IMG/VR virus record: IMGVR_UViG_2778261153_000009 | Coordinates: 1-41,300 of that record | Source: a virus | Taxonomy: Duplodnaviria; Heunggongvirae; Uroviricota; Caudoviricetes | DNA: 41,300 nt | Strand: one strand, 5' to 3' | Part shown: positions 1-41,300 of the stretch, piece by piece | Position numbering within the stretch: position 1 is the first letter of the stretch | Layout of the letters: every line of letters begins with the position of its first letter | Translations under genes and position numbers: made by a program | The notes under the pieces: model-generated | Database searches by the model: none | What the model saw: the letters and a program-made list of their open reading frames with translations, nothing else | What the model was told of the DNA's origin: nothing

Positions 1-1719
1 ATGATTTTTAGGGATAGCTTGAGAGTATTACCTTATGGTCGAGTAGATAATGATTTCTTCCAGATAGAAGAAAGACGTTCATGGAATGCAGGGCGATATT
101 ATTGGTCTAATAGAAGGATTTTTGGTTATATTGGAATTACTCAATCCAGTAATAAAGAGCTGAAAGATAAGTCGGGGAGAGAGGGATTCATAAGAAACCA
201 GGCTGCAAGAGAACTGAAAACTATTATATCTAATTTGTTAACTGAACTTGCTGATAGATTTTTTGGTTCACGTTCTGATGACCGTAAAGAGCTTTTAGAA
301 CAAGTTAAGCGTGAAAAAGAGTTAAGAAAATCTGCTCAACAACAAGCTCGAAAATCAACACAAAAAAGTTTTTCAGAAGCTTTGAAGAATCAGACACCAG
401 TTCTTGATGCTTCCTTGGAGGCTGTTAAAAGGCTGAAAACTAAGCTTGATAAAACTGATGGTTCGTTAGATTTAAACTATCTTAAAATTATAGACAGTGA
501 TCTTACAAACTTAGATGCGTTGCGCAGTGAAATTAAAACGCCTATCAAACCTCCAAAACTTGGAATGTATGAAGAGAAATATAGAGACTACAGAGATAAA
601 TTTAATGAGTTCTCTGCGTATATTCTACAAATGAAGTTAGCAATTAATAAACTTGATTCTGAATTAAATAAACTTGAGCCTTCATTGTCAGCGAAAAATC
701 ACCTTGAAAAAAATCAAGGTATTATTAATTCTAAACTAACTAAGTTTAATAACACGATAGAGGAGAAGATACATTCTCTTTTAAAAAAATGGGCCGATGA
801 AATAAAGGTTGATCGAAGTGATTATTATGCTAAAACTATATCAGTTGTTGATTCAATAGATAATGATTCACAAATTGAAAATGTGTTTAATTTGCTCGAT
901 AGTTTATATGTTGAGTCAGTTGATACCCTAACTTTCAAATATCAATCAATAATAAAAGGTCTCGATAGATTATTTGAAGGTATAAACTTAGATTCAGCAT
1001 TCTCATTATCTGAAGAAGAACGCTCATATTTTGAAGAAAAAGCTAAAAGTTTAAACGCGCTTGCACAGTTAGGTATTAGTGTTGAGATAATATCTCATGA
1101 ACTTGAAGAAATGGATTCTATGGTAACCAGAGGACTAAACTCTCTTCCTACTTCTGTAAAAGAACACCCTGGTTTTTCATTGGCGTTAAATGCTCACAGA
1201 TCGCTTACTCAACAAATACGTTTCTTATCACCTTTGAAAATATCAGGTTATCAATCCAGGCAGAGAATAACTGGAAAAAATATCATGGATTATGTCCTGA
1301 AGTTCTTTGGGGAGCGTTTCGAACGGCAACGAATAACTATTGAATTTAGTGAAGAGTTTAAGCAAATCGCAATAACAGATATACCATCAAGGATCTATCC
1401 TGTTTTTACTAATATTATCAACAATGCAATGTATTGGGTCAGTCTGTCAAATAATAGGCTCATAAAGATTGGTTTTGTGAATTCTTTGGTTATCATAGCA
1501 AATTCTGGTCCGGCAATTGATACCGATGATATCCCGCGACTATTTGAACTATTTTATAGCAAAAGAGCAAATGGACATGGGGTAGGTCTGTATCTATGTC
1601 GAGAAAACCTTGCTGTTGCACATCATAAAATATGGTATTCAGAACCTGATGAAGGCGATAACTATTTAATAAAAGATGGCGCTAATTTTGTGATCCAGTT
1701 CAATGGAGTGGAGTTCTAA
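1..1719 (+). CDS. Histidine-kinase-like protein (HisKA + HATPase_c) with long charged N-terminal region that looks coiled-coil; possibly 5'-truncated by window edge
   Basis: H-box EIISHELEEMDSMV (His codon 1096..1098), N-box FTNIINNAMYWV, G1 ANSGPAID, F FELFYS, G2 GHGVGLYL; H-to-N spacing ~105 aa. Confidence 0.7.
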   Translation: MIFRDSLRVLPYGRVDNDFFQIEERRSWNAGRYYWSNRRIFGYIGITQSSNKELKDKSGREGFIRNQAARELKTIISNLLTELADRFFGSRSDDRKELLEQVKREKELRKSAQQQARKSTQKSFSEALKNQTPVLDASLEAVKRLKTKLDKTDGSLDLNYLKIIDSDLTNLDALRSEIKTPIKPPKLGMYEEKYRDYRDKFNEFSAYILQMKLAINKLDSELNKLEPSLSAKNHLEKNQGIINSKLTKFNNTIEEKIHSLLKKWADEIKVDRSDYYAKTISVVDSIDNDSQIENVFNLLDSLYVESVDTLTFKYQSIIKGLDRLFEGINLDSAFSLSEEERSYFEEKAKSLNALAQLGISVEIISHELEEMDSMVTRGLNSLPTSVKEHPGFSLALNAHRSLTQQIRFLSPLKISGYQSRQRITGKNIMDYVLKFFGERFERQRITIEFSEEFKQIAITDIPSRIYPVFTNIINNAMYWVSLSNNRLIKIGFVNSLVIIANSGPAIDTDDIPRLFELFYSKRANGHGVGLYLCRENLAVAHHKIWYSEPDEGDNYLIKDGANFVIQFNGVEF

Positions 1720-1720
1720 T

Positions 1721-3469
1721 ATGACAGTGGCAAATTATAATTCTCTTGTCCAGAAAACTTTCTGCGAAAATGCAATTCGTTCCGTTGTCATGATTGATGA
1801 CGATTTTCTGACGTATTCTGAATCAATCAGGGCGTTGAATAACGAAGTTGATTTAGACTACAACAAAATTGACTCATCTAAACGAGCCGCTACTCTTGAG
1901 AGCTTTTTTCAATCTAAAAATATGATTTGTGATGTTGACAATGGTTCTGTTAATTTCGATGTGGATCGGATTAGAAAATCAGATCTTATTATTGTAGATT
2001 ATCATCTTGATAATAATGCACCTGATAAAACACTTAAACCATTACAAGATTTGAAAGACTCCGATCATTTAAATATGATTGTAATATATACTAGAGAGAA
2101 TTTAGAAACGGTTTGGATGCAGATATCATCGACTCTCAAAGGTGCTCTGGATATCAACAGCTTGATCATTGACTACGATAATGAAGATGTCCAAAGTTAT
2201 TGGGAAGACGTTGTATTACCGAACTTAAATGATAATGGTAATAAAGCTCTCACAAGAGATGAAACAATAGCCTATATTAAAGACAGTAAGCCTTGTAGAA
2301 GAATTAAAAGATTAATACATGATGATGCTGTGTTGGAGGATCAAAAGGATAAAAACTTCATTGCAAAAATGATTGCAGAATATGCTGTGTCTAGAAATGC
2401 AATTATTTCTAGCAACACATCTGGCAATGTCATTCGGGGTGATGAAAGCGGAGTAAAATGGATTCAATGTGGTAATATCTTTGTCTCCCTATTTCATAAG
2501 GTTCAAGATGATCATGAAAACGATGGAGATAGGATTTGGCAAACTCTCAATGATTCTCTCATTGAATGGAAACCATCTTATTATCAGTTAATAAAATCTG
2601 AAATTCAGAATGCAATCGAAGCTGAGGCTTTATCTTTTGTAAATCATTTGGCTAACGATCATTACGGTCAAGCTGCGTGGTTAAATGAGATATTAAAATC
2701 AGACTCGCCTGATATTAGATGTAGAAATATTGACTTTGTATTTGGTAATTTATCAGAAGAGCTTTATCAAAGACTTAAAAATAATAATACGCTGGATGAA
2801 TTTATCAAAAGTGTTTTTGATAGCTATTCAAATGAATACGCTAACAGCGGAGTTGCTGCATTGCTCCAATATTGCTCTTCAAAAATGGATCTGCCATCAA
2901 ATAATGATACTTATCACGAAATGTATCATGCTTTAAATATGAATTTGTCTTCAAAGAATTTTGAAGATGGTCATATTTCTACTGGCACTATTTTCTTTGA
3001 TACAGAGTCGAACAAATGGTATTTATGTGTATCTGCGGCATGTGATTTGGTTCCTACTCAGGGTAACGACCCTCACCATGTAAGATTAAGTCCGCACAGG
3101 CTCATTAAAGTTCTGGAGCTTTTTAACGCCAGTCAGAGTAAAGCATTGCCATTTGCTGAACATTCGAAATATATATATGTAATGCATAAAAATCAAAGAA
3201 AATATCTCTCTATTTTCGAAGGGGATAAAACGCTTCCTGTTGTTGATTATATGGTGGTGTTGAATCATGGAACAACAGTTGATGGCGAAGAAAAAAATAT
3301 TATTTCTGCCGTGTTTTTAAGTAATATGGATGGCAACGTGCAAAATGTTCCTGTCCGACTCAAACTTAAATCTCAACTGAGAACTGGTTATGCAGAAAGA
3401 TATCAGGCTATAGCGTCTCAGTATAGCTCAAGGATTGGTGTGGATTATGTATCAATGATGCTACCATAA
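1721..3469 (+). CDS. Receiver-like N-terminal domain fused to ~430-aa domain of unknown function
   Basis: ATG 1 nt after upstream stop with SD GGAGTGGAG; receiver-like pattern VVMIDDD / LIIVDYHL (Asp codon 1997..1999) / MIVIYT / K~140; C-terminal domain not recognised. Confidence 0.55.
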   Translation: MTVANYNSLVQKTFCENAIRSVVMIDDDFLTYSESIRALNNEVDLDYNKIDSSKRAATLESFFQSKNMICDVDNGSVNFDVDRIRKSDLIIVDYHLDNNAPDKTLKPLQDLKDSDHLNMIVIYTRENLETVWMQISSTLKGALDINSLIIDYDNEDVQSYWEDVVLPNLNDNGNKALTRDETIAYIKDSKPCRRIKRLIHDDAVLEDQKDKNFIAKMIAEYAVSRNAIISSNTSGNVIRGDESGVKWIQCGNIFVSLFHKVQDDHENDGDRIWQTLNDSLIEWKPSYYQLIKSEIQNAIEAEALSFVNHLANDHYGQAAWLNEILKSDSPDIRCRNIDFVFGNLSEELYQRLKNNNTLDEFIKSVFDSYSNEYANSGVAALLQYCSSKMDLPSNNDTYHEMYHALNMNLSSKNFEDGHISTGTIFFDTESNKWYLCVSAACDLVPTQGNDPHHVRLSPHRLIKVLELFNASQSKALPFAEHSKYIYVMHKNQRKYLSIFEGDKTLPVVDYMVVLNHGTTVDGEEKNIISAVFLSNMDGNVQNVPVRLKLKSQLRTGYAERYQAIASQYSSRIGVDYVSMMLP

Positions 3470-3540
3470 TTATTATATTTTAGGCGTGGTGATTTTTTTT
3501 CGCCATGCCTATTTTATATTTATCATCACAATGATGTTGT

Positions 3541-3957
3541 TTATTTTTGTTTAAGTCTTCTAAGCTTCATGCATTCTAATGAGAATAATAATAGAGTTGT
3601 GCTGTATATAAAGCCAGAGTTAGTTAATAACTTTAAATTTAATGCTTCAGGATTTTCACTGAGAAAGTGAAAGGCATAAACTAAGTATACAGCTAAAGTA
3701 GCCGTTCCAATTGTTGGTCCAATATCGCCTTGATCATGAGGTTCAAGGTTTACATTGAACTTGAAGATTAGCCATTCAAATCCCCAAGTAAAAAAAACAA
3801 CTAATATCATGGCTGCGAATAATTTCGCGATGTTATCTGCTGATGGATTCATCAGAACAGATTGTTTCTGAAAAAATTCACAAAGTGAGAGTCCGAAAAA
3901 AATAAAAAAAAGTGGTCTGGAACTAAATTTTTCAAAAACTTTGAATAGGGTTTCCAT
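3541..3957 (-). CDS. Small hydrophobic membrane protein, hypothetical
   Basis: 138-aa ORF with several hydrophobic stretches, AT-rich, convergent with the upstream operon. Confidence 0.4.
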   Translation of the reverse strand: METLFKVFEKFSSRPLFFIFFGLSLCEFFQKQSVLMNPSADNIAKLFAAMILVVFFTWGFEWLIFKFNVNLEPHDQGDIGPTIGTATLAVYLVYAFHFLSENPEALNLKLLTNSGFIYSTTLLLFSLECMKLRRLKQK

Positions 3958-3995
3958 TTTCTTTACCTTCAGGATTATATTAGCTATTCTGATAC

Positions 3996-5225
3996 TTAGG
4001 CTACCAGAGCATTTGATCTTTGAGCTTGAACGTAATCACTCCACCATTGCATCAAACTCTGTCGCTCTATCAGATATTCTGCACGATTGTATGCTGCGAT
4101 AATTTCATCTTTTTTCGAGTGGGCAAGCGCTGCCTCAAGAACTTCAGCTCTGAATTTACCAGACTCCTCTGCCGCTGTTCGTGCAATAGAACGCATACCG
4201 TGAGCTACAAGCTCGCCTCCGAACCCCATTCGGATGATAGCTGCGTTGGCTGTTTGTTCATGCATATGATTAAGAGGCGCTTTTATGCTGGGGAAAACCC
4301 ATTCTCTATGCCCACTTATTGATTTCATTAATTCAAGGATGCGCAAAGCTTCTTTACTCAAAGGAACTTTGTGAAGCTTTTTCATTTTCATGAAATCAGC
4401 AGGAATGTTCCAAATGCTGTTGGTTGTATCAATATCAGACCACCTTGCGCGAACGGCTTCACCCGGACGAACCCATGTCAACAATTGCCATTCAATTAGC
4501 ATACGTGTTTCCAACCGGATTGACGCATTCGTCAAAGATTCCATAAACCTTGGCAATTCGCTTGGGGGAAGGGCAGGCATATTTTGCTTTTTTGGTTTAC
4601 TGAATCTTTGACCAAGGTTGTCAGCCGGGTTGAACTCAATAAGTTCTTCAGTAGCTGCCCACCGGAAGATTTCATTCAGACGTGAAATGATACGGCGTAG
4701 AGTTTCCAATACGCCTCGTTGCTCAATAGGATCAAGGTGTTGTTTTAAGAGCTTAGGTCGGATCTCATTGATAGGGACATTACCCAGACCGGGAAAGACA
4801 TTTCTCTCTAAGCTGCGCCAGATGTCTGCTGCATGGTCTTGTGAGATACCTGATGTCTTTACCTTCTCATCTAACCATTTCCGCGCTACGGCTTGGAGAG
4901 TGTGCTCAGTAGCACTCTTTAATGCCTTCGCCTTATCGTTGTTATGGATTTGGGGATCAACACCATTTGCCAGAAAGGAGAGATATTCATCACGTAAGGC
5001 TCTGGCTCTTGCAAGGGTAAGGTGAGGATATGTCCCAAGGCTCATTTTGGTTCTTTTCTTGCTCACTGGTACTGCATACCTGAAATACCAATTTTTCTTG
5101 CCTCCTTTCGCCAAAGGAGCGATTCGTAGAATCAGACCATCACCGTCAAACAAGTTGATTTCTTTATCGGCTGGCTTGGTGCTTTTGATTTCAGTGTCAG
5201 TGAGCTTCTTAGCGATTTTTGCCAT
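3996..5225 (-). CDS. int: Tyrosine integrase, P4 family (IntA-like)
   Basis: N-terminus MAKIAKKLTDTEIK...LFDGDGLILRI, C-terminal SLMQWWSDY typical of P4-type integrases; start moved to Met15 of the ORF by analogy with IntA. Confidence 0.85.
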   Translation of the reverse strand: MAKIAKKLTDTEIKSTKPADKEINLFDGDGLILRIAPLAKGGKKNWYFRYAVPVSKKRTKMSLGTYPHLTLARARALRDEYLSFLANGVDPQIHNNDKAKALKSATEHTLQAVARKWLDEKVKTSGISQDHAADIWRSLERNVFPGLGNVPINEIRPKLLKQHLDPIEQRGVLETLRRIISRLNEIFRWAATEELIEFNPADNLGQRFSKPKKQNMPALPPSELPRFMESLTNASIRLETRMLIEWQLLTWVRPGEAVRARWSDIDTTNSIWNIPADFMKMKKLHKVPLSKEALRILELMKSISGHREWVFPSIKAPLNHMHEQTANAAIIRMGFGGELVAHGMRSIARTAAEESGKFRAEVLEAALAHSKKDEIIAAYNRAEYLIERQSLMQWWSDYVQAQRSNALVA

Positions 5226-5390
5226 TTTGGGACCCTCGGTTTTTGGACCCTTCTTAGTGGGTCCCATTCAGGGTGCCATAACTCGTAGTTCTCAGCAATT
5301 CTCACTGGACGACAATAGACGTAAAAAAGCCCGCAGAGCTTGTGCTGTGTGGGCTTAGTAGACTTCATTGAACTTCAAACAACTAAAAAG

Positions 5391-5422
5391 TGGTGGAGCT
5401 GGCGGGAGTTGAACCCGTGTCC
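5391..5422 (-). repeat. att direct repeat: partial copy of tmRNA (ssrA) 3' end
   Basis: Minus strand reads GGACACGGGTTCAACTCCCGCCAGCTCCACCA, matching the ssrA acceptor/T-arm 3' end as I recall it; upstream lacks any tmRNA tag-coding region. Confidence 0.7.
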
Positions 5423-5849
5423 ATAGTTATGTAATTCATTGAATTTAAATAGCCAAATATTGTTGATTTTACAAGCGGCTCTTTTGCGGAACTTTTTCTG
5501 TCCTGTTACTGTCTTACTATTTATTTTAAAATAGTTTCATTTGGAATTAATGGTTTGTGGTTGCAGTTTCGGAGATAGATAGCATTTTTTGCTAAAAAAT
5601 ATTTTTATAAAAAAATGTGTGTAAAAATGATGTTATGCACAGATTTATGCACAGAGGCTTTGTGATAAACCAGATTGTTTTGGATAAGTTTGTTTTTTTG
5701 TGATTTGTCAACAATATTATTGACTCTTGTTACTAAAGTGAGTGTTTTCTAAGGTGGTCAGAAGTTGTCCCTTCATGTAATCTTATTAGCCATAAAGAAC
5801 AAAAAATAATTCAACATCATTACCAACTATTTGTAAGATAAGGTTTTTA

Positions 5850-6665
5850 ATGTTGCAGCCAGCAAAAAAAGCATCAGTTATTAGCGCGCGGCTAACTAAA
5901 TACCTCAAAGATGGAGTGAGGATTGATGACTTTAGCTTTAGAAGGATGTTACGTGAGATTGAAGCACTTAGAGATCCTGTCTCTGAGGACTATCTTTTAG
6001 CGTTGGTCTATGGTGCACATGGCCAAGTGAATGAGGCGATAGGCTTCTTTGAGCGTTCCTTGCAGGTATGCCATAATGAGGTTGTTGCAAAGAATTTTCT
6101 TGTTTTCTTGTCAGATTACGGTACGTTGAAGAAAAGCTTTGAAACAAGCATTAAGCTTGCTGAAAGCTTCATATCCCCGTTTATTTATCTTCAAGCTTAT
6201 GAAAACTCCCTCTTTATGGGGAAGATGGCGTTGGCGGAGAAGTATTTCCAGTCATACTCTAAATTGTTCGGAGATAAGGAGCCTGAAAAAATGGACAACA
6301 ATTTTGATGAAGTTGTTTCCCAGGTCGAATCCTTTAAGCAACGTGCCGATCTTTCTGGTTTAGAATATGAACTTATTTTCAATAATGTAGCCAATGTCAT
6401 GGATTCTCAGAAGGTTCATCTTTCGGGAATGCGTTTTTATAATATTTCGGAAGAGAAAGTGAATGCGATTGTATTCATGACAAAGTCTTCTGATGCTGAA
6501 CAAATCGCTGATATGAATATTGAGCTTGCTTTTTCAATGGCTGAGCACGATTGTTTAGTCGGTAAAGATTTTGCTGTTTGGTTTGAATGTAAAGACACAC
6601 ATATTGAGCAGAATGCTATCTCCGAATTAGGTCTGATTACCCGGAGGGTTGCACATGCCGGTTAA
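5850..6665 (+). CDS. Hypothetical protein (AT-rich cargo between att and int)
   Basis: 271-aa ORF, no family recognised; overlaps the next gene. Confidence 0.5.
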   Translation: MLQPAKKASVISARLTKYLKDGVRIDDFSFRRMLREIEALRDPVSEDYLLALVYGAHGQVNEAIGFFERSLQVCHNEVVAKNFLVFLSDYGTLKKSFETSIKLAESFISPFIYLQAYENSLFMGKMALAEKYFQSYSKLFGDKEPEKMDNNFDEVVSQVESFKQRADLSGLEYELIFNNVANVMDSQKVHLSGMRFYNISEEKVNAIVFMTKSSDAEQIADMNIELAFSMAEHDCLVGKDFAVWFECKDTHIEQNAISELGLITRRVAHAG

Positions 6666-7038
6666 TAGTCAAGATTTTCTCGGTTTTGCAAAAGACTGTC
6701 ATCAACGTAATGACGAAATCGGCTATCGAAATGCTATAGCAAGATCCTACTATGGCGCTTACCATCATGTCTTGCCTTGTATGGTAAACGGGCCGAAAGA
6801 CAGTCATCAGGGGCTAATCAATTATTTGCAGGGCGATGCTTCAAGAGGAAGTGAAGTATATGAAGCTAGATATCTAAAAGGGATTAGTTTTATCCTGAGT
6901 CAACTTAAAGCTCAGAGGATTGTTGCAGACTATCGACTTGATCAATCGGTCACTTCTAAACAGTCTGAAGTTGCGATTCTAACAACTGAGAGGCTCTTTG
7001 CTAAGTGTACGGAAATGCTTAAATCGAGAGCCTCCTAA
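6655..7038 (+). CDS. Hypothetical protein, coupled to upstream gene
   Basis: ATG at 6655 preceded by SD GGAGGG; 11-nt overlap with upstream stop; contains RSYYGAYH (R-x6-H) motif. Confidence 0.5.
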   Translation: MPVNSQDFLGFAKDCHQRNDEIGYRNAIARSYYGAYHHVLPCMVNGPKDSHQGLINYLQGDASRGSEVYEARYLKGISFILSQLKAQRIVADYRLDQSVTSKQSEVAILTTERLFAKCTEMLKSRAS

Positions 7039-7043
7039 TTGAT

Positions 7044-7067
7044 AAAGCCACTTAAGTGGCTTTTTTT
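7044..7067 (+). terminator. Rho-independent terminator (hairpin AAAGCCAC-TTAA-GTGGCTTT + T-run)
   Basis: Perfect stem followed by TTTTTTT between convergent genes; overlaps int stop codon. Confidence 0.5.
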
Positions 7068-8224
7068 GTGATATTGCTGGTCGTATTACCGTCATATTCC
7101 TTTAAATATGAACCATAATGACGAAATAACATTTCCGGCCCTTTATGCCCCATTTGAGCTGCAAGCCAAAACAGGTTTGCTCCCCGGCTGATATGGCGGG
7201 TGGCGAATGTATGCCTAGTTTGATATGGATTTCTGTAACGAATACCTGCTTTTCGCAATGTTGGCACCCATGCTTTTTTCCTGATTGCATCAGCACTTGC
7301 CCAAGGCTTATTGGTCTTTGGATCTTCAAAGACAGTAGTATCCTTCATGAATGTAAATGGCTTCTGATTTATCAGCGCCAACATTGCCTCTTCTGTCAGT
7401 TCAACTTTCCGAGTACCTGCTTTTGTCTTTGTCCCTTTGATAACACCGACAACACTTGCGCTCTGGACATGGGCAGTTTTTCCAACAAAGTCGATATCAC
7501 GCCATCGAAGGGCACATAATTCAGAACTACGCAGGCCTGTATGTATAGCGAACCGGAACAGATTTTCCCATTGTTTGTTTCCGGCTGCTGCTAGTAATGC
7601 ATCAACTTCTGCTGGTGATAGCGGATCAACTACGTAGCTGCTTTCTGCTTCTGACTTATCACTTTGGTAGCGCGAAGCTGTTACTAACGATACGGGGTTA
7701 ATTTGAAGTACCCCATCGGTCACGGCTTCATCAAGTGCTGACCGCAGGAAAGATAACTGGTTGCGAATTGTTTTTAAGGTCGTTTTCTGATTTTGAATCC
7801 ACGCTTTCAGGGTTGCTGGTGTTAATTCACTTGCAGGGCAAATGTGAAGTGAGGCTAACGCACTACGGCATTTTTTATAGCCACCAATCGTAGAGGGTGA
7901 AAGTTTTCTTGTTTCGCAGATTTCAAGATATTCGTCCAGGTACATCTTTACCGTTTTGCCTGCAGCAGCATTACCAAAAATTTTCAAACGAGCAGAACGG
8001 GGAAAATATTCTGCATAAATGAATGTTCCCCTTTCGATCTTATTATGGATTTCGCCGAGTGTACGCTCGGCGTATTTAATGTTCTTTGGTGTTACTTCCA
8101 GATTGGAAAGCGGCTCACGACATCTAACTCCTTTGTAGGTGAAAGTTATATTGATCGTTTCTCCCTGGCGGTGTTTCCTGATTGTTACGCCGCGCGGTAG
8201 TTTGAGCAGTTTTGTCTGGCCCAT
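7052..8224 (-). CDS. int: Phage tyrosine integrase (lambdoid)
   Basis: C-terminal RHTFATRHISRGANLFWLAAQMGHKGPEMLFRHYGSY catalytic region; N-terminal arm-binding-like domain. Confidence 0.85.
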   Translation of the reverse strand: MGQTKLLKLPRGVTIRKHRQGETINITFTYKGVRCREPLSNLEVTPKNIKYAERTLGEIHNKIERGTFIYAEYFPRSARLKIFGNAAAGKTVKMYLDEYLEICETRKLSPSTIGGYKKCRSALASLHICPASELTPATLKAWIQNQKTTLKTIRNQLSFLRSALDEAVTDGVLQINPVSLVTASRYQSDKSEAESSYVVDPLSPAEVDALLAAAGNKQWENLFRFAIHTGLRSSELCALRWRDIDFVGKTAHVQSASVVGVIKGTKTKAGTRKVELTEEAMLALINQKPFTFMKDTTVFEDPKTNKPWASADAIRKKAWVPTLRKAGIRYRNPYQTRHTFATRHISRGANLFWLAAQMGHKGPEMLFRHYGSYLKEYDGNTTSNITKKAT

Positions 8225-8391
8225 TTTGCAACCTCACTAAGATCAATCCACCTCTCCTTAACGCCTTCAACCTTTAAAACCTGAACACCTTCACGCCAAA
8301 CACCGCGCTGTACACGTTTGTTTATTGCTTCAGGAGTTTCGCCAGTTTCTTTGCAATAAGTTGAGATAGGAACACAATCGAGGTTCAGCAT
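8185..8391 (-). CDS. xis: Excisionase-like small DNA-binding protein
   Basis: 68-aa basic ORF immediately upstream of and overlapping int; SD GGAG 6 nt before ATG at 8391. Confidence 0.5.
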   Translation of the reverse strand: MLNLDCVPISTYCKETGETPEAINKRVQRGVWREGVQVLKVEGVKERWIDLSEVAKWARQNCSNYRAA

Positions 8392-8432
8392 ACGTTTCTC
8401 CATTATCCCGTCTGCACACGGGAGCAACATTA

Positions 8433-9299
8433 TTAACGAATAGTGTCGTTACTTTGAAGTACAGCAAATGCCATTAATACTTCTAAAGTATATCTTCTAT
8501 AAAATTTAACAAAACCAACATAGAAAACATAGACGAAGAAAAAGCTAAGCATTATTGAAAGTAAACTATAAAGATAATCACTATGAGTACATAATCGATA
8601 AATAAAGGTTGGAACTGATACCCAAAATGAAATTATAAAGATTAAACATATGTTTCTGCAAAAACCATATAATGCAACATAGTTTTGAATTTTTGTTTGA
8701 TGTTGTTTTGAAAACTCATAAACATAATGATATGCCAATCTGAAGAGATCATCATCAAGTCCGTTTTTATCTTGTAATAATTGGCGATTTGTTATGAACT
8801 TTTTCTCATAACCTTCTTTGATCATTAACCATGTTGTATTAGCTAAATGAAATGGTAGAGATTGAGAATAACATAGTTTTTGTGTTATAAAATCCCATAG
8901 TATTATTGGGCATAATACGCATTTGATTATGCGATTCTTTATTTTTGTTTTTTTATCAGCGCTTCTCTCATCGCATGATGGGCTACAAATGCTTTCTGAG
9001 GTATCTATCAATTTTTTAAATAGATATTTGGAAGGATATCCTAATTCTTTATTCATGTATTTTTCGATAAAAAATGCTGACGTGATAGAAATAAAATGTC
9101 CAGCTATATAAGATATAATAACTATTGAAGCGTAGTTCAAAATGCCAAAGATTTGACTTTGACCTCTGAGCAATTCACTTAAGTCAATAACAATATCTAG
9201 ATCGAATGTCAAACCACAGAAATACATTAATAGGATAAAAAAACCACCTGGTATTAAATATCCAAGAAAGTCATAGAATGAGAATGGATTTTGATTCAT
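8433..9299 (-). CDS. Multi-pass membrane protein, hypothetical (AT-rich cargo)
   Basis: ATG at 9299 with SD GGAGA; multiple hydrophobic segments; AT-rich unlike flanking phage genes. Confidence 0.55.
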   Translation of the reverse strand: MNQNPFSFYDFLGYLIPGGFFILLMYFCGLTFDLDIVIDLSELLRGQSQIFGILNYASIVIISYIAGHFISITSAFFIEKYMNKELGYPSKYLFKKLIDTSESICSPSCDERSADKKTKIKNRIIKCVLCPIILWDFITQKLCYSQSLPFHLANTTWLMIKEGYEKKFITNRQLLQDKNGLDDDLFRLAYHYVYEFSKQHQTKIQNYVALYGFCRNICLIFIISFWVSVPTFIYRLCTHSDYLYSLLSIMLSFFFVYVFYVGFVKFYRRYTLEVLMAFAVLQSNDTIR

Positions 9300-9407
9300 T
9301 GTTGCTCTCCAATAATTTTTCAATTTGTAATATAACCTATATCTATATGTTAATAAATTACTTATATGTTCTTTTATGGCAGAGTTTGAATTCGTACGTG
9401 CTGATTT

Positions 9408-9944
9408 TTACGACTCAGTTAACTCTTTAAAGCGTTCCATAAACATCCCGTAGGCATGGCCCGGTGCCAGTGGAATCACGTTGAACATCTCTGTTGCCGG
9501 GATACCTTCCAGTACGGGCCAGAAAGAGCCATCATCAAGCCCGAGATCGCGGCGTTCGGTTGCCAGCATGATGAGATCGGCATATTTCACGGGCGTACTC
9601 ATAACCGGGGGTAACCCGTATTTCTCACGGATTACGGCGTCTATTTTTTCTTCCATCCGTTTATAGTCAGGAAGAAGGCGTTTCAGTGGAGCCGGGATGT
9701 CCTGGCAATACGCTTCTGTTGCATCATGCATTAACGCTTCAAAAGCAAATTCCTGCGGTACCAGCTGGCTGCAAAGCACCGCATGTTGGGCGACGCTGTA
9801 GAAGTGTGAAAGATGGCCGGCAAAGCGACAGATATTTGAAAGGGAAACCGCGATATCGTTAATATCGATGTTGTCTTTATTTATCCTGTCATAATAAAAA
9901 TGTTTCCCGGAAAAAGTTTTAATAAATGACATTTTGTTCTCCAC
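9408..9944 (-). CDS. yfdR: HD-domain phosphohydrolase (YfdR-like)
   Basis: 178 aa; HD-type metal-binding motifs (H..HD); length and sequence match my recollection of CPS-53 YfdR. Confidence 0.65.
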   Translation of the reverse strand: MENKMSFIKTFSGKHFYYDRINKDNIDINDIAVSLSNICRFAGHLSHFYSVAQHAVLCSQLVPQEFAFEALMHDATEAYCQDIPAPLKRLLPDYKRMEEKIDAVIREKYGLPPVMSTPVKYADLIMLATERRDLGLDDGSFWPVLEGIPATEMFNVIPLAPGHAYGMFMERFKELTES

Positions 9945-10060
9945 GTTATATGCGCTGCACCGCGCTGAATTTTGGTTAAAGAAAACCCTCGCCTTCAGGC
10001 GATTATTGAGTCAATTACGTTTCCATAAATGCCCCCGCAGGGGCATTTGCAGTAATGAAA

Positions 10061-10885
10061 TCAGGCGGTGAAAGTCCCAATAAAGGTTTCTACTTTGCTG
10101 TCCTTGAATTTCTCAACAAGCAGATCACGAAATTCGTTAGCCATATCTTCCTGCACCGCTTCCAGCTGAATAATGCGCAGAACCAGTACAGGACGATCGC
10201 CAGTGATAATGCTGAGGCGTAATTTAAACGGACGTTCTTTCAGACCTTCAAACGGAACGCATTTAAACTCAAATGCCACTGGCATAATGTCTTTGGTCTT
10301 CGCTTCGACAGACTCCATCAGGGAGCGTTTGCCGCTGAAGTCATTATCTTCAAAATCAGCAGTCTGGTTTGCTTCAATCGTGATTTTACGGACCGCCGCA
10401 GCCGCTTTTGTTGCCTGAATGGTGTCACCATTAGCATCAAAGCCCACAAGGTAGTCGGCCCAGTCTTCGATCCATTCTGCCAGTGACTTCTGGGAGTTAC
10501 GCTCGCCGTTAACAGACAACAGAGCAGAGAACGGTGCTGTCTTTTTCAGTTTGAGAGTGGCAGTGTTATCTGCGTGACCTGGCTCATCAATAGTACCCAG
10601 GTTAAGCACACTGACGGCACGCATATTATCGGCATCGATAAAGCAGCGGGTGCCTTCATCTGCAAGATCTTTAGAATAACGGGTAAAATCATCGATGCTG
10701 GCAGTGGAAAGTGCACCACGGAAACGGAAGCGATTTAAATTAAATTTTTCCAGATCATGAATGCGGAAATTCTCAGGCAATGCCACAGCATCGGCACCAA
10801 TCTTACTGATAATTTCATTAACACCCTGAGCAGAAATAAGGGCATGGATTTGATTAATTGCGGTTGCGTCTAAGTTCTGAGACAT
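10061..10885 (-). CDS. yfdQ: DUF2303-family prophage protein (YfdQ-like)
   Basis: 274 aa; position and length match yfdQ in the yfdP-Q-R arrangement. Confidence 0.6.
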
Positions 10886-10950
10886 AATAAGTCCTCACTA
10901 TATAAAGATATTCAGTGATGAGATAAATAATCAGTTTATTACGAACGATA

Positions 10951-11313
10951 TTAACGACCTGCTGCGCGGAGTTTTCCGTCAGGTTCACCGGCAAGAGTCA
11001 GTAATTGTCCCTGGTCTTCCTGCAGAATAGTCAGGCGACCACCGCGATTGACATACATCGGCGTTTCGGTGGTGTCTTCTTCGGAAATTTTCCCGCGGTT
11101 AGTTGGGCGAACATATGAGAGTTTGTGTTTGATTTTCACACGGTTCTCATCAAACGGTTCGATTTCCAGGTTGAGCGAGACCTTACCTTTGGTTTTCGTG
11201 TTCATCACACCGGAAGCGACTTCACTGAGAACTGCGCCGATTTTGGTTTCAAATACGCCGCCGTCCAGCTCCCCGATAAATGCCTGCACATCAGTACTGC
11301 GTTCGCTAGCCAT
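10951..11313 (-). CDS. yfdP: Prophage protein (YfdP-like)
   Basis: 120 aa from ATG at 11313 with SD GAGGAG; upstream part of the longer ORF is GC-rich leader, not coding. Confidence 0.55.
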   Translation of the reverse strand: MASERSTDVQAFIGELDGGVFETKIGAVLSEVASGVMNTKTKGKVSLNLEIEPFDENRVKIKHKLSYVRPTNRGKISEEDTTETPMYVNRGGRLTILQEDQGQLLTLAGEPDGKLRAAGR

Positions 11314-11781
11314 TTTGCTGCTCCTCATCATATCGACCCTGCAAGGTCGGTTAGTTTCTCCACAAAACAGAGAAGAACACCTGCGGTGACTGCCGCCCGG
11401 ATGGATTGGGTTATGAGCCCGTCGTCCGGTGATGCTCTTCTCTGTTTTGTAAAAAGGACGGTACCAGCCGGAAGCAAGGGTACAAGCTGGTACCGCCAGG
11501 ACTACACACAGCATAAAGTTGTGGTGCCGGGTGCCTCCCGGTGCCTGGCGAAGGTTGCACACCAGGCGGGTGGGTATCCACAGAAGGTCGACTGTCAGCC
11601 TCAACCTTAACCCGCGTGCGCTGAGCCGCATTCACCACAACGCTAAGGATTCTCTCTGGTTGAAAATACTTAGCTGTTATGTGCCTGCTTTTAGCCACAT
11701 CAGGCGAGGTGGACCTGGTTATTCCCCAACAACAAGGATTCGGTTAATCTGGTTATCCCCAACAACGCAAAAGGAAAAGAA
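11314..11781. promoter_or_regulatory. GC-rich structured non-coding region between divergent genes (leader/regulatory or ncRNA)
   Basis: 15-bp perfect inverted repeat 11362..11376 / 11436..11450; 9-bp inverted repeat 11460..11468 / 11486..11494; two direct repeats CTGGTTATYCCCAACAAC at 11715..11733 and 11749..11766. Confidence 0.35.
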
Positions 11782-12216
11782 ATGTCCGGTAATATCTATA
11801 CGCTGTACAAATCCCACTGTGAAAATGTTGGAAAGTATCGGGGCATTGAAATCAGTGGGGTAGTGTCATCAGTCGAAATAAGCAAAGTTGAATCAAGGGC
11901 AACATTACTTACTCTTTTGGACCTTGTCTTACATGAGCACCGGAAGAAATTCGGCACTCCCTATAATCAGTTGAATGGGAAAAAGGCTCTGGTTCACCTT
12001 ATTCTGATGAAGCATCACTGGATGCCAAAACAGATTAATGAGATGAAATTTGATGAACTTCTTCTTTCAATTCAGGATGAACTCACACTTGATAAAATAA
12101 GCGTAACCGCCCAGAAATTTTTAGATTATCGAGACTGGAGATCACAAATTCATCACTTTGATGATTTTGACGAAAATGAATGGGATCCTAATTTGTCTGC
12201 ACAATATCTAAAGTAA
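11782..12216 (+). CDS. Hypothetical protein, oriented against the early-left operon
   Basis: 144-aa ORF, ATG preceded by AAAAGGAAAAG; no family recognised. Confidence 0.5.
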   Translation: MSGNIYTLYKSHCENVGKYRGIEISGVVSSVEISKVESRATLLTLLDLVLHEHRKKFGTPYNQLNGKKALVHLILMKHHWMPKQINEMKFDELLLSIQDELTLDKISVTAQKFLDYRDWRSQIHHFDDFDENEWDPNLSAQYLK

Positions 12217-12394
12217 CATCCTGTGATAAAACCGTGATTTCCTGATCCAGTTTTTTTAAGGAGTCTATTGTTTCCTGTCGATAAGACAGCACTTCACGAA
12301 GCTGGTTTATAGCTGCCAGCTTCTTTGTCATCCACTCATAAATTTCCTCATCTGTGTAGCCAGGCGCGACGATTTTGGGTTCTGTTTTGTGCAT
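12188..12394 (-). CDS. Small hypothetical protein
   Basis: ATG at 12394 with SD GAGGAG 7 nt upstream. Confidence 0.4.
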   Translation of the reverse strand: MHKTEPKIVAPGYTDEEIYEWMTKKLAAINQLREVLSYRQETIDSLKKLDQEITVLSQDVTLDIVQTN

Positions 12395-12453
12395 TTCACA
12401 TCTCCTCAAGTTATCAGTTACTTGTTGATGGGGACCAGATTGTTAAAGAGCTA

Positions 12454-12477
12454 AGCGTCCTGTAGGGCGCTTTTTTG
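12454..12477 (+). terminator. Putative intrinsic terminator
   Basis: AGCGTCC-TGTA-GGGCGCT stem followed by TTTTTT. Confidence 0.4.
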
Positions 12478-12689
12478 TTGCTAACGAATCATCCTGGACT
12501 TCATATGCCCCAGGCGGCTACTTCGTGGGCGTCCTGCCTGTTCGTTTTTGACATTTACTGACTGCTTACGACACATGCACCGTGTTGCAACCAGATTTTG
12601 TTGTAATCCTGTAGTTGGTCTGGAACAAAAGATAAAATTAAATTGCGATATATGCAAGTGATTTTTGCGAAATATGCAAATTTATAGGT

Positions 12690-12713
12690 AATAAAAAGCC
12701 ACCTTTCGGTGGC
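12690..12713 (-). terminator. Putative intrinsic terminator downstream of repressor gene
   Basis: GCCACC-GAAA-GGTGGC hairpin followed by T-run on minus strand. Confidence 0.45.
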
Positions 12714-12733
12714 CGATGGATGGGATATTGAGG

Positions 12734-13426
12734 TTAATTATGTCTCTTAAGGGTTTGCGACTGACTGATTAAGACCTTTCCAAAGACCATGAATCGGTGT
12801 TCGTTTTCGCTAGTAATTCCCCATTCACGGTAAATCTGGTTATCAGAAATCACCAGCAGTTTGTCAGGAATCATTTGAAGTCTTTTAACGTATATTTTGT
12901 CATCAAAACCAAAGACATATATACCATCACCATCAAACTGATTGATGCTGACATCAACGAAGATGAGATCTCCTGGCTCAATGGTTGGACACATACTGTC
13001 CCCACGAACGTTGATAACTTTGATGTGATTGGCTGGTCGTCCGCCGAACATTGATACAGCATTATCAGTTCTGTATTCGATGGCATGAATCACATCAATG
13101 ACATCACCGCCCTGGATAAGGCCATTTCCCGCACTGGCACTGATATCCAGCATTTCAATACGGAACACATCCTTCACCTGCGCAACATCCTCATTATTAC
13201 TGTTTTTATATACAGTATTACTTTTGTGGGCAGAGGTAAAGAGATCAGCAATATCAACACCTAAGCTCTTGGCAATATTACTCAGTGTTTGTTCGGTAAA
13301 TTGTTTTTGCTTACCCGTTTCTAAGCGCGAGATGTTCGCCGCATCTACTCCTATTGCTTCAGCGAGATCGGCGATTTTCATGTTCTTCGCTTGGCGAAGT
13401 TGTCTGACTCGGTTTCCTATGTTCAT
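12734..13426 (-). CDS. CI-like phage repressor (HTH + S24 LexA-like peptidase domain)
   Basis: N-terminal HTH MNIGNRVRQLRQAKNMKIADLAEAIGVDAANISRLE; C-terminal autocleavage-type domain; divergent from cro-like gene. Confidence 0.85.
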   Translation of the reverse strand: MNIGNRVRQLRQAKNMKIADLAEAIGVDAANISRLETGKQKQFTEQTLSNIAKSLGVDIADLFTSAHKSNTVYKNSNNEDVAQVKDVFRIEMLDISASAGNGLIQGGDVIDVIHAIEYRTDNAVSMFGGRPANHIKVINVRGDSMCPTIEPGDLIFVDVSINQFDGDGIYVFGFDDKIYVKRLQMIPDKLLVISDNQIYREWGITSENEHRFMVFGKVLISQSQTLKRHN

Positions 13427-13523
13427 GCGTTTATTACATTTCTTTATTGCGTGATAAGCAAATCAACTTGCGCAAAATAATTGCGTGAAATAACATGCAT
13501 AACGCGCAATATCTGGAGGACAT
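13427..13523. promoter_or_regulatory. Immunity operator/promoter region (OR-like)
   Basis: Four copies of TTGCG(T/C)(G/A)A at 13447, 13468 (palindrome TTGCGCAA), 13481 and ~13502 between divergent cI-like and cro-like genes. Confidence 0.5.
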
Positions 13524-13784
13524 ATGCAATCACCATTACGAAATGTGCGTAAGGCGCATGGTTTCACTTTGCAGCATGTTGCTGCGGGTGTTCAAGTCAA
13601 TCCAGCGACGTTGAGTCGTATTGAGAGGCTGGAGCAGATTCCATCTATCGAGCTTGCAGAACGTTTAGCCAATTTTTTTAAGGGTGAAGTCAGCGAAATG
13701 CAGATTCTTTATCCGGCACGTTTTCAATCTAGCCAAAATCAGAATGGGTTTAAACCACAGGAACAGGAGGTGAACCGTGGGTAA
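13524..13784 (+). CDS. Cro-like HTH regulator
   Basis: 86-aa HTH protein, SD GGAGGA, transcribed divergently from repressor. Confidence 0.6.
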   Translation: MQSPLRNVRKAHGFTLQHVAAGVQVNPATLSRIERLEQIPSIELAERLANFFKGEVSEMQILYPARFQSSQNQNGFKPQEQEVNRG

Positions 13785-14328
13785 GCATCACTGGAAAGTA
13801 GAAAAACAGCCTGAGTGGTACGTGAAAGCTGTCAGAAAAACTATCGCAGCGTTGCCGGGGGGGTACGCTGAAGCTGCTGACTGGCTGGATGTAACAGAGA
13901 ACGCTTTATTCAACCGCCTTCGTGCCGATGGCGATCAGATTTTCCCGCTGGGATGGGCAATGATTTTGCAACGTGCTGGTGGAACTCACTTCATTGCTGA
14001 CGCTGTGGCGCAGTCTGCAAATGGCGTCTTTGTGTCTCTTCCTGACGTCGAGGATGTGGACAACGCCGATATTAACCAGCGCCTGCTGGAAGTCATTGAA
14101 CAGATCGGCAGTTATTCAAAACAGATTCGTTCAGCAATTGAAGACGGTGTAGTGGAACCGCATGAGAAGACAGCAATTAACGACGAGCTGTACCTCTCAA
14201 TTTCGAAGCTGCAGGAGCATGCAGCACTGGTCTACAAAATTTTTTGCATTTCAGAAAGTAATGACGCCCGCGAGTGTGCAGCTCCGGGCGCCGTGGCGTG
14301 TCGTGACTGTGGAGAAACTAACGCATGA
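13777..14328 (+). CDS. CII-like phage regulatory protein (CP76 family)
   Basis: 183 aa; position after cro; resembles CII/CP76-type regulators as I recall them. Confidence 0.5.
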
Positions 14329-14663
14329 ACAGTTTAACAACACACTACCGTCGCTCGCAACTGATTGCGCTTCCTGTACCGGGTGGAAAAGCGAAGGTGG
14401 AGTATTGCTATGCAGTAAATGTACCAGGTGACAGGGAAATTGTAACCCACAGCTTTGCAGAGTGGGCTGTGGGTGATTTCAACCGGCAGAAGGAGACAGT
14501 CCTTTGCGACAAGTTAACCGCTGGTTCAAAGATCACTACGGAGTGCCCGTCAGAGTCATTCGTTGGGAGCCGGAAACACAACGGGTTATCTACCTCCGCG
14601 AAGGCTATGAGCATGAGTGCTTCAGCCCGCTCGAACAGTTTCGTCGTAAATTCAGGGAAATAG
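14325..14663 (+). CDS. Hypothetical protein
   Basis: ORF in operon context, overlapping stop/start with neighbours. Confidence 0.35.
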
Positions 14664-14672
14664 AGGTCGGTC

Positions 14673-15614
14673 ATGAGCACTAAATTAACCGGCTATGTAT
14701 GGGATGGTTGCGCTGCATCAGGCATGAAATTATCCAGCGTGGCAATTATGGCCCGCCTGGCTGATTTCAGTAATGACGAAGGTGTGTGCTGGCCATCAAT
14801 TGAAACCATTGCCCGCCAGATTGGCGCGGGGATGAGTACCGTCAGAACGGCTATCGCACGGCTGGAAGCAGAAGGCTGGTTAACGCGTAAGGCGCGTCGC
14901 CAGGGTAACCGCAATGCGTCGAATGTTTATCAGCTTAACGTTGCGAAGCTTCAGGCAGCGGCATTTTCTCAACTGTCAGATTCTGACCCGTCAAAATCTG
15001 ACGCATCAAAATCTGACCCGTCAAAATTTGATGCGTCGAAATCTGGCAAAAAAGCGGGTTTTCACCCGTCAGAATCTGGCGGGGATCCGTCAGTAAAATC
15101 AAAACATGATCCGTCAGATAAAAAAACTTCTCGTCCGGACGCTTCGCAACCGGACACGCAGACGGATGAACAGGATTTTTTAACTCGCCATCCTGATGCG
15201 GTTGTATTCAGCCCTAAAAAGCGCCAGTGGGGAACGCAGGATGATTTGACCTGCGCACAGTGGCTCTGGAAAAAAATCATCGCCCTGTACGAGCAGGCCG
15301 CCGAATGTGACGGCGAGGTGGTTCGTCCCAAAGAACCGAACTGGACAGCCTGGGCAAACGAAATTCGCCTGATGTGTGTGCAGGATGGTCGTACTCACAA
15401 ACAAATCTGCGAGATGTACAGCCGCGTCAGCCGCGATCCGTTCTGGTGCCGTAACGTGCTCAGCCCGTCGAAGCTGCGGGAAAAATGGGATGAGCTTTCC
15501 CTGCGCTTATCGCCGTCCGTAAGCACGTACACTGAAAAACGCGAAGACCCGTACTTCAAATCCAGTTACGACAACGTGGACTACAGCCAGATCCCGGCAG
15601 GATTCAGGGGGTGA
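14673..15614 (+). CDS. Phage replication initiator (O-like; HTH N-terminus, DnaT-like C-terminus)
   Basis: N-terminal winged-helix-like region, repetitive S/D/K linker encoded by iterons, C-terminal replication domain. Confidence 0.7.
   Translation: MSTKLTGYVWDGCAASGMKLSSVAIMARLADFSNDEGVCWPSIETIARQIGAGMSTVRTAIARLEAEGWLTRKARRQGNRNASNVYQLNVAKLQAAAFSQLSDSDPSKSDASKSDPSKFDASKSGKKAGFHPSESGGDPSVKSKHDPSDKKTSRPDASQPDTQTDEQDFLTRHPDAVVFSPKKRQWGTQDDLTCAQWLWKKIIALYEQAAECDGEVVRPKEPNWTAWANEIRLMCVQDGRTHKQICEMYSRVSRDPFWCRNVLSPSKLREKWDELSLRLSPSVSTYTEKREDPYFKSSYDNVDYSQIPAGFRG
14977..15125. repeat. Iteron array (putative phage origin) inside the initiator gene
   Basis: 6-7 imperfect direct repeats of CCGTCA(A/G)AATCTGA followed by an A-rich stretch. 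Confidence 0.6.
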
Positions 15615-16105
15615 TCATGAGTCTGTTAAATGACGTTCAGAAATTCATTGAAGCCCATCCGGGGTGTACTTCCGGAGACATTGCGGATGCTTTTGCTGGT
15701 TACTCACGGCAGCGCGTTCTGCAGTCAGCAAGCAAGTTACGTCAGAGTGGGCGTGTGGCTCACCGTTGTGAAGGGGATACACGCAGACATTTCCCGCGCC
15801 TGACTGAGAGAGCGCAGGAGCCGGAACCACAACCAGTTCGTGAAACCAGACCTGCGCGCAATTTCTATGTCGGCACTAACGATCCCCGGGTGATTTTGTG
15901 CCTGACCCGCCAGGCGGAAGAACTGGAGTCAAGGGGCTTATACCGTCGTGCTGCAACCGTGTGGATGGCGGCATTCCGTGAAAGCCACTCCCAGCCAGAA
16001 CGAAACAATTTTCTGGCGCGTCGTGAGCGGTGCTTACGGAAAAGCAGCAAGCACGCTGCATCGGGTGAAGAGTGGTATCTGTCAGGGAATTACGTGGGGG
16101 CTTAA
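15611..16105 (+). CDS. PerC-like regulatory protein (putative)
   Basis: Motif AEELESRGLYRRAATVWMAA resembles PerC-family signature. Confidence 0.4.
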   Translation: MIMSLLNDVQKFIEAHPGCTSGDIADAFAGYSRQRVLQSASKLRQSGRVAHRCEGDTRRHFPRLTERAQEPEPQPVRETRPARNFYVGTNDPRVILCLTRQAEELESRGLYRRAATVWMAAFRESHSQPERNNFLARRERCLRKSSKHAASGEEWYLSGNYVGA

Positions 16106-16758
16106 TGAGTAATAAATATTGCCAGGCGCTGGTGGAACTGCGGAATAAACCAGCCCATGAACTGAAGGAAGTGGGAGATCAGTGGCGCACGCCGGATAAC
16201 ATTTTCTGGGGAATTAACACCCTGTTTGGTCCGTTTGTTCTGGATCTGTTCACTGACGGTGATAACGCCAAATGTGCCGCGTATTACACGGCGGAAGACA
16301 ACGCGCTGGCGCATGACTGGTCAGAACGTCTTGCGGAGCTTAAAGGTGCTGCCTTTGGTAATCCCCCATACAGCCGCGCCAGTCAGCATGAGGGGCAATA
16401 CATCACCGGCATGCGTTACATCATGAAACATGCCAGTGCCATGCGTGATAAGGGCGGGCGCTATGTTTTCCTGATCAAAGCTGCCACCAGCGAAGTGTGG
16501 TGGCCGGAAGATGCGGACCATATTGCTTTTATTCGCGGGCGTATTGGTTTTGAACTGCCTGCCTGGTTTATCCCGAAGGATGAGAAGCAGGTGCCGACAG
16601 GCGCTTTCTTCGCTGGTGCTATTGCTGTTTTCGACAAGACCTGGAAGGGACCGGCAATCAGCTACATCGGGCGCGATGAACTTGAGGCATGTGGTGAAGC
16701 CTTTCTGGTGCAGGTTCGCCAGCAGGCGGAAAAACTGGTCAGGGAGATGGCGGCATGA
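16105..16758 (+). CDS. Phage N6-adenine DNA methyltransferase (Dam-like)
   Basis: FGNPPYS catalytic motif; ATG overlaps upstream stop (TAATG). Confidence 0.75.
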   Translation: MSNKYCQALVELRNKPAHELKEVGDQWRTPDNIFWGINTLFGPFVLDLFTDGDNAKCAAYYTAEDNALAHDWSERLAELKGAAFGNPPYSRASQHEGQYITGMRYIMKHASAMRDKGGRYVFLIKAATSEVWWPEDADHIAFIRGRIGFELPAWFIPKDEKQVPTGAFFAGAIAVFDKTWKGPAISYIGRDELEACGEAFLVQVRQQAEKLVREMAA

Positions 16759-17081
16759 CGACGTTAACTCAATGCCAGCAGCAGGTGCTGGATATGCTGA
16801 TTTCTTACCAGAAAGAGCGTGGCTTTCCGCCAACCAATCAGGAGGTGGCAACCATGCTGGGATACCGTTCAGTGAATGCAGCGGTAGAGCATCTTCGTGC
16901 ACTGGAGAAAAAAGGCGTCATCACGATAAAGCGTGGCGTGGCCCGGGGGATAACGCTTCATACCGCGGTGAAGGACGACGACAGCGAGGCGGTCGGGATT
17001 ATCCGCACACTGCTTGCCGGTGAGGAAAACGCCAGGCTGCGTGCAGCCCACTGGTTACATGAGAGGGGGCTGAAAGTATGA
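16755..17081 (+). CDS. LexA-N-terminal-like DNA-binding protein
   Basis: QQVLDMLISYQKERGFPPTNQEVATMLGYRSVNAAVEHLRALEKKGVI resembles the LexA DNA-binding domain. Confidence 0.55.
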   Translation: MTTLTQCQQQVLDMLISYQKERGFPPTNQEVATMLGYRSVNAAVEHLRALEKKGVITIKRGVARGITLHTAVKDDDSEAVGIIRTLLAGEENARLRAAHWLHERGLKV

Positions 17082-17467
17082 AGCTGATCCTGCCTTTTCC
17101 ACCCAGCGTGAACACCTACTGGCGACACCCCAACAAAGGGGCATTTGCTGGTAAGAGCCTGATAAGCGCGGCGGGGCGAAAATTCCAGAGTGCGGCGTGC
17201 ACAGCAATAGTTGAGCAGTTACGTCGTCTGCCGAAACCAACGTCAGCACCTGCTTCAGTGGAGATCGTGTTGTTTCCTCCGGATAACCGGATCCGCGATC
17301 TGGACAACTATAACAAGGCGCTGTTTGACGCCCTGACTCACGCGGGTGTGTGGGAAGACGACAGCCAGGTGAAAAGAATGCTGGTGGAGTGGGGACCGGT
17401 TATCCCGGAAGGGAAGGTCGAGATCACTATCAGTAAGTATGAGAAACCGGCGGGTGCAGCCGCCTGA
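17078..17467 (+). CDS. rusA: Holliday junction resolvase RusA
   Basis: Motifs PSVNTYW and RDLDNYNKALFDAL. Confidence 0.8.
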   Translation: MKLILPFPPSVNTYWRHPNKGAFAGKSLISAAGRKFQSAACTAIVEQLRRLPKPTSAPASVEIVLFPPDNRIRDLDNYNKALFDALTHAGVWEDDSQVKRMLVEWGPVIPEGKVEITISKYEKPAGAAA

Positions 17468-17486
17468 TTAAGAGGAGAAACGAAGT

Positions 17487-18296
17487 ATGAATAATCTGAT
17501 GGTCATTGATGGTATTGAAGTTCGTCGTGATGCTTATGGGCGTTACAGCCTGAACGATCTGCACAGGGCAGCCGGGGGAGAACAAAAAAACCGCCCGAAA
17601 TACTGGCTCTCCAATAAGCAAACCTGTGAATTGATTGAACAACTTTTCACCGAGGGTGGAATTCCGCCTCTGGAACAAAATCAACCAGTTAGCGTCATTA
17701 ATGGCGGAAATAACCAGGGGACGTATGTCTGCAAAGAACTGGTGTATGCCTATGCAATGTGGATCAGCCCGTCATTCCATCTGAAGGTGATCCGTACTTT
17801 CGATATGGTAACCAGCGTACCGGAAAAATTATCCGGGCAGGCTGCTGACAAGATGCAGGCTGGAGTGATTCTGCTGGACTTTATGCGCCGGGAGTTAAAC
17901 CTGTCTAACTCTTCAGTGCTTGGGGCCTGTCAGAAACTCCAGGAGGCTGTTGGCTTACCGAATCTGGCACCGCGCTATGCCATTGATGCTCCTGCTGACG
18001 CGCCTGATGGCTCAAGTCGCCCGACACTGTCGCTGAGTGCACTGCTGAAACAGTATGGTATCCGCCTTACGGCTAATCAGGCATATCACCAGATGGCGAA
18101 GCTGGGGATCGTCGAGCAGCGCGAACGATACAGCCGTACCGCGATTAACAACATCAAAAAATTCTGGTCGCTGACGGCGAAAGGCTGCATGTTCGGCAAG
18201 AACATCACCAGTCCCGCAAATCCGCGCGAGACGCAGCCGCATTTCTTCGAATCCCGATTCCCTGAGCTGTTAAAGCTGCTCGATACCGTTCATTGA
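17487..18296 (+). CDS. KilA-N domain protein (antirepressor-like)
   Basis: N-terminal KilA-N-like sequence YSLNDLHRAAG...YWLSNKQTCELIEQL. Confidence 0.6.
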   Translation: MNNLMVIDGIEVRRDAYGRYSLNDLHRAAGGEQKNRPKYWLSNKQTCELIEQLFTEGGIPPLEQNQPVSVINGGNNQGTYVCKELVYAYAMWISPSFHLKVIRTFDMVTSVPEKLSGQAADKMQAGVILLDFMRRELNLSNSSVLGACQKLQEAVGLPNLAPRYAIDAPADAPDGSSRPTLSLSALLKQYGIRLTANQAYHQMAKLGIVEQRERYSRTAINNIKKFWSLTAKGCMFGKNITSPANPRETQPHFFESRFPELLKLLDTVH

Positions 18297-18297
18297 G

Positions 18298-19293
18298 GTG
18301 ACCGTGAGAGCACTACTAACCCCTGAAATTGCCCCGCGTATGGGGATCGTATTGTTCAGACCAGGTTCAGAGCTGATGCCCCTGTTTATGCAGGGGCGTG
18401 TCCTGCTGGAGCCTGAGCCGGAACGTTATTCATCTTTCGCCAGTGGTGCCGTTCCGGCGGCATCACAACCGCTGGCGGATGATCCTGCCGTTCAGGCCGT
18501 GTTCCGCAATGAGGCAGTGATCCGTCGTGCTGGTGGCGTGGAATGTCTTGAAAGCTGGTTACTTCGTGAAAAAGGCTGCCAGTGGCCTCATTCCGACTGG
18601 CACAGCGAGAACATGACCACAATGCGACACGCTCCGGGCGCAATCCGTCTGTGCTGGCACTGCGATAACCAGCTGCGCGATCAGTTCACGGAACGGCTGG
18701 AATCAATGGCAACGGATAACTGTGCCCGCTGGGTGTTGTCTGTTGTGCGTCGGGATCTCGGTTTTGATGACAGTCACGTTGTGACAATGCCGGAACTGTG
18801 CTGGTGGCTGATTCGTAATGATCTGGCGGATGCCTTACCGGAAAGTGCAGCCCGTAAGGCACTGAGATTACCGAAGCCTGTTGTGCCGTCTGTTACCCGG
18901 GAAAGTGACCTTGTGCCTTCGGTTCCTGCCACCAGCATCATCCAGGATAAGGCGAAAAAGGTGCTGGCGCTGAAAGTGGATCCGGAGTCGCCGGAGTCTT
19001 TTATGTTACGCCCAAAACGTCGCCGCTGGGTTAATGAAAAGTACACGCGCTGGGTTAAGACACAGCCGTGTGCATGTTGTGGAAAGCCTGCTGATGATCC
19101 CCACCACTTGATAGGCCACGGTCAGGGTGGGATGGGTACAAAAGCGCATGACCTCTTTGTGTTGCCTTTGTGCAGAAAGCATCACGACGAGCTGCATGCG
19201 GATACCGTGACATTTGAAGAGAAGTATGGCTCCCAGCTGGAGCTGATATTTCGTTTTATCGATCGTGCGCTGGCAATTGGCGTGCTGGCCTGA
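18298..19293 (+). CDS. DUF968-family phage protein with C-terminal HNH-like Cys/His cluster
   Basis: CACCGKPADDPHHLIGHG...CRKHHDELH at C-terminus. Confidence 0.55.
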   Translation: MTVRALLTPEIAPRMGIVLFRPGSELMPLFMQGRVLLEPEPERYSSFASGAVPAASQPLADDPAVQAVFRNEAVIRRAGGVECLESWLLREKGCQWPHSDWHSENMTTMRHAPGAIRLCWHCDNQLRDQFTERLESMATDNCARWVLSVVRRDLGFDDSHVVTMPELCWWLIRNDLADALPESAARKALRLPKPVVPSVTRESDLVPSVPATSIIQDKAKKVLALKVDPESPESFMLRPKRRRWVNEKYTRWVKTQPCACCGKPADDPHHLIGHGQGGMGTKAHDLFVLPLCRKHHDELHADTVTFEEKYGSQLELIFRFIDRALAIGVLA

Positions 19294-19295
19294 TT

Positions 19296-19658
19296 TTGTG
19301 GAGAAAGTTGATGCGTGATATGTATGAAGTGATGGATCGTTGGGGAGCTTGGGCTGCTTCAGACAATAGCGGAGTGGACTGGCAACCGGTAGCCGCTGGC
19401 TTCAAGGGGCTTTTACCTCATGGCAAAAAGTCCCGGATTCAGTGTGATGATGATGAGGGGCTCATGATCGATGGGTGCGTAGCTAGATTAAGAAAGTACA
19501 AACCAGAAGAGTATGAATTAGTTATAGCCCATTTTGTGGTAGGGATTTCATTGCGAGCCATTGCTAAGAAGAGAAAGTGTTCGGATGGGACTATCAGGAA
19601 AGAGTTGCAAACATCGCTTGGTTTCATTGAAGGCATTGTTTGCACTCTTGCCTGTTAA
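19296..19658 (+). CDS. Late-gene antiterminator Q-like protein
   Basis: Resembles enterobacterial prophage Q proteins (MRD..ERWGAWAA...AAGFKGL...C-rich zinc motif); lies upstream of lysis genes. Confidence 0.7.
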   Translation: MWRKLMRDMYEVMDRWGAWAASDNSGVDWQPVAAGFKGLLPHGKKSRIQCDDDEGLMIDGCVARLRKYKPEEYELVIAHFVVGISLRAIAKKRKCSDGTIRKELQTSLGFIEGIVCTLAC

Positions 19659-19679
19659 CTATTCTTAACTGTCTTCTAG

Positions 19680-20564
19680 TTATATTGGGCGCTTTGAATT
19701 CGATTTAAAGCGTCTTCCACTTATCCCTGAAATCCAAATGTCTTCCTCAAGAAAGTCAAGAAGGGCTTTTATTTCTTTTTTTGATGAAGGCATGACAATT
19801 TTCTCAACACCGCCAACTATTATGGTTTGTAAGGGGAAATTGACTTTAGCAGCTTCGGATTTAAACTTTGACATATTTTGGGGTGTTAGCATCCCAGTCT
19901 GATTTATTAGTGTTACTTTATTTCTTATCACTGTATCTGCAACGGATTTTAGATCAAAACCTTGGGGAGTAGAAAATACACTAAGTTGACTAAATGCATT
20001 AAGTTCTTGGTCAGTAGCAGCAGAAAAATAGGACGACATGTCAAAAATGCTTCTTAGATTAAAGAAACTCTTAAATCGTATTGTATCATTGATAATTATT
20101 GCAACTAGTTTATCATCAACATTAAAACCGATGCTATTAGCTTTACTAAAGGTAGTTTTGCTTGCAAAAAGCTTTCCAAAGAATGATTTTGAGGTATCTA
20201 AGATTTGTTTTTTGTTGAAGGTTTGTAGCGCAATAATATTGGGGTTTGCTGGCGCGTCAACACCAACAAATAATGCTTTAATATAACCAATATCAATTTG
20301 GCTGGGATCCCAGACAGGCACGGCGGTAGGCCTATTGACTGCGTCAATCAGGCGTGCAGAATCAGTAAAGTTTTGTATTTCAAAACACTCACTATGTTTT
20401 GGTGTATAACCGGCATAGAATGGTATCATATTGTTATGATGACTTTCAAAATATTGACGCTGTTGTTGGAAAATGGCCGTAACAGAAGTACTTGCTGTTG
20501 CATCAAGTTCGACTCTAACAATTCTCGTTGCAATTGTATTATCTATTACTGCAAAAAGTGCCAT
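19680..20564 (-). CDS. Hypothetical soluble protein (AT-rich cargo, partner of membrane protein)
   Basis: 294 aa, 5 nt downstream of the membrane gene on the same strand; no family recognised. Confidence 0.55.
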   Translation of the reverse strand: MALFAVIDNTIATRIVRVELDATASTSVTAIFQQQRQYFESHHNNMIPFYAGYTPKHSECFEIQNFTDSARLIDAVNRPTAVPVWDPSQIDIGYIKALFVGVDAPANPNIIALQTFNKKQILDTSKSFFGKLFASKTTFSKANSIGFNVDDKLVAIIINDTIRFKSFFNLRSIFDMSSYFSAATDQELNAFSQLSVFSTPQGFDLKSVADTVIRNKVTLINQTGMLTPQNMSKFKSEAAKVNFPLQTIIVGGVEKIVMPSSKKEIKALLDFLEEDIWISGISGRRFKSNSKRPI

Positions 20565-20569
20565 GGTTA

Positions 20570-21091
20570 TTATCCTTTAACATGTAGAAATGTGTAGTCT
20601 GTTAATTGAATAACTGTAAATTTGATATCTTTAATATCAGTAATGACTGATTTAGAAATCAATACAAAACCTACGCCGGTGTCATCTTCAGCTTCGTAAA
20701 ATTTATAACCGATAAGTGACAATACTGGGTTAAAGTTATAGTTCTCGGAAAAGCTGATGTAAAATAACAATGACAAATAAAAGAATAACGCATATGCTTT
20801 ATTTTCAGCAATAGAGTCTGTTCCTAGGAGAGGGAATAAATAGCTTAAGAAATAATTAGTTACTTCTTTGTTAGCGGGAGAAACTGAACTAATATTTTTT
20901 GTCAGAGGTTCAAGTTGTTTCTCAGCATATTGAATCAGGCCTATTGCTAATAACCAACTTGCTATGCCAACGCATAAGCTATATTGCATCAGCCAAACCG
21001 TATCTTTTACATATCCAATAAAAAATAGAGTTGCGCAAACAGGTGCAATTGAGCTTGCTGTTAATAATAAGCGTGCTAATTTGTTCATCAT
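20570..21091 (-). CDS. Membrane protein, ~4 TM helices (AT-rich cargo)
   Basis: 173 aa with four hydrophobic segments; SD AAAGGA. Confidence 0.55.
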   Translation of the reverse strand: MMNKLARLLLTASSIAPVCATLFFIGYVKDTVWLMQYSLCVGIASWLLAIGLIQYAEKQLEPLTKNISSVSPANKEVTNYFLSYLFPLLGTDSIAENKAYALFFYLSLLFYISFSENYNFNPVLSLIGYKFYEAEDDTGVGFVLISKSVITDIKDIKFTVIQLTDYTFLHVKG

Positions 21092-21179
21092 GATATCCTT
21101 TGTACTGTTTATGCATACAGCACTTTACATCATGTACTCCAAAGTATCTATCTTGTGAAGAATCTTACACTAAATACTA

Positions 21180-21280
21180 CAGAAAAAGTTAACGCGTACG
21201 CAAAAAGTATTATATCGTGTTAAGAGTGGTTACTTCGCCACACAGCTTAAACCCGCCATTGAGCGGGTTTTGTCGTTTTT
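21180..21280 (+). promoter_or_regulatory. Putative late promoter (PR'-like) with tR'-like terminator
   Basis: TATTAT -10-like hexamer at 21208..21213; hairpin AAACCCGC-CATTGA-GCGGGTTT + T-rich tail at 21249..21280. Confidence 0.35.
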
Positions 21281-21421
21281 GGGCCTAGGGATTCGTTGGG
21301 CCTGGTCTATCCCGCAGTTATCCATTGGCTCGGCTTCTTTGACGTTTCCGCTTCTGATTTGCGGTACATGATGTTCCCTCAATTTGCACCTCCTGTATTG
21401 CGAGGTGAGAGATAACTACAA

Positions 21422-21748
21422 ATGCCTCATAACCCAAATACCTGGCTGGAGTTGGTCCAGAGCTGGTGGCGTGGAGACACACCGCTGGGCGCAGTGATTA
21501 TGTCGATCGTTATGGCTGGCTTGCGCATTGCCTATTTTGGCGGTGGTGGTGGCTGGAAGCGAAAAACGCTCGAGATTTTGCTCTGTGGCGCTTTGACGCT
21601 GACCTTTGCATCCGCTCTTGAGTATGTCGGATGGCCTAAATCGCTTTCTGTTGCCATTGGTGGCGGTGTTGGGCTGATCGGTGTCGATGCTATTCGTGGG
21701 GCTGCAATGCGAGTAATCGGTAACAAATTTGGTAGCACGAAGGAGTAA
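21422..21748 (+). CDS. Holin (putative)
   Basis: 108-aa membrane protein with Gly-rich TM segments and charged C-terminus immediately upstream of endolysin. Confidence 0.6.
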   Translation: MPHNPNTWLELVQSWWRGDTPLGAVIMSIVMAGLRIAYFGGGGGWKRKTLEILLCGALTLTFASALEYVGWPKSLSVAIGGGVGLIGVDAIRGAAMRVIGNKFGSTKE

Positions 21749-21751
21749 TTT

Positions 21752-22234
21752 ATGCAGGCACTAAATTCCCAGCGTAAAGCTTTCCTGGATATGGTTGCAT
21801 GGTCAGAAGGAACGGATAACGGGCGACAACCGACACGTAACCACGGTTATGACGTTATTGTCGGTGGTGAACTGTTCACTGATTACTCCGATCACCCTCG
21901 CAAACTTGTCACGCTAAACCCGAAACTTAAATCAACAGCCGCAGGACGTTATCAGCTTCTTTCACGCTGGTGGGATGCTTACCGTAAGCAGCTTGGGCTG
22001 AAAGACTTCTCTCCAAAAAGCCAGGATGCTGTGGCATTGCAGCAGATTAAAGAGCGTGGTGCTTTACCGATGATTGATCGCGGCGATATCCGTCAGGCTA
22101 TTGATCGTTGCAGCAATATCTGGGCGTCATTGCCGGGCGCTGGTTATGGTCAGTTCGAACATAAGGTTGACAGCCTGATTGAAAAATTCAAAGAATCGGG
22201 CGGAACGGTCAGAGAAATTCAGCTATATGAGTAG
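21752..22234 (+). CDS. R: Endolysin, lambda R-like lytic transglycosylase
   Basis: Near-identical to lambda R as I recall it ([22 protein letters not shown]...). Confidence 0.9.
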
Positions 22235-22691
22235 AGTAACTGCGATTCTGTCCTCTCTGGTTATCTGCACCATCGTCTGCCTATCATGGGCTGTTAATCA
22301 TTATCGTGATAACGCCATCGCCTACAAAGAACAGCGCGATAAAGCGAAGGAAAAACTCAGCCAGGCGAACGCCACCATTACTGAGATGCAGCAGCGCCAG
22401 CGTGATGTTTCTGCGCTCGATGCGAAATACACCGGAGAACTTGCAAATGCTAAAGCAACTATTGAACAGCTTCAGCGTGATGTTGCTGTTGGCACTAAGC
22501 GGCTGTTCCTCGCCGCTAGTTGCCCGAGAGTGCAATCAACGACCATTACCACCAGCCTGGATGATGCTACCGCCCCCCGACTTACTGACACCGCTCAACG
22601 GGATTATTTCACCCTCAGAGAGAGAATTGAAATCAGTTATAAACAGATAAGAGCATTGCAGGACTATATCTCTAGTCAGTGTGAAAACTAA
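22227..22691 (+). CDS. Rz: Spanin inner-membrane subunit Rz
   Basis: [30 protein letters not shown]... closely matches lambda Rz. Confidence 0.85.
22447..22650 (+). CDS. Rz1: Spanin outer-membrane lipoprotein Rz1 (embedded in Rz, +1 frame)
   Basis: Lipobox LALSGC and Pro-rich [11 protein letters not shown]...[10 protein letters not shown] inside the Rz gene. Confidence 0.6.
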
Positions 22692-22772
22692 AATTGCTTT
22701 CGATGTATGGATCTGGACATCTTTTTTTTCTACTATGCTGACTGAGAATTGAAACGTATATAGATATTCTAT

Positions 22773-23531
22773 ATGAAAAGAAAAAAATTAGAAGGTCCCG
22801 GGTGTGAATCATATGAAGGGTTAGATGTTGAATATTATATTGATTCCGAAACGGGGGAATTTAAAGCGGTTTATACATTCAATAATGAAATTGTAGATCG
22901 CATAAAATTGAGTGGGCGTATTGCCGATAGAGCATCTTCACTGTCCCTAATTCATAGGGACTTAAAAAGTGCTAAAGAGTGGTACCAAATAGCTAATGAA
23001 CTGGCAGGGAGAAACGAATTAAGGACAGATGGCAAGTTATACGGGAATATACTTGATATAGATTTATCAAGTGAAATTAGAGCGTTATTTGTGGCAAGCC
23101 TAACGTTTTATGGTAAAGCTTTCTCTGAAGCTAAAGGGAGAAAGTTAAAGATGGAGCGTGATTGGCTTGATTCTGAATATTTTGGGTTGCATGACTGTAT
23201 TATTAACTACAGGCATAATTTTGCAGCACATAGCGGCAACCAAGACTATGAGTCAGCAGAAACTTCATTGTTACTAATAAGGAAAAATGGGAAAACATTT
23301 TATCAAGCAGTGACAGATAGAAAACAACTGAGCATGATTGGTGTCGAGGACGAGCATGTTGATATGATTAATTTATTTGAACATGCGATACAGGTTGTTG
23401 AGAAAAAATATAATGAAACATTAGAGAGAATTAGAACCTATGTCATGCAAAAGAGTTATTCTTTTTGGTGTTTAGCTGCCACAGGGAAAGATCCCGTCAA
23501 TTTAGATAAGTTAAATAAGAAGAAAAAATAA
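22773..23531 (+). CDS. Hypothetical protein (AT-rich cargo after lysis cassette)
   Basis: 252 aa; contains YRHNFAAH (R-x5-H) motif; own terminator downstream. Confidence 0.55.
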   Translation: MKRKKLEGPGCESYEGLDVEYYIDSETGEFKAVYTFNNEIVDRIKLSGRIADRASSLSLIHRDLKSAKEWYQIANELAGRNELRTDGKLYGNILDIDLSSEIRALFVASLTFYGKAFSEAKGRKLKMERDWLDSEYFGLHDCIINYRHNFAAHSGNQDYESAETSLLLIRKNGKTFYQAVTDRKQLSMIGVEDEHVDMINLFEHAIQVVEKKYNETLERIRTYVMQKSYSFWCLAATGKDPVNLDKLNKKKK

Positions 23532-23566
23532 ACCTACTCTTCACATTAGTAACATTAGTAGATGCT

Positions 23567-23597
23567 AAGCCACTAGCAATCGATGGTGGCTTTTTTA
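23567..23597 (+). terminator. Rho-independent terminator
   Basis: AGCCAC-loop-GTGGCT stem followed by TTTTTT. Confidence 0.5.
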
Positions 23598-23610
23598 TTG
23601 GAGCTTACCA

Positions 23611-23961
23611 ATGCCACCACGAACCCCAAAAGCCTGCCGTGTTCGCGGCTGCCGTAATACCACGACAGACCCGTCAGGCTACTGCGAAAGCCACAAAAGC
23701 GAAGGCTGGAAGCAATACAAGTCAGGACAATCCCGTCATCAGCGCGGTTATGGTTCTAAGTGGGATGTTATCCGTGTGCGTGTGCTGCAACGTGACAAAG
23801 GCCTGTGTCAGTTATGTCTGCGTGCTGGTGTGGCGCGTGAAGCGAAAACCGTTGATCACATCATCCCTAAAGCACATGGCGGCACTGATGCCGACAGTAA
23901 TCTGCAGAGTCTGTGCTGGCAGTGTCATAAGGCGAAGACGGCCCGTGAACGGCTTAAGTGA
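23611..23961 (+). CDS. HNH endonuclease (terminase-associated)
   Basis: HNH motif DHIIPKAHGG...N...CWQCH with Cys pairs; immediately upstream of terminase. Confidence 0.8.
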   Translation: MPPRTPKACRVRGCRNTTTDPSGYCESHKSEGWKQYKSGQSRHQRGYGSKWDVIRVRVLQRDKGLCQLCLRAGVAREAKTVDHIIPKAHGGTDADSNLQSLCWQCHKAKTARERLK

Positions 23962-23974
23962 TAATAACTCTCAA

Positions 23975-24050
23975 CTGTCTGAGGGGAGGGGCGGGTCAAA
24001 TCTCTGTGACCTGACGTCTTCCGGACTGCCCGCCCCATCGTTTTTTTATA
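23975..24050. other. GC-rich nested inverted repeats; candidate cos/packaging site or terminator
   Basis: GGGGCGGGTC (23987..23996) pairs with GACTGCCCGCCCC (24024..24035); inner GGTCA/TGACC; followed by T7. Confidence 0.3.
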
Positions 24051-24086
24051 CCCGCGAAAAATGAAATTTAACCAGGAGTGCCGCAT

Positions 24087-24581
24087 ATGGCTGGAACGGC
24101 GGGGCGTTCCGGGCGTCGCCCCAAGCCAACGGCGCGCAAGGCGCTGGCCGGAAACCCCGGCAAGCGAGCCCTGAATAAAGATGAACCTGTTTTTACGCCC
24201 ATCAAAGGTGTTGAGCCACCGGAGTGGTTCGCTGAAGAAGATCTCCCTCTCGCTACGATCATGTGGCAACTGACAACCAAAGAACTCTGCGGTCAGGGCC
24301 TGCTGTGCGTGACTGACCTGGCGGTACTTGAGCGGTGGTGCGTGGCCTATGAGTTCTGGCGACGTGCCGTGAAAAATATTGCCAGACAGGGCAACACCAT
24401 CACCGGTGCAATGGGCGGCATGGTCAAAAATCCGGAGCTGACCGCCAAAAAAGAACAGGAGTCCGAGATGAGCAGTACGGGGGCAATGCTCGGACTCGAC
24501 CCCAGCAGCCGCCAGCGTCTGATTGGCCTGGCGGGGCAGAAGAAAGCCACTAACCCGTTTCTGAAAATTATCGAATCATGA
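24087..24581 (+). CDS. Terminase small subunit (P27 family)
   Basis: Position upstream of terL; SD AGGAG 8 nt before ATG 24087; basic N-terminus. Confidence 0.7.
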
Positions 24582-26311
24582 GCCGGAAATCTTACCCCAA
24601 CGTAAATGCTGCCAATCAGTATGCCCGGGATGTCGTGCGCGGAAAGATTGTGGCCTGCCAGTTTGTGATTCAGGCCTGCCAGCGCCATCTTGATGACCTG
24701 ATGGCGGAAAAAAGTAAGTCGTTTCGTTACCGCTTCGACAAGGACCTGGCTGAACGGGCCGCCAAATTTATTCAGCTGTTGCCGCACACCAAGGGTGAGT
24801 GGGCATTTAAGAGGATGCCCATCACGCTGGAGCCGTGGCAGCTCTTTGTGATCTGCTGCGCGTTTGGCTGGGTCAATAAAGGCTCCCGGCTGCGCCGCTT
24901 CCGGGAGGTGTATACCGAAATCCCCCGTAAGAACGGCAAATCGGCAATCTCTGCCGGTGTCGCCCTGTATTGTTTTGCCTGTGATAACGAGTTCGGCGCG
25001 GAAGTGTATTCCGGTGCCACGACGGAGAAACAGGCATGGGAAGTCTTTCGTCCGGCAAGACTGATGTGTAAACGCACACCCATGCTGACGGAAGCGTTCG
25101 GGATTGAGGTTAACGCCTCAAACATGAACCGTCCGGAGGATGGTGCGCGTTTTGAACCGCTGATCGGTAACCCCGGTGATGGTTCATCACCCCACTGTGC
25201 GGTGGTGGATGAATATCACGAGCACGCCACCGATGCGCTTTACACCACGATGCTTACCGGGATGGGGGCGCGACGTCAGCCACTGATGTGGGCTATCACT
25301 ACCGCCGGGTACAACATTGAGGGGCCGTGCTACGACAAACGGCGGGAAGTCATCGAGATGCTCAACGGCTCGGTGCCTAATGATGAACTGTTCGGGATCA
25401 TCTATACCGTTGATGAAGGTGACGACTGGACCGACCCGCAGGTGCTGGAAAAAGCCAATCCAAATATTGGCGTGTCGGTTTATCGCGAATTTTTGTTAAG
25501 TCAGCAGCAGCGTGCGAAAAATAACGCCCGTCTGGCAAACGTCTTTAAAACAAAACACCTCAATATCTGGGTGTCGGCGCGTTCGGCGTATTTCAACCTG
25601 GTGAGCTGGCAGAGCTGCGAGGATAAATCACTGACCCTTGAGCAGTTCGAGGGGCAGCCGTGCATTCTGGCCTTTGACCTGGCGCGTAAGCTGGATATGA
25701 ACAGCATGGCGCGACTTTATACCCGCGAGATTGACGGTAAAACGCATTACTACAGTGTGGCCCCGCGTTTCTGGGTACCGTATGACACGGTGTACAGCGT
25801 CGAGAAAAATGAAGATCGACGGACAGCCGAACGCTTTCAGAAATGGGTGGAAATGGGCGTTCTGACCGTTACCGATGGTGCGGAGGTGGATTATCGCTAC
25901 ATCCTCGAGGAGGCCAAAGCGGCGAACAAAATCAGCCCGGTCAGTGAGTCACCCATCGACCCCTTCGGGGCGACCGGGTTGTCACATGACCTTGCTGATG
26001 AAGACCTGAATCCCGTCACTATCATTCAGAACTACACCAACATGTCCGACCCGATGAAAGAGCTGGAAGCGGCAATTGAATCGGGGCGCTTTCATCATGA
26101 TGGCAATCCCATCATGACCTGGTGTATCGGCAACGTGGTCGGCAAAACCATTCCGGGTAACGATGATGTGGTGAAGCCCGTCAAAGAGCAGGCGGAAAAC
26201 AAAATCGATGGTGCAGTTGCGCTGATTATGGCGGTTGGCAGAGCCATGCTGTACGAGAAAGAAGACACGCTGTCTGACCACATTGAGTCCTATGGGATCC
26301 GCTCGCTTTAA
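24578..26311 (+). CDS. Terminase large subunit
   Basis: 577 aa with ATPase and nuclease regions typical of HK97-type TerL. Confidence 0.9.
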
Positions 26312-26322
26312 CCGAGGTCATT

Positions 26323-26505
26323 ATGTTTCTGATAATTCTCGCGCCACTGGTGGGCGTGCTGGGTGCGCTTTTGCTGGCGTATGGAGCCTGGCTGATTTAT
26401 CCCCCGGCGGGTTTTGTTGTTGCCGGGGGGCTGTGCCTGTTCTGGTCGTGGCTGGTGGCGCGATATCTCGACCGTACACAGCCGTCTGTCGGCGGAGGTA
26501 AATAG
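26323..26505 (+). CDS. Small hydrophobic protein, hypothetical
   Basis: 60-aa ORF exactly filling the terL-portal gap; stop overlaps the portal GTG start. Confidence 0.4.
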
Positions 26506-27746
26506 TGTTCTTTTCGGGATTATTTCAACGAAAAAGTGACGCACCGGTGACCACGCCAGCAGAGCTGGCGGATGCTATCGGGTTGTCCTACGACACCTAT
26601 ACCGGAAAGCAGATCAGCAGCCAGCGGGCCATGCGACTGACGGCGGTTTTTTCCTGTGTCAGGGTGCTGGCGGAGTCGGTCGGGATGTTGCCCTGCAACC
26701 TGTATCACCTGAACGGCAGCCTGAAGCAGAGAGCCACTGGCGAACGTCTGCATAAGCTGATCTCCACGCATCCCAATGGCTATATGACGCCGCAGGAGTT
26801 CTGGGAGCTGGTGGTCACCTGTCTGTGCCTGCGGGGAAACTTTTACGCCTACAAAGTGAAAGCATTTGGCGAAGTGGCTGAACTGCTGCCCGTCGATCCC
26901 GGCTGTGTGGTACCGAAGCTTAACAGTAGCTGGGAGCCGGTCTATCAGGTCACATTCCCGGATGGCTCCACGGATGTACTGAGCCAGGAGGATATCTGGC
27001 ATGTGCGCACGCTGACGCTGGACGGACTGGTGGGGCTGAATCCCATCGCCTATGCCCGCGAGGCAATATCTCTGGCGGCAGCGACCGAAGAGCACGGGGC
27101 CAGACTGTTCAGCAATGGTGCGGTGACGTCGGGTGTGTTGCGTACAGAGCAGACGCTGTCAGATCAGGCTTATGAGCGCCTGAAGAAAGATTTTGAGGAG
27201 CGTCACACCGGGCTTGGCAATGCTCACCGCCCGATGATCCTTGAGATGGGGCTGGACTGGAAGTCGATGGCGCTGAACGCCGAGGACAGCCAGTTCCTGG
27301 AAACCCGCAAGTTTCAGCTTGAAGAAATCTGTCGTCTGTTCCGGGTGCCGTTGCACATGGTGCAGAACACCGATCGCGCCACCTTCAACAATATCGAAGA
27401 GCTGGGGCTGGGATTTATCAACTATTCACTGGTGCCGTATCTGACCCGCATCGAACAGCGGATCAACACCGGACTGGTACGAAAAAGTAAGCAGGGCGTT
27501 TATTACGCCAAATTTAACGCCGGGGCGTTACTGCGCGGGGATATGAAGTCCCGTTTTGAAGCCTACGCCACCGGGATCAACTGGGGAATTTACTCTCCCA
27601 ATGACTGCCGCGACCTGGAAGATATGAATCCACGTCCCGGTGGTGATGTCTATCTCACACCGATGAACATGACCACGAAACCCTCCGATGGCAGTAAAGC
27701 CGGTAAGCAGAAGGATAACGCCAATGCAGACGAAACAACGTCTTGA
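26505..27746 (+). CDS. Portal protein (HK97 family)
   Basis: 413 aa, GTG start with SD GGCGGAGG; portal-like sequence following terL. Confidence 0.85.
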   Translation: MFFSGLFQRKSDAPVTTPAELADAIGLSYDTYTGKQISSQRAMRLTAVFSCVRVLAESVGMLPCNLYHLNGSLKQRATGERLHKLISTHPNGYMTPQEFWELVVTCLCLRGNFYAYKVKAFGEVAELLPVDPGCVVPKLNSSWEPVYQVTFPDGSTDVLSQEDIWHVRTLTLDGLVGLNPIAYAREAISLAAATEEHGARLFSNGAVTSGVLRTEQTLSDQAYERLKKDFEERHTGLGNAHRPMILEMGLDWKSMALNAEDSQFLETRKFQLEEICRLFRVPLHMVQNTDRATFNNIEELGLGFINYSLVPYLTRIEQRINTGLVRKSKQGVYYAKFNAGALLRGDMKSRFEAYATGINWGIYSPNDCRDLEDMNPRPGGDVYLTPMNMTTKPSDGSKAGKQKDNANADETTS

Positions 27747-28374
27747 TGTACCGCTGAGTCTGAAATCTGTCAGTGACTCCGGTGAGTTTGAAGGGTATGG
27801 CTCCGTCTTTGGTGTAAAGGACAGCCACGATGATGTGGTGATGTCCGGGGCATTTGCTGCTTCCCTGCGGGCGTGGAGTGACAGAAAAGCGTTACCTGCG
27901 CTGCTCTGGCAGCACCGCATGGATGAACCCATCGGTGTTTACACCGAAATGAAGGAAGACGATGTCGGGCTTTACGTCAGGGGACGGTTGCTTATTGATG
28001 ATGATCCCCTCGCAAAACGCGCACATGCACACATGAAGGCCGGTTCGTTAACCGGCCTTTCTATTGGGTACGTCCTGAAAGACTGGGAATACGACCGGAG
28101 CAAAGAAGCCTTTCTGCTGAAAGAAATCGACCTCTGGGAAGTCAGCCTGGTGACGTTCCCGTCTAACGACGAGGCGCGGATCAGCGACGTCAAGAACGCA
28201 CTGGCCCGCGGGGAAATCCCCGAACAGAAAAAAATCGAAAGAGTCCTGCGTGATGTCGGACTCTCCCGTACCCAGGCCAAAGCATTCATGGCCGGGGGCT
28301 ATGGCGCACTGTCCCTGCGCGACGCTGAGGATGTGGGCTCTGCACTGAATGCACTGAAAAATCTGAACTTCTAA
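27724..28374 (+). CDS. Prohead protease (HK97 family)
   Basis: Follows portal; start taken at the ATG with SD AAGGA (alternative 27688). Confidence 0.75.
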   Translation: MQTKQRLDVPLSLKSVSDSGEFEGYGSVFGVKDSHDDVVMSGAFAASLRAWSDRKALPALLWQHRMDEPIGVYTEMKEDDVGLYVRGRLLIDDDPLAKRAHAHMKAGSLTGLSIGYVLKDWEYDRSKEAFLLKEIDLWEVSLVTFPSNDEARISDVKNALARGEIPEQKKIERVLRDVGLSRTQAKAFMAGGYGALSLRDAEDVGSALNALKNLNF

Positions 28375-28388
28375 TCAGGAGAAATACG

Positions 28389-29594
28389 ATGGCGGTTGAT
28401 ATTAAAGATGTGGAACAGGTCGCGCAGGAGCTGCAGCAGAAGTTTGACGACTTCAAAGCAAAGAACGACAAGCGCGTGGATGCGATTGAGCAGGAAAAAG
28501 GCAAGCTTGCCGGGCAGGTGGAAACCCTGAACGGGAAACTCAGCGAGCTGGAAAATCTCAAAAGCGACCTTGAAAAAGAGCTGCTTGAGCTGAAACGTCC
28601 GGCAGGTGGAGCGCAAAATAAACTGGCCACCGAGCATAAAGAGGCGTTTGTGGGCTTCCTGCGTAAAGGCCGTGAAGACGGTCTGCGCGATCTGGAGCGT
28701 AAGGCATTGCAGGTGGGTACCGATGAAGACGGTGGCTACGCCGTGCCGGAAGAACTGGATCGCAACATTCTTAACCTGCTGAAAGATGAAGTGGTGATGC
28801 GTCAGGAAGCCACGGTGATCACCGTTGGCGGTTCCGACTACAAAAAACTGGTGAATCTGGGCGGTACGGCTTCCGGATGGGTGGGGGAAACGGATACGCG
28901 AGCCCAGACTGCCACCTCCAGACTGGAGCTGATTGAACCTCTCATGGGGGAAATCTACGGCAACCCGCAGGCTACCCAGAAAATGCTGGACGATGCCTTC
29001 TTCAACGTGGAGGCCTGGATCAACAGCGAGCTGGCAACCGAATTTGCCGAACAGGAAGAAATTGCCTTTACCTCAGGCGATGGCACCAAGAAGCCGAAAG
29101 GGTTTCTGGCGTATGAATCCACTGATGAAATCGACAAGGTCCGGGCGTTCGGCAAACTTCAGCATATTGTATCCGGCGAAGCGACCGCGGTGACCGCAGA
29201 CGCCATTATCAAACTGATTTACACGCTGCGTAAGGCACACCGCACTGGCGCGAAGTTCATGATGAACAACAACAGCCTGTTTGCCATCCGTCTGCTGAAA
29301 GACACCGAGGGTAACTATCTGTGGCGTCCGGGGCTGGAACTGGGGCAGCCGTCCTCTCTGGCGGGTTACGGTATCGCTGAAAACGAACAGATGCCGGATA
29401 TCGCCGCTGATGCGAAAGCCATTGCATTTGGTAACTTCAAACGGGGTTACACCATCGTTGACCGTATCGGCACCCGCATTCTGCGTGACCCGTACACCAA
29501 TAAACCGTTTGTCGGTTTTTATACCACCAAGCGCACCGGCGGGATGCTGGTCGATTCGCAGGCCATCAAACTGCTGAAGATTGCAGCGGCGTAA
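28389..29594 (+). CDS. Major capsid protein (HK97 fold) with N-terminal scaffold-like coiled coil
   Basis: 401 aa; SD AGGAG; coiled-coil delta domain then capsid domain. Confidence 0.85.
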   Translation: MAVDIKDVEQVAQELQQKFDDFKAKNDKRVDAIEQEKGKLAGQVETLNGKLSELENLKSDLEKELLELKRPAGGAQNKLATEHKEAFVGFLRKGREDGLRDLERKALQVGTDEDGGYAVPEELDRNILNLLKDEVVMRQEATVITVGGSDYKKLVNLGGTASGWVGETDTRAQTATSRLELIEPLMGEIYGNPQATQKMLDDAFFNVEAWINSELATEFAEQEEIAFTSGDGTKKPKGFLAYESTDEIDKVRAFGKLQHIVSGEATAVTADAIIKLIYTLRKAHRTGAKFMMNNNSLFAIRLLKDTEGNYLWRPGLELGQPSSLAGYGIAENEQMPDIAADAKAIAFGNFKRGYTIVDRIGTRILRDPYTNKPFVGFYTTKRTGGMLVDSQAIKLLKIAAA

Positions 29595-29643
29595 TCACTC
29601 AGGGGCGCGGAACCGCGCCCCCTGTTCTGACGGGTGAAGAATC

Positions 29644-29844
29644 ATGATCCTGAAACAAGATCTGAAATGGTCACCGGACGGTATGCGTGTTGAGGTCATT
29701 CGGGCCGGTGAGTATGACGACGGGGCGCTTCCTGCCCGGGTGCAGGAGATTGCACTTCAGGCCGGGTTAGCAGAGCGCGGAATCAGTGCAAAAAGCAGTA
29801 AAGCGGCAAAAGAGAAAAAAGCCACGACCAGTAAAGAGGGCTGA
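29644..29844 (+). CDS. Small hypothetical head-region protein
   Basis: 66-aa ORF between capsid and connector genes. Confidence 0.4.
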   Translation: MILKQDLKWSPDGMRVEVIRAGEYDDGALPARVQEIALQAGLAERGISAKSSKAAKEKKATTSKEG

Positions 29845-29846
29845 GT

Positions 29847-30170
29847 ATGCTTCTGACAATGGAAGAGATTAAAGCCCAACTCCGGCTGGATGAGGATTTC
29901 GATACTGATGACCGCCATCTGCAACTGCTGGCATGTGCGGCACAAAAGCGGACGGAAACGTATCTGAACCGGAAGCTCTATGCACCGGATGAAACCATTC
30001 CGGACAGCGATCCGGACGGGCTGCACCTGCCGGATGATATTCGTCTGGGGATGCTGATGCTTATCAGCCATTTTTACGAAAACCGCTCGTCGGTTACGGA
30101 AGTGGAGAAACTCGACATGCCGCAGAGTTTTGGCTGGCTTGTCGGCCCGTACAGGTACTTTCCGCAATGA
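29847..30170 (+). CDS. Head-tail connector protein (gp6-like)
   Basis: MEEIKAQLRLDEDFDTDD... typical of head-tail connector family. Confidence 0.65.
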   Translation: MLLTMEEIKAQLRLDEDFDTDDRHLQLLACAAQKRTETYLNRKLYAPDETIPDSDPDGLHLPDDIRLGMLMLISHFYENRSSVTEVEKLDMPQSFGWLVGPYRYFPQ

Positions 30171-30577
30171 AAATTCGTCAGGCGCAGACCAGCGCAACCT
30201 ACATTCTGCCGGACCCCGGTGAACTGAATAAACGCGTCCTGATCCGCCTGCGGGTGGATATGCCCGCGGATAACTTTGGCGTGGAGCCTCAATACCCGGT
30301 TACGTTCCGGACATGGGCGAAGGTTATCCAGACCAGTGCCACCACCAGGCAGGAAACCGCGCAGACCGGGGACGCCATCACCCATTACATCACCATTCGT
30401 TACCGCCGGGGGATCACCGCTGATTATGAGGTGGTCTGCGGTGATAGTGTGTACCGGGTAAAACGTCAGCGCGATCTGAACGGGGCGCGGCGCTTTCTGC
30501 TGCTGGAATGTACGGAGCTGGGCGAATTTACGCAGAGTCACGGAGGCAACAATGGCGACTTCCTTTTTTCACGTTGA
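30167..30577 (+). CDS. Head closure / adaptor protein (putative)
   Basis: Position and size in the head-tail joining module. Confidence 0.5.
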   Translation: MKIRQAQTSATYILPDPGELNKRVLIRLRVDMPADNFGVEPQYPVTFRTWAKVIQTSATTRQETAQTGDAITHYITIRYRRGITADYEVVCGDSVYRVKRQRDLNGARRFLLLECTELGEFTQSHGGNNGDFLFSR

Positions 30578-31058
30578 TGTTCAGCAGCCCGCCGAGATGC
30601 GCTTTAACCGCGCCCGTGTCCGGCGGGCGTTTGTCACGATTGGGCAGCGTCATATGCGTGATGCCCGTCGGCTGGTGATGCGCCGTGCGCGGTCGGCACC
30701 GGGTGAAAACCCCGGTTATCAGACCGGACGCCTGGCTCGTTCGATTGGTTACATGGTGCCGGGAGCCAGTAAAAAGCGAGCCGGTTTTATGACACGCATT
30801 GCCCCTAACCAGCGCAACGGGAAGGGGAACCGGATGATCTCTGGTGACTTCTATCCGGCGTTTCTGTTTTTTGGTGTCCGGGGAGGAGCAAAGCGTCGTC
30901 GCAGCCATCATCGTGGTGCATCCGGTGGCAGCGGCTGGCGACTGGCTCCACGTAATAACTTTATGGTGGAAACGCTTGAAAAGAACCGCAGCTGGACACG
31001 CTATTTTCTGGCGCGGGAATTGCGTAAATCACTGAAGCCGGAGCGACGACACAGATGA
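30552..31058 (+). CDS. Tail completion / virion morphogenesis protein (putative)
   Basis: Arg-rich 168-aa protein in the head-tail joining module. Confidence 0.45.
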   Translation: MATSFFHVDVQQPAEMRFNRARVRRAFVTIGQRHMRDARRLVMRRARSAPGENPGYQTGRLARSIGYMVPGASKKRAGFMTRIAPNQRNGKGNRMISGDFYPAFLFFGVRGGAKRRRSHHRGASGGSGWRLAPRNNFMVETLEKNRSWTRYFLARELRKSLKPERRHR

Positions 31059-31615
31059 AACTGACGCCTGTTATTGCTGCACTGCGTGCCCGCTGTCCGT
31101 ATTTTGAAAACCGGGTTGCAGGCGCGGCCCAGTTCAAAAATCTGCCGGAGGTCGGAAAGCTGAAACTCCCGGCGGCATATGTTGTACCGGGTGATGATTC
31201 TCCGGGAGAAAACAAAAGCCAGACCGACTACTGGCAGGAGCTGAAAGAGGGCTTCTCCGTGGTTGTCATACTGAGTAACGGGCGTGATGAGCGCGGTCAG
31301 TTTGCCTCGTATGATGTGGTGGACGATGTCCGGCAGATGCTCTTTAAGGCTCTGCTGGGCTGGAACCCGGAGGCGTGCGGTAACCCGATTACCTATGACG
31401 GCGGCACGCTGCTGGATCTGAATCGTCATGAGCTGATTTATCAGTTCGATTTTTCGGTCATCAGCGAGCTGACTGAAGACGATACCCGCCAGCAGGATGA
31501 TCTGAACAGTCTGGATGAACTGCAAACGCTGGCGATTGATGTTGATTATCTCGAGCCCGGTAACGGGCCTGACGGCGATATCGAACATCACACCGAAATA
31601 ACCCTTCCTTCCTGA
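31055..31615 (+). CDS. Gp37-like tail protein (putative)
   Basis: 186 aa immediately preceding the sheath region. Confidence 0.45.
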   Translation: MKLTPVIAALRARCPYFENRVAGAAQFKNLPEVGKLKLPAAYVVPGDDSPGENKSQTDYWQELKEGFSVVVILSNGRDERGQFASYDVVDDVRQMLFKALLGWNPEACGNPITYDGGTLLDLNRHELIYQFDFSVISELTEDDTRQQDDLNSLDELQTLAIDVDYLEPGNGPDGDIEHHTEITLPS

Positions 31616-31623
31616 GGATCCTC

Positions 31624-31794
31624 ATGTTTGTCAAACCTGTTAAAGGGCGGTCAGTTCCTGACCCTGCCCGCGGCGACCTTTTGCCCGCCGAAGGGCGAAA
31701 TGTTGACGAGAACAACTACTGGCTGCGCCGTGAAGCCGCGGGTGATATCCGGCGCGTGAATAAAAAGGTGAATACCGATGACGATAAGCTTTAA
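31624..31794 (+). CDS. Small protein preceding tail sheath (not in supplied ORF track)
   Basis: 56-codon ORF MFVKPVKGRSVPDPARGDLL... ending TAA at 31792..31794, overlapping the sheath start. Confidence 0.35.
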   Translation: MFVKPVKGRSVPDPARGDLLPAEGRNVDENNYWLRREAAGDIRRVNKKVNTDDDKL

Positions 31795-33274
31795 CACCAT
31801 TCCGTCGAATACGCTGGTTCCGTTGTTTTATGCGGAAATGGATAACTCGGCGGCGAATACTGCACAGGACAGCGGAGCATCGCTGCTGATTGGTCATGCC
31901 AATAACGGTGCAGAGATTGTTGCCAACAGTCTGGTGCTGATGCCATCGGCAGACTATGCACGCCAGATTTGTGGTGCGGGAAGTCAGCTGGCGCGTATGG
32001 TCGAGGCTTATCGCCAGACCGACCCGTTTGGTGAACTGTATGTGATTGCCGTTCCTGAATCCACGGGCGCGGCGGCAACAGTTACGCTGACGGTGACCGG
32101 CGCGGCAACCGAAACCGGCACGGTGAATGTTTATGTGGGACGTACCCGCGTGCAGGCACCGGTGACCAACGGCGATAACGTCGCGACGATTGCCAGCAGT
32201 ATCAAAGATGCCATCAATGCCGTTCCGGCCCTGCCGTTTACGGCCTCATCTTCGGCTGGCGTGGTCACACTGACCGCGCGTCATAAGGGGCTTTGCGGGA
32301 ATGAAACTCCTGTCAGCCTCAATTACTACGGCTTCGGTGGGGGCGAAGTGCTGCCAGCGGGCGTACAGATTGCCGTGGCGGCGGGGACCGCCGGAACGGG
32401 CGCTCCGGTTCTCACCGGCGCGGTGGCTGCAATGGCGGATGAGCCGTTTGATTATATCGGTCTGCCGTTCAACGACACGGCCTCCCTTAACACGCTGGTG
32501 ACCGAGATGAACGATACCAGCGGTCGCTGGAGCTATGCGCGTCAGCTGTATGGCCATGTGTATACGGCAAAGATCGGCACGCTGTCAGAACTGGTGACCG
32601 CAGGTGACCAGTTTAACCAGCAGCACATTACCCTGGCGGGGTACGAAAAAGACACCCAGACGCCTGCCGATGAGCTGGCGGCAAGCCGTACCGCCCGCGC
32701 AGCGGTGTTTATCCGCAACGATCCGGCACGTCCCACGCAGACCGGTGAGCTGGTGGGTATGCTGCCTGCGCCGAAGGGGAAACGGTTCACGATGACCGAA
32801 CAACAGACCCTGCTGTCTCATGGCGTGGCAACGGCGTATGTCGAAAGCGGGGTACTGCGCATTCAGCGTGATGTCACCACGTACAGGAAAAACGCTTACG
32901 GGGTTGCGGATAACAGCTACCTCGACAGCGAGACGTTGCATACCAGCGCGTATGTACTGCGCAAACTGAAATCCGTCATTACCAGTAAGTACGGGCGTCA
33001 CAAGCTTGCCAGTGACGGTACCCGCTTTGGTCCCGGTCAGGCGATTGTCACCCCGGCAGTGATCAAAGGGGAACTGCTGGCAACCTACCGTCAGCTCGAG
33101 CGTGCGGGGATCGTGGAAAACTACGAACTGTTCAAGCAGTACCTGGTTGTTGAGCGTGATGCCAGCGATCCGAACCGCCTGAACACGCTGTTCCCGCCTG
33201 ACTATGTTAACCAGTTGCGTGTCTTTGCCGTGGTTAACCAGTTCCGTCTTCAGTATTCAGAGGAGTCTGCATAA
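31778..33274 (+). CDS. Tail sheath protein (contractile tail)
   Basis: 498 aa, sheath-like sequence followed by tube gene. Confidence 0.8.
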   Translation: MTISFNTIPSNTLVPLFYAEMDNSAANTAQDSGASLLIGHANNGAEIVANSLVLMPSADYARQICGAGSQLARMVEAYRQTDPFGELYVIAVPESTGAAATVTLTVTGAATETGTVNVYVGRTRVQAPVTNGDNVATIASSIKDAINAVPALPFTASSSAGVVTLTARHKGLCGNETPVSLNYYGFGGGEVLPAGVQIAVAAGTAGTGAPVLTGAVAAMADEPFDYIGLPFNDTASLNTLVTEMNDTSGRWSYARQLYGHVYTAKIGTLSELVTAGDQFNQQHITLAGYEKDTQTPADELAASRTARAAVFIRNDPARPTQTGELVGMLPAPKGKRFTMTEQQTLLSHGVATAYVESGVLRIQRDVTTYRKNAYGVADNSYLDSETLHTSAYVLRKLKSVITSKYGRHKLASDGTRFGPGQAIVTPAVIKGELLATYRQLERAGIVENYELFKQYLVVERDASDPNRLNTLFPPDYVNQLRVFAVVNQFRLQYSEESA

Positions 33275-33630
33275 TGGCCCGTATCGGGGGAACCTGTTAT
33301 TTCAAAATTGACGGTCAGCAGCTATCGCTGACCGGCGGCATTGAGGTGCCCATGAACAGGACGGTCAATGATGACATCATCGGCCTGGACGGTTCAGTGG
33401 ACCGCAAGGAAACTCACCGTGCGCCCTATGTTAAAGGGACCTTCAAGGTGCCGAAGAATTTTCCTGTGAGCAAAATCACCTCGTCTGATGAGATGACCAT
33501 CACTGCTGAGCTGGCGAACGGTCAGGTCTATGTATTGTCGTCAGCCTGGCTGCACGGCGAAGCGAACCATAATGCCGAAGAAGGCACGGTTGATCTTGAG
33601 TTCCACGGTGAAGAAGGGGATTACCAGTAA
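33274..33630 (+). CDS. Tail tube protein
   Basis: 118 aa directly after sheath. Confidence 0.75.
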   Translation: MARIGGTCYFKIDGQQLSLTGGIEVPMNRTVNDDIIGLDGSVDRKETHRAPYVKGTFKVPKNFPVSKITSSDEMTITAELANGQVYVLSSAWLHGEANHNAEEGTVDLEFHGEEGDYQ

Positions 33631-33899
33631 TGAAAGAGCTTGAGTTAAAGAAACCGATTATCGCTCATGGCGAGACACTCTCCGTACTGGAGTTTGATGA
33701 ACCCACCGGGAAGGATGTCCGCGAGCTGGGGTATCCCTACCAGATGAATCAGGATGAGTCCGTCAGACTTCTGGCGCATGTGGTGTCGAAATACATTGTG
33801 CGGCTGGCGAAAGTGCCGCAAAGCTCTGTCGACCAGATGTCTCCGGCAGACCTGAATGCAGCGGCGTGGCTTGTGGCTGGTTTTTTCCTCCAGGCCTGA
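33630..33899 (+). CDS. Tail assembly chaperone (short form)
   Basis: 89-aa ORF before the tape measure gene, ending just after a slippery heptamer. Confidence 0.65.
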   Translation: MKELELKKPIIAHGETLSVLEFDEPTGKDVRELGYPYQMNQDESVRLLAHVVSKYIVRLAKVPQSSVDQMSPADLNAAAWLVAGFFLQA

Positions 33900-34048
33900 C
33901 GGCTGAATACCTCACTGATCGCTTCTTTGACTGCGCCAGTTACTGGCGCATTAATCCCTTCGAATTGCTGAATATGCCGATCAGTGAAATTCCCTTGCTG
34001 GTCAGTCAGGCAAACAGGATAGAGCAGGAGAAACGCACACATGGCTGA
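33630..34048 (+). CDS. Tail assembly chaperone, frameshift-extended form (-1 shift at 33881..33887)
   Basis: Frame 0 to frame -1 junction gives ...AGFF/PPGLTAEYL... ending at 34048, overlapping the tape measure start. Confidence 0.5.
33881..33887 (+). promoter_or_regulatory. Slippery heptamer TTTTTTC for -1 programmed ribosomal frameshift
   Basis: X XXY YYZ heptamer in the zero frame (ggT TTT TTC) 12 nt before the short-form stop; the -1 frame stays open to 34048. Confidence 0.55.
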
Positions 34049-35876
34049 ATTTGAGCTTAAGGCGTTGATCACCGGTGTCGACAGGCTTTCTCCGGCGCTG
34101 TCGAAAATGCAAAAGAAAATCCGGGGATTTAAACGCCAGGCGGAAGAAGCGTCACAGGGTGGGCTGGCGCTTGGTGGCGGACTGGCAGCGGGTCTGACGC
34201 TTTCCCTGAAATCTTATGCCGATCAGGAAAACGCCGCCACCGGGCTGAAAGTCGCCATGATGGATGCGAACGGCGAGGTTGGAAAGCGCTTTCAGGACAT
34301 CAATAAACTGGCTATTGGCCTGGGTAACCAGCTACCCGGTACAACGGCTGATTTCCAGAACATGATGCAGATGCTGGTGCGTCAGGGGATCCCGGCAGAA
34401 AACATTCTGGGTGGTGTGGGTAAAGCGACAGCTTATCTTGCGGTACAACTGAAAAAAACACCAGAAGCGGCTGCTGAGTTTGCTGCAAAGATGCAGGATG
34501 CTACCGGAACGGCGTCAGAAGACATGATGGGGCTGTTCGACACTATCCAGAAGGCGTTTTATCTGGGCGTTGACGATACCAACATGTTGTCCTTCTTCAC
34601 TAAAACCAGTTCTGTTCTGAAGATGGTGAATAAGGACGGTCTTCAGGCTGCACAGAGCCTTGCCCCTATCAGCGTCATGATGGATCAGATGGGGATGAAC
34701 GGGGAGTCGGCAGGTAATGCCCTGCGAAAAGTTATCCAGTCCGGATTAAGCGTTAAGAAAATCAGGGACGTCAATAAAGTCATGGCCCGCCAGAAACTCG
34801 GAGTGCAGCTCGATTTTACTGACGGCAAAGGGAGTTTTGGCGGTCTTGATAACATGTTCAGGCAACTGGCAAAGCTGCGAAAACTGACCGACGTTAAGCG
34901 AACCGGTGTACTTAAGGCAATATTTGGTGATGATGCTGAAACCCTTCAGGTGGTCAATGCTCTGATCGATAAAGGAAAGGATGGTTACGATCAGATCCAG
35001 CAGAAGATGAATAAACAGGCCAGCCTGAATAAACGTGTTCAGGCCCAGCTTGGTACGCTGTCCAACCTGTGGGAGGCAATGACGGGGACCGCAACTAACG
35101 GCCTTGCGGCTATTGGCGGCGCATTTTCTGGTGACGCCAAAAATATCACGCAATGGCTGGGGGAGTTAGGGGAAAAATTCACGAAGTTTGCGGATGAAAA
35201 TCCCCGGGTTATTCGCGGCGTCGTCGGGCTTGCTGCCGGTCTTGCGATTCTGAAACTGGGATTGATGGGCGTTGGCGGTGCCATCAGTATTGTCAGCAGG
35301 ATCATGTCGATGACGCCGATAGGAATGATTGCGACGGCGATAGCCCTGGCTGCGGGATTAATTATCACTAACTGGGATGTTGTCGGACCTTATTTCAAGA
35401 AGCTCTGGGAAACCATTGGTCCTTATTTTGAGGCTGGCCGGGAACTTCTGAAGAAGGTTTTTGCCTGGTCGCCGCTGGGGATGGTAATCAATAACTGGGG
35501 ACCGGTTGTTAAGTGGTTTCAGGATATGTGGGATAAGCTGAAGCCGATTATTGAATGGTTTACCGACAGTTCCGGTGACACGGTTGATGCCATTAACTCG
35601 GCGCAGTGGGGCGCGGGTGCTTATGATGCTTATGGGACGGGAATACCGGCACGGGGATACACACCTTATCCGGCGGTAGATCCGGCTCAGTCAAACAACG
35701 CCTCCGATGCCACAGGCCCGAATCCCTTCATGATTAACAAAGCTTCTGCGCCAAAAGTTGATGGTGAGATCAAGGTCTCTTTTGTGAATTCGCCTCCGGG
35801 TATGCGGGTTATGGAAACGCGATCCAGCGGTTTTGATGTCAGCCATGATGTTGGCTATACGCGCTTTGGCAGGTAA
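34041..35876 (+). CDS. Tail tape measure protein
   Basis: 611 aa, Ala/Gly-rich with hydrophobic segments; SD AGGAG. Confidence 0.85.
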   Translation: MAEFELKALITGVDRLSPALSKMQKKIRGFKRQAEEASQGGLALGGGLAAGLTLSLKSYADQENAATGLKVAMMDANGEVGKRFQDINKLAIGLGNQLPGTTADFQNMMQMLVRQGIPAENILGGVGKATAYLAVQLKKTPEAAAEFAAKMQDATGTASEDMMGLFDTIQKAFYLGVDDTNMLSFFTKTSSVLKMVNKDGLQAAQSLAPISVMMDQMGMNGESAGNALRKVIQSGLSVKKIRDVNKVMARQKLGVQLDFTDGKGSFGGLDNMFRQLAKLRKLTDVKRTGVLKAIFGDDAETLQVVNALIDKGKDGYDQIQQKMNKQASLNKRVQAQLGTLSNLWEAMTGTATNGLAAIGGAFSGDAKNITQWLGELGEKFTKFADENPRVIRGVVGLAAGLAILKLGLMGVGGAISIVSRIMSMTPIGMIATAIALAAGLIITNWDVVGPYFKKLWETIGPYFEAGRELLKKVFAWSPLGMVINNWGPVVKWFQDMWDKLKPIIEWFTDSSGDTVDAINSAQWGAGAYDAYGTGIPARGYTPYPAVDPAQSNNASDATGPNPFMINKASAPKVDGEIKVSFVNSPPGMRVMETRSSGFDVSHDVGYTRFGR

Positions 35877-35936
35877 TGAAAAATTAATCTGTTAATGAGT
35901 CCCACTCCGGTGGGATTTTTTATGTACGGAGTTTAT

Positions 35937-37265
35937 ATGACGTGGAAAGACAGACTTCAGGACGCGTCATTTCGCGGTGTGCCGTTTAAGGTTGAAGAAG
36001 AAAGTGCGGGAACCGGTCGCCGTGTGGAAACGCACGAATACCCGAACCGCGACAAACCCTATACCGAAGACCTGGGGAAAATCACTTTCCGCCCGTCCAT
36101 CGCAGCTTATGTGGTGGGAGATGACTGCTTTGACCAGCGCGATCGCCTGATTGACGCGCTGAATAAACCCGGTCCCGGCACGCTTGTCCATCCGACTTAC
36201 GGTGAGCTGAAAGTCTGTGTTGACGGGGAAGTTCGGGTCAGCACATCGAAGAGTGAAGGGCGTATTGTCCGCTTTGACCTGAAGTTTGTCGAAGCGGGAG
36301 AACTCTCTTACCCCTCTTCAGGTGCGGCGACGGCGCAGACGCTGATGTCATCCTGTTCTGCACTGGATGACTGCATCAGTGACAGCTTCAGTGGTTTCAG
36401 TATCGATGGCGTGGCAGATTTTGTGCAGAACGACGTCGTCGGTAATGCCAGCACAATGCTTGGGTATGTTTCTGATGCAATGAAAGTGGTGGATTCTGCC
36501 GTATCGGATGCCGCCAGGCTGTTGCAGGGGGATATCTCGGTACTTCTGCCGCCGCCATCGTCAGGCAAAAATTTCGTTGAGCAGGTGCAGAAAATGTGGC
36601 GTACCGGGAAACGCCTTTATGGTAACGCCAGCGACCTGGTCACCATGATCAAAACGCTTTCCGGTGTCAGCCTCGGCAGCGATCTGCAACCGCGCGGCGT
36701 CTGGAAAACGGACAGTAAAACCACCGCCACGGCGACGCAACAGCGTAACGTGGTTGCCAGCACCCTTCGTACGACCGCAATCAGCGAAGCGGCGTATGCC
36801 GTCACCCGATTGCCTGCGCCAACAACTTCCGCGGTGATGCAGAATGCCGCAGTGGGGCAGGCAACAACACCCGCGCAGAGCACTGGCTGGCCTTCCGTCA
36901 CGCATCCGGCACTGAACAATGCACCAGCGGTGAAAAGCACGGTTGACCTGCCGACGTGGGAAGAACTGACTGACATTCGTGACACACTGAATACGGCAAT
37001 TGATAAGGAGTTGTCCCGAACAACCAGTGATGCGCTGTTTCTGGCACTGCGCCGGGTGAAAGCAGATCTGAATGCGGATATCAACACGCGCCTTGAACAG
37101 TCTGCACGGATCATTCAGCGCACGCCGGATGAGGTCTTACCCGCGCTGGTGCTGGCGGCGACCTGGTTTGATAACGCGGCGCGTGACGCGGACATTATCC
37201 GGCGTAATGCCATTACGCATCCCGGCTTTGTGCCGGTGATCCCTCTGAAGGTGCCAGTGCAATGA
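35937..37265 (+). CDS. DNA circularisation protein (Mu N-like)
   Basis: N-terminus MTWKDRLQDASFRGVPFKVEEESAGTGRRVETHEYPNRDKPYTEDLG as I recall the Mu N family. Confidence 0.7.
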   Translation: MTWKDRLQDASFRGVPFKVEEESAGTGRRVETHEYPNRDKPYTEDLGKITFRPSIAAYVVGDDCFDQRDRLIDALNKPGPGTLVHPTYGELKVCVDGEVRVSTSKSEGRIVRFDLKFVEAGELSYPSSGAATAQTLMSSCSALDDCISDSFSGFSIDGVADFVQNDVVGNASTMLGYVSDAMKVVDSAVSDAARLLQGDISVLLPPPSSGKNFVEQVQKMWRTGKRLYGNASDLVTMIKTLSGVSLGSDLQPRGVWKTDSKTTATATQQRNVVASTLRTTAISEAAYAVTRLPAPTTSAVMQNAAVGQATTPAQSTGWPSVTHPALNNAPAVKSTVDLPTWEELTDIRDTLNTAIDKELSRTTSDALFLALRRVKADLNADINTRLEQSARIIQRTPDEVLPALVLAATWFDNAARDADIIRRNAITHPGFVPVIPLKVPVQ

Positions 37266-38341
37266 ACGATAACGTCACGCTACGGGTAAATGGCCGGGAG
37301 TGGAATGGCTGGACATCGGTGCGCATCGGTGCCGGTATTGAACGGCTGGCGCGGGATTTCAGCGTGGAGATCACCCGCCAGTGGCCGGGAGATGAGGGTA
37401 TCACCACGCTTCAGCCGCGCATTAAAAATGGTTCAAAAGTGGAAGTGCTGATTGGTGATGAGCTGGTGATCACCGGCTGGGTGGAGGCGACCCCCGTTCG
37501 TTACGATGCCCGTTCGGTCAGCACCGGTATTGCCGGACGCAGTCTGACTGCTGACCTGATTGACTGTGCAGCCGAACCGACACAGTTTAACGGACGATCG
37601 CTGGTACAGATTGCGCAGGCGCTTGCTGCGCCTTTCGGCATTGAGGTGGTGAACAGCGATGCGCCGTCGGGTGTTATTCCGGATGTCCAGCCTGATCACG
37701 GTGAAACGGTGATCGAGGTGATCAACAAAATACTCGGTCAGCAGCAGGCGCTGGCTTATGACGACCCGCACGGCAGGCTGGTGATTGGTGGTATTGGCTC
37801 AACGCGGGCACATACCGCGCTGGTACTTGGGGAAAACATCCTTTCCTGTGATACGGAGAAGAGTATCCGGGAGCGGTTTTCAGTTTACCAGGTGGCGGGG
37901 CAGCGTGCTGGAAACGACGATGATTTCGGTGAGGCCACCACCACCGCGCTGCGGGCCCGCACAGAGGACGCATTTATTGCCCGTTACCGTCCGATGTATA
38001 TCAGGCAGACAGGGCAGGCTACGGGGGCAGGCTGTATTGCCCGTGCGGACTTTGAAGCCCGACAACGGGCGGCGCGGACGGATGAAACCACCTATGTGGT
38101 GCAGGGCTGGCGACAGGGTAACGGTACGCTGTGGCAGCCCAACCAGCGGGTGATTGTCTTTGATCCGGTCTGTGGTTTCGACAATACCGAACTGCTTGTT
38201 TCGGAAGTCACGTTTACTCAGGACCAGAACGGCACCCTGACGGAAATCCGTGTCGGCCCGCCTGATGCTTATCTGCCTGAACCTGAAGACCCCGGCGCGC
38301 GGAAAAAGAAAAAAGCCAGAGTACAGGAGGACCCGTTCTGA
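37262..38341 (+). CDS. Baseplate hub protein (Mu P-like)
   Basis: 359 aa in conserved Mu-like baseplate order. Confidence 0.7.
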   Translation: MNDNVTLRVNGREWNGWTSVRIGAGIERLARDFSVEITRQWPGDEGITTLQPRIKNGSKVEVLIGDELVITGWVEATPVRYDARSVSTGIAGRSLTADLIDCAAEPTQFNGRSLVQIAQALAAPFGIEVVNSDAPSGVIPDVQPDHGETVIEVINKILGQQQALAYDDPHGRLVIGGIGSTRAHTALVLGENILSCDTEKSIRERFSVYQVAGQRAGNDDDFGEATTTALRARTEDAFIARYRPMYIRQTGQATGAGCIARADFEARQRAARTDETTYVVQGWRQGNGTLWQPNQRVIVFDPVCGFDNTELLVSEVTFTQDQNGTLTEIRVGPPDAYLPEPEDPGARKKKKARVQEDPF

Positions 38342-38889
38342 TGAGGACGATTGAAGCCATGCAGCGACAACTTCTCGGCCTGATTGGGCGGGCAGTGGTG
38401 AAAAGCATCAGTGCCGCCACGAAATGTCAGACCGTGGATGTGTCCCTGATTGCCGGTGAACCCAAAGCCGGGGTTGAACATCTTGAACCCTACGGTTTTA
38501 CCGCAAGGGCAAACAGCGGTGCGGAAGCGGTGGTGTTGTTTCCGGATGGCGACCGTTCTCATGCGGTGGTTGTTACGGTGTCGGACCGGCGCTACCGCCT
38601 GAAAGGGCTGCATACGGGGGAGGTGGCTGTCTATGACGATCAGGGGCAGTCCGTGACGCTGACCCGGGAGGGGATCGTGGTGGACGGTGCAGGTAAAACG
38701 ATCACGTTTCGCAATGCACCTGAAGCACGTTTTGAAATGGACCTGGAAGTGACCGGACAGGTGAAAGACCTGTGCGACTCCGGCGGCACCACCATGTCAG
38801 CGATGCGGCTTGCCTATAACGGGCATCGTCACAGAGAGAACGGTCAGGGCAGTAACACCGACAAACCTGATAAAGCGATGGAGGCATGA
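38341..38889 (+). CDS. Baseplate spike / assembly protein (Mu gp45-like)
   Basis: 182 aa, gp45-like sequence and position. Confidence 0.65.
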   Translation: MRTIEAMQRQLLGLIGRAVVKSISAATKCQTVDVSLIAGEPKAGVEHLEPYGFTARANSGAEAVVLFPDGDRSHAVVVTVSDRRYRLKGLHTGEVAVYDDQGQSVTLTREGIVVDGAGKTITFRNAPEARFEMDLEVTGQVKDLCDSGGTTMSAMRLAYNGHRHRENGQGSNTDKPDKAMEA

Positions 38890-39314
38890 TGGAACTGTGG
38901 CTGACGGTGAACGGTAAACGCACCTGCGCCAGCGCACCGCTGGATCCGCTGACCCGTGCCGTGGTGATTTCCCTGTTCACCTGGCGGCGGGCTGAACCTA
39001 ATGACAATGCCGACGTCCCGATGGGATGGTGGGGGGATACCTGGCCTGCGGTACAGAATGACCGTTACGGCTCCCGACTGTGGCTGCTTCAGCGCAGCAA
39101 ACTGACCAATCAGCTGGTGCAGACGGTAAGGGGGTATATCCGCGAATGCCTGCAATGGATGATTGATGACGGCGTGGTGTCCCGTATTGATCTGGATATC
39201 CGCCGCACCGGGATTAATGAGCTGGGTAACAGTATCACCCTCTGGCGTCGTGACGGACCGGTAATGATTTCTTTTGATGATCTGTGGAGTGCGATAACGC
39301 ATGGCGGACAGTGA
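38886..39314 (+). CDS. Baseplate protein (Mu gp46-like)
   Basis: 142 aa, position in baseplate module. Confidence 0.6.
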   Translation: MMELWLTVNGKRTCASAPLDPLTRAVVISLFTWRRAEPNDNADVPMGWWGDTWPAVQNDRYGSRLWLLQRSKLTNQLVQTVRGYIRECLQWMIDDGVVSRIDLDIRRTGINELGNSITLWRRDGPVMISFDDLWSAITHGGQ

Positions 39315-40359
39315 ATTTCAACGCCCGACGCTGACAGAAAATATCAGTATGCTCCGTAACGATTTATTCGCCAGGCTGGACGTCAGCGACACGCTCCGGC
39401 GCATGGATGAAGACGTGCGGGCAAAGGTGTATGCGGCGGCGCTGCATACGGTTTACGGTTACATCGATTATCTGGCAATGAACATGCTGCCTGACCTGTG
39501 CGATGAGTCCTGGCTGGCGCGACATGCTGCGATGAAACGGTGTCCGCGCAAGGGGGCCACGTCTGCCAACGGGTATATGCGCTGGGAAGGTGTCAGCGAT
39601 GGCCTGAAGGTGACCGCCGGGAGTGTTATTCAGCGCGATGACCTGGTTCAGTACACGGCAACTTCTGATGCAACCAGCTCCGGTGGTGTCCTGCGCGTGC
39701 CGATCGCCTGCTCAACTGCAGGTGCGGTCGGTAACGCTGACGACGGTACGGCATTAATCCTGGTCACGCCGGTGAATGGTCTGCCGTCTTCCGGTGTGGC
39801 AGATACCCTGACTGGCGGATTCGATACTGAAGATCTGGAAACGTGGCGCGCCCGCGTCATTGAGCGGTATTACTGGACGCCGCAGGGCGGGGCTGACGGG
39901 GACTATGTCGTCTGGGCTAAAGAAGTGCCCGGCATTACCCGCGCATGGACATACCGTCACTGGATGGGAACGGGAACTGTCGGTGTGATGATTGCCAGCA
40001 GTGACCTGATTAATCCCATTCCGGAAGAATCAACGGAAACGGCGGCAAGACAACACATTGAGCCACTGGCCCCGGTGGCAGGCTCTGATTTGTATGTGTT
40101 CAGGCCGGTGGCGCATACGGTGGATTTTCATATCCGCGTGACGCCGGACACACCGGAAATACGGGCTGCCATTACCGCAGAGTTGCGTTCATTCCTGCTG
40201 CGTGATGGTTATCCGCAGGGAGAGCTGAAGGTGTCGCGTATCAGTGAAGCGATTTCCGGTGCGAACGGGGAATACAGCCATCAGTTGCTTGCTCCGGCGG
40301 ACAATATCTCCATTGCAAAAAATGAACTGGCGGTTCTGGGGACGATTTCATGGACGTGA
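39301..40359 (+). CDS. Baseplate J-like protein (Mu gp47-like)
   Basis: 352 aa, baseplate J family-like. Confidence 0.7.
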
Positions 40360-40934
40360 CAAACGATGATTACATCCGTCTGTTGTCGGCACTGCTGCCG
40401 CCCGGTCCGGCGTGGTCAGCCAGCGATCCGGCGATTGCCGGTGCGGCACAGTCATTAACCCGCGTTCATCAGCGTGCGGATGCCCTGATGCGGGAGCTGG
40501 ATCCGCGCACAACCACCGAACTGATAAACCGCTGGGAGCGTCTGTGCGGCCTGCCGGATGAATGTATTCCGGCAGGGACGCAGACCCTTCGCCAGCGTCA
40601 GCAACGGCTGGATGCGAAGGTTAATCTGGCGGGCGGCATCAATGAGGATTTTTACCTTGCACAGCTTGCTGCCCTGGGCAGACCAGACGCCACCATCACG
40701 CGATACGACAAAAGCACGTTCACCTGCTCATCTGCCTGTACTGACGCGGTGAATGCGCCGGAATGGCGGTATTACTGGCAGGTCAACATGCCAGCCGCCA
40801 CCAACACCACCTGGATGACATGTGGCGATCCCTGTGATTCCGCACTGCGTATCTGGGGCGACACCGTAGTCGAGTGTGTGCTTAACAAACTCTGCCCGTC
40901 GCATACCTACGTAATTTTTAAATATCCGGAGTAA
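40350..40934 (+). CDS. Tail protein DUF2313 (Mu gp48 / YmfQ-like)
   Basis: 194 aa preceding the tail fibre gene. Confidence 0.6.
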
Positions 40935-40937
40935 TCC

Positions 40938-41300
40938 ATGCATCGTATAGACACGAAAACCGCGCAGAAGGATAAGTTCGGCGCGGGTAAGAACGGTTTT
41001 ACCCGTGGTAACCCCCAGACCGGCACACCTGCCACCGATCTGGATGATGACTACTTTGACATGTTGCAGGAGGAGCTTTGCAGCGTGGTGGAGGCATCCG
41101 GTACCAGCCTGGAGAAGGGGAGGCATGACCAGTTGCTTACCGCACTTCGCGCGCTGCTGTTAAGCCGCAAGAATCCGTTTGGCGATATCAAATCGGACGG
41201 CACGGTGAAAACGGCTCTCGAAAACCTTGGTTTGGGAGAAGCGGCAAAACGGGATGTGGGGACAGGGGAAAATCAGATACCGGACATGGCCTCTTTTGCC
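40938..41300 (+). CDS. Side tail fibre protein, N-terminal part (3'-truncated by window end)
   Basis: [47 protein letters not shown] matches conserved enterobacterial tail-fibre N-termini; no stop in window. Confidence 0.7.

Follow-up and report, generated by a model that had tools for sequence, protein, structure and literature searches.

A seemingly new kinase-receiver defence candidate of Escherichia coli reads as an IS3-truncated copy of a described, methylase-linked family

Pairs consisting of a histidine kinase with the Pfam domain HEF_HK (PF19191) and a receiver protein with Response_reg_2 (PF19192) have been tied to restriction-modification (Bellieny-Rabelo et al. 2021; PMC8011034). 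In that description, which already included E. coli examples, linkage of the genes to C5 methylases and Vsr was reported, the methylase linkage being frequent yet not obligatory, and the pair was proposed to control restriction-modification systems. The occurrence of paraMORC proteins in restriction-modification systems has also been described (Iyer, Abhiman & Aravind 2008; PMC2292703). Ambrosia consists of five genes encoding an XRE regulator, a methylase of the N6 (not C5) type, a GHKL-kinase (AbrB), a 209-aa receiver (AbrC) and a separate HNH nuclease; it defends P. aeruginosa, and the receiver Asp is required. AbrC was proposed to control transcription rather than to carry an effector, and reporter expression increased on infection (bioRxiv 10.1101/2025.09.30.679545).

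We analyzed a stretch of 41,300 nucleotides (IMG/VR record IMGVR_UViG_2778261153_000009), hereafter the window. A kinase gene and a receiver gene at its start had been read in a preliminary description as a candidate defensive two-component system. The following features were assigned, with coordinates of the window.

1..1719, + strand: gene 1, a histidine-kinase gene fragment (annotated as 'ATP-binding protein', 572 aa, from an internal ATG)
1066..1242, + strand: DHp/H-box domain (Pfam HEF_HK), with the phospho-acceptor His366 at codon 1096..1098
1384..1659, + strand: HATPase_c, the catalytic ATP-binding domain with N, G1 and G2 boxes
1721..3469, + strand: gene 2, a receiver-effector gene (582 aa), apparently intact in the window
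1775..2245, + strand: Pfam Response_reg_2 (gene 2 residues 19-175), with D93 at codon 1997..1999
2951..3421, + strand: beta-rich C-terminal domain (gene 2 residues 411-567)
3481..3511, + strand: terminator-like hairpin, with a 12-bp stem and a trailing T run, directly past the gene 2 stop, marking the operon end
3541..3957, - strand: 138-aa hydrophobic protein, conserved at this place in enterobacterial island copies, with the receiver gene on one side and the integrase on the other
3996..5267, - strand: P4-type tyrosine integrase of the island (RefSeq start 5225; Arm-DNA-bind_3, Phage_int_M, Phage_integrase)
5391..5422, - strand: 3'-terminal ssrA remnant of ~32 nt (…CGGGTTCAACTCCCGCCAGCTCCACCA), the attachment-site copy between the island and the adjacent inserted prophage

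[quoted passage not shown] The suggestion of a new variant or an unrelated family therefore fails, as both Pfam and published work have defined the family since 2021 (PMC8011034). What looked like a fresh two-gene defence candidate is an IS3-truncated copy of this family.

Gene 1 matched HEF_HK at residues 356-414 (26.1 bits against a cut-off of 24.1) and HATPase_c at residues 462-553 (44.9 bits against 26.4), indicating that the catalytic core with the H-box His at 1096..1098 had been read correctly. H366, whose codon is CAT, lies in the motif IISHELEE. Conservation of the box residues was scored on 19 homologues from distant phyla, and H366/E367, N471/N474/N475, G503/D507 and G525/G527/G529 were kept in at least 18 of them. 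No membrane-like segment was found in gene 1, in which the Kyte-Doolittle 19-residue mean peaked at 1.38, in agreement with the first reading. The N-terminal part is indeed charged (35% charged residues across residues 90-350); however, the coiled coil cannot be taken as the sensor, since the true GHKL sensor half is lost.

Homologues of gene 1 with 99% identity in Klebsiella, Serratia and Salmonella are 988 aa long and carry an N-terminal HATPase_c_3 domain (GHKL ATPase), and the same 988-aa kinase protein is listed by NCBI under Enterobacterales such as Serratia liquefaciens. Gene 1 corresponds to codons 417-988 of this protein, that is, the 3' 58% of a paraMORC-type kinase gene. Searching by tblastn in an E. 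coli locus (L001), we observed that an IS3 terminus directly abuts kinase codon 376 and is followed by kinase residues 376-988; the kinase homology runs 123 nt upstream of the window start, up to the IS3 end. The sensor half with the GHKL ATPase (416 residues) and the methylase gene are both absent in the E. coli copy. No C5 methylase was found upstream of this locus, and neither the methylase nor the kinase N-terminal DNA for this allele was found in any complete E. coli genome. The HATPase_c_3 domain, which ~83% of the family members have and the window ORF does not, and the methylase are thus missing because of IS3. Read against the intact homologues, gene 1 is not a complete kinase gene; it is the first-ATG annotation of a truncated one. 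A cut at the window edge had been suspected, and gene 1 is incomplete, but the cause is the IS3 end 123 nt upstream of the window. The removal of the GHKL sensor half and the upstream C5 methylase gene by IS3 contradicts the idea that the two genes form a system of their own with a coiled-coil sensor. Further components had also been expected upstream; in relatives a C5 DNA methylase does belong there, but it is gone from the E. coli locus.

The kinase-receiver remnant was present with at least 99% identity in 560 of 5,426 complete E. coli genomes (~10%), and 484 of the 560 have the same IS3 junction. A '572 aa' kinase annotation is also produced by an unrelated frameshift in K. pneumoniae. 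By these comparisons, the 'group 2' architecture of the 2021 paper (HEF_HK plus HATPase_c only) was shown in at least two cases to result from gene disruption combined with first-ATG annotation. The '572-aa ATP-binding protein' is hence an artefact of gene disruption that misleads surveys counting a sensor-less kinase class.

Of 20 related loci, ranging from Enterobacterales to Planctomycetota, 19 have the genes for a C5 methylase, the kinase and the receiver protein side by side, and Vsr is present in 7 of the 20. No separate nuclease gene was conserved with the triad in these 20 loci; only the methylase and Vsr recur. An intact operon, 99% identical to the window genes, lies at 8812..14717 of a Logan assembly contig (L002). 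The relevant unit is the three-gene operon including the C5 methylase, not the kinase-receiver pair alone. Residues 13-138 of the full-length kinase match the BbrUII/HgiDII model of NCBIfam (E = 1.5e-13), and the intact protein is predicted to comprise an N-terminal paraMORC/GHKL ATPase, a conserved region that we read as a putative transducer, a coiled coil, DHp and HATPase_c. Likeness to the HEF_HK/Response_reg_2 family lies in matches to both Pfam models, adjacent genes, a soluble kinase and the C5 methylase/Vsr linkage, whereas the window copy differs in lacking the N-terminal HATPase_c_3 and the methylase.

Gene 2 has its conserved start at 1721, one nucleotide past the gene 1 stop as first described; a second possible ATG in the same frame occurs at 1703. 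Gene 2 and its counterpart in the intact operon of L002 are 99.7% identical. The N-terminus is a true receiver fold, as had been supposed: the Response_reg_2 match reached 105.7 bits against a cut-off of 27, and D93 and K260 were invariant in 114 diverse homologues, in which D26, D88 and T124 were nearly invariant. In a 72-sequence alignment, D26, D88 and D93 (codon GAT) were all invariant, and D27 was invariant among 39 closer homologues. The acidic pair, the phospho-acceptor Asp, the Thr and the Lys of the receiver fold are all present. However, the lysine is not the one near residue 140 named originally, a position that is not conserved; it is K260 (codon 2498..2500), which ends the strand after a helical insertion of ~100 residues, and the fold probably closes only there.

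In the remainder of gene 2, a helical domain (residues ~268-410) precedes the beta-rich domain. As first noted, this output region has no recognizable family: the C-terminal ~320 residues matched nothing in the Pfam, NCBIfam, PADLOC or PDB sequence families, and Foldseek returned no match for the putative effector region. The fold comparison and profile check for an ordinary regulatory output likewise disclosed none, as neither a Pfam domain besides Response_reg_2 nor an HTH or winged-helix family was detected in 72 gene 2 family members. Neither the kinase nor the receiver protein showed a nuclease family or fold, and the PADLOC models gave no significant match to the window proteins, the sole listed one being a transmembrane model (E = 0.0027). 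The beta domain resembles CcdB/MazF weakly and without profile support; hhalign comparison of its 214-sequence alignment with a MazF/Kid/ChpBK/EndoA alignment gave a probability of 0.09, and no Pfam PemK_toxin or CcdB match was found in it. The C-terminal region was matched by ~661 cluster representatives (50% identity), and nearly all of the 150 matches listed have the same architecture. N406, G422, C441 and R571 are invariant in it, and C436, G573 and D575 nearly so; in our judgement, the pattern of N406, C441 and R571 would fit an active or ligand-binding site better than a DNA-binding surface. In a second large protein cluster, with 1,605 member sequences, the representative receiver protein stops at residue 453, suggesting that decay has gone further in some of the population. 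Such a receiver-fused domain of ~320 residues, conserved in hundreds of lineages with invariant residues, may be of interest to the study of phosphorelay-coupled immunity.

Detocs, reportedly described by Rousset et al. in 2023, is said to consist of the histidine kinase DtcA, the buffer receiver DtcB and the receiver-effector DtcC. It resembles the present system in having a cytoplasmic kinase and a receiver fused to an effector, on mobile or defence islands. Identity with Detocs was rejected: no standalone buffer receiver was found in the window, as the preliminary description had it, or in the 20 loci, and Pfam on 72 members gave no nucleoside phosphorylase or other known effector. Further differences are the GHKL/paraMORC module that forms the kinase sensor and the linkage of the system to a DNA methylase. 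A DNA methylase as the component lost upstream points to a restriction-modification-like rather than a Detocs-like logic.

The HgiDII/BbrUII restriction enzymes (NF050001) share the N-terminal GHKL domain with the kinase, in an operon with a C5 methylase and often Vsr. Membership in this group was also rejected, because the match is confined to the GHKL domain (50.2 bits, with a cut-off of 550), the remainder of the protein being a histidine kinase. Moreover, the putative effector is here on a separate receiver protein, which has no known nuclease fold. Ambrosia is similar in combining a methylase, a kinase with N-terminal HATPase_c_3 and C-terminal HATPase_c, and a receiver protein; AbrB and a full-length homologue (P0036) have the GHKL domain in common with 32% identity (E = 6e-11), and a second conserved motif region gave E = 4e-6. 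In contrast to Ambrosia, the receiver of the present family is fused to a 320-residue domain, intact relatives have no conserved XRE, HNH or separate nuclease gene, and AbrC showed no detectable relation to gene 2. On these alignments, Ambrosia is a distant five-gene analogue in which only the kinase is distantly homologous.

The family has also been flagged by a defence-prediction model. DefensePredictor (2026; PMC13092281, Tables S4 and S6) lists the exact protein of gene 1 (WP_000577254.1) as a 'predicted novel defense gene' with log-odds of 6.6, and likewise WP_000214990.1, the 582-aa Response_reg_2 protein downstream of the gene 1 protein in another strain, with log-odds of 12.0. In the same study, two related E. 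coli kinase-receiver clones with native promoters (candidates 2CM2 and 2CMP), of which one encodes a full-length 989-aa kinase and the other a split kinase, received the entry 'defensive' = FALSE against 24 phages (Table S6). A defensive role of the pair is thus predicted, but related versions, in their one test, were not protective. The extent of the cloned DNA suggests that these units lacked the methylase. If the pair attacked unmethylated DNA, methylase-less clones should be toxic; toxicity was not reported. The nearest known defence protein to the kinase by HHblits is the MzaB ATPase of Gao_Mza (PMC13092281), and HMMER against the PADLOC models gave no Mza match.

Taken together, we consider it fairly probable that window 1..3469 is what remains of a mobile, restriction-modification-like module of three genes that worked as set out here and is now a relic. 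In the E. coli lineage, IS3 abuts codon 376, the methylase and the GHKL half are absent, and the kinase core and the receiver-effector remain. In the intact module, the methylase would mark host DNA, and its frequent Vsr partner argues for constitutive genome methylation. The GHKL/transducer half, with a domain type that the kinase has in common with the HgiDII/BbrUII restriction enzymes, would report unmodified or invading DNA via ATP-driven dimerization. In response, the kinase would autophosphorylate at its conserved His, numbered H366 in the window, from which the phosphoryl group would move to D93 of the receiver. The C-terminal helical and small beta-barrel domain might then be freed to attack the invader or the cell itself, in the manner of a toxin or a nuclease. 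As for the E. coli copy, it is most likely a relic, either without function or rewired; the methylase and the sensor were lost together, a combination that a cell would be expected to survive.

Other readings were weighed against this one. A complete two-gene defensive system, in which a cytoplasmic coiled-coil kinase activates the receiver-effector as a Detocs-like variant, seems very unlikely to us. Its kinase core and receiver are intact and adjacent, the ORFs are retained in the 560 E. coli genomes, and DefensePredictor flags the gene 1 product as well as a 582-aa receiver protein encoded at the corresponding place. Nevertheless, the 572-aa ORF begins at an internal Met of the 988-aa protein close to the IS3 end, the same annotated length arises from the K. 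pneumoniae frameshift, the buffer receiver gene and a known Detocs-type effector are both missing, and no promoter signal above chance was found upstream of the E. coli remnant. Somewhat less improbable, though still unlikely, is that the kinase and receiver switch on transcription of linked methylase or restriction-modification genes, with the receiver C-terminal region binding DNA. Control of this kind was proposed for the pair in 2021 and for AbrC, and the C-terminal region holds a helical domain of ~140 residues; however, HTH and winged-helix families went undetected in the 72 members, the 209-aa AbrC is not detectably related to the 582-aa protein, only the methylase and Vsr, not a nuclease gene, recur with the triad, and the invariant N406, C441 and R571 look more like an active or ligand site.

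We likewise regard as quite improbable that the E. coli remnant has been co-opted and is kept by selection for a new role, such as a poised toxin or a cross-talking phosphatase/kinase. Relative to the copy in the intact operon, 12 synonymous and 2 non-synonymous substitutions were counted in the receiver gene, and 3 and 5 in the kinase remnant, numbers that are tiny and not assignable to a lineage. The spread of the remnant through ~10% of complete E. coli genomes could speak for selection, but identity of 99% also fits recent shared ancestry without it, and the cluster represented by the receiver ending at residue 453 suggests decay. A bolder form of the module reading, which we put forward only tentatively, is that the intact triad is a distinct restriction-modification-like immunity in which a MORC-type ATPase would recognize unmodified DNA and act through a His-Asp relay on an undescribed toxin, possibly a helical module with a distant CcdB/MazF-like barrel and an invariant Cys/Arg site, and that the E. 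coli receiver-effector is retained by selection. In that case, the lack of the methylase, the chosen gene boundaries or the phage panel would account for the negative phage screen.

The pair had also been described as the AT-rich cargo of a P4-type island inserted at ssrA, and this was confirmed by the GC content, the integrase domains and the ssrA 3' remnant. GC content is 32-35% over 1..4000 compared to 51-60% in most of the window past ~14 kb, and the integrase is the same as in L002, where ssrA adjoins. No tmRNA gene lies within the window; full ssrA and smpB lie past the prophage in NZ_AP021944. The 138-aa hydrophobic protein had no family match in Pfam, NCBIfam or PADLOC, and it does not accompany the triad outside enterobacterial island copies. 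Elsewhere, the module is cargo of Tn7-like elements, and in one locus DISARM DrmA adjoins it.

The window was identified as Escherichia coli chromosome, showing 100% identity to several complete genomes, and the operon and the elements to its right are arranged as follows.

Features of the window
1..1719, + strand: gene 1, a kinase open reading frame of 572 codons
1721..3469, + strand: gene 2, encoding a 582-aa receiver-effector protein, starting 1 base past the gene 1 stop
3481..3511: 12-bp hairpin with a T run, which terminates the operon
3996..5267, - strand: P4-type integrase
5391..5422, - strand: copy of the ssrA 3′ end (27-nt exact match, similarity over ~32 nt)
7052..41300: prophage to the right of the ssrA copy, with its own integrase (7052..8224, - strand)

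The domain composition of the two proteins was analyzed using Pfam. Residues 356-414 of gene 1 matched the HEF_HK DHp family (26.1 bits, cut-off 24.1) and residues 462-553 matched HATPase_c (44.9 bits, cut-off 26.4), whereas gene 2 matched Response_reg_2 (105.7 bits, cut-off 27), so that the kinase and receiver proposed in the preliminary description were both recognized above cut-off. The codon at 1096..1098, which had been assigned to the phosphorylated His, is CAT and encodes H366 within IISHELEE, equivalent to H782 of the full-length kinase. Gene 1 was aligned with homologues (n = 19) from Enterobacterales, Acinetobacter, Shewanella, Rhizobiales, Sphingomonas, Rhodospirillaceae, Gemmatimonadetes, Planctomycetota, and Fimbriimonadales, and H366, E367, and the residues of the N, G1, and G2 boxes, all of which had been read from the sequence, were each shared by 18 or more of these. 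No membrane-like segment was detected in either protein, as had been noted for gene 1, and the start of gene 2 at 1721 agrees with the 1-nt spacing described before. Among 114 diverse homologues of gene 2, D93 was invariant and D26, D88, and T124 were nearly invariant; D26 and D88 were invariant in a 72-sequence subset, and D27 was invariant among 39 closer homologues. The earlier assignment of Asp 93, the acidic pair, and Thr 124 therefore stands, but the Lys at ~140 is not conserved. The invariant lysine is instead K260, closing strand 253-259, which comes after a helical insertion of ~100 residues. The receiver observation is confirmed once this lysine is corrected.

The pair had been proposed to be a new variant or an unrelated family. 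However, HEF_HK (PF19191) and Response_reg_2 (PF19192) were already defined by Bellieny-Rabelo, Pretorius and Moleleki (Genome Biol Evol 2021, PMC8011034), with E. coli proteins among the examples. In that study, the two genes were linked in 91.6% of 644 regions and associated with C5 cytosine methylases, Vsr, and type II restriction-modification genes; the kinase was related to paraMORC GHKL ATPases, with an N-terminal HATPase_c_3 in 83% of kinases, and the receiver protein had no other known domain, which is still true in our 72-sequence Pfam sample. The window pair thus belongs to a described family, and its first interpretation needs revision.

The intact form of the operon was found in three Logan contigs (L002-L004; 8812..14717 in L002), where a C5 methylase (402 aa), whose gene overlaps the kinase start by 20 nt, precedes a 988-aa kinase and the 582-aa receiver-effector. 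Downstream of this operon were the same 138-aa gene and the same P4-type integrase, followed by ssrA and smpB; the module is thus carried on P4-type islands at ssrA. We then scanned one genome per species, which yielded 28 loci. Of these, 20 had sufficient flanking sequence, and in 19 the kinase-receiver pair was adjoined by a C5 methylase gene, lying upstream in the same orientation or downstream in the opposite one; the only other recurrent neighbour was Vsr (7/20). Vsr repairs T:G mismatches arising from 5-methylcytosine deamination. Because it recurs beside the triad, the methylase would routinely modify the host genome, as in restriction-modification. The GHKL domain of the full-length kinase matched the NCBIfam BbrUII/HgiDII model over residues 13-138 (E = 1.5e-13), with a score far under the whole-protein cut-off, and this match fits paraMORC restriction-modification systems (Iyer et al. 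2008). In addition, the triad was observed beside Tn7-like TnsB/TniQ genes in Acinetobacter and Hydrogenovibrio and adjoining DISARM DrmA in a planctomycete (loci L013, 32..4815; L020, 11949..15801; L031, 12144..15401).

The closest homologues of gene 1 outside E. coli, from Klebsiella, Serratia, and Salmonella, showed 99% identity and are 988 aa long, with HATPase_c_3 at residues 28-137. The annotation of E. coli genome NZ_AP021944 places an IS3 element directly before the window start. Window position 1 is separated from the IS3 terminus by 123 nt, which translate to GVGPFELQIGTFEFLSQNTSHTEREHSHFDLKAKKYAGL, corresponding to residues 377-416 of the full-length kinase, and tblastn placed kinase residue 376 right at the IS3 end. 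Since residues 376-416 lie upstream, starting from the IS3 end, the ATG annotated as the start codon at window position 1 corresponds to the internal Met417. The preliminary description had suspected that gene 1 was cut by the window edge and that further components lay upstream; the coding sequence does extend by 123 nt, but IS3 follows, and neither the methylase nor kinase codons 1-375 remain. The E. coli copy has therefore lost two essential parts of the triad, and the window pair very probably belongs to the known family in truncated form. Among 5,426 complete E. coli genomes, megablast detected no methylase or kinase N-terminal DNA, the kinase-receiver remnant was present at ≥99% identity in 560, and the exact IS3-kinase junction was present in 484, which points to one ancestral event.

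A different lesion was observed in K. pneumoniae (CP141543; locus L034, 4734..7719), where the methylase is kept and a frameshift near kinase residue 304 yields an annotated "572-aa" product and a 314-aa N-terminal fragment. An annotated length of exactly 572 aa was also seen for kinases of many genera (P0052-P0071), which show 82-84% identity to gene 1. As the IS3 and frameshift lesions give the same length, this recurrence results from annotation beginning at the first ATG downstream of whatever lesion is present, not from a natural short kinase. Such annotations probably explain some of the "group 2" architecture in the 2021 paper and may inflate the "sensor-less" class reported there. Compared with the intact operon, gene 2 showed 12 synonymous and 2 non-synonymous differences and the kinase remnant 3 and 5, respectively, numbers too small for a firm conclusion. 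The representative of a receiver cluster of 1,605 sequences (P0128) is a 453-aa protein ending in ...NDPHH and lacking the greater part of the beta domain. The short form suggests that a well-sampled sub-lineage of E. coli has acquired a second inactivating lesion, although it may be a contig-end artefact, and receivers ending at residue 453 hint at further decay. A 5.6-kb contig labelled as a Bacteroidales MAG (L005, DAIPZW010000118.1) contains the kinase from residue 376 onward together with the receiver and the 138-aa protein. Their protein identities equal those of the E. coli locus, the receiver being 100% identical to that of the window, and mis-binning of an E. coli contig is the probable explanation.

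The C-terminal part of gene 2 had been described as assignable to no DNA-binding domain or known enzyme, and searches of Pfam, NCBIfam, PADLOC, and PDB agree with this. Across 72 receiver-family members, Response_reg_2 was the only consistent Pfam match; the C-terminal region gave nothing significant in NCBIfam, PADLOC, or PDB sequence searches, and PDB searches with the single gene 2 sequence and the C-terminal profile returned nothing relevant. A second structure model of residues 262-582 (pLDDT 80.5) showed a helical domain at ~268-410 followed by a beta-rich domain at ~411-567 ending in a helix. Foldseek comparison of the C-terminal model with PDB gave no match at E ≤ 0.001 (top E = 0.03, TM < 0.2). 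The region is conserved in ~661 clusters at 50% identity, and an architecture of 560-680 aa is common to nearly all of the 150 matches listed. In the homologue alignments, N406, G422, C441, and R571 were invariant, and C436, G573, and D575 were nearly so; this pattern would fit a candidate active site or ligand-binding site better than a scaffold.

Several identities for this effector were weighed. If the protein were a housekeeping response regulator, an ordinary DNA-binding or GGDEF-type output would be expected, but no such domain was found in any of the 72 members (0/72), and no HTH or nuclease family was detectable in the effector region. The GHKL match of the kinase to BbrUII/HgiDII raised the possibility of a split restriction enzyme in which the gene 2 C-terminus corresponds to the non-ATPase part; NCBIfam showed no homology. 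The beta domain gave a consistent though weak signal of a small toxin-type barrel, and matches by eye of "QLR" to MazF "QIR" and of "CVSAAC" to MazF "CVPCTT" pointed in the same direction. However, hhalign of a 214-sequence beta-domain alignment against a MazF/Kid/ChpBK/EndoA alignment gave a probability of 0.09, and the motif matches were not relied on. The latter alignment comprised four sequences, of which the B. subtilis one alone was tool-verified, and a B. subtilis MazF search for a diverse profile gave only sequences ≥94% identical. The toxin fold is therefore taken as a lead only, and a true relationship of the effector to CcdB/MazF is unlikely.

Beyond the observed domain make-up, phosphorelay residues, methylase triad with or without Vsr, mobile carriage, and IS3 truncation, we propose that the methylase would mark self DNA and that unmodified or invading DNA may be sensed by the GHKL half of the kinase, whereupon His-Asp transfer would free the C-terminal effector. 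A single deletion removed the methylase together with the sensor ATPase, a loss that the cell would tolerate if sensor activity leads to a toxic output; such tolerance is consistent with the proposed model but is no proof of it.

A defensive role had been suggested for the pair. PADLOC gave no meaningful match for either protein or for the full-length kinase. Ambrosia, a five-gene P. aeruginosa system (XRE regulator, N6 methylase, AbrB kinase, AbrC receiver, HNH nuclease), protects against two phage groups, for which the receiver Asp is needed (bioRxiv 10.1101/2025.09.30.679545). Its AbrB is likewise a HATPase_c_3 plus HATPase_c kinase; two stretches within the N-terminal 399 residues of AbrB aligned with a full-length gene 1 homologue, namely the GHKL domain (E = 6e-11, 32% identity) and a further conserved motif region (E = 4e-6). 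AbrC (209 aa) showed no detectable relationship to gene 2. The machine-learning predictor DefensePredictor listed the gene 1 product, WP_000577254.1, as a "predicted novel defense gene" (log-odds 6.6), and likewise WP_000214990.1, a 582-aa Response_reg_2 protein (log-odds 12.0; Science 2026, PMC13092281). The gene of the latter lies directly downstream of the WP_000577254.1 gene in another strain and is likened to gene 2 by position, length, and domain only. Two related E. coli kinase-receiver units cloned in that study, 2CM2 (989-aa kinase) and 2CMP (split kinase), were scored defensive = FALSE (Table S6) when carried with native promoters on a low-copy plasmid in MG1655 against 24 phages, and its authors noted that false negatives may come from wrong system boundaries (PMC13092281). 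As judged from coordinates, the methylase was probably absent from the 2CM2 clone, because the 4.8-kb span fits the kinase and receiver gene only. We regard the intact triad as a possible anti-phage or anti-plasmid system, a reading that falls a little short of probable, and the triad with its effector domain as a reasonable experimental target.

ARAGORN and Rfam detected no tRNA, tmRNA, or other RNA family in the whole window, and the ssrA link of the island thus had to come from alignment to a relative and an annotated genome. Intact ssrA and smpB lie ~6 kb past the window end. Together with the ssrA 3′ copy and the prophage, this indicated that island and prophage stand in tandem at ssrA, bearing out the earlier guess. 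The sequence just past the window also encodes a DUF262 protein, besides the intact ssrA-smpB (locus L033, 9906..14837). The interval from the ssrA remnant to the prophage integrase contains two overlapping genes (5850..7038, + strand, 38-40% GC), one for a 271-aa protein in which a weak TPR signal was seen and the other for a 129-aa protein weakly matching HEPN_IX (PADLOC E = 0.0014); position and composition suggest a moron or a small defence/toxin pair. The prophage carries yfdP/Q/R-type early genes, an N6-adenine methylase, and baseplate/tail genes, and its 296-aa protein at 8433..9323 (- strand) weakly matched Csx27-type membrane proteins (PADLOC E = 1.4e-5). Furthermore, an AT-rich patch (35% GC) of the prophage early/regulatory region contains a complete Kiwa defence pair at 19680..21091 (- strand), consisting of KwaB at 19680..20564 (- strand; PADLOC E = 2e-150) and KwaA at 20570..21091 (- strand; E = 2e-83).

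Follow-up and report, generated by a model that had tools for sequence, protein, structure and literature searches.

The displaced 3' fragment left by integration into a tRNA or tmRNA gene, as well as tandem arrays of integrated elements, have been documented (PMC4383910). In the Islander survey, no target is more enriched than the tmRNA gene, and 125 tandem arrays were reported in 2,168 genomes (PMC4383910). The tmRNA site is also a hotspot with an extreme diversity of elements (Bobay 2013; PMC3603311), and ssrA, the best known of such hotspots, is reported to have several integrase subfamilies together with tandem arrays (Williams 2003, as cited in PMC10107115, PMC3603311 and PMC4383910). 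In S. Typhimurium LT2, for instance, both Fels-2 and the P4-integrase element Stm27X are listed at ssrA (PMC10107115), and for E. coli CFT073 the ssrA element Ecoc48X is listed with an undamaged ssrA end (table in PMC10107115, citing Williams 2003).

Two described elements are closest to those analysed here. The first is CP4-57 of E. coli K-12 (integrase IntA; attR = psaA), a 22-kb element which keeps a 14-bp distal repeat with a deletion of T357; such a T-deleted distal repeat is typical of P4-type elements, and K-12 carries psaA (PMC10107115). The second is Citrobacter phage phiNP, an active temperate myovirus whose attP/attB was experimentally mapped to 25 bp (TGGTGGAGCTGGCGGGAGTTGAACC) of the ssrA 3' end. 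In lysogens of E. coli K-12, the phage is integrated at this site and ssrA is regenerated intact (PMC6456863; its integration at ssrA is taken from Petty 2011 and Magaziner 2019, PMC6456863).

The ssrA fragment and its genomic setting

The window, i.e. the whole stretch of 41,300 nucleotides that was analysed, carries on its minus strand a 32-mer (GGACaCGGGTTCAACTCCCGCCAGCTCCACCA) which agrees with the 3'-terminal 32 nt of E. coli ssrA at 31 positions. Its only mismatch (A vs. G in the tmRNA sense) falls on the base that opens the 5' strand of the T-stem. A perfect match of 27 nt (5391..5417) lies 3' of it and ends at the ssrA 3' terminus (...CCACCA); just four matching bases lie 5' of it, the similarity to ssrA ending past 5422. 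When up to three mismatches were allowed, this was the single match to the ssrA end in the window, and none was found in 100 shuffles. No tmRNA or tRNA gene was detected in the window, either by ARAGORN or by Rfam at the gathering score. At relaxed thresholds, the Rfam tmRNA model scored only 21 bits at the fragment (5391..5438), its gathering score being 47. The features of the window are given in Table 1.

Table 1. Features of the window on either side of the ssrA fragment, in window coordinates.
Feature	Position	Strand	Basis or remark
Histidine-kinase-like ATPase, 572 aa	1..1719	+	Pfam HATPase_c/HEF_HK
Receiver-domain protein, 588 aa	1703..3469	+	N-terminal Response_reg_2; ~400 further residues without family match
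Small hypothetical protein	3541..3957	-	Island cargo
P4-type (CP4-57 IntA-like) tyrosine integrase, transcribed away from the ssrA fragment	3996..5267	-	Pfam, NCBIfam, identity to IntA
Island spacer, from ssrA end to integrase start	5268..5390 (123 bp)	-	Intrinsic-terminator-like hairpin 5327..5341 and T run (terminator scan)
Displaced ssrA 3'-terminal fragment (ssrA')	5391..5422	-	31/32 match; strain alignments break at 5391 and 5422
25-bp core TGGTGGAGCTGGCGGGAGTTGAACC	5391..5415	-	Identical to phiNP attP/attB core; also within intact ssrA
T-loop equivalent AGTTGAA (+ strand)	5407..5413		Inside the 25-bp core
Single mismatch, A for G	5418	-	Phage P-arm side of the core
Prophage P arm, AT-rich, non-coding	5423..5849		Homology to phiNP P arm; 98-100% identity in 44 E. 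coli genomes
Two overlapping cargo ORFs (271 and 129 aa), AT-rich segment, between prophage integrase and attR	5850..7038	+	
phiNP-type tyrosine integrase, pointing to attR	7052..8224	-	93% protein identity to phiNP; Pfam Arm-DNA-bind_2 and Phage_integrase
Excisionase	8185..8430	-	phrog_2917, E = 8e-45; phiNP xis annotated at the same position
Prophage remainder	8431..41300		RefSeq annotation of ES7 and SFE8; runs 5.9 kb past the window to intact ssrA

Concerning the genomic setting, the window is E. coli DNA: it differs from strain ES7 by one difference in 41,300 bases and is near-identical to SFE8, except for an inverted tail-fibre segment at its very end. In ES7, an intact ssrA of 363 nt occupies the window-equivalent positions 47237..47599 (-), 5,937 bp to the right of the window end, with smpB adjoining, and in SFE8 the intact gene is likewise found just past the right end of the prophage. 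Judging from these near-identical public genomes, the intact ssrA and attL would therefore lie outside the window, at that position. The ssrA end has only two copies in the 50-kb ES7 locus, both in direct orientation and separated by 41.8 kb (5423..47236). The 32-nt match is one to the ssrA of this organism, a gene which is identical (363/363) in lysogens and non-lysogens (ES7, SFE8, W, K-12 and strain 1449). The first-pass annotation had read from the window a match of about 32 nt with one mismatch and the lack of a tmRNA body upstream, and had expected an intact ssrA beyond the prophage right end; all of this was borne out, the match at precisely the coordinates given.

It had also proposed a comparison with strains having an empty ssrA site, and this comparison gave several states of the site. 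In strain 1449, which has neither element, the intact ssrA is followed by 683 bp and then by glaH. E. coli W has the island only: its intact ssrA is followed by the spacer of the window, the P4-type integrase, the cargo and IS3, without prophage. Conversely, UID2309220027 and CFT073 have the prophage only, followed by the 32-mer with the same A at the position equivalent to 5418 and then by the glaH-side flank, and in E14 the same prophage arm abuts the ypjA region. Both elements, in the order prophage, fragment and island, are present in the window and in 21 genomes.

The alignments to the other site states break exactly at 5390/5391 and 5422/5423. Base for base (170/170), the 170 bp to the left of the fragment equal those behind the intact ssrA of E. 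coli W; in UID2309220027, the fragment is followed by a flank that matches the post-ssrA sequence of strain 1449, again at 170/170 positions. As for their frequencies, the prophage P arm was found in 44 of 5,426 complete genomes, 21 of which have the island junction, with others abutting the glaH or ypjA flanks; a 100% identical arm occurs in at least three flanking contexts. The island-ssrA junction was found at ≥99% identity in hundreds of genomes, vs. 21 for the combined junction.

The Islander signature is complete for the prophage: an intact ssrA, a 3' fragment in the same orientation, a tyrosine integrase inside and a length within 2-200 kb, to which are added relatives with an uninterrupted site (E. 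coli W and strain 1449) whose breakpoints are at the shared core. The fragment forms the attR of the prophage and was formerly the attL, or ssrA end, of the P4-type integrase island. It is an ordinary, already known signature of integration into a tRNA/tmRNA gene (Williams 2003; Islander). The locus is a further instance of the element traffic long known from ssrA, and it raises no new question. The fragment places the left end of the prophage precisely at 5422/5423 and the right end of the island remnant precisely at 5390/5391, so that the cargo genes can be assigned to the correct element: Kiwa and two unknown ORFs, plus AbiTii and a type IV restriction enzyme outside the window, for the prophage, and a pair of kinase-like and receiver-domain genes for the island.

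The phiNP-type prophage

Among phage records, only Citrobacter phage phiNP matched the int region of the prophage at the DNA level (83%). In the same free-phage search, vB_EcoM-689R6 and the Sf phages, which have the structural genes in common with the prophage, gave no match to the int/att module. The following features are shared with phiNP: the integrases have 93% protein identity over 382 aa, xis adjoins int in both, the same 25-bp core is found at both ends of the phiNP record, and the P and P' arms are homologous, the phiNP P' arm being 85% identical to the post-ssrA sequence of ES7. In both phages, cargo is present between int and the att core, and a DinI-like gene near the P' arm. The differences concern the level of DNA identity of the int region, the att-proximal cargo and the position of the mismatch in the 32-mer, which is at base 7 in phiNP vs. 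base 5 here, i.e. 2 nt further 3'.

Within the P arm, a block conserved with the phiNP P arm (5475..5506) contains one GGACA motif (5499..5504, TGTCCT on the + strand). GGACA-containing repeats, of which there are one in the P arm of the window and three to four in P' arms, compared with a background of 1.3 RGGACR per kb, are candidate arm-type integrase sites. Integration and excision at ssrA have been shown experimentally for phiNP (PMC6456863); for the present prophage, its occurrence at ssrA in three flank contexts suggests that it integrates into, and excises from, this gene. As for phiNP itself, its lysogens of K-12 would necessarily share the prophage - ssrA' - P4-integrase layout, because CP4-57 follows ssrA in K-12.

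The two overlapping ORFs next to attR had no Pfam or NCBIfam match above cut-off and no PADLOC family, and they match only PHROG families of unknown function. The equivalent slot in phiNP is occupied by an AAA ATPase gene and an unannotated D12-methylase-like ORF, and these different genes make it a variable cargo position. The prophage of CFT073 has the same two ORFs, a P arm at 98.4% identity and an integrase of the same family beside the ssrA fragment, but its fragment abuts the glaH-side flank, with no P4-type island between. It presumably corresponds to the listed element Ecoc48X.

The remainder of the prophage comprises early genes, a repressor/cro-like pair, replication genes, a Q antiterminator, Kiwa, and genes for lysis, terminase, head, contractile tail and baseplate. 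By annotation, a repressor/cro-like pair, Q and a lambda-family holin follow one another as in lambdoid phages. Mu-like baseplate genes accompany those of the contractile tail, and the structural genes share 97% DNA identity with Shigella phages SfII, SfI and SfV and with Escherichia phage vB_EcoM-689R6. The prophage, which had been described as lambdoid from the window, therefore appears to be so in its regulatory and lysis modules only; its contractile-tailed virion resembles that of SfII/SfV, and the int/att module is of the phiNP type. It looks recently mobile: the int and xis frames are uninterrupted and the att arm is 100% identical in several chromosomal contexts.

A complete Kiwa pair (19680..21091, minus strand; KwaB 19680..20564, KwaA 20570..21091) separates the prophage gene for the Q antiterminator from that for the holin and is encoded on the strand opposite to theirs. 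Defence cargo varies among near-identical copies of the prophage, and the attL-adjacent cargo differs (L007 43141..47068; L012 6986..9277): in ES7 and SFE8, the attL side holds genes for an AbiTii-domain protein and for a type IV methyl-directed restriction enzyme (DUF262), together with a DinI-like pseudogene and a truncated invertase gene, whereas in UID2309220027 it codes for a hypothetical protein of 502 aa and has pinE intact. ES7 (L007 40938..43263; window 41242..41300) and SFE8 (L002 24354..26679) carry the tail-fibre segment in opposite orientations, and the invertase gene beside it is annotated as a truncated pseudogene in both genomes. Another invertase of the Pin/Gin type may have inverted the segment in trans, or the inversion may predate the truncation.

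The P4-type island

On the other side of the fragment, the island integrase has the Pfam domains Arm-DNA-bind_3, Phage_int_M and Phage_integrase, matches NCBIfam PRK09692 (440 bits for a cut-off of 434) and is 48% identical to K-12 IntA. Its longest ORF starts 124 bp from the fragment (the RefSeq start is at 5225), and the same 124 bp separate the integrase from the end of the intact ssrA in E. coli W. A P4-type integrase at this distance, in the tRNA-to-int arrangement, is what had been reported from the window.

As in CP4-57, the ssrA end is immediately followed by a P4-type integrase gene that has the orientation of ssrA; a terminator-bearing spacer precedes this gene, and the domain architecture is the same. 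In contrast to CP4-57, with its 22 kb and its distal repeat, the island is about 5.4 kb long, ends at IS3, has no distal repeat and carries unrelated cargo. Its origin by integration into ssrA is suggested by the homology to CP4-57 and by its position.

For the two large genes of the island, no PADLOC match was obtained, nor anything above the NCBIfam cut-offs; the kinase-like and receiver-domain pair may form an uncharacterised two-component-like conflict system. The first of these genes starts 152 bp after the IS3, which lies to the left of the window and abuts a truncated alpha-amylase-like pseudogene (L001 25931..28417). The same island genes, with the same IS3 spacing, occur in E. coli W and SFE8. 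An IS-associated deletion probably removed the distal part of the island, its attR and the chromosome up to the alpha-amylase-like pseudogene.

A third ssrA-end repeat bounding the island was searched for with a 23-mer and a 16-mer (up to three mismatches), with a T-deleted 13-mer (up to one mismatch) and by blastn-short with the last 60 nt, and none was found in the 28 kb to the left of the window, in E. coli W or in the ES7 locus. With no distal ssrA repeat and with IS3 at its truncated end, the island has decayed into a fixed remnant, rather than being a second member able to excise. With respect to a strict Islander array, the locus has the intact target gene and a same-orientation displaced 3' fragment, and each element has its own integrase (3996..5267, of the Arm-DNA-bind_3 type, and 7052..8224, of the Arm-DNA-bind_2 type). 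However, such an array needs one fragment per member and the island has lost its own, so that only the prophage counts as a complete member.

The first-pass annotation had viewed the fragment as the junction between two elements stacked at ssrA. Two integrases, exact breakpoints and the site states agree with this, short of a distal repeat belonging to the island. Likewise, its suggestion that repeats be sought past both window ends led to the intact ssrA on the right and to no second repeat on the left, over 28 kb.

In the spacer, positions 5323..5400 (minus strand) match both ends of the Rfam model of IsrM, a Salmonella island sRNA, with 52.8 bits for a gathering score of 376. The match lacks the central 253 nt, and the 5' end of the model overlaps the last bases of the ssrA fragment; the IsrM gene is absent here. 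The isrM gene of LT2 is located between STM2762 and STM2763, at a distance of about 66 kb from smpB (PMC2330248). The match suggests that isrM in Salmonella LT2 occupies the equivalent fragment-to-integrase position of an ssrA array.

History of the locus and the sequence following ssrA

The reading preferred here, with a probability of about 0.92, is that the displaced ssrA 3' end was left by a phiNP-type prophage which integrated at ssrA beside an older, decayed island. The ancestral state would have been that of E. coli W, with smpB, ssrA, the terminator spacer of about 124 bp, the P4-type integrase, three cargo genes and IS3, the decayed CP4-57-like island having presumably once integrated into ssrA itself. 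The phiNP-type attP would contain a copy of the last 25-27 nt of ssrA between the P and P' arms, and the phage tyrosine integrase would recombine it with the ssrA 3' end. The crossover most likely took place within, or just 3' of, the T-loop TTCAACT, which fits the mismatches of both phages, situated 5' of the T-loop; the T-loop region is one of the known crossover sublocations (PMC4383910).

By this recombination, the phage P' arm would supply the new ssrA 3' end and its terminator (attL, outside the window), and the old ssrA end with the attached island would be displaced by 41.8 kb, to the far side of the prophage. The attR would then be a hybrid, with a few 5' bases from the phage P arm and with the 3' part and everything leftward from the old chromosome, i.e. 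the island. A P-arm origin of the 5' bases of the fragment would account for the mismatch at 5418. The fragment itself would not be expressed, its sole role being that of a recombination site.

The prophage is probably still able to excise, as far as its sequence can tell: integrase and excisionase would recombine attR with attL and restore a W-like arrangement of ssrA and island, leaving ssrA undamaged. An excision altering ssrA, as with the T357 deletion of CP4-57, was considered and is unlikely, because both sites share the 27 nt 3' of the mismatch, the match extends by only four bases on its 5' side, and the lysogens have a wild-type ssrA. Excision of the prophage by the P4-type integrase was also considered and is unsupported, and the arm sites on the far side of the island are gone.

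Alternatively, the array might have been imported as a block, or built by homologous recombination between strains through the flanks on the smpB side and on the island/gab side. One prophage in three backbone contexts, a region known as a recombination-rich hotspot and the varied hosts of the 21 carriers of the combined junction would all suit such a history. Nevertheless, the breakpoints fall exactly at the att core on both sides, the hallmark of a junction created by site-specific recombination, in whatever lineage this took place, and a block import would alter the history of the locus but not the identity of the fragment. We consider this explanation improbable.

With regard to the order of arrival, the same final sequence would result from a resident prophage and a later integration of the island into the displaced fragment (attR) rather than into the intact gene, the core being identical at both sites. 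This reverse order is very unlikely. The island is immobile, without distal repeat, and its IS3 junction is shared by W and the carriers (SFE8 and ES7-like genomes); its junction with an intact ssrA is found in hundreds of genomes and the combined one in only 21; and the prophage, with an identical arm in at least three contexts, appears to be the recently mobile partner. For these reasons, integration of the phiNP-type prophage beside the older island would have been the later of the two events. That the 32-mer is a chance match or the decayed remnant of an ssrA duplicate unrelated to integration, for which the lack of an adjoining tmRNA body is the sole support, has a negligible probability, given the shuffles, the 32-mer's end at the ssrA 3' terminus, its direct orientation with the intact gene, its coincidence with the phiNP core and the synteny breakpoints with other strains at both its edges.

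The sequence following ssrA was also compared with the phage arms. Right behind the ssrA end, empty E. coli sites have a block of about 160 bp with 81-85% identity to the phiNP P' arm, which contains three to four RGGACR repeats and a terminator. It is found in strain 1449 (L009 ~3500..3671), in ES7 after the intact ssrA (L007 47075..47236) and in K-12 after the distal CP4-57 repeat, following psaA (L008 22987..23150). An Rfam scan of the conserved post-ssrA flank gave no family above threshold.

A 37-nt motif of this block is situated exactly 62 nt after the ssrA end, be it intact or a fragment, in 13 of 18 species-representative loci (L013-L030), and 61 nt after a T-deleted fragment in three more. 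The 16 loci with the motif are mostly from genera of Enterobacterales, namely Klebsiella, Raoultella, Erwinia, Trabulsiella, Leclercia, Mixta, Enterobacter, Pseudenterobacter and Escherichia. A few motif loci are labelled as non-enterobacterial (Chryseobacterium, Ancylobacter MAG), which contamination may explain.

It is conceivable, at somewhat under even odds, that the "native" ssrA 3' flank and terminator of many Enterobacterales is a fossil or domesticated P' arm or, conversely, that the phage arm is a captured host flank. If so, in either direction, a site without any element would itself be a scar, and imperfect direct repeats of about 190 bp would often flank phiNP-type prophages. In UID2309220027, the P'-like flank and the prophage's own P' arm are both present in one genome.

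Follow-up and report, generated by a model that had tools for sequence, protein, structure and literature searches.

The window analysed here comprises 41,300 nt of a virus genome (Caudoviricetes; IMG/VR record IMGVR_UViG_2778261153_000009). Near its left end, two genes, designated A and B, are located between a duplicated att core and a prophage integrase gene (Table 1). The two reading frames overlap by 11 nt, and a Shine-Dalgarno-like GGAGGG occurs inside A, 8 nt 5' of the ATG of B. A mechanical ORF list had placed the start of B at a TTG at position 6649; this start was dropped, as the homologues all begin with MPV or MSV and RefSeq uses 6655. The sequences of A and B are conserved down to 13–28% identity across 64 distinct pairs, and the structure models of both proteins are confident (pLDDT 91 and 93, respectively); both are real genes. 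The stop codon of the integrase gene (7052–7054, minus strand) sits within the loop of the terminator hairpin that follows B. With a GC content of 28.5% (5426–5849), the leader upstream of A is far richer in AT than A (39.8% GC), B (41.4%) or the whole window (48.4%). No plus-strand ORF of at least 40 aa was found in it, and no stable RNA structure was predicted for the putative 5' leader (z = 0.09); a search of the window identified neither an Rfam family nor a tRNA. An earlier note on this DNA, made from the letters alone, had described an 11-nt overlap, a strong terminator overlapping the int stop and about 430 bp of very AT-rich non-coding DNA upstream of the genes, and all three features were borne out.

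Table 1. Features of the A-B locus and its surroundings (window coordinates).
Feature	Coordinates	Strand	Basis or remarks
att core, duplicate of the 3' end of ssrA (tmRNA gene)	5391..5422	-	match to ssrA of strain SFE8; bounds the prophage
AT-rich non-coding leader, 427 bp	5423..5849	+	composition; starts just past the ssrA 3'-end copy
Exchangeable cargo module	5424..7088		homology boundaries versus prophages with a 97%-identical integrase
Gene A, 271 aa	5850..6665	+	ATG 5850, TAA 6663-6665
Gene B, 127 aa	6655..7038	+	ATG 6655, TAA 7036-7038
Intrinsic terminator (hairpin 7044-7063 and T-run)	7044..7070	+	8-bp stem with 4 GC pairs; ends the A-B transcript
Prophage tyrosine integrase	7052..8224	-	Arm-DNA-bind_2 and Phage_integrase matches; convergent with A-B
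Excisionase, phrog_2917	8185-8430	-	PHROG match; with the integrase, faces the att copy

Scanning the region upstream of A for consensus promoters revealed no strong sigma-70 site on the plus strand. The leader contains a direct repeat, TTATGCACAGA, which occurs twice at 5633–5655, and a promoter candidate with a weak -35 element (GTGGTC, 5754–5759) and a TG plus TAATCT at 5776–5783. The latter falls within the block TTCATGTAATCTTA (5772–5785), which is conserved among diverged cassettes and is common to those whose A proteins are 56–60% identical. A related block, CTGTAAyCTTA, occurs in a cassette group at 33–35% identity, and elements of the type TGACA-N17-TGGTACAAT are present in more distant groups. 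Conservation of the block tentatively suggests that the leader has a promoter of its own, and the promoter-like blocks may travel along with the cassette.

The region from 5300 to 7100 is 100% identical to the corresponding sequence of E. coli strain SFE8 and of other strains. The ssrA gene is the insertion point of two tandem mobile elements in the E. coli chromosome. The left element is an island with a P4-type integrase gene at its end (3996–5267, minus strand), and the right element is a prophage of approximately 42 kb whose regulatory region is lambdoid and which has a set of contractile-tail genes. The att core is identical to the 3' end of ssrA over 27 nt (5391–5417), or over 32 nt with one mismatch, and also matches the ssrA feature of phage CP-1639. 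Intact ssrA is located in SFE8 approximately 6 kb past the right end of the window, where it abuts the far end of the prophage. Thus, the gene pair is flanked by an exact copy of the ssrA end on one side and by int on the other, confirming the position between att repeat and prophage integrase that had been assigned to it previously. In the slot between its Q gene and its lysis genes, a site that is used by the A-B cassette in other phages, this prophage encodes a complete Kiwa system (KwaA, E = 1.9e-83; KwaB, E = 2.3e-150), which is a local precedent for defence cargo.

Comparison with prophages carrying a 97%-identical integrase defined the borders of the segment. In the prophages of ATCC 11775 and GPEC1035, homology stops at 7089–7092 and resumes only at the att core (5398–5423). 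At 7089, the boundary falls within int, 37 nt from its 3' end, and the exchanged module accordingly runs from the AT-rich leader through both genes and the terminator into int, of which it takes in the last ~12 codons. In ATCC 11775, the slot is occupied by three other genes, one of them STAS-like, and in GPEC1035 by a single ORF of 259 aa. Among 5426 complete E. coli genomes, the integrase (95–99% identity) occurs in about 950 and the A-B pair in 44; the pair is thus absent from about 95% of the prophages with the same integrase. At 31 of the 96 loci analysed, the cassette is convergent with an integrase gene at most 62 nt downstream, involving several unrelated integrases and chromosomal sites. 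At other loci, it separates the gene for a Q antiterminator or late activator from those for holin and endolysin, terS from terL or, within tail clusters, the major tail gene from the tape-measure gene, or it neighbours methyltransferase and NinB genes. Averaged over 61 loci, the cassette had a GC content of 0.40, compared with 0.36 in the 300 nt preceding it and 0.47 in the flanks. Based on the variable presence, the terminator, the lower GC content and the differing sites, we concluded that a temperate phage integrated at ssrA carries the segment as an accessory cassette ('moron').

To collect further loci, we used the alignment and profile of B, as the alignment of A contains no sufficiently conserved stretch. 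The B profile identified 88 loci in genomes and IMG/VR (12 genomic and 76 viral), and the profile-search loci together with loci fetched earlier made up the 96 that were analysed. In every one of these 96, a homologue of A is located immediately upstream of B on the same strand, and the same holds for two further copies in which the pair is degraded. The cassette resides in phages of Enterobacterales, Aeromonas, Gilliamella, Vibrio and Burkholderia. Among deposited phage genomes, those of Klebsiella, Vibrio and Burkholderia phages contain the same pair, always annotated as hypothetical. Yersinia phage YP3 provided the only case of a B-like gene without A, which suggests that B alone need not always be dangerously toxic. 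The stop of A and the start of B overlap by 1–29 nt in 55 of the 65 distinct pairs; nine of the remaining ten have a gap of at most 16 nt and in the tenth the genes abut. In all 63 comparisons, A was more diverged than B (mean identity to the window copy 31.5% and 49.1%, respectively), and the greater divergence of A would agree with a role as sensor or antitoxin. The divergences of the two proteins correlate (r = 0.93), as expected of a unit that is inherited together.

Searched on its own, the B protein of the window had no match above threshold in Pfam, NCBIfam or the PDB. However, of the 50 homologues found, some bear the name UPF0332 or HEPN in their sources, and for one a match to PF05168 had been precomputed. 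This family was matched by 25 of the 31 aligned B homologues at E ≤ 1 (best 2e-5). With the B family profile, we obtained PDB matches to 9xbd_A (2.2e-5) and 9xbc_A (1.2e-4), described as 'HEPN domain-containing protein', and to AF0298 (2hsb_A, 0.021). Polyubiquitin chains, the top PDB matches of the profile, represent an artefact of weak 'R..sDY' matches summed over repeats and contained no significant stretch. B is a four-helix up-and-down bundle with HEPN topology. Together with the matches of its family to PF05168 and to HEPN chains in the PDB, this establishes the HEPN fold of B.

[quoted passage not shown] In B, no canonical Rx4-6H is present at the end of helix 3 or the start of the helix 3–4 loop. 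Helix 3 (71–93) ends in R88-I-V-A-D92-Y93, with Asp where the His of the motif would be expected, and H51 is located in the segment 43–60 between helix 21–42 and helix 71–93. Judged by its sequence, with Arg kept, His replaced by Asp and a His in the insert, B fits the AF0298/UPF0332 clade (HEPN-T, PF05168). Ten residues (E21, R25, N26, R30, Y32, Y33, H37, H51, R88 and Y93) do not vary among the 64 distinct family members compared, whose identity goes down to 28%, and D92 is kept in 63 of them. Eleven polar residues, R88 and H51 among them, are therefore invariant or nearly so, and their density in a protein of 127 residues points to a catalytic or ligand-binding centre. By analogy, B is probably an HEPN protein of the RNA-cutting type; for AF0298-like HEPN-T proteins, RNase activity is a prediction made in 2013 (PMC3710099). 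The earlier note had suggested a weak resemblance to HEPN RNases on account of an RSYYGAYH (R-x6-H) motif. The fold is indeed HEPN, but the motif (R30-x6-H37) lies within helix 2 (21–42) and represents the 'R-aYYa-f-H/Y' motif of the clade, which reads RAYYAMFY in 9xbd, rather than the HEPN signature.

The helices between residues 7 and 138 of A form about four TPR-like repeats, and searches of curated libraries returned TPR matches at 48–76, which were sub-threshold. Against 1.84 billion representatives, the A profile gave 137 matches, about 90 of which are full-length proteins of about 245–290 aa; most of the others are large TPR proteins aligned at positions 42–84 only. Residues 7–138 of A thus constitute a TPR repeat protein, with tandem helix-turn-helix units arranged as a right-handed solenoid. 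A belongs to phrog_17809, which is annotated as of unknown function, as is the PHROG family of B. The repeats are followed by an alpha/beta domain (about 152–247) for which a profile search identified no relatives in the PDB or Pfam. Some short proteins match A at its C-terminus only and were initially taken for stand-alone versions of this domain; the one that was checked turned out to be half of a split A gene. Only F67, N82, F162 and N223 are conserved in at least 90% of the A proteins, and the best-conserved stretch is helix 216–231 together with strand 241–247 of the C-terminal domain. No nucleotidyltransferase match was obtained in Pfam, NCBIfam, PADLOC or the PDB, and neither a conserved G-S nor a DxD is present. 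The order of elements in the C-terminal domain, alpha-alpha-beta-beta-alpha-beta, is read from secondary structure rather than from a structural comparison, and we take it to be unlike that of the nucleotidyltransferase core. No HTH, RHH or AbrB DNA-binding domain was detected in A, and a match to VapB15 in NCBIfam (E = 0.043; 14 bits versus a cut-off of 80) was regarded as noise. As A has almost no invariant polar residues and no enzyme signatures, it appears to be a binding protein, not an enzyme, and we predict that it is a non-enzymatic sensor or neutraliser.

All of the context evidence agrees with a role in defence or as a toxin-antitoxin pair, and the cassette most likely represents an uncharacterised module of phage defence or of a toxin-antitoxin-like kind. 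Two adjacent, translationally coupled genes with the proposed neutraliser first represent the generic layout of type II-like toxin-antitoxin systems. From gene order, coupling and co-inheritance, we infer that A neutralises B. With somewhat more confidence than doubt, we favour a model in which B is an RNase effector that is held or switched by the sensor or neutraliser A, so that the lysogen aborts infection. B would most likely form a dimer that cleaves RNA independently of metal ions by means of R88 and the alternative His H51, and active B would stop translation. A, being made first and coupled to the translation of B, would never be scarcer than B, and its conserved C-terminal domain would keep B inactive. 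Binding of a protein or peptide cue of the infecting phage by the faster-evolving TPR array would then release B; alternatively, B could be released when A is lost upon shut-off of host expression. Release would abort the infection, and clonal hosts of the prophage would be protected. RNase activity, restraint and release are modelled on established HEPN biology and on two abortive-infection nucleases of the HEPN type encoded by prophages: HepS, an anticodon nuclease that is opened by the tail-tip protein J (PMC13043305), and AbiV, which acts against phages as a metal-independent rRNase (bioRxiv 10.1101/2024.05.05.592566). The more specific proposal, an undescribed abortive-infection system in which the TPR protein senses a protein or peptide of the invading phage and frees the non-canonical HEPN nuclease via its orphan C-terminal domain, is plausible but clearly tentative.

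Antitoxin-first gene order, overlap and coupling would equally be expected of a classical addiction module, in which A neutralises a toxic B and the pair serves mainly to stabilise the prophage by post-segregational killing, without sensing of phages. HEPN toxins are established in the type VII HepT/MntA system (PMC13000451; structures 5yep and 7ae2), and a position next to int and att is one where loss of the element would matter. However, A is large for such a role and built on TPR repeats, with no DNA-binding, labile-antitoxin or MNT features among those searched for and no similarity to known HEPN antitoxins, which is also a counterpoint to its proposed function as a neutraliser. Furthermore, the cassette also occurs within tail and terminase late operons, a distribution that better fits cargo of phage-phage conflict. 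We therefore regard pure addiction as unlikely.

The missing His of the canonical motif is a counterpoint to an RNase. Some HEPN domains bind nucleotides or RNA, and those devoid of the motif have been proposed to be non-catalytic binders (PMC3710099). B may accordingly be such a protein and the pair a phage regulator or a counter-defence, for example one that sequesters an immune signal or RNA of the host; the solitary B-like gene of YP3 and the frequent co-orientation of the cassette with late genes would agree with this role. On the other hand, the set of invariant polar residues with the predicted R88/H51 site looks more like a catalytic centre, the cassette has promoter-like elements and a terminator of its own and occupies sites of lysogenic conversion, and a near-obligatory TPR partner is typical of regulated effectors. 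A non-catalytic B thus appears improbable.

Virulence morons of lambdoid phages also occupy the att-int and Q-lysis sites, and the pair could likewise be a lysogenic-conversion factor acting on host physiology or virulence and unrelated to nucleic-acid conflict, for instance a chaperone-like TPR protein and its helical-bundle partner. Some secretion chaperones, for example AcrH (3wxx), are TPR proteins; we nevertheless consider this role very unlikely. That A and B are core phage genes, whether structural, for replication or accessory to integration (such as a recombination directionality factor), is effectively excluded: the pair always resides in phages or prophages and sometimes in tail or packaging clusters, but most prophages with the same integrase lack it and carry unrelated genes in the slot, its position varies among phages, the prophage has its own xis, and neither PHROG family has a functional annotation. 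Neither of the outcomes that the earlier note had named as overturning its view was observed: A and B are not structural or replication proteins, and the fold of B is HEPN.

HEPN nucleases are among the commonest effectors of prokaryotic immunity. Crystal structures of the AF0298/UPF0332 branch have been available for twenty years, and in the literature searched we found no demonstrated function for it. Here, a compact and mobile cassette borne by phages combines a member of the branch with an obligate TPR partner. A-B is a clean two-gene candidate that can be cloned from E. coli and could reveal the mode of action of the branch and the cue to which it responds. If the pair does act in abortive infection, this would be the first demonstrated biological role of the AF0298/UPF0332 clade and would represent a new way of gating an HEPN protein, by a separate repeat-protein sensor instead of AMPylation or self-oligomerisation; if A-B is only an addiction cassette, the result is ordinary. 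HEPN-based candidates are numerous, but this one is a good target for experiments because its TPR partner is obligate, its HEPN-T clade is uncharacterised and its slot has sharp borders. The slot itself, which extends from the att core to the last ~12 codons of int, is now mapped in a family of prophages that integrate at ssrA and are common in E. coli, and it is a convenient place to seek further accessory systems.

Among known defence systems, PADLOC-DB v2.0.0 gave no match for A and only a marginal, partial match to HEPN_IX for B (E = 0.0013, residues 74–113); a methyltransferase match of B was spurious. The accessions of A and B were not found among the entries of the DefensePredictor supplement that were examined. 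One HEPN pair of that set, DS-28, bears no evident resemblance on inspection, having a canonical R-N-S-V-A-H motif, reversed gene order and proteins of 163 and 252 aa.

The closest relatives of B are the AF0298-like HEPN-T proteins (UPF0332/PF05168; 2hsb, 1ufb, 1wol, 9xbd and 9xbc), with which it shares the fold, the Arg, the Asp replacement and the His of the insert. The known members are mostly from archaea and thermophiles and stand alone or are associated with MNT nucleotidyltransferases, whereas B has a TPR partner and is encoded by a temperate phage of Proteobacteria. AbiV of Lactococcus, whose closest structures include AF0298 and TT1696, has been tied to this clade through an alternative conserved His (PMC3710099). 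It is a protein of 201 aa with a motif assigned later (91-RNHKSKH-97) and without a TPR partner, and its family was not among the Pfam or PADLOC matches of A or B. In the type VII system, the MNT partner, which carries GSx(n)DxD, AMPylates the toxin, and neutralisation by oligoAMPylation of a Tyr is unavailable to the A-B pair because A is not a nucleotidyltransferase. The canonical RX4HXY of HepT is replaced in B by R-x3-D-Y. Since both the nucleotidyltransferase and the RX4HXY motif are missing, A-B is not a HepT/MntA system.

With respect to overall design, A-B resembles two families listed in Table 1 of PMC3710099: LA2681, an HEPN that is fused to and in an operon with TPR, and AbiU2, an HEPN in an operon with a Sel1-repeat protein, which corresponds to the same combination of HEPN and alpha-solenoid. 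Both are other HEPN families with the canonical Rx4-6H, and neither showed a sequence relationship with A or B. Thus, the HEPN plus TPR/Sel1 design has been known since 2013, and in the openly accessible literature we found no description of the A-B combination. HepS of the Salmonella prophage Gifsy-1 (PMC13043305) and Tha of S. aureus prophages (PMC11087260) are single proteins with the canonical RX4-6H that auto-inhibit by oligomerisation; in contrast, A-B would use a separate TPR protein for both sensing and inhibition.

Comparison of the prophage with others carrying an integrase 97% identical to its own placed the edge of the exchanged module within int, as homology to the window stops 37 nt short of the gene's 3' end (window 7052-7092), indicating that int's final ~12 codons, together with the shared terminator, were swapped along with the cargo. 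The AT-rich non-coding leader upstream of gene A contains a tandem direct repeat at 5633-5655 (two copies of TTATGCACAGA with a spacing of 12 nt) and a perfect inverted repeat of 11 nt (5456-5466 and 5708-5718, 241 nt apart). Both repeats are candidate binding sites, whether integrase arm sites, IHF sites or an operator.

Gene B, encoding the HEPN-fold protein, was seen unpaired only once, in Yersinia phage YP3 (L104 3007-3366; hmmsearch E 1e-18), where the B-like gene has a virion protein gene on one side and a baseplate wedge gene on the other and is not accompanied by any homologue of A, the TPR protein gene. Decayed cassettes occurred at three loci: gene A is broken into ORFs of 143 and 111 aa in L101 (2568-3336), A is in fragments and B truncated in L024, and B is truncated in L063. 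In Serratia fonticola, the prophage region that holds the A-B cassette also contains an ApeA-like HEPN gene (L007-L009 and L014, positions 1-1589), recognized by weak precomputed Pfam matches and located ~3.7 kb upstream of the cassette; two HEPN genes are thus clustered there.

Further genes accompany the cassette in and around the prophage.

Genes accompanying the A-B cassette (window coordinates unless stated otherwise)
Feature	Position	Strand	Context
Histidine-kinase-like ATPase with HEF_HK domain	1-1719		ssrA island
Response_reg_2 protein	1703-3469		ssrA island
138-aa ORF	3541-3957	minus	ssrA island
P4-type integrase	3996-5267	minus	ssrA island
296-aa protein	8433-9323	minus	adjoins excisionase gene; phrog_12528 (unknown function)
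KwaB	19680-20564	minus	complete Kiwa defence system
KwaA	20570-21091	minus	complete Kiwa defence system
DUF262 protein, decayed DinI-like gene, 306-aa hypothetical protein	SFE8 record 1271781-1275484 (L010 16782-20485)		

The neighbouring ssrA island (1-5267) yielded no PADLOC match and may represent a further conflict system. The opposite end of the prophage lies outside the window, to its right, where it adjoins intact ssrA in E. coli SFE8; it is another probable cargo site. Within the prophage, the Kiwa system (19680-21091, minus strand) is flanked by the Q antiterminator and holin genes, a slot that holds the A-B cassette in other phages. The 296-aa protein is encoded in a patch of 29% GC and, judging by its hydrophobic stretches, looks membrane-spanning. 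Its gene is probably a further accessory gene, and the protein displays weak similarity to Csx27, an accessory protein of type VI-B CRISPR systems (PADLOC E 1.4e-5).

What the first reader, a model, noticed from the sequence alone, without database searches (positions are those of the whole stretch)
8433..9299. AT-rich multi-pass membrane protein inserted beside xis
This gene is markedly more AT-rich than the flanking int/xis and yfdR-like genes and encodes a polytopic membrane protein with no recognisable family. The position at the start of the early-left region is typical for superinfection-exclusion or abortive-infection genes.
Basis: inference. Interest (0 to 1): 0.45.

Follow-up and report, generated by a model that had tools for sequence, protein, structure and literature searches.

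The report
Prophage-borne Csx27-like membrane protein cassette
This AT-rich gene next to the prophage excisionase encodes a four-helix inner-membrane protein from a large, untested family distantly related to the CRISPR accessory protein Csx27. It sits in a swappable cargo slot, so it is a reasonable but unproven candidate for a phage-exclusion or immunity-modulating gene.

Summary
Window 8433-9299 (-) is a real 288-aa gene, the lowest-GC stretch of the window (28.5% against 48.4%), with four transmembrane helices.

It is not quite familyless. Pfam finds nothing and PHROG 12528 has no known function. However, two independent Csx27 profiles (type VI-B CRISPR accessory membrane protein) recurrently match it and its relatives, all far below the NCBIfam cutoff.

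- **Family:** 976 clusters at 50% identity across many phyla. There is no conserved neighbour, no fused domain, and GC is below the flanks in 79 of 80 loci.
- **Structure:** a confident AlphaFold model has no significant match among solved or viral structures.
- **Position in enterobacterial prophages:** the gene lies directly upstream of xis-int, whatever the xis or int type.
- **Cassette:** the gene plus its 108-bp spacer (8423-9412) is a discrete unit. Another E. coli strain carries two small ORFs in the same slot.
- **P2-like phages:** a 42%-identical homologue, paired with a DUF4760 protein, is the third most common cargo of the gpA-gpQ antiviral hotspot. It does not appear among the systems cloned in that study.

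The most likely role is a stand-alone membrane-acting exclusion or abortive-infection factor. This is inference only. Counter-defence or another early-lytic role is not excluded.

The parts
8433..9299 (-). CDS of the 288-aa four-TM protein (PHROG 12528; RefSeq WP_001075212 'hypothetical protein'); stop codon at 8435-8433
   Evidence: dN/dS 0.16-0.24
9300..9407 (-). 108-bp AT-rich (25.9% GC) spacer between the yfdR stop and the ATG, with GGAG at 9310-9307. It is identical in the divergent allele of L002. No consensus promoter or terminator was called here.
8423..9412 (-). The swappable cassette (gene plus spacer). In E. coli AVS0362, with the same yfdR and the same xis/int, this stretch is replaced by 610 bp carrying two small ORFs.
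9204..9266 (-). TM1 (residues 12-32). It is preceded by the near-invariant N-terminal motif QNPFSxYDFLGYxIPG (residues 3-18).
9069..9143 (-). TM2 (residues 53-77), carrying conserved Y64, G67, H68 and S74, followed by E79 and the YPS motif (residues 88-90)
8676..9068 (-). Central cytoplasmic helical part (residues 78-208; family mean net charge +5.4). Its C-terminal end carries the conserved motif D.FR..YHY..E....H..K.QNYVALYGF.R.
8505..8675 (-). TM3, short periplasmic loop and TM4 hairpin (residues 209-265). This is the fastest-evolving part of the protein (dN/dS 0.33-0.68).
8436..8504 (-). Cytoplasmic C-terminal helix with the conserved motif F.KFYRR.(S/T)LE..M
8185..8391 (-). xis (excisionase, PHROG 2917), 41 nt downstream of the cassette gene. 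This is context: it is the conserved downstream neighbour in enterobacterial prophages.
9408..9932 (-). yfdR-like 5'-deoxynucleotidase. This is context: it is the upstream neighbour here, and conserved homology in about 3000 E. coli genomes ends at its stop codon.

Best explanation
The gene encodes a stand-alone inner-membrane protein with four TM helices, N- and C-termini inside, and a helical cytoplasmic part of about 130 aa between TM2 and TM3. It belongs to a large, horizontally mobile, uncharacterised family that is a distant relative of Csx27, the membrane accessory protein of type VI-B CRISPR and RADAR loci.

In this lambdoid prophage it is a discrete, replaceable cargo cassette in the variable slot between yfdR and xis-int.

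The most likely function is in phage-phage or phage-host conflict. As an oligomer in the inner membrane, it would either block entry of incoming phage DNA or open and depolarise the membrane when infection is sensed at its conserved cytoplasmic-face site. That would amount to superinfection exclusion or abortive infection by a single gene.

Shown here: the gene is real, the topology, the family and its Csx27 link, the cassette nature, and the conserved placement next to xis-int. Inferred: the oligomeric channel, the trigger, and the anti-phage outcome.
For: **Real gene under purifying selection.** dN/dS is 0.16-0.24.

**Csx27 link.** The PADLOC Csx27 model matches the protein at E = 1.4e-5 over residues 6-268 and matches 81 of 112 diverse relatives, best 2.2e-10. 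A second VI-B membrane model (tm_4) matches 23 of 112. NCBIfam CAS_Csx27 is the only recurrent NCBIfam hit, 19 of 112, best 2e-6.

**Csx27 in defence loci.** Csx27 modulates Cas13b interference (bioRxiv 10.1101/092577). A Csx27-associated RADAR subtype is described (PMC7699616; PMC11676413).

**Stand-alone and mobile.**
- No conserved neighbour in 79 genome loci.
- 141 and 149 different Pfam families among the 142 and 133 neighbours scanned.
- No fused domains in longer members.
- GC below the flanks in 79 of 80 loci, median -8.5 points.
- A few loci are embedded in type I R-M or MADS loci.

**Cargo slot.** The cassette 8423-9412 is swapped for other genes between the same yfdR and xis/int. 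Other cargo occupies the slot in O157.

**Conserved position upstream of xis-int.** This holds across several xis clusters that share no sequence similarity, including PrtN-type and DUF4224-type, and across two integrase clusters, with varying upstream neighbours.

**P2 hotspot.** A homologue (42% identity, E = 3e-45) lies in the P2 gpA-gpQ hotspot. It is 'system 3', with 1102 occurrences, in Table S5B of Rousset et al. 2022 (PMC9122126). Tested unknown cargo from the related P4 hotspot was defensive in 6 of 8 cases (bioRxiv 10.64898/2026.02.27.708500).

**Evolutionary pattern.** Conserved residues cluster on the cytoplasmic face, while the periplasmic hairpin evolves fastest.
Against: - No experimental phenotype exists for any member. 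No paper mentions the RefSeq accessions or PHROG 12528, and the P2 homologue (system 3) does not appear in the table of cloned systems.
- No promoter-like site was called in the spacer. The gene is co-oriented with the leftward early operon, so it may be silent in the lysogen.
- Csx27 itself was reported to repress, not enhance, Cas13b interference.
- Most neighbours of distant homologues are ordinary genes, not defence genes.
- The Csx27 similarity is far below the curated NCBIfam cutoff: 14.9 against 65 bits.
- A pore or channel is not demonstrated. The monomer model has no significant structural match.
Confidence: 0.42

Rival explanations
1. It is a counter-defence or immunity-modulating factor. 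The protein would be made early from the leftward operon after induction or infection and would dampen a host membrane-linked immune system, by analogy with Csx27 repressing Cas13b.
For: - The gene is co-oriented with, and lies inside, the early-left transcription unit, with no promoter or terminator called around it.
- Csx27 repressed Cas13b from two different loci.
- Early-left accessory regions of lambdoid phages house anti-host functions (own knowledge: lambda Gam and Ral, P22 Abc).
Against: - The family is widespread as a solitary chromosomal gene in many phyla, outside recognisable phages.
- E. coli has no Cas13b (own knowledge).
- The homologue in P2-like phages sits in the hotspot known for defence cargo.
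Confidence: 0.15
2. It has another early-lytic or host-takeover membrane function. Examples would be altering membrane physiology, transport or division during induction, with no role in excluding other phages.
For: - Its position is in the delayed-early leftward operon next to the nucleotide-metabolism gene yfdR.
- No lysogenic promoter was detected.
- Its topology resembles MotA/ExbB-type proteins, with weak non-significant hits.
Against: - The slot is dispensable and variable, and the same prophage backbone exists without the gene.
- The family is mostly non-phage and solitary.
- No partner of the MotB/ExbD type is present.
Confidence: 0.13
3. It is a membrane-embedded enzyme or lysogenic-conversion factor acting on lipids or envelope precursors at the cytoplasmic leaflet.
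For: - Invariant or near-invariant polar residues (Y14, Y64, H68, S74, E79, S90, H191, E195, H200, K203, N206, R215, K265, R269, E273) cluster at the cytoplasmic membrane interface.
- Some distant homologues neighbour glycosyltransferases and sugar epimerases.
- Int-proximal cargo in enterobacterial phages is often serotype-converting (own knowledge).
Against: - There is no sequence or fold similarity to any enzyme family.
- Glycosyltransferase neighbours occur in only 3 of 142.
- Known gtr/oac genes lie on the other side of int/att (own knowledge).
Confidence: 0.1
4. It is a DNA-conducting channel, as was predicted computationally for the wider Csx27 family. It would take up or expel single-stranded DNA.
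For: Makarova et al. 2019 predicted that Csx27-family proteins form ssDNA channels linked to natural transformation genes. That paper is not held in the library. The prediction is taken from PMC7642515 and PMC11662929.
Against: - None of the 79 genome loci shows a conserved competence, ubiquitin-system or WYL neighbour.
- The prediction itself is untested.
Confidence: 0.08

Closest known systems
Csx27, accessory membrane protein of type VI-B1 CRISPR-Cas13b (NCBIfam NF040557; PADLOC PDLC01605); also the accessory protein of Csx27-associated RADAR
   Same: - Predicted transmembrane segments, four helices according to PMC7642515.
- Recurrent profile similarity over nearly the whole length: residues 6-268 against model positions 4-188 of 206.
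- No enzymatic domain.
   Different: - About 75 residues longer in the central cytoplasmic part.
- Scores far below the curated cutoff: 14.9 against 65 bits.
- No cas13b, CRISPR array or rdrAB nearby. It is solitary in a prophage.
- Function untested.
'System 3' (DUF4760 + 4TM protein) of the P2-like gpA-gpQ hotspot, Rousset et al. 2022, Table S5B (PMC9122126)
   Same: - The 4TM protein is a clear homologue: 42% identity over 286 aa, E = 3e-45.
- It is also AT-rich prophage cargo in a variable slot.
- It is also uncharacterised.
   Different: - There is no DUF4760 partner in this window, nor in any non-P2 locus examined.
- The phage type is different (lambdoid) and the slot is different (yfdR to xis).
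Prophage inner-membrane exclusion and abortive-infection proteins (lambda RexB, SieB, HK97 gp15, T4 Imm)
   Same: A small polytopic inner-membrane protein encoded as accessory cargo of a temperate phage. RexB also has four TM helices (own knowledge).
   Different: - No sequence similarity. Pfam SieB matched 1 of 112 relatives at 1.3e-3.
- No RexA-like partner.
- A different genomic position.
- Expression in the lysogen is not shown.
MotA/ExbB/TolQ/ZorA stator-type proteins
   Different: - The hits are not significant.
- No MotB/ExbD/ZorB-type partner gene.
- No sequence similarity.

Membership tests
Csx27 sensu stricto (NCBIfam NF040557 equivalog) | Score at or above the curated cutoff (65 bits) of the equivalog model | tested here: not met
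   14.9 bits, E = 0.02, N-terminal 39 residues only. The best of 112 relatives reached E = 2e-6.
Csx27 sensu stricto (NCBIfam NF040557 equivalog) | Encoded next to cas13b and a CRISPR array | tested here: not met
   The neighbours are xis/int and yfdR/yfdQ in a lambdoid prophage. No conserved neighbour was found in 79 homologous loci.
Csx27 sensu stricto (NCBIfam NF040557 equivalog) | Modulates Cas13b RNA interference | not testable with these tools
   This needs an interference assay. It is reported for the Bergeyella zoohelcum Csx27 in bioRxiv 10.1101/092577.
Wider Csx27 family of membrane proteins (Makarova et al. 2019; paper not held, features taken from PMC7642515 and PMC11662929) | Four predicted transmembrane helices | tested here: met
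   Four hydrophobic segments and an AlphaFold helical model
Wider Csx27 family of membrane proteins (Makarova et al. 2019; paper not held, features taken from PMC7642515 and PMC11662929) | Detectable profile similarity to Csx27 | tested here: met
   PADLOC Csx27 E = 1.4e-5 for this protein, and 81 of 112 relatives match, best 2.2e-10. NCBIfam matches 19 of 112. No profile-profile test against authentic Csx27 sequences could be run.
Wider Csx27 family of membrane proteins (Makarova et al. 2019; paper not held, features taken from PMC7642515 and PMC11662929) | Operon association with natural-transformation, ubiquitin-system or WYL-HTH genes | tested here: not met
   No recurrent neighbour family at positions +/-1 or +/-2 in 79 loci
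P2-hotspot 'system 3' (DUF4760 + 4TM), Rousset 2022 Table S5B | Homologous 4TM protein | tested here: met
   tblastn 42% identity over 286 aa, E = 3e-45. The sequence was read from Table S5B.
P2-hotspot 'system 3' (DUF4760 + 4TM), Rousset 2022 Table S5B | DUF4760 (1-TM) partner gene immediately upstream | tested here: not met
   No tblastn hit in the window (best E = 2). The partner was found only in P2-like loci L138-L144, L160, L161 and L165.
P2-hotspot 'system 3' (DUF4760 + 4TM), Rousset 2022 Table S5B | Located between gpA and gpQ of a P2-like phage | tested here: not met
   Here the gene lies between yfdR and xis of a lambdoid prophage. The P2 arrangement is seen.
Superinfection-exclusion / abortive-infection membrane proteins (SieB, RexB, Imm, HK97 gp15) | Sequence membership in a known Sie/Abi family | tested here: not met
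   No Pfam, PHROG-function or PADLOC hit other than Csx27/tm_4. SieB matched 1 of 112 relatives at 1.3e-3.
Superinfection-exclusion / abortive-infection membrane proteins (SieB, RexB, Imm, HK97 gp15) | Expressed from the repressed prophage (own promoter) | tested here: inconclusive
   The consensus scan found no promoter in the 108-bp spacer. The scan is crude, and AT-rich DNA can hide weak promoters.
Superinfection-exclusion / abortive-infection membrane proteins (SieB, RexB, Imm, HK97 gp15) | Reduces infection by other phages | not testable with these tools
   This needs plaque, adsorption and injection assays.
PHROG 12528 | Full-length match to the family profile | tested here: met
   E = 8e-174, residues 1-288 against 1-288 of 288; the family has no known function.
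MotA/ExbB/TolQ stator family | Significant fold or sequence similarity and a MotB/ExbD-type partner | tested here: not met

The most novel reading that the evidence does not exclude
The protein represents a previously unrecognised, very widespread class of single-gene membrane immunity (or immunity-control) modules. It would be a solitary, expanded Csx27 relative that works without Cas13b or RADAR, with a fold not yet seen among solved structures. Its conserved cytoplasmic-face site would sense infection and gate the membrane. If so, it would also explain what Csx27 does in CRISPR and RADAR loci.
Probability: 0.25. Interest if true: 0.75.

Novelty: new variant of a known kind. Interest (0 to 1): 0.45.

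Why it matters
Csx27 is one of the few recurrent CRISPR and RADAR accessory proteins whose mechanism is still unknown. Here a much larger, solitary branch of the same superfamily turns up as swappable cargo in two kinds of temperate E. coli phages.

One is the lambdoid yfdR-xis slot. The other is the P2 gpA-gpQ hotspot, where the homologue is the third most common cargo in the published catalogue and does not appear among the systems cloned there.

The gene is present in tractable strains (CFT073, APEC O1). A simple cloning and plaque experiment could therefore assign a function to about a thousand protein clusters and shed light on Csx27 itself. If nothing is found, it remains ordinary unannotated prophage cargo.

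Tried and rejected
**Searches that found nothing**
- Pfam on the protein and on 112 relatives: no family.
- NCBIfam: only sub-threshold Csx27.
- PDB sequence profile search: nothing at E <= 1.
- Foldseek against PDB and BFVD: nothing better than E = 0.3.
- AFDB50 was unavailable.
- Megablast against GenBank phages: no match. tblastn then found the Klebsiella and P2-like homologues.
- Longer family members carry no fused Pfam domain.
- Literature search for the accessions, for PHROG 12528 and for 'Csx27-like/family/homolog': nothing.
- Makarova 2019 and Makarova 2020 could not be read. I also could not obtain authentic Csx27 sequences for a profile-profile comparison.

**Readings rejected**
- Spurious ORF: rejected because of purifying selection and deep conservation.
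- Holin or lysis protein: rejected on position (next to xis-int), size and lack of any match.
- GtrA/Oac-type serotype converter: no similarity, and the gene is on the wrong side of int.
- Transporter: no similarity to any transporter family. Single stray hits occurred in 1 of 112 relatives.
- Conserved-operon hypotheses (competence, ubiquitin, WYL, Cas13b, RADAR, MotB-like): no recurrent neighbour.

Full report
**1. The observation**

The ORF list shows a minus-strand ORF at 8433-9323 whose first ATG is at 9299. A GGAG lies 8 nt upstream of that ATG. RefSeq annotates the same 867-nt CDS as a hypothetical protein, WP_001075212.

Its GC content is 28.5% (GC3 21.8%). The comparison values are 44.0% for int, 45.9% for xis, 47.2% for yfdR and 48.4% for the whole window. 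It is the lowest-GC 867-bp stretch of the window.

Hydropathy gives four hydrophobic segments. The AlphaFold model is all-helical. Across 112 relatives, the part between TM2 and TM3 carries a mean net charge of +5.4, while the two short loops are acidic. That places both termini and the central part in the cytoplasm.

The gene is under purifying selection, with dN/dS of 0.16-0.24 against alleles of 78-85% protein identity. The TM3-loop-TM4 hairpin evolves fastest, at 0.33-0.68.

**2. What family it is**

Pfam finds nothing. PHROGs places it full-length in phrog_12528, which has no known function.

PADLOC gives a weak match to Csx27, the membrane accessory protein of type VI-B CRISPR. The match has E = 1.4e-5 and covers residues 6-268 against model positions 4-188 of 206. 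PADLOC also matches a second VI-B membrane model, tm_4. NCBIfam's Csx27 equivalog model matches only the N-terminus, at 14.9 bits against a cutoff of 65.

I built the family to test whether this is noise.
- A word-indexed search gave 593 homologues, all unnamed.
- An exhaustive profile search gave 976 clusters at 50% identity, 218 of them at E <= 1e-30.
- Of 112 diverse members, 81 match PADLOC Csx27 (best 2.2e-10) and 23 match tm_4.
- Nineteen match NCBIfam CAS_Csx27 (best 2e-6), the only recurrent NCBIfam hit.
- Pfam gives only single stray hits.

I conclude that the family is a distant, larger relative of Csx27 and not Csx27 itself. Members are about 280 aa against about 210 aa for Csx27.

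Conserved positions form four motifs:
- QNPFSxYDFLGYxIPG at the N-terminus.
- GH...S....E......YPS at the cytoplasmic end of TM2.
- D.FR..YHY..E....H..K.QNYVALYGF.R just before TM3.
- F.KFYRR.(S/T)LE..M after TM4.

All four lie on the cytoplasmic face.

**3. Structure**

With a 133-sequence alignment, the model reaches a mean pLDDT of 84.5 and a pTM of 0.85.

MotA, PomA and ExbB appear among the weak hits. They share the order of elements (two TM helices, a cytoplasmic domain, a TM hairpin), but the similarity is not significant and no MotB-like partner exists. AFDB50 was not available.

**4. Genomic context here and in relatives**

In this window the gene order on the minus strand is yfdQ, yfdR, the gene, xis, int.

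The gene occurs in 205 of 5426 complete E. coli genomes, including CFT073 and APEC O1. yfdR occurs in 3006 genomes, and homology to the window stops exactly at its stop codon.

Strain AVS0362 has the same yfdR and the same xis/int. There, window 8423-9412 is replaced by 610 bp carrying two small ORFs. An O157:H7 prophage has yet other genes after yfdR. The gene plus its 108-bp spacer is therefore a discrete cassette in a variable slot.

An 83%-identical allele sits between yfdR and a PrtN-type excisionase at a different chromosomal site. Its spacer and first roughly 150 nt are identical to the window, and the rest is diverged. That is a recombination mosaic.

Homologues of about 50% identity in Enterobacter and Klebsiella prophages again lie immediately upstream of a different xis and a different integrase. 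The Enterobacter xis is of the DUF4224 type.

In 70 IMG/VR viral contigs, the pattern gene, xis, int recurs with several xis clusters that share no sequence similarity and with two integrase clusters. The upstream neighbour varies.

**5. Context outside enterobacterial prophages**

A scan of one genome per species found relatives in Gammaproteobacteria, Bacteroidota, Bacillota, Chloroflexota, Acidobacteriota, Gemmatimonadota and others.

Clustering of the five genes on each side in 79 loci found no conserved neighbour. Pfam scans of the +/-1 and +/-2 neighbours returned 141 and 149 different families. No family was seen more than four times: integrase in 4, and type I R-M subunits, MADS genes and glycosyltransferases in 2-3 each.

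The gene is lower in GC than its flanks in 79 of 80 loci, with a median of -8.5 points and a maximum of -27. Longer members have no fused domain. The family is therefore a solitary, horizontally mobile gene.

**6. Link to a known antiviral hotspot**

tblastn against GenBank phages found a homologue in P2-like E. coli phages. There it lies between the portal gene and the replication endonuclease gene, just after a DUF4760 gene.

Rousset et al. 2022 (PMC9122126) showed that this gpA-gpQ interval is a hotspot of anti-phage systems. Their Table S5B lists 'system 3, DUF4760', with 1102 occurrences, third in abundance. Its second protein, noted there as '4 TM', is this family. It is 42% identical to the window protein, E = 3e-45.

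DUF4760 does not occur in their table of cloned systems, so it appears untested. The DUF4760 partner is absent from the window and from all non-P2 loci.

A 2026 preprint reports that 6 of 8 randomly chosen unknown cargo sets from the related P4 hotspot were defensive. It also reports that 15-32% of unknown P2 cargo proteins are predicted to be antiviral. These are useful base rates and not evidence about this gene.

**7. What is known about Csx27**

Csx27 repressed Cas13b interference in E. coli (bioRxiv 10.1101/092577). According to PMC7642515 and PMC11662929, Makarova et al. 2019 placed it in a larger four-TM family. That family is linked to competence, ubiquitin-system and DNA-modification genes, and was predicted to form ssDNA channels. 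I could not read that paper.

A Csx27-associated RADAR subtype is also described. No mechanism has been established.

**8. Interpretation**

The identity is well supported: a solitary Csx27-superfamily inner-membrane protein carried as a swappable prophage cassette.

The function is inferred. I favour a membrane-acting exclusion or abortive-infection role, with a probability of about 0.4. The reasons are the defence-locus associations of Csx27, the P2 hotspot placement, the mobility, the variable slot, and the fast-evolving periplasmic hairpin set against a conserved cytoplasmic site.

Three points weigh against this reading.
- No promoter or terminator was called around the gene, so it may be expressed only with the early-left operon.
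- Csx27 is a repressor of immunity in the one assay available.
- Most neighbours of distant relatives are ordinary genes.

Counter-defence, another early-lytic membrane function, a membrane enzyme and a DNA channel remain open.

**9.

The gene is at the int-proximal end of the leftward operon, not at its start.

**10. Verdict**

This is a real, well-delimited cargo gene. It is not familyless, because it is distantly related to Csx27, and it is not previously characterised. I rate it a new variant of a known kind and a good, cheap experimental target, of moderate interest.

Noticed in passing
window 5850-6665 (+) and 6649-7038 (+): This is an overlapping, co-oriented gene pair between int and the neighbouring island, with GC of 40-41%. 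The first gene is 271 aa (PHROG 17809, unknown function, weak TPR hits). The second is 129 aa (PHROG 5176, unknown function, weak PADLOC HEPN_IX hit at 1.4e-3). It could be a second, two-gene cargo module of the prophage.
   Followed up: no
window 1-5267: A separate island abuts the prophage. It has two large genes of 572 and 588 aa (RefSeq: 'ATP-binding protein' and 'response regulator receiver domain'), a 138-aa ORF, and a second integrase-domain gene at 3996-5267 (-).
   Followed up: no
window 8429-8458 (-): A consensus promoter-like site (TTCAAA, 18 nt, AATAAT) lies inside the 3' end of the membrane-protein gene, just upstream of xis. It might serve xis-int, like lambda pI. It is a consensus match only.
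   Followed up: no
L002 6001-6867 compared with window 8433-9420: The 83%-identical allele next to a PrtN-type xis is a mosaic. The 121 nt upstream and the first roughly 150 nt of the gene are identical to the window. The remainder differs by up to 22 of 51 nt per bin. A recombination breakpoint therefore lies inside the gene.
   Followed up: partly
L165 5464-6843 (Escherichia phage Entero_P88-like, PV468777.1); also L138-L144: In P2-like phages the family member is always preceded by a 165-aa DUF4760 protein (1 TM) and lies beside ParM/ParR-like genes in the gpA-gpQ hotspot. This is Rousset 2022 'system 3', with 1102 occurrences, and it appears never to have been tested.
   Followed up: partly
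L163 3189-3798 (E. coli AVS0362) and L164 4195-5667 (O157:H7 MB9-1): Other prophages carry alternative cargo in the same yfdR-xis slot. AVS0362 has a 120-aa 'phage protein' plus a 71-aa hypothetical protein. O157:H7 has a small hypothetical protein, a disrupted SAM-dependent methyltransferase and a truncated 3'-5' exonuclease. The slot behaves as a diversity hotspot of lambdoid prophages.
   Followed up: partly
window 10951-11631 and 11300-11750: This is a locally GC-rich stretch (54-56%) with overlapping long ORFs on both strands. RefSeq annotates yfdP and a frameshifted hypothetical gene here.
   Followed up: no
NZ_CP148393.1 13509-14372 (44.6-kb E. coli 'plasmid'): A 99.3%-identical copy of the gene lies on a 44.6-kb record typed as a non-mobilizable plasmid. 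It may be a phage-plasmid or an excised or misassigned prophage.
   Followed up: no

Follow-up and report, generated by a model that had tools for sequence, protein, structure and literature searches.

What occupies the gap between yfdP and the oppositely oriented ECs1072-family gene in E. coli lambdoid prophages of the SfV/SfIV/e14 type? The window, by which we mean the whole 41.3-kb stretch of DNA that was analysed, is such a prophage. Several RefSeq E. coli chromosomes contain the gap at positions 11314-11781 with 100% identity, and the phages Kati, vB_EcoM-689R6 and SfIV match it at 98-99.8%. The initial annotation described it as a GC-rich region with repeats and spurious ORFs and suspected a control site of the early-left operon (antitermination sites, small RNAs or an operator array). 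The GC content is indeed elevated, with 0.55-0.56 compared to 0.38-0.49 in the flanks. The features identified in the gap and around it are listed in Table 1; the start of yfdP given there is also the one annotated in RefSeq.

Table 1. Features of the stretch 11314-11781 and of its surroundings; positions refer to the window, RNA features are given 5' to 3'.
Feature	Position	Strand	Remarks
yfdP	ATG at 11313	-	left neighbour of the stretch 11314-11781
yfdP initiation region	hairpin 11349-11334; Shine-Dalgarno 11326-11321; start codon 11313-11311	-	hairpin CGACCUUGCAGGGUCG, Shine-Dalgarno GAGGAG; predicted from sequence and fold
I1, long hairpin	11450-11362	-	stem of about 22 bp, branched top, then GUGGAG; the 15-bp repeat of the initial annotation
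T1	11497-11449 (hairpin 11497-11457)	-	13-bp hairpin GGCGGUACCAGCU/GGCUGGUACCGUC, then CCUUUUUAC; the 9-bp repeat of the initial annotation
Single-stranded motif	11513-11500	-	UGCUGUGUGUAGUC, between core and T1 hairpin; candidate sRNA seed
Core domain	11640-11517	-	STnc100/PasD superfamily, "GCGGC-P2" subtype, 124 nt, pseudoknotted
P1, closing stem	11640-11633 paired with 11526-11519	-	
AAU junction	11632-11630	-	
P2	11629-11614	-	5 bp, bulged A, loop UCAGC
Pseudoknot 5' strand	11608-11602	-	AAGGUUG
P4	11566-11544	-	loop carries the pseudoknot 3' strand CAACCUU (11557-11551)
Invariant hairpin	11541-11527	-	CCGGG-AGGCA-CCCGG
Upstream module	11712-11642	-	inverted repeat GCCUG-N13-CAGGC within CCACCUCGCCUGAUGUGGCUAAAAGCAGGC (11712-11683), plus hairpin 11674-11642
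Two direct repeats	11715-11766	+	CTGGTTAT(T)CCCCAACAAC, AAGGA motif after each; CA-rich, unstructured 5' region of the ECs1072-family gene
ECs1072-family gene	ATG 11782	+	right neighbour of the stretch 11314-11781
PL, predicted promoter	about 12657-12629	leftward (-)	-35 TTGCAT, -10 TATCTT; overlaps two operators TTGCATAT(A/T)TCGCAA
Repressor operators	12643-12679 and 13447-13461		the latter is a related site between cI and cro
cI-like repressor gene	12734-13426	-	
cro-like gene	13524-13784	+	

One answer would be a protein, either YmfH-like or an N-terminally extended YfdP as in SfIV. Stop-free runs of about 100 aa are present, ymfH is annotated over the homologous DNA in K-12, and the SfIV annotation comprises a 226-aa YfdP as well as a plus-strand ORF over the stretch. 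However, the ORFs have no match in Pfam or PHROGs, although each of the flanking genes can be assigned to a PHROG family, and the equivalent ORF is labelled "hypothetical protein, frameshifted" by PGAP. Close relatives as well as ST64B and phiES15 differ from the window by 1-nt indels and large replacements, and substitutions track base-pairing, not codons. As for the extended YfdP, the homology to K-12 YfdP begins at 11332, just 19 nt upstream of the ATG. The missing families, the frameshifted label and the 1-nt indels confirm that the predicted ORFs are spurious, and we regard a coding function as extremely improbable. Two further loci were of no help: K-12 CPS-53 lacks the element, since its homology ends at 11332, and ECs1072 of Sakai is located elsewhere and is unlinked to the RNA described below. 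A tRNA or tRNA-like gene was found neither by ARAGORN (0 genes) nor as an Rfam tRNA match.

The repeats reported initially do exist. The perfect 15-nt inverted repeat 11362-11376 / 11436-11450, for which 0 matches are expected by chance, extends to 25-nt arms with 84% complementarity. The second one, given as 9 bp, is a perfect repeat of 10 bp (11459-11468 / 11486-11495), and a third one (11518-11526 / 11633-11641), which had been overlooked, forms the stem that closes the main RNA domain. The two direct repeats, also with a chance expectation of 0, end 15 nt before ATG 11782 as described; their lengths are 19 nt (11715-11733, CTGGTTATTCCCCAACAAC) and 18 nt (11749-11766) rather than 18 nt each, and they differ by a 1-nt indel plus a Y position.

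Inverted and direct repeats near an immunity region could serve at the DNA level as operators, recombination sites, an origin or the like, in which case any RNA structure would be incidental. The direct repeats could be bound by proteins, and the GCCTG-N13-CAGGC module at 11683-11712 shows no informative covariation despite its conservation. The two strands are, however, not equivalent. The minus strand of the stretch folds with -169.4 kcal/mol (z -6.2 against shuffles) and the plus strand with -152.2 kcal/mol (z -3.6), which is a difference of 17 kcal/mol, and G-U pairs and the covariance model match are restricted to the minus strand. This asymmetry argues for an RNA and not for a DNA-level site. 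Moreover, compensatory changes preserve pairing, not sequence, and the repressor operators differ in sequence and lie elsewhere. DNA-level sites are in our view very unlikely, and together with the coding function they belong to the unlikely explanations of the stretch.

On the minus strand the fold is composed of a multi-branch domain, a 13-bp hairpin with CCUUUUUAC, a hairpin of about 22 bp with the base ACAAAAC/GUUUUGU, a small hairpin and the Shine-Dalgarno sequence of yfdP, in that order. The dominant feature, which had gone unrecognised, is the first of these, a 124-nt domain of the STnc100 family (11517-11640). It was identified by a covariance-model search, one of the checks proposed in the initial annotation. 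In a permissive scan Rfam STnc100 (RF02076) gives a full-length minus-strand match at 11671-11448 with 42.4 bits (E=1e-7), compared to a gathering score of 47 bits, and a gathering-mode scan of the entire window returned no match. Relatives of the same subtype reach 30-41 bits with the Rfam model (SfV 39.5, phiES15 40.6 and ST64B 35.1) and lambda-like late-leader variants 30-38 bits, whereas canonical copies score 73-131 bits. The subtype of the window is left unannotated by pipelines because it falls below the gathering threshold.

Our own covariance model R1, which was built from 30 diverse family members, scores the window core with 80.9 bits and without any non-canonical pair in the alignment. 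With filters switched off, R1 found no second copy of the core in the 41.3-kb window, including the rightward and late operons (next best 11 bits, E 0.17). The 22-nt 3' core CACCGGGAGGCACCCGGCACCA, which is identical in STnc100, has a single exact match in the window (11522-11543, minus strand, 0 expected by chance). An exact-match scan of viral contigs with the same sequence revealed more than 120 loci in approximately 53-61 sequence clusters. The window copy misses the curated threshold of the family and possesses its structure, its 3' core and a trailing predicted terminator. Judged by these sequence features, the stretch holds a divergent RNA of the STnc100 family on the minus strand.

The architecture of the family is, from 5' to 3', P1 with the sequence (N)UGGUG...CACCA(N), an AAU junction, P2, a single strand, a CGCGG junction, P4 and a 3' hairpin CCGGG-AGGCA-CCCGG, which directly adjoins the 3' strand of P1. 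P2 is a 5-bp helix with a single bulged base; a C-G pair closes its UNNGC loop. The window RNA exhibits the same helix order, with P1 (GGUG...CACC), the AAU junction, P2 with one bulge and a loop of the UNNGCG type, and P4; like STnc100 it is prophage-borne. In contrast to canonical copies, its P2 reads GCGGC/GC(A)CGC instead of CCCCC/GG(A)GGG, so that three of the five pairs are flipped while register, bulge and loop are the same, and its central domain is distinct. The single-stranded segment 3' of P2 pairs with the P4 loop, which results in a pseudoknot that is not part of the Rfam structure.

Folding and covariation analysis across relatives, which had also been proposed as a check, supports the helices and the pseudoknot by compensatory changes. 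Among 80 distinct relatives 87.7% of the cells are paired, compared to 74.1% in shuffles and at most 48% in controls with slid partners. Double-change cells amount to 380 against 139 in shuffles; they affect 22 of the 30 pairs, and compensatory changes are present in P1, P2, P4 and the pseudoknot. The pseudoknot helix lies outside the covariance model and is nevertheless paired in 70%, with double changes in all six pairs. In an independent partner-swap test at least six contiguous pseudoknot pairs were found in 75% of the distinct elements, compared to 15% after swapping. The pairings span more than 20 different sequence pairs, among them AAGGUUG/CAACCUU in the window, AAGGCUGG/UCAGCCUU in phiES15 and AUCAGC/GCUGAU in canonical copies. 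A scan of species-representative genomes was keyed on the P2 subtype and is therefore unbiased for the 3' hairpin; there the stem covaries (CCGGG/CCCGG, CCUGG/CCAGG, UCGGG/CCCGA) and the AGGCA loop is constant. Thus, covariation backs every helix, plus a pseudoknot which is lacking from the Rfam annotation. The loops and junctions AAU, UNNGCG, CGCGG and AGGCA are invariant in the family.

The 3' flank of the core is more variable. Among 18 distinct close relatives 7 of 124 nt vary in the core, about 20 of 53 nt in T1 and about 24 of 89 nt in I1. The motif UGCUGUGUGUAGUC between core and T1 is shared by the window, e14, ST64B, phiES15 and a Citrobacter locus, although ST64B and phiES15 have an entirely different hairpin 3' of it. 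A conserved unpaired stretch next to a variable terminator is the usual anatomy of Hfq-type sRNAs. Within the window, sites complementary to UGCUGUGUGUAGUC do not exceed chance level.

The initial annotation held that none of the stems is followed by a U-run and that they are not simple terminators. This does not apply to the minus strand and was missed because only the plus strand had been read: CCUUUUUAC follows the hairpin 11457-11497 and GUUUUGU the long hairpin, so that two stems look terminator-like. T1 (-25.7 kcal/mol, z -3.7) has the GC-rich stem and subsequent U-run of an intrinsic terminator. Its loop of about 15 nt is atypically large and its U-run has only five U, which is why a terminator scanner allowing loops of 3-8 nt did not list it. 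At 11486, opposite G11468, C alternates with U, a change that only the minus-strand RNA can accommodate. T1 aligns with DicF of K-12 and E. albertii over UGGCGG.A.CAG...CCGCC-UUUUU; the Rfam DicF model (RF00039) gives it 15.9 bits (E=1.5), which is below the gathering score of 48, compared to 76.7 bits for DicF of K-12. We conclude that T1, whose hairpin is homologous to that of DicF, is a DicF-like sRNA 3' module and a predicted intrinsic terminator.

The similarity to DicF concerns not only this hairpin with its U-run but also the combination of a short single-stranded 5' part and a terminator within a repressor-controlled early-left operon. The order of the modules differs, being DicF, core and dicB in Qin and core, DicF-like hairpin, long hairpin and yfdP in the window. 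The loop differs too, and the 5' segment is UGCUGUGUGUAGUC in the window and UUUCUGGUGACGU in DicF, therefore targets, if any, should differ. The 5' and 3' sequences by which DicF pairs with its targets (ftsZ, xylR, pykA, manX) are absent from T1.

The long hairpin I1 folds with -47.8 kcal/mol (z -7.6), its U-tract GUUUUGU forms the base of the stem, and the stem is preserved in ST64B by paired changes. I1 may be a second terminator or a processing site for a double-strand RNase, as far as can be predicted from the fold. A terminator-like hairpin within 200 nt 3' of the core is found in 54 of 61 family clusters, compared to 16% of random segments. A riboswitch-like exclusive pairing between the 3' arm of canonical P2 (GGAGGGG) and a terminator sequence (CCCCUCU) was also considered; this idea was dropped because the pairing has no counterpart in the window, ST64B and phiES15 types.

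On its 5' side the core is accompanied by the upstream module, which is co-conserved with it in the window, SfV, phiES15, PhiR29, Kp4884-1 and Pocitis76 and folds with a z of -3.0. Inspected by eye, the repeat at 11683-11712 does not qualify as a sigma-70 or sigma-54 promoter, since its spacing changes from variant to variant. The direct repeats further upstream had been taken as part of the same element. Instead, they are a separate cassette which travels with rightward moron genes: it is also located 5' of an unrelated gene for 163-171 aa in PhiR29_1 and Klebsiella phage Kp4884-1 and, in degenerate form, 5' of sieB in Hafnia phage Pocitis76, and it is missing in SfV, phiES15 and e14, all three of which contain the RNA. 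The plus-strand fold of the repeat region is weaker than that of shuffles (z +1.7), and Tandem Repeats Finder called nothing on the direct repeats. From its distribution this portable cassette appears to be independent of the RNA element, and it probably represents the 5' control region of the rightward moron gene.

A search of 11000-13600 for sigma-70-like promoters, directly 5' of the RNA or for the rightward gene, gave none except a weak site at 12028; in this respect the window copy, which has no promoter-like sequence of its own, differs from canonical STnc100. We infer that it is transcribed from PL. Of the initial interpretation, a non-coding, RNA-level region in a position for a small RNA or for termination control of the early-left operon is supported, while nothing supports an operator array, as the operators lie elsewhere. 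An rrn-type boxA GCUCUUUAACAA is present at 12438-12449. It was rejected as a nut site: it is missing from the leaders of ST64B and mEp460, and the adjoining hairpin is also the plus-strand terminator of the moron gene.

The model which we consider probable describes the stretch as the untranslated leader of the early-left (PL) operon, read leftward on the minus strand and built of RNA modules. A transcript from PL would cross the ECs1072-family moron gene in antisense, fold into the pseudoknotted STnc100-type domain and then expose UGCUGUGUGUAGUC as a single strand. T1 with its DicF-like hairpin and U-run would come next, followed by I1 with its U-tract just 5' of the ribosome-binding site of yfdP. 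Most transcripts are expected to stop at T1, which would yield a stable, highly structured small RNA, maybe acting in trans, comparable to the discrete STnc100 and PasD RNAs. Only read-through or antiterminated transcripts would reach yfdP-yfdQ-yfdR...xis-int, so that T1 and I1 would act as a gate and the region would be both a source of an sRNA and a gate for delayed-early genes.

Published data on related RNAs are available. In EHEC, canonical STnc100 copies have been found to be expressed, with confirmation by northern blot for one of them. PasD is described as an Hfq-dependent sRNA which is visible on northern blots and has RIL-seq partners. PasD and STnc100 were reported to be structurally homologous, prophage-borne and usually located near Q and lysis genes; the relationship of the window RNA to PasD rests on this published statement of homology. 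For STnc100/PasD no function is established in the literature, and a literature search for a named ST64B sRNA at the leader position gave no result.

Of 5426 complete E. coli genomes, 1879 contain DNA with close similarity to window 11505-11712, i.e. the core and the upstream module. Phages of Shigella, Salmonella, Cronobacter, Citrobacter, Enterobacter and Klebsiella carry the same RNA subtype. In ST64B the leader is continuous over about 750 nt and consists of PL, core, terminator, long hairpin and a yfdP homologue, and in phiES15 core and terminator are located 5' of kil/gam-type genes. In e14 of K-12 the homologous DNA is 95.7% identical and annotated as the CDS ymfH, with a damaged 3' hairpin; "ymfH" has been reported to trigger the retron-Sen2 toxin. 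The same core subtype adjoins DicF in K-12 Qin, Sakai Sp4, E. albertii, Shigella and Citrobacter. In Qin and Sp4 (68.2 and 71.8 bits with R1) it is preceded by DicF with a terminator of its own and followed, after 27 nt, by the start codon of dicB; the Qin copy is located at about NC_000913.3 1649455-1649582. A study of the dicBF operon makes no reference to a structured element in this dicF-dicB interval. In Enterobacter and at one Escherichia locus the core lies 25-35 nt 5' of an ORF. Other copies are found 3' of the tRNA genes ileZ-argN-argO, and some contigs contain tandem arrays of 3-6 copies of the element. Canonical copies in some contigs are located at +1 of a TTGACA/TAAATT promoter, just 3' of a Q-like gene, with a terminator and a holin gene following, in contrast to the window copy in the PL leader 5' of yfdP, outside the Q/lysis/stx late region.

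Several points run counter to the model of a terminated sRNA, namely the Rfam score below the gathering threshold, the missing sigma-70 promoter directly 5' of the RNA, the large loop and short U-run of T1, the lack of a target for the putative seed within the window, and the copies next to ORF starts. In Qin and Sp4 the core is located 3' of the DicF terminator, so together with the Enterobacter and Escherichia copies they indicate that the core is not always 5' of a terminator and may have a cis role of its own. The core could be a cis-acting regulatory RNA instead of an sRNA, either by binding RNA polymerase or an elongation factor, so that T1, I1 and later terminators are resisted as with HK022 put, or by binding a host or phage protein which determines how stable the downstream message is or how it is translated. 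An sRNA that acts by base-pairing only would not typically have a complex fold with invariant loops, and the pseudoknot, the constant loops and the covarying stems are in line with a cis-acting role. The core always resides within antiterminated operons, including the copies at a promoter +1 between Q-like gene and holin, and in Qin, Sp4 and Enterobacter it lies right against the start of the next gene. In ST64B and mEp460 the interval from PL to the terminators is free of ORFs, so that no N-like protein is encoded there.

The resemblance to HK022 put and lambda nutL-tL1 lies in the placement of a structured RNA in the early-left leader ahead of the first strong terminators, and in the lack of an N-like ORF before the core in some relatives of the window RNA. 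However, no similarity in sequence or structure to put, which consists of two stems in about 70 nt, or to boxB is detectable. Model R1 gave no match in HK022 and, under default filters, in lambda, and the HK022 immunity region has no Rfam STnc100 match. The core is not adjacent to PL but about 1 kb away, and it is a single copy with none in the rightward operon of the window, unlike the pair putL/putR. A put-like action is also at odds with Qin and Sp4, where the core follows the nearest terminator. Where the core is part of late leaders, Q-like proteins are present as well. Many loci are self-contained cassettes of element and terminator, sometimes in the arrays mentioned above, which fit sRNA genes or decoys better than a cis-acting RNA. 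A cis-acting core is on balance a possible but rather unlikely explanation.

The terminated sRNA, which we favour, finds a parallel in lambda 6S RNA and StxS. Some canonical copies of the family fill the interval from a promoter to the first terminator 3' of a Q-like gene, and a terminated leader that maybe doubles as an sRNA would follow the same logic as proposed here, by analogy, for PL to T1. The difference is that those RNAs are PR'-tR' leaders while the window copy is located in the left operon.

The feature is real and of a known kind (STnc100/PasD, DicF), and it is divergent, unannotated and in a new operon position. The subtype is common in E. coli, yet genome annotations have nothing at its place, a frameshifted "hypothetical protein" or, in e14 of K-12, the protein gene ymfH. 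Its recognition as an RNA clears spurious ORFs from the annotation, and two re-annotations in K-12 arise as by-products, namely ymfH of e14 and the long-studied dicF-dicB spacer of Qin, which contains a conserved folded RNA. For phages of the SfV/e14 type, which have no evident N-like antiterminator, the site where transcription of the left operon probably terminates first is located, and two families of prophage sRNAs, STnc100/PasD and DicF, are linked as neighbouring modules of early-left operons. The pseudoknot and the invariant loops that are added to the STnc100 fold raise the question of factor binding beyond base-pairing. It is conceivable, although we regard it as doubtful, that the STnc100/PasD/"ymfH" RNA is primarily not a base-pairing sRNA but a conserved five-helix pseudoknotted domain which binds RNA polymerase, the ribosome or another protein. 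Lambdoid phages may have placed such a domain in antiterminated operons, i.e. in the PL leader, at the late-promoter +1 after Q and in the dicF-dicB spacer. If so, put and nut would be joined by a second class of cis-acting or decoy RNAs that is widespread in phages.

The module CCACCUCGCCUGAUGUGGCUAAAAGCAGGC, which contains an inverted repeat and bears no likeness to a promoter, is kept upstream of the core RNA (the 124-nt pseudoknotted domain of the early-left leader) in phages of E. coli, Shigella, Cronobacter, Klebsiella and Hafnia. The Hafnia phage has a terminator directly after the module, in place of the core. At 12436-12475 (minus strand), the PL leader carries the hairpin AAGCGCCCUACAGGACGCUU and, directly after it, GCUCUUUAACAA, an exact match to the rrn-type boxA consensus. 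Read on the plus strand, this hairpin and a T-run form a terminator of the ECs1072-family gene. No boxA-like sequence was found in the leaders of ST64B and mEp460. ST64B carries a match to the Hfq-binding RNA IsrK (64.3 bits, above the Rfam threshold).

Downstream of the cI terminator (12697-12714) there are two palindromic operator-like sites that overlap the PL promoter; a third such site, which is diverged, lies between cI and cro. The ECs1072-family gene is a mobile moron, which in Sakai Sp4 is located within the replication region; it overlaps the neighbouring 68-aa ORF convergently by 29 nt.

Coordinates of the RNA copies and of other features
Feature	Sequence	Positions	Strand	Remark
Module CCACCUCGCCUGAUGUGGCUAAAAGCAGGC	window	11683-11712		GCCUG-N13-CAGGC; upstream of core RNA
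ECs1072-family gene	window	11782-12216	+	phrog_5286
68-aa leftward ORF	window	12188-12394	-	phrog_1744
Operator-like sites	window	12643-12657, 12665-12679, 13447-13461		TTGCATAT(A/T)TCGCAA
IsrK match	ST64B (L126)	5232-5308	+	sb40/sb41 region, rightward operon
Divergent element	mEp460 (L128)	2760-2894	-	27 bits
Tandem STnc100-type arrays	L059	4380-5462 + 8380-8517
Tandem STnc100-type array	L020	373-990
Tandem STnc100-type array	L028	1726-2343
Tandem STnc100-type array	L012	2324-3350
Same subtype	Enterobacter chromosome (L145)	4824-4942	-
Same subtype	Enterobacter chromosome (L146)	746-864	+
Same subtype, dicF-dicB spacer	K-12 Qin (L131)	2956-3083 (about NC_000913.3 1649455-1649582)	+
Same subtype, dicF-dicB spacer	Sakai Sp4 (L125)	15574-15710	-
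RNA copy	K-12 e14 (L135)	5761-5883 (NC_000913.3 1201260-1201382)	-	overlapped by CDS ymfH (b1142)

Related elements are found in other phages and in chromosomes. Viral contigs hold tandem arrays of 3-6 STnc100-type elements, which are spaced by ~255 nt and have one terminator each. The divergent element of mEp460 equals the window core in position and has an identical closing stem, whereas its hairpin is CCGG-AGAUCAGCA-CCGG. It resembles a lambda stretch downstream of tR', but a search with default filters gave no match in lambda. The Enterobacter copies, with the hairpin stem UCGGG/CCCGA, lie ~25 nt upstream of a gene for a 186-aa LuxR/GerE-type regulator, which neighbours a cytochrome b561 gene, a locus which is possibly a prophage remnant.

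The dicF-dicB spacers of K-12 Qin and Sakai Sp4 also contain an RNA of this subtype, with 68.2 and 71.8 bits, respectively, in our covariance model; the Rfam model gives the Qin copy just 34.4 bits. Only 27 nt separate the 3' end of the RNA from the dicB AUG. The spacer RNA is without annotation, and no such element is mentioned in a study of the dicBF operon.

The copy in K-12 e14 is 95.7% identical to the window RNA and reaches 64.7 bits in our model, with a mutated 3' hairpin (CACCGGGGGCACCCGACACC). The ymfH of K-12 is probably a mis-annotated RNA element. Overexpressed ymfH was among the triggers of the RcaT toxin in a retron study, and this triggering might be an effect of the RNA.

Follow-up and report, generated by a model that had tools for sequence, protein, structure and literature searches.

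Morons, in the definition of Hendrix and Juhala, are extra transcription units that have their own promoter and terminator and an atypical composition, and that are present in some phages and absent from their relatives. In phages P22 and lambda, the exclusion gene sieB and the escape function esc are said to be accompanied by the antisense RNA sas, as described by Ranade and Poteete in 1993. The sieB gene encodes a membrane protein (PF14163), and Esc is produced in frame from within the same gene.

Prophage defence combined with self-immunity has several precedents, including BstA with its aba element (PMC8585504) and TerI with anti-TerI1 and anti-TerI2 (bioRxiv 10.1101/2025.02.27.640495), with HepS as a further conceptual precedent (PMC13043305). 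The neutralizing element aba is DNA rather than protein (PMC8585504), and the TERi neutralizer consists of small proteins (bioRxiv 10.1101/2025.02.27.640495). Early prophage operons also encode small proteins such as YdfC, a promoter-proximal product of the DicA-repressed ydfABC-dicF-dicB operon of the Qin prophage (PMC5069750). Members of the YdfC family are ordinary promoter-proximal genes of repressor-controlled early operons, of which the Qin dicBF operon is an example.

Locus layout and the variable slot

The window, i.e. the whole stretch of 41,300 nucleotides that was analysed, is a lambdoid Escherichia coli prophage of the SfV/SfII/SfIV/CPS-53 type. Positions 11650-12750 are 100% identical to many E. 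coli chromosomes, and the left 82% of this interval shares 98-99.8% identity with Shigella phage SfIV and several E. coli phages. Two genes, encoding proteins of 144 and 68 aa, are placed between the cI/OL-PL region and the early-left genes, and both are annotated by RefSeq/PGAP in the identical chromosomes. From left to right, the locus comprises yfdR, yfdQ (DUF2303) and yfdP (all on the minus strand), an STnc100-like RNA (minus), the 144-aa gene (plus), the 68-aa gene (minus), a hairpin terminator, a conserved leader element of 67 nt, two operator repeats (OL/PL), the cI terminator, cI (minus), and cro with a cII-like gene (plus). The individual features are as follows:

11448..11671, minus strand: STnc100-like structured RNA, the left (backbone) boundary of the variable slot
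11708..11781, plus strand: leader of the 144-aa gene and putative site of its promoter, CA-rich with two GGA motifs
11782..12216, plus strand: 144-aa ECs1072-family gene with an ATG start, antiparallel to the early-left operon
12188..12216, both strands: 29 nt, both stop codons counted, over which the two reading frames overlap tail to tail
12191..12394, minus strand: 68-aa gene of the YdfC family, preceded by no other ORF on the PL (early-left) strand
12422..12441, minus strand: inverted repeat I3 (20 nt), a weak match to the leader repeat located upstream of the small gene
12440..12452, minus strand: putative boxA AGCTCTTTAACAA, close to the consensus, in the part of the PL leader that immediately precedes the small gene
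12453..12480, plus strand: intrinsic terminator for rightward transcription, with an 8-bp GC-rich stem and a 4-nt loop, followed by TTTTTTGTTG
12485..12551, no strand assigned: 67-nt PL-leader element, the right (backbone) boundary of the cassette
12643..12679, no strand assigned: OL operator repeats TTGCGATATATGCAA and TTGCGAAATATGCAA at PL, starting at 12643 and 12665
12734-13426, minus strand: cI (S24 peptidase and HTH), with its terminator at 12697-12714

An earlier sequence-only reading had described a 144-aa gene that opposes the early-left operon beside the immunity region, starts from a repeat-containing leader and is met at its 3' end by a convergent 68-aa ORF. This layout is confirmed in each part, the leader repeat being a tandem duplication of 34 nt at 11715 and 11749. 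The small gene has its ATG at 12394 and its stop codon at 12188-12190, inside an ORF that spans 12188..12409 on the minus strand. At the left boundary, the STnc100-like RNA matches Rfam RF02076 with 42.4 bits (E 7e-7), under the gathering score of 47, and contains a strong intrinsic terminator at about 11450-11500 (-25.6 kcal/mol, z -4.8). A third copy of the operator repeat (repeat family D1) lies in OR at 13447.

The segment 11713-12484 is a mobile, two-gene accessory cassette of the moron type that occupies a slot in the early-left leader of this SfV/SfIV-like prophage. Homology with SfII, SfV and mEp460 breaks at about 11712 and returns at 12485, and SfII and SfV are viable close relatives without the cassette. 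The slot flanks occur in about 1900 E. coli genomes, 403 of which carry this filling; the five other fillings sampled consist of one rightward gene each, encoding 164-173 aa. Among these are a two-TM protein and a protein with a coiled coil and a zinc ribbon. In common with morons, the cassette is present or absent at a defined slot between homologous phages, carries its own terminator, is oriented independently of the operon and is atypical in base composition, with a GC content of 0.37-0.41 compared with 0.45-0.56 in the flanking early-left DNA. It differs from them in being a two-gene unit, of which one gene would be left dependent on the promoter of the host operon.

The ECs1072-family and YdfC-family genes

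Neither product had been considered recognizable from the sequence alone, which is incorrect at the level of families, although the databases leave the functions of both families blank. The 144-aa protein matches the NCBIfam model NF033230, "ECs1072 family phage-associated protein", with 157.8 bits (cut-off 70) over nearly its full length (residues 4-144 on model positions 2-142 of 142), and matches phrog_5286 with 302 bits. By these profile matches it can be assigned as a full-length member of the ECs1072 family (NF033230/PHROG 5286), which it also resembles in size and single-domain architecture: an exhaustive profile search yielded 76 clusters at 50% identity, with single-domain proteins of about 145-155 aa throughout. 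Named members come from Escherichia, Yersinia, Pectobacterium, Proteus, Pantoea and Morganella, and the allele of the window is present in 422 of 5426 complete E. coli genomes (about 8%). Single-protein scans of viral contigs returned mostly identical copies or no match. The homologue of O157 Sakai, ECs1072, appears in a microarray table with a 2.1-fold change between growth phases in uninduced cultures, and this entry is the sole expression hint.

An AF2 model of the 144-aa protein, built from 17 sequences, consists entirely of helices (pLDDT 85.6, pTM 0.83), and the protein is hydrophilic (GRAVY -0.47) and predicted to form a soluble helical bundle. G66, A69 and W134 are invariant in the family, and R54 is nearly so. 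Homology and structure searches had been proposed as a check, and the former identified families for both proteins, while the latter retrieved no structural relative of the 144-aa model. A Pfam scan of 48 family members gave no match, the family profile had no match among PDB sequences at E up to 10, and a BFVD Foldseek search with the model found nothing at E up to 0.001. The model is a confident prediction with no convincing structural relative in BFVD (Foldseek) or among PDB sequences (profile search). Family scans and the PDB sequence-profile search likewise returned no HTH or other nucleic-acid-binding family. A HEPN assignment (Rx4-6H motif) was considered and rejected, as 18 residues separate the two conserved positions R54 and H72.

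Genes in this orientation beside cI had been likened to exclusion or Rex-like functions, a similarity that does not extend to sequence: neither protein resembles Rex, SieB or PADLOC models. The 144-aa protein has no match to Pfam SieB (PF14163) and its model is soluble and helical. In contrast to the arrangement expected of RexAB, its gene lies opposite the cI strand, with the cI terminator and OL/PL intervening, and it has no match to that family. PADLOC-DB 2.0 assigned no defence family to either protein at E up to 0.1. A type II toxin-antitoxin pair is likewise not indicated, given that the genes are convergent and no toxin-antitoxin domain was found with Pfam, NCBIfam or PADLOC.

The 68-aa ORF is not a gene of the lysogen type but a member of the YdfC family in a lytic operon, where it comes first among the genes downstream of OL/PL on the PL strand. 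In a BLASTP comparison its product is 41% identical to E. coli K-12 Qin YdfC over 66 of 68 aa (E 9e-18), and the 5' third of the gene (66 nt) has about 80% DNA identity to Qin ydfC. The only family model that it matches is phrog_1744 (119.9 bits), with no match among Pfam or NCBIfam models; the name YdfC is assigned by PGAP through rules other than these models. When a profile was built from non-Escherichia partners only, the 68-aa ORF ranked first among 721 six-frame segments of the window (E 6.4e-4), with the next-best segment at E 0.57. A GAGGAG Shine-Dalgarno sequence precedes its ATG. In relatives, the part of the small gene that does not overlap the opposing gene has a dN/dS of 0.05-0.16 where dS is measurable, with pS of 0.46-0.97 versus pN of 0.11-0.34; by these measures the small gene is protein-coding and its core is under purifying selection.

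The encoded protein is small, acidic (pI 4.8) and helical, and shares with YdfC an N-terminal motif (M-x-K-x-EP-x-I-x-x-P-x-Y-T-D-x-E-[IL]-Y-E-W-M) followed by an amphipathic helix. Both genes are small and promoter-proximal in a repressor-controlled early operon. They differ in that no ECs1072 gene is found at the 3' end of Qin ydfC, whereas the gene of the window belongs to a variable cassette and overlaps the opposing gene with its last nine codons. An N-like antiterminator role was rejected for the small protein despite the adjoining boxA, in view of its pI of 4.8 and its lack of an arginine-rich motif.

Convergent pairing across phages

Family profiles place a convergent YdfC-like ORF against the 3' end of the ECs1072-family gene at 109 of the 110 evaluable loci. 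These loci are mostly near-identical E. coli copies, so weight is placed on the roughly 15 distinct locus types, which derive from at least nine genera: E. coli, E. albertii, Shigella, Yersinia, Pectobacterium, Proteus, Morganella, Pantoea, Serratia, Salmonella (ST64B) and Klebsiella. An additional locus, truncated at the end of its contig, lies outside the 110; the sole true solo homologue, without a partner, is L004. An ORF with the partner motif converges on the ECs1072 3' end in all distinct locus types but one. This N-terminal motif reads EP-[YFRK]-[ILF]-[YFV]-x-[GPA]-[DGS]..., followed by L-x-x-W-[LM] and an amphipathic helix.

The conserved core of the small protein (about 50-58 aa) always stops exactly at the end of the ECs1072 gene. 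Past this core, the partner ORF runs for 29 to 227 nt into the opposing gene before reaching a stop codon (317 nt in Sakai Sp4). The C-terminal part is variable among relatives, as would be expected if the small ORF merely ran into the other gene until a stop codon, and it has been considered whether the two are accidental neighbours in a recombination hot spot, the small ORF being no functional gene. This reading is highly improbable, and already contradicted by the pairing at 109 of 110 loci, the purifying selection on the core, and the YdfC homology and strong Shine-Dalgarno sequence of the small gene.

The pair occurs in four operon contexts:

Context 1, first gene after PL in the repressor/early-left interval: E. 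coli, E. albertii, Yersinia, Pectobacterium, Proteus and Morganella
Context 2, PR operon, flanked by cII and the replication genes: O157 Sakai Sp4, from which the ECs1072 family takes its name
Context 3, between the Q antiterminator and holin: a Serratia prophage, Salmonella phage ST64B and Klebsiella phages
Context 4, after cox in the early operon: P2-like Pantoea prophages

In all of these contexts the small gene is co-directional with the surrounding operon, whether PL, PR, late or P2-type early, and the ECs1072 gene opposes that operon. Sequence comparison shows that ECs1072 and YdfC-like genes form a conserved, polarity-locked pair; this is new here, as no mention of their obligatory convergent pairing or of their polarity against the operon was encountered in the papers found. 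In ST64B, sb50 is the partner of an ECs1072 homologue that has no annotation; a literature search for sb50 gave only prefix matches to the strain names SB501 and SB531, and none to the gene. The ST64B small gene is situated 3' of a good promoter-like site right after Q and 5' of a terminator before holin, and may be part of a PR'-tR' leader with constitutive transcription, in which case the partner would not be restricted to the lytic cycle in this phage.

The recurrent polarity also bears on whether the 144-aa protein serves an ordinary lytic-cycle function, produced by read-through or from a late promoter after induction, with its antiparallel orientation meaningless for regulation. The product, soluble in the model and with a fold that matches none recognized, would suit such a function. 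It is nevertheless very unlikely, as the anti-operon orientation is maintained in all of about 15 distinct locus types and four operon contexts, the cassette is missing from the viable close relatives SfII and SfV, and it has a moron-like composition and its own terminator. In one Yersinia prophage, a SieB (PF14163) exclusion gene is found beside the pair on the ECs1072 strand. This neighbour, together with the antiparallel orientation, the defined slot, the terminator and the AT-richness, constitutes the hallmarks of a lysogen-expressed moron, and the idea that the 144-aa gene is one is reasonable.

Transcription signals and proposed function

The leader of the 144-aa gene contains a tandem duplication, CTGGTTATTCCCCAACAAC (11715) and CTGGTTATCCCCAACAAC (11749), 34 nt apart, which gives two copies of the repeat unit CTGGTTAT(T)CCCCAACAAC (repeats D2/D3). 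It is unusually unstructured, with a fold less stable than all of 200 shuffles (z +2.0), and no canonical sigma-70 promoter was found for the gene on the plus strand upstream. The ECs1072-family genes of Yersinia, Pectobacterium, Proteus, Morganella and, in part, Serratia are preceded by an element of about 65 nt containing TGnTATCTT, which is better conserved than the coding sequences in the first four genera; the leader of the window is a diverged, duplicated homologue of this element. The inverted copy ahead of the small gene (I3) is complementary at 15 of 20 positions (75%) and may be due to chance.

The rightward terminator forms a hairpin at 12453-12472 (centroid -11.5 kcal/mol). It lies beyond the start of the small gene, so rightward transcription of the 144-aa gene would yield an RNA that is antisense along the full length of the small gene and ends short of OL/PL. 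No promoter of its own is recognizable for the small gene in the window, and PL/OL is directly upstream. The boxA AGCTCTTTAACAA has one mismatch to TGCTCTTTAACAA, with about 0.05 such matches expected in the window by calculation. The 67-nt element is conserved in many SfV/ST64B-like phages, with ST64B, phiNP, YeP1-3, AH07 and Kp4866-6 matching only there; it also contains a second, weak terminator-like hairpin on the plus strand that is no more stable than shuffles.

These signals are compatible with a regulatory module of the lysis-lysogeny switch, in which the ECs1072 unit would act chiefly as a roadblock or convergent promoter, and/or encode a regulator, to limit leakage of early (or late) transcription in the lysogen. 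The small protein would be its antagonist or have no connection with it. Consistent with this, the unit always opposes the lytic operon near its promoter-proximal end, between the promoter and the first terminator, the boxA and conserved leader elements adjoin it, and the upstream element is conserved beyond the coding sequence in Yersinia, Proteus and Morganella. However, the protein is kept as a folded domain of 145-155 aa with invariant residues and no match to an HTH or nucleic-acid-binding family, and related phages without the cassette keep the same immunity region, so the cassette is not part of the core switch. This explanation is regarded as quite unlikely.

The conserved constraint on orientation is most simply read as one gene having its own promoter and the other relying on the lytic promoter of the phage. 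The arrangement of the cassette suggests a lysogen-expressed function that carries its own lytic-cycle off-switch. It is tentatively proposed, as the preferred though far from secure reading, that the pair consists of a lysogen-expressed accessory or exclusion protein and an antagonist encoded on the lytic transcript. In the lysogen, PL would be shut by cI and the small gene silent, whereas the ECs1072 gene would be transcribed rightward from its own leader, antisense over the small gene, halting at 12453-12480. Its product would most likely be of the superinfection-exclusion or abortive-infection type, or provide another lysogen-benefit function. On induction, PL would fire and the YdfC-like protein be made first; convergent transcription and RNA duplex formation would damp the ECs1072 gene, and the small, acidic, helical protein would neutralize pre-existing ECs1072 protein. 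The prophage would thereby be immune to its own lysogen-stage function.

Parallels to this proposed logic are found in the systems introduced above. Like sieB/esc, it would combine a gene expressed in the lysogen (a prediction for ECs1072) and antiparallel in the PL operon with a means of escape, and the lytic promoter would give rise to antisense transcription. It differs in that the ECs1072 protein is soluble in the model and unrelated to SieB, and in that the putative escape factor would be encoded by a second, convergent gene. With BstA/aba and TerI/anti-TerI, the pair may share by analogy the principle of a gene near the repressor that acts in the lysogen and is neutralized when its own prophage is induced. 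These systems show no sequence or fold similarity to ECs1072 or YdfC, and it is the gene arrangement alone that fits, the candidate antagonist of the ECs1072/YdfC pair being encoded on the PL, PR or P2-early transcript.

Other observations accord less well with an antagonist encoded on the lytic transcript. YdfC-like genes are found in 2897 E. coli genomes, compared with 422 that contain ECs1072 genes, and Qin ydfC occurs solo, without an ECs1072 gene. On the antagonist model, solo YdfC genes such as that of K-12 Qin would be orphan antidotes. Being far commoner than ECs1072, YdfC may have a function of its own, which counts against this model. Also counted against it are the lack of a canonical sigma-70 promoter upstream of the 144-aa gene, the ST64B context and the solo L004.

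The same asymmetry raises the reverse polarity, in which the YdfC-like early protein is the harmful or active partner (a kil-type host takeover function, like DicB, DicF and YdfD, its neighbours in the Qin operon) and ECs1072 is a safety lock for the lysogen. The lock would operate through an ECs1072 mRNA antisense to the whole small gene and an ECs1072 protein that neutralizes leaky product. ECs1072 almost never occurs without a YdfC-like gene (109 of 110 loci), whereas YdfC is solo in Qin; such a one-sided dependence would be anticipated with YdfC as the target and ECs1072 as the accessory regulator. In further support, the ECs1072 transcript would span the entire small gene ahead of the terminator, and YdfC resides in an operon of toxic early genes (PMC5069750). 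However, no report of YdfC toxicity appeared in the papers found, a toxic early gene and its antidote would have been carried into late and P2-type operons with no obvious benefit, and most YdfC-bearing prophages do without ECs1072. On balance, the reverse polarity is unlikely.

A more specific form of the preferred reading, in which the pair is lysogen function and lytic-transcript antagonist, is that ECs1072/YdfC constitutes an undescribed prophage-borne exclusion or abortive-infection system, with a YdfC-like self-immunity protein wired to lytic promoters and an effector silenced by convergent transcription on induction. This form is doubtful. If true, it would represent a new defence system with protein-based self-immunity, and the widespread YdfC genes that stand alone, in K-12 Qin as in many other prophages, would be orphans with an anti-defence role. 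Such genes would explain the absence of the system from functional screens based on K-12, and would carry the practical warning that a potential antidote is present in K-12 hosts. More generally, with the obligate pair a hypothesis of function becomes testable for the first time, for the ECs1072 family as well as for YdfC, which belongs to the K-12 y-ome. It also points to a design principle in which one gene is plugged into a lytic promoter and the other opposes it, by which a prophage could switch an accessory function off at induction. The cassette is common, with relatives not only in serotype-converting phages of Shigella, in O157 Sakai Sp4 and in Salmonella ST64B but also in prophages of Klebsiella, Yersinia, Pectobacterium, Proteus, Morganella, Serratia and Pantoea.

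Variable slot beside an STnc100-like RNA

Directly downstream of the cassette formed by the ECs1072-family gene and its convergent YdfC-like partner, in the direction of transcription from the early-left promoter (PL), lies an STnc100-like RNA whose terminator is very stable, and a bona fide STnc100 occupies the equivalent position in Klebsiella phage KPP5665-2, flanked by an ECs1072-like gene and a holin.

Window 11448-11671, minus strand: STnc100-like RNA, 42.4 bits, under the Rfam gathering score
KPP5665-2 (locus L111) 2528-2723, minus strand: STnc100, 108 bits

Given this shared placement, STnc100/PasD-type RNAs look like promoter-proximal operon leaders that end in a terminator, in both early-left and late operons. 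A RefSeq pseudogene, annotated as a 'frameshifted hypothetical protein', covers the STnc100-like RNA (window 11672-11990 region; L001 3679-3989) and probably reflects a structured RNA mistaken for an ORF. The site between this RNA and a conserved 67-nt element is filled in five other E. coli prophages (L112-L116) by single rightward genes without known function instead, including those for a 171-aa coiled-coil protein with a CxxC...CxxC motif and a 164-aa protein with two predicted transmembrane helices. The slot acts as a hot spot for accessory genes that run against the operon.

The convergent pair in other phages and prophages

For ST64B and the Klebsiella phages, GenBank annotates only the opposing partner (sb50; GP45) and omits the ECs1072-family gene. 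In a Proteus prophage, the ECs1072-like gene is preceded by two tandem YdfC-like genes, and the partner ORF carries an N-terminal extension of ~60 aa in Proteus and Morganella. In a Yersinia locus, the pair is separated from cI by a superinfection-exclusion gene that shares its strand with the ECs1072-like gene.

ST64B (L110) 2845-3279, plus strand: ECs1072-family gene
KPP5665-2 (L111) 2818-3291, plus strand: ECs1072-family gene
Proteus (L015) 5849-6070 and 5233-5805, minus strand: tandem YdfC-like genes
Yersinia (L009) 5827-6321, plus strand: SieB (PF14163)

Leader elements and operators

Window 12485-12551: conserved PL-leader element, 67 nt
Window 12440-12452, minus strand: near-consensus boxA, AGCTCTTTAACAA
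Window 12643-12679 and 13447-13461: operator-like 15-bp sequence, TTGCGAtATATGCAA, three copies

The 67-nt element is shared, at 85-97% identity, by phages that are dissimilar elsewhere (ST64B, phiNP, Yersinia YeP1-3, Pantoea AH07 and Klebsiella Kp4866-6). Nothing in Rfam matches it, its hairpin is no more stable than those of shuffled sequences, and it may represent a nut/put-like or terminator element. Directly past the terminator hairpin at 12453-12480, between PL and the small gene, the boxA differs from the rrn/lambdoid consensus by one mismatch; the window's early-left operon shows no evident N-like protein. Two of the operator-like copies are located at OL/PL and one in the cI-cro intergenic region.

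Membrane ORF elsewhere in the window

Window 8433-9323, minus strand: 296-aa multi-pass membrane ORF, between the integrase and yfdR

Annotated in RefSeq only as hypothetical, this ORF shows a weak PADLOC match (E 1.4e-5) to Csx27/tm_4, membrane proteins associated with type VI-B CRISPR.

Follow-up and report, generated by a model that had tools for sequence, protein, structure and literature searches.

The window, as we call the whole 41.3-kb stretch of DNA analysed here, is a segment of a bacterial chromosome that carries a lambdoid prophage of the SfII/SfIV kind. A gene for a putative replication initiator lies in this prophage downstream of a cI-like repressor gene, cro, a CII/CP76-like gene and an ORF of the DUF4222 family, so that it follows cro and cII as lambda O does. 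It is itself followed by PerC-like, Dam, repressor-like, RusA, KilAC, HNH and Q genes. The features of the locus are given below, with a strand only where one applies.

14673..15614, plus strand: replication-initiator gene, an ORF of 313 aa
14673..14963, plus strand: region coding for the N-terminal winged-helix DNA-binding domain (HTH_36, aa 23-70 = 14739-14882)
14976..15046: five tandem iteron-like units with a 15-bp period, located by repeat finding, a degenerate-core search and conservation in 87 genes
14976, 14991, 15006, 15021 and 15036: starts of the 11-bp cores of these units, TCAGATTCTGA, TCAAAATCTGA, TCAAAATCTGA, TCAAAATTTGA and TCGAAATCTGG
15047..15068: spacer of 22 bp with an A6 run and a T4 run, CAAAAAAGCGGGTTTTCACCCG
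15069..15079: sixth core, TCAGAATCTGG, in a block with at least 80% per-position conservation (82 genes)
15084-15093 and 15108-15117: two exact GATCCGTCAG repeats, flanking a degenerate core
15094..15128: A-rich tract, candidate DNA-unwinding element, from a nearest-neighbour stability scan
15118..15151: mosaic junction between "DNA-binding domain plus repeats" and the C-terminal module, from alignments with phiNP and mEp460_4F5
15216..15503, plus strand: region coding for the lambda-O-like C-terminal domain (aa 182-277)

The initiator gene is 99.2% identical to the gene for gp41 of Shigella phage SfIV and 98.6% identical to the SfII gene. Its relatives have been annotated variously as "replication protein", "replication protein O" or "DNA replication protein O", "primosomal protein" and "HTH domain protein". 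The first-pass annotation of this DNA had called it a replication initiator gene, and homology searches bear this out: the profile PHROG 391 (phrog_391, "replication initiation O-like") matches the whole protein, residues 1-313, with E=1e-135, and aa 182-277 align to aa 185-270 of lambda O with E=4e-26 (BLASTP). By homology, the gene is a member of the replication initiators. Its N-terminal part matches HTH_36 (Pfam PF13730) with E=4e-11 and 42.9 bits, which passes the curated threshold of 25. A Pfam scan of the initiator N-terminus found no match to PF04492 (Phage_rep_O), the family that lambda O itself matches with E=6e-36. Furthermore, alignment of this N-terminus to that of lambda O gave a probability of 0.04 (hhalign), that is, no detectable relation, and a PDB sequence search with the initiator returned just weak matches to winged-helix proteins of the MarR type. 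Of the hallmarks of the lambda O family, the locus as predicted has the C-terminal domain and lacks both an N-terminal Phage_rep_O domain and a downstream P-type loader gene. The two domains are separated by a linker of about 50-65 residues, which is encoded by the repeat array. An AlphaFold model built on a shallow alignment (mean pLDDT 50), used here just for noting that the linker is unstructured, placed aa 100-164 at a pLDDT of about 30 and without secondary structure; the same low-quality model predicted aa 189-279 of the C-terminal part as helical (pLDDT 60-83).

The DUF4222 ORF (59 aa, 14504-14683, plus strand; Pfam E=9e-19) ends 11 nt into the initiator gene. In 70 of 95 related loci the initiator start is abutted by a homologue of this ORF, which makes it a conserved and probably translationally coupled partner of the initiator. 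SfIV and SfII annotate an ORF of 112 aa in another frame, 14325-14663, which overlaps it.

Repeat finding resolved the "six to seven" copies of CCGTCA(A/G)AATCTGA reported by the first-pass annotation into six cores and a degenerate seventh. Tandem Repeats Finder described 14982-15045 either with a period of 15 (4.3 copies, score 86) or with a period of 30 (score 100), and a repeat search gave start-to-start spacings of 15, 15, 15, 15 and 33 between the cores. The core is near-palindromic over 11 bp (TCARAWTCTGR, or TCA-RAWTC-TGA), with dyad symmetry in each copy. When the window was searched with the degenerate pattern TCRRAWTYTGR, six sites were found, all within 104 bp (14976-15079) and none elsewhere in the 41.3 kb; this corresponds to 10 strand-matches against 1.42 expected, a number reached in 0 of 100 shuffles. 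The spacer between cores 5 and 6 puts the sixth core 3 bp beyond the 15-bp register. Beyond it, each GATCCGTCAG copy consists of the iteron half-site CCGTCAG joined to GATC, and the degenerate seventh core, TCAAAACATGA, lies between them at 15099-15109. Within the 313-aa ORF the array encodes the peptide SDSDPSKSDASKSDPSKFDASKSG...HPSESGGDPSVKSKHDPSDKK, in which the copies read (D/E)xS(K/E)S; the coordinates and the repetitive S/D/K linker first reported for this segment thus stand.

The A-rich tract said to follow the repeats was likewise recovered, at 15094-15128. It is 74% A+T and the least stable 35-mer of the initiator gene (z=3.2, nearest-neighbour scan); as a positive control, the same scan of lambda O returned the known AT-rich region of ori-lambda, 80% A+T, beside iteron 4. 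The tract is short, and GC content per 60 nt falls just to about 0.43-0.45. No DnaA boxes were found near the array, the sole matches in the window being at 5618-5653. GC skew across the window was uninformative, with no inflection at 15 kb, and a sigma-70 promoter scan of 13300-15800 returned zero sites. The spacer contains a terminator-like hairpin on the minus strand whose stem is not kept in relatives. An Rfam search of 13000-17000 returned a single match of a miRNA hairpin model to the palindromic array, which at 30.7 bits against a gathering threshold of 97 was taken as chance. As a separate observation, 14970-15130 folds as DNA at -28.4 kcal/mol (z=-5.3 against shuffles), a strong potential for single-strand hairpins or a cruciform that arises because the half-sites alternate in inverted orientation. 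The A-rich block also holds two GATC sites, at 15084-15087 and 15108-15111, 24 bp apart, and a Dam-type methylase gene lies at 16072-16758, as it does close downstream in 32 of 80 genome loci within the flank examined. This pairing might reflect control of an origin by methylation or SeqA.

All repeat spacings in the window are multiples of 3, so that the window alone cannot separate repetition at the DNA level from repetition at the peptide level, and for this reason relatives were compared. The set of homologues, drawn from 13 phage records and 80 genome loci of many Enterobacterales genera, comprised 87 distinct genes with N-terminal amino acid identities of 59-100%. These genes share ancestry and their counts are not independent; the N-terminal domain of the same genes therefore served as an internal control. 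The array was found at the same place in 87 of 87 genes, and the core almost never elsewhere in the gene. Codon usage within the units was fixed position by position: the first Ser codon was TCA in 319 of 358 units (16% elsewhere in the same genes), the second was TCT in 284 of 358 (10% elsewhere), and the middle codon was AAA, GAA, GAT or AAT, i.e. R-A-W encoding K, E, D or N, in 357 of 358. The one exception was GAC; AAG, GAG and AAC occurred in none of the 358 units. From core 6 to the A-rich block, the majority nucleotide accounted for fractions of 0.86, 0.85 and 0.81 at codon positions 1, 2 and 3, as against 0.84, 0.90 and 0.53 in the N-terminal domain. Similarly, pairwise third-position identity between the window and distant genes was 0.76 in the block and 0.41 in the N-terminal domain. 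Two reading frames are used for the motif TTTGACCCTTCAGAWTCTGG in phiP27, Stx2_KH16-043 and a Citrobacter locus, giving FDPSDSG and LTLQNLD, at a spacing of 32. Unit number ranged from 3 to 10 among homologues, in 15-bp steps, and the +3 phase of the distal core was kept in 75 of 81 genes; the GATC pair was present in 74 of 81 homologues, with the 24-bp spacing in 70. These comparisons argue that the repeats are under selection at the nucleotide level and not at the peptide level. Among natural variants of the gene we also observed alleles with three more units or one fewer unit of 15 bp, and one that is frameshifted through the array, reads ...NLTHQNLTRQNL... and then returns to frame.

Comparison of more divergent genes revealed where these conserved elements are exchanged. 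Citrobacter phage phiNP has the N-terminal domain and repeats in common with the window up to gene nt 479 (~15151), beyond which its C-terminus is of the Phg_2220_C type; between these two sequences, the repeat block is better conserved than the coding sequence that flanks it. The converse was seen in mEp460_4F5, whose C-terminus is 97% identical from ~15118 (gene nt 446) and whose N-terminus is unrelated; it has an array of its own, with six 23-bp units and then an AT-rich 12-bp triplet. Homologues at greater distance have other repeats in the same place, with spacings that are not multiples of 3, e.g. 17/22, 23/22/24 or 23 bp, and a 48%-identical relative has a 15-bp period with another conserved unit, TTGACCCGTCAA, and retains the GATCCGTCAG pair. 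Because phiNP and mEp460_4F5 have swapped the C-terminus on the one hand and the N-terminus with its array on the other, the alignments indicate that DNA-binding domain and array are exchanged together, as a single specificity module to which the C-terminal domain does not belong. That a DNA-binding domain and its origin act as one specificity module is established for lambda O and ori-lambda. A short segment at 15128-15160, CTTCTCGTCCGGACGCTTCGCAACC, which encodes TSRPDASQP or PSCPVAAQP, is common to genes with different C-terminal types and coincides with the mosaic junctions; it may serve as a linker for recombination or belong to the origin.

Taken together, the anatomy of the segment, its nucleotide-level conservation and the swapping of modules give good inferential support to the lambda-like arrangement, an origin inside the O gene, that had been proposed on first reading from repeats that encode a linker and an A-rich tract downstream of them. 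On this evidence, 14976-15128 is most probably the replication origin of an SfII/SfIV-type lambdoid prophage, located inside its own initiator gene. Judging from gene order, early rightward transcription through cro, the cII-like gene, the DUF4222 ORF and the initiator gene would supply the protein. Dimers of its N-terminal HTH_36 domain would then occupy the near-palindromic 11-bp cores, five of them at a 15-bp phase and the sixth 33 bp on, and the initiator would perhaps also bind the CCGTCAG half-sites in the adjacent block. By analogy with the lambda O-some, the resulting nucleoprotein complex would destabilise the A-rich tract at 15094-15128, and the lambda-O-like C-terminal domain would recruit the host helicase without a P-type loader. 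The searchable literature yielded no experiments that address binding, unwinding or origin activity in this initiator family, and the SfIV paper does not discuss the origin.

Several other explanations of the repeats were weighed against this one. One is that they are coding sequence only, a low-complexity Ser/Asp/Lys linker generated by slippage and without function at the DNA level. Every copy in the window is indeed in frame and encodes (D/E)xS(K/E)S, unit number differs between relatives in 15-bp steps, and the linker is predicted to be unstructured, if by a low-quality model. A peptide repeat, however, needs no palindromic core, and it would not account for Ser codons fixed by position, for a K/E/D/N residue whose codon is nearly always R-A-W (357 of 358), for third codon positions as conserved as the first and second, or for the use of a second reading frame for the motif in phiP27-type genes. 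With the amino acid varying and the nucleotides fixed, the homologue comparison largely refutes this reading, and we regard it as extremely improbable. A function in DNA could instead lie in exchange between phages, the conserved block serving as a recombination "linker" that aids the shuffling of mosaic lambdoid modules and has no part in initiation. The mosaic junctions at 15118-15151 do lie immediately at the block's right-hand edge. Yet the conserved tandem cores extend up to 150 bp from the junction, and a linker of this kind should be common to different module types, whereas the cores are specific to one type of DNA-binding domain and relatives with another N-terminus have another array; such a role is very unlikely to explain the block.

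It is harder to set aside the idea that the initiator or some other protein binds the repeats for regulation, with the origin elsewhere or replication mainly dependent on recombination. Possible roles for such sites are autoregulation, titration or "handcuffing" in copy control, and the blocking of transcription through the gene. Nucleotide-level conservation tells of a DNA function and not of which one, the A-rich tract is modest, and lambdoid phages with O alone have been described as not understood, some of them being dependent on recombination for growth (PMC12315714). Against this, the window holds no second repeat cluster and no further copy of the core, the succession of repeats and then the least stable tract mirrors ori-lambda, and the module structure fits that of origin-specificity modules. 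On balance we consider a purely regulatory array unlikely and an origin at 14976-15128 the preferred interpretation.

What counts against the origin interpretation is an A-rich tract shorter and less extreme than lambda's, a 15-bp phase unlike that of lambda, the in-frame spacing of all copies in the window, and the machinery around the segment: no gene for a helicase loader, helicase or primase is present. A tblastn search of the 41.3-kb window gave zero matches to lambda P, and the SfII genome annotation lists no helicase, loader or primase. One way to join these observations is an origin type that works independently of a phage-encoded loader. In such a scheme, a single O-like initiator on 15-bp-phased cores could open a short A-rich element that holds two fusions of a half-site to GATC, and could recruit host DnaB-DnaC directly. 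Methylation of the GATC pair could gate firing, with the phage dam gene about 1 kb downstream; the phage YfdR homologue (see below) might help; and an orphan copy of the array in the K-12 prophage CPS-53 could offer related phages, on infection, a chromosomal site to titrate against or fire. As a combination of all these parts the scheme is speculative and, in our view, holds jointly with only a small chance.

Two genes on the minus strand, at 9408-9944 and 10061-10885, are homologues of K-12 yfdR and yfdQ, respectively, with about 96% DNA identity. YfdR has been reported to bind domain I of DnaA in competition with DnaB (PMC4776307), which is suggestive for a phage without a helicase loader. 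At its left end (1-5300), the window contains an island of low GC content (34-40%) with genes for a HATPase/HEF_HK protein, a Response_reg_2 protein and a P4-type integrase (3996-5267). This island lies next to the prophage integrase gene (7052-8224), and the two integrated elements are in tandem. Between the two integrase genes, 5618-5655 holds a 12-bp tandem repeat, TTATGCACAGAT, in two copies with DnaA-box-like TTATGCACA motifs; it is possibly an attachment or arm-type site.

The initiator gene is widespread. At a coverage of at least 80% it was found in 1576 of 5426 complete E. coli genomes, the family is also present in many other Enterobacterales and in the Shigella serotype-converting phages SfII and SfIV, and related HTH_36 types occur in some Stx phages. 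In particular, the cryptic prophage CPS-53 of E. coli K-12 MG1655 carries the complete array and A-rich block with 3 substitutions:

NC_000913.3 ~2,473,364-2,473,516, minus strand: CPS-53 copy of the array, matched to the window (compared region 14906-16371)

This copy lies directly upstream of yfdO, which corresponds to the C-terminal 122 aa of the initiator. A deletion in CPS-53 that joins the equivalents of window positions 11332 and 14906 has removed the immunity region and the part of the gene coding for the N-terminal DNA-binding domain; because the cognate DNA-binding domain has been lost with it, the array is an orphan in K-12. A search of plasmids matched mainly prophages within large replicons or chromosomes misfiled as plasmids, and one ambiguous 16-kb circle of the lambda-dv kind. 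This record (NZ_CP148542.1, 15,977 bp, circular, labelled as a plasmid) consists of a lambdoid early-right region with cI, cro, an HTH_36 initiator homologue (48% identity), a DnaC-like gene, nin, Q and lysis genes, and the initiator homologue carries 15-bp repeats of its own. The record represents either a replicon like lambda-dv or an artefact of assembly.

The candidate origin is now defined by its core consensus, a conserved block of 60 bp and the boundary of its module, and it makes lambdoid initiation without a P-type loader directly testable, the K-12 orphan array without its cognate DNA-binding domain being a convenient test bed. It may also aid the reading of prophage induction and escape replication.

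Among known systems, iteron plasmids of the RepA, pi and TrfA class have intergenic, helix-phased iterons of 17-22 bp with one or more DnaA boxes and an AT-rich DUE beside the rep gene. Assignment of the segment to this class was rejected, as its repeats are intragenic, have a 15-bp phase and have no DnaA box nearby. An origin embedded in the initiator gene is, by contrast, textbook for lambdoid phages: ori-lambda, in gene O, has four iterons of about 19 bp and an AT-rich region, and O binds the iterons while P brings DnaB. The comparison with the lambda origin made by the first-pass annotation stands for the dyad-symmetric repeats, for their place in the middle of the gene, where they encode the interdomain linker, and for the least stable, A-rich tract directly downstream; the homologous C-terminal domain and the place of the gene after cro and cII extend the likeness. 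It does not stand for the family of the DNA-binding domain, which is HTH_36 here and Phage_rep_O in lambda O, nor for the phasing, as the 11-bp cores recur every 15 bp (~1.4 helical turns) whereas the lambda iterons are spaced at 20, 24 and 23 bp. Moreover, the copies in the window are all in frame while the lambda spacings are not multiples of 3, the window has no P gene, and its A-rich tract is shorter and 74% A+T, as opposed to 80% in lambda. We also note that lambda 39161-39194, to the right of the AT-rich region, TCGTCAGAGAATTCTGGCGAATCC, resembles the sixth unit of the window at 15066-15093, CCGTCAGAATCTGGCGGGGATCC, a likeness that may be left over from a common ancestor of the linker region.

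Further parallels are provided by P22 and phage L, for which Casjens and colleagues inferred an origin in gene 18 from sequence and module swapping, the putative origin of phage L comprising six imprecise 11-bp repeats, TGTCCAACGGA (PMC8022706). There, as here, each type of initiator has a distinct set of repeats inside its own gene, and the origin was inferred in the same manner; the differences are that a DnaB-type helicase gene (gene 12) lies beside their initiator and that their repeats and DNA-binding domains are unrelated to those of the window. The Stx phages 933W and "P27" have origins with six iterons (PMC7466680), in which the extra iterons lengthen the initiator, so that copy number differs among relatives as it does in the window's family (3-10 units). 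Unlike the present locus, these phages have genuine O and P systems of the lambda type, which are backed by experiment (PMC7466680). The "P27" of that study was considered as the source of the phiP27 L17 gene and this identity was rejected, since "P27" has a lambda-type O. In a 2025 study, 34 of 314 lambdoid phages had an O homologue alone and their replication was stated as not understood (PMC12315714), and the same was stated for the HTH_36 proteins in the replication regions of Stx-phage types Eru5, 6, 8, 11 and 13 (PMC8951638); iterons are mentioned in neither report. One of the "O-only" phages, LLS (PMC12315714), is close to the window: its gp44 has the same type of N-terminal domain (87% amino acid identity) and the repeat block in common, and no loader gene accompanies it, although its C-terminus is Phg_2220_C and not O-like. 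Thus the arrangement itself is already known, and the initiator family of the window is common but uncharacterised. By its architecture as read from the DNA, the segment belongs with the initiator-embedded origins of lambdoid phages, the class represented by ori-lambda, P22 and phage L.
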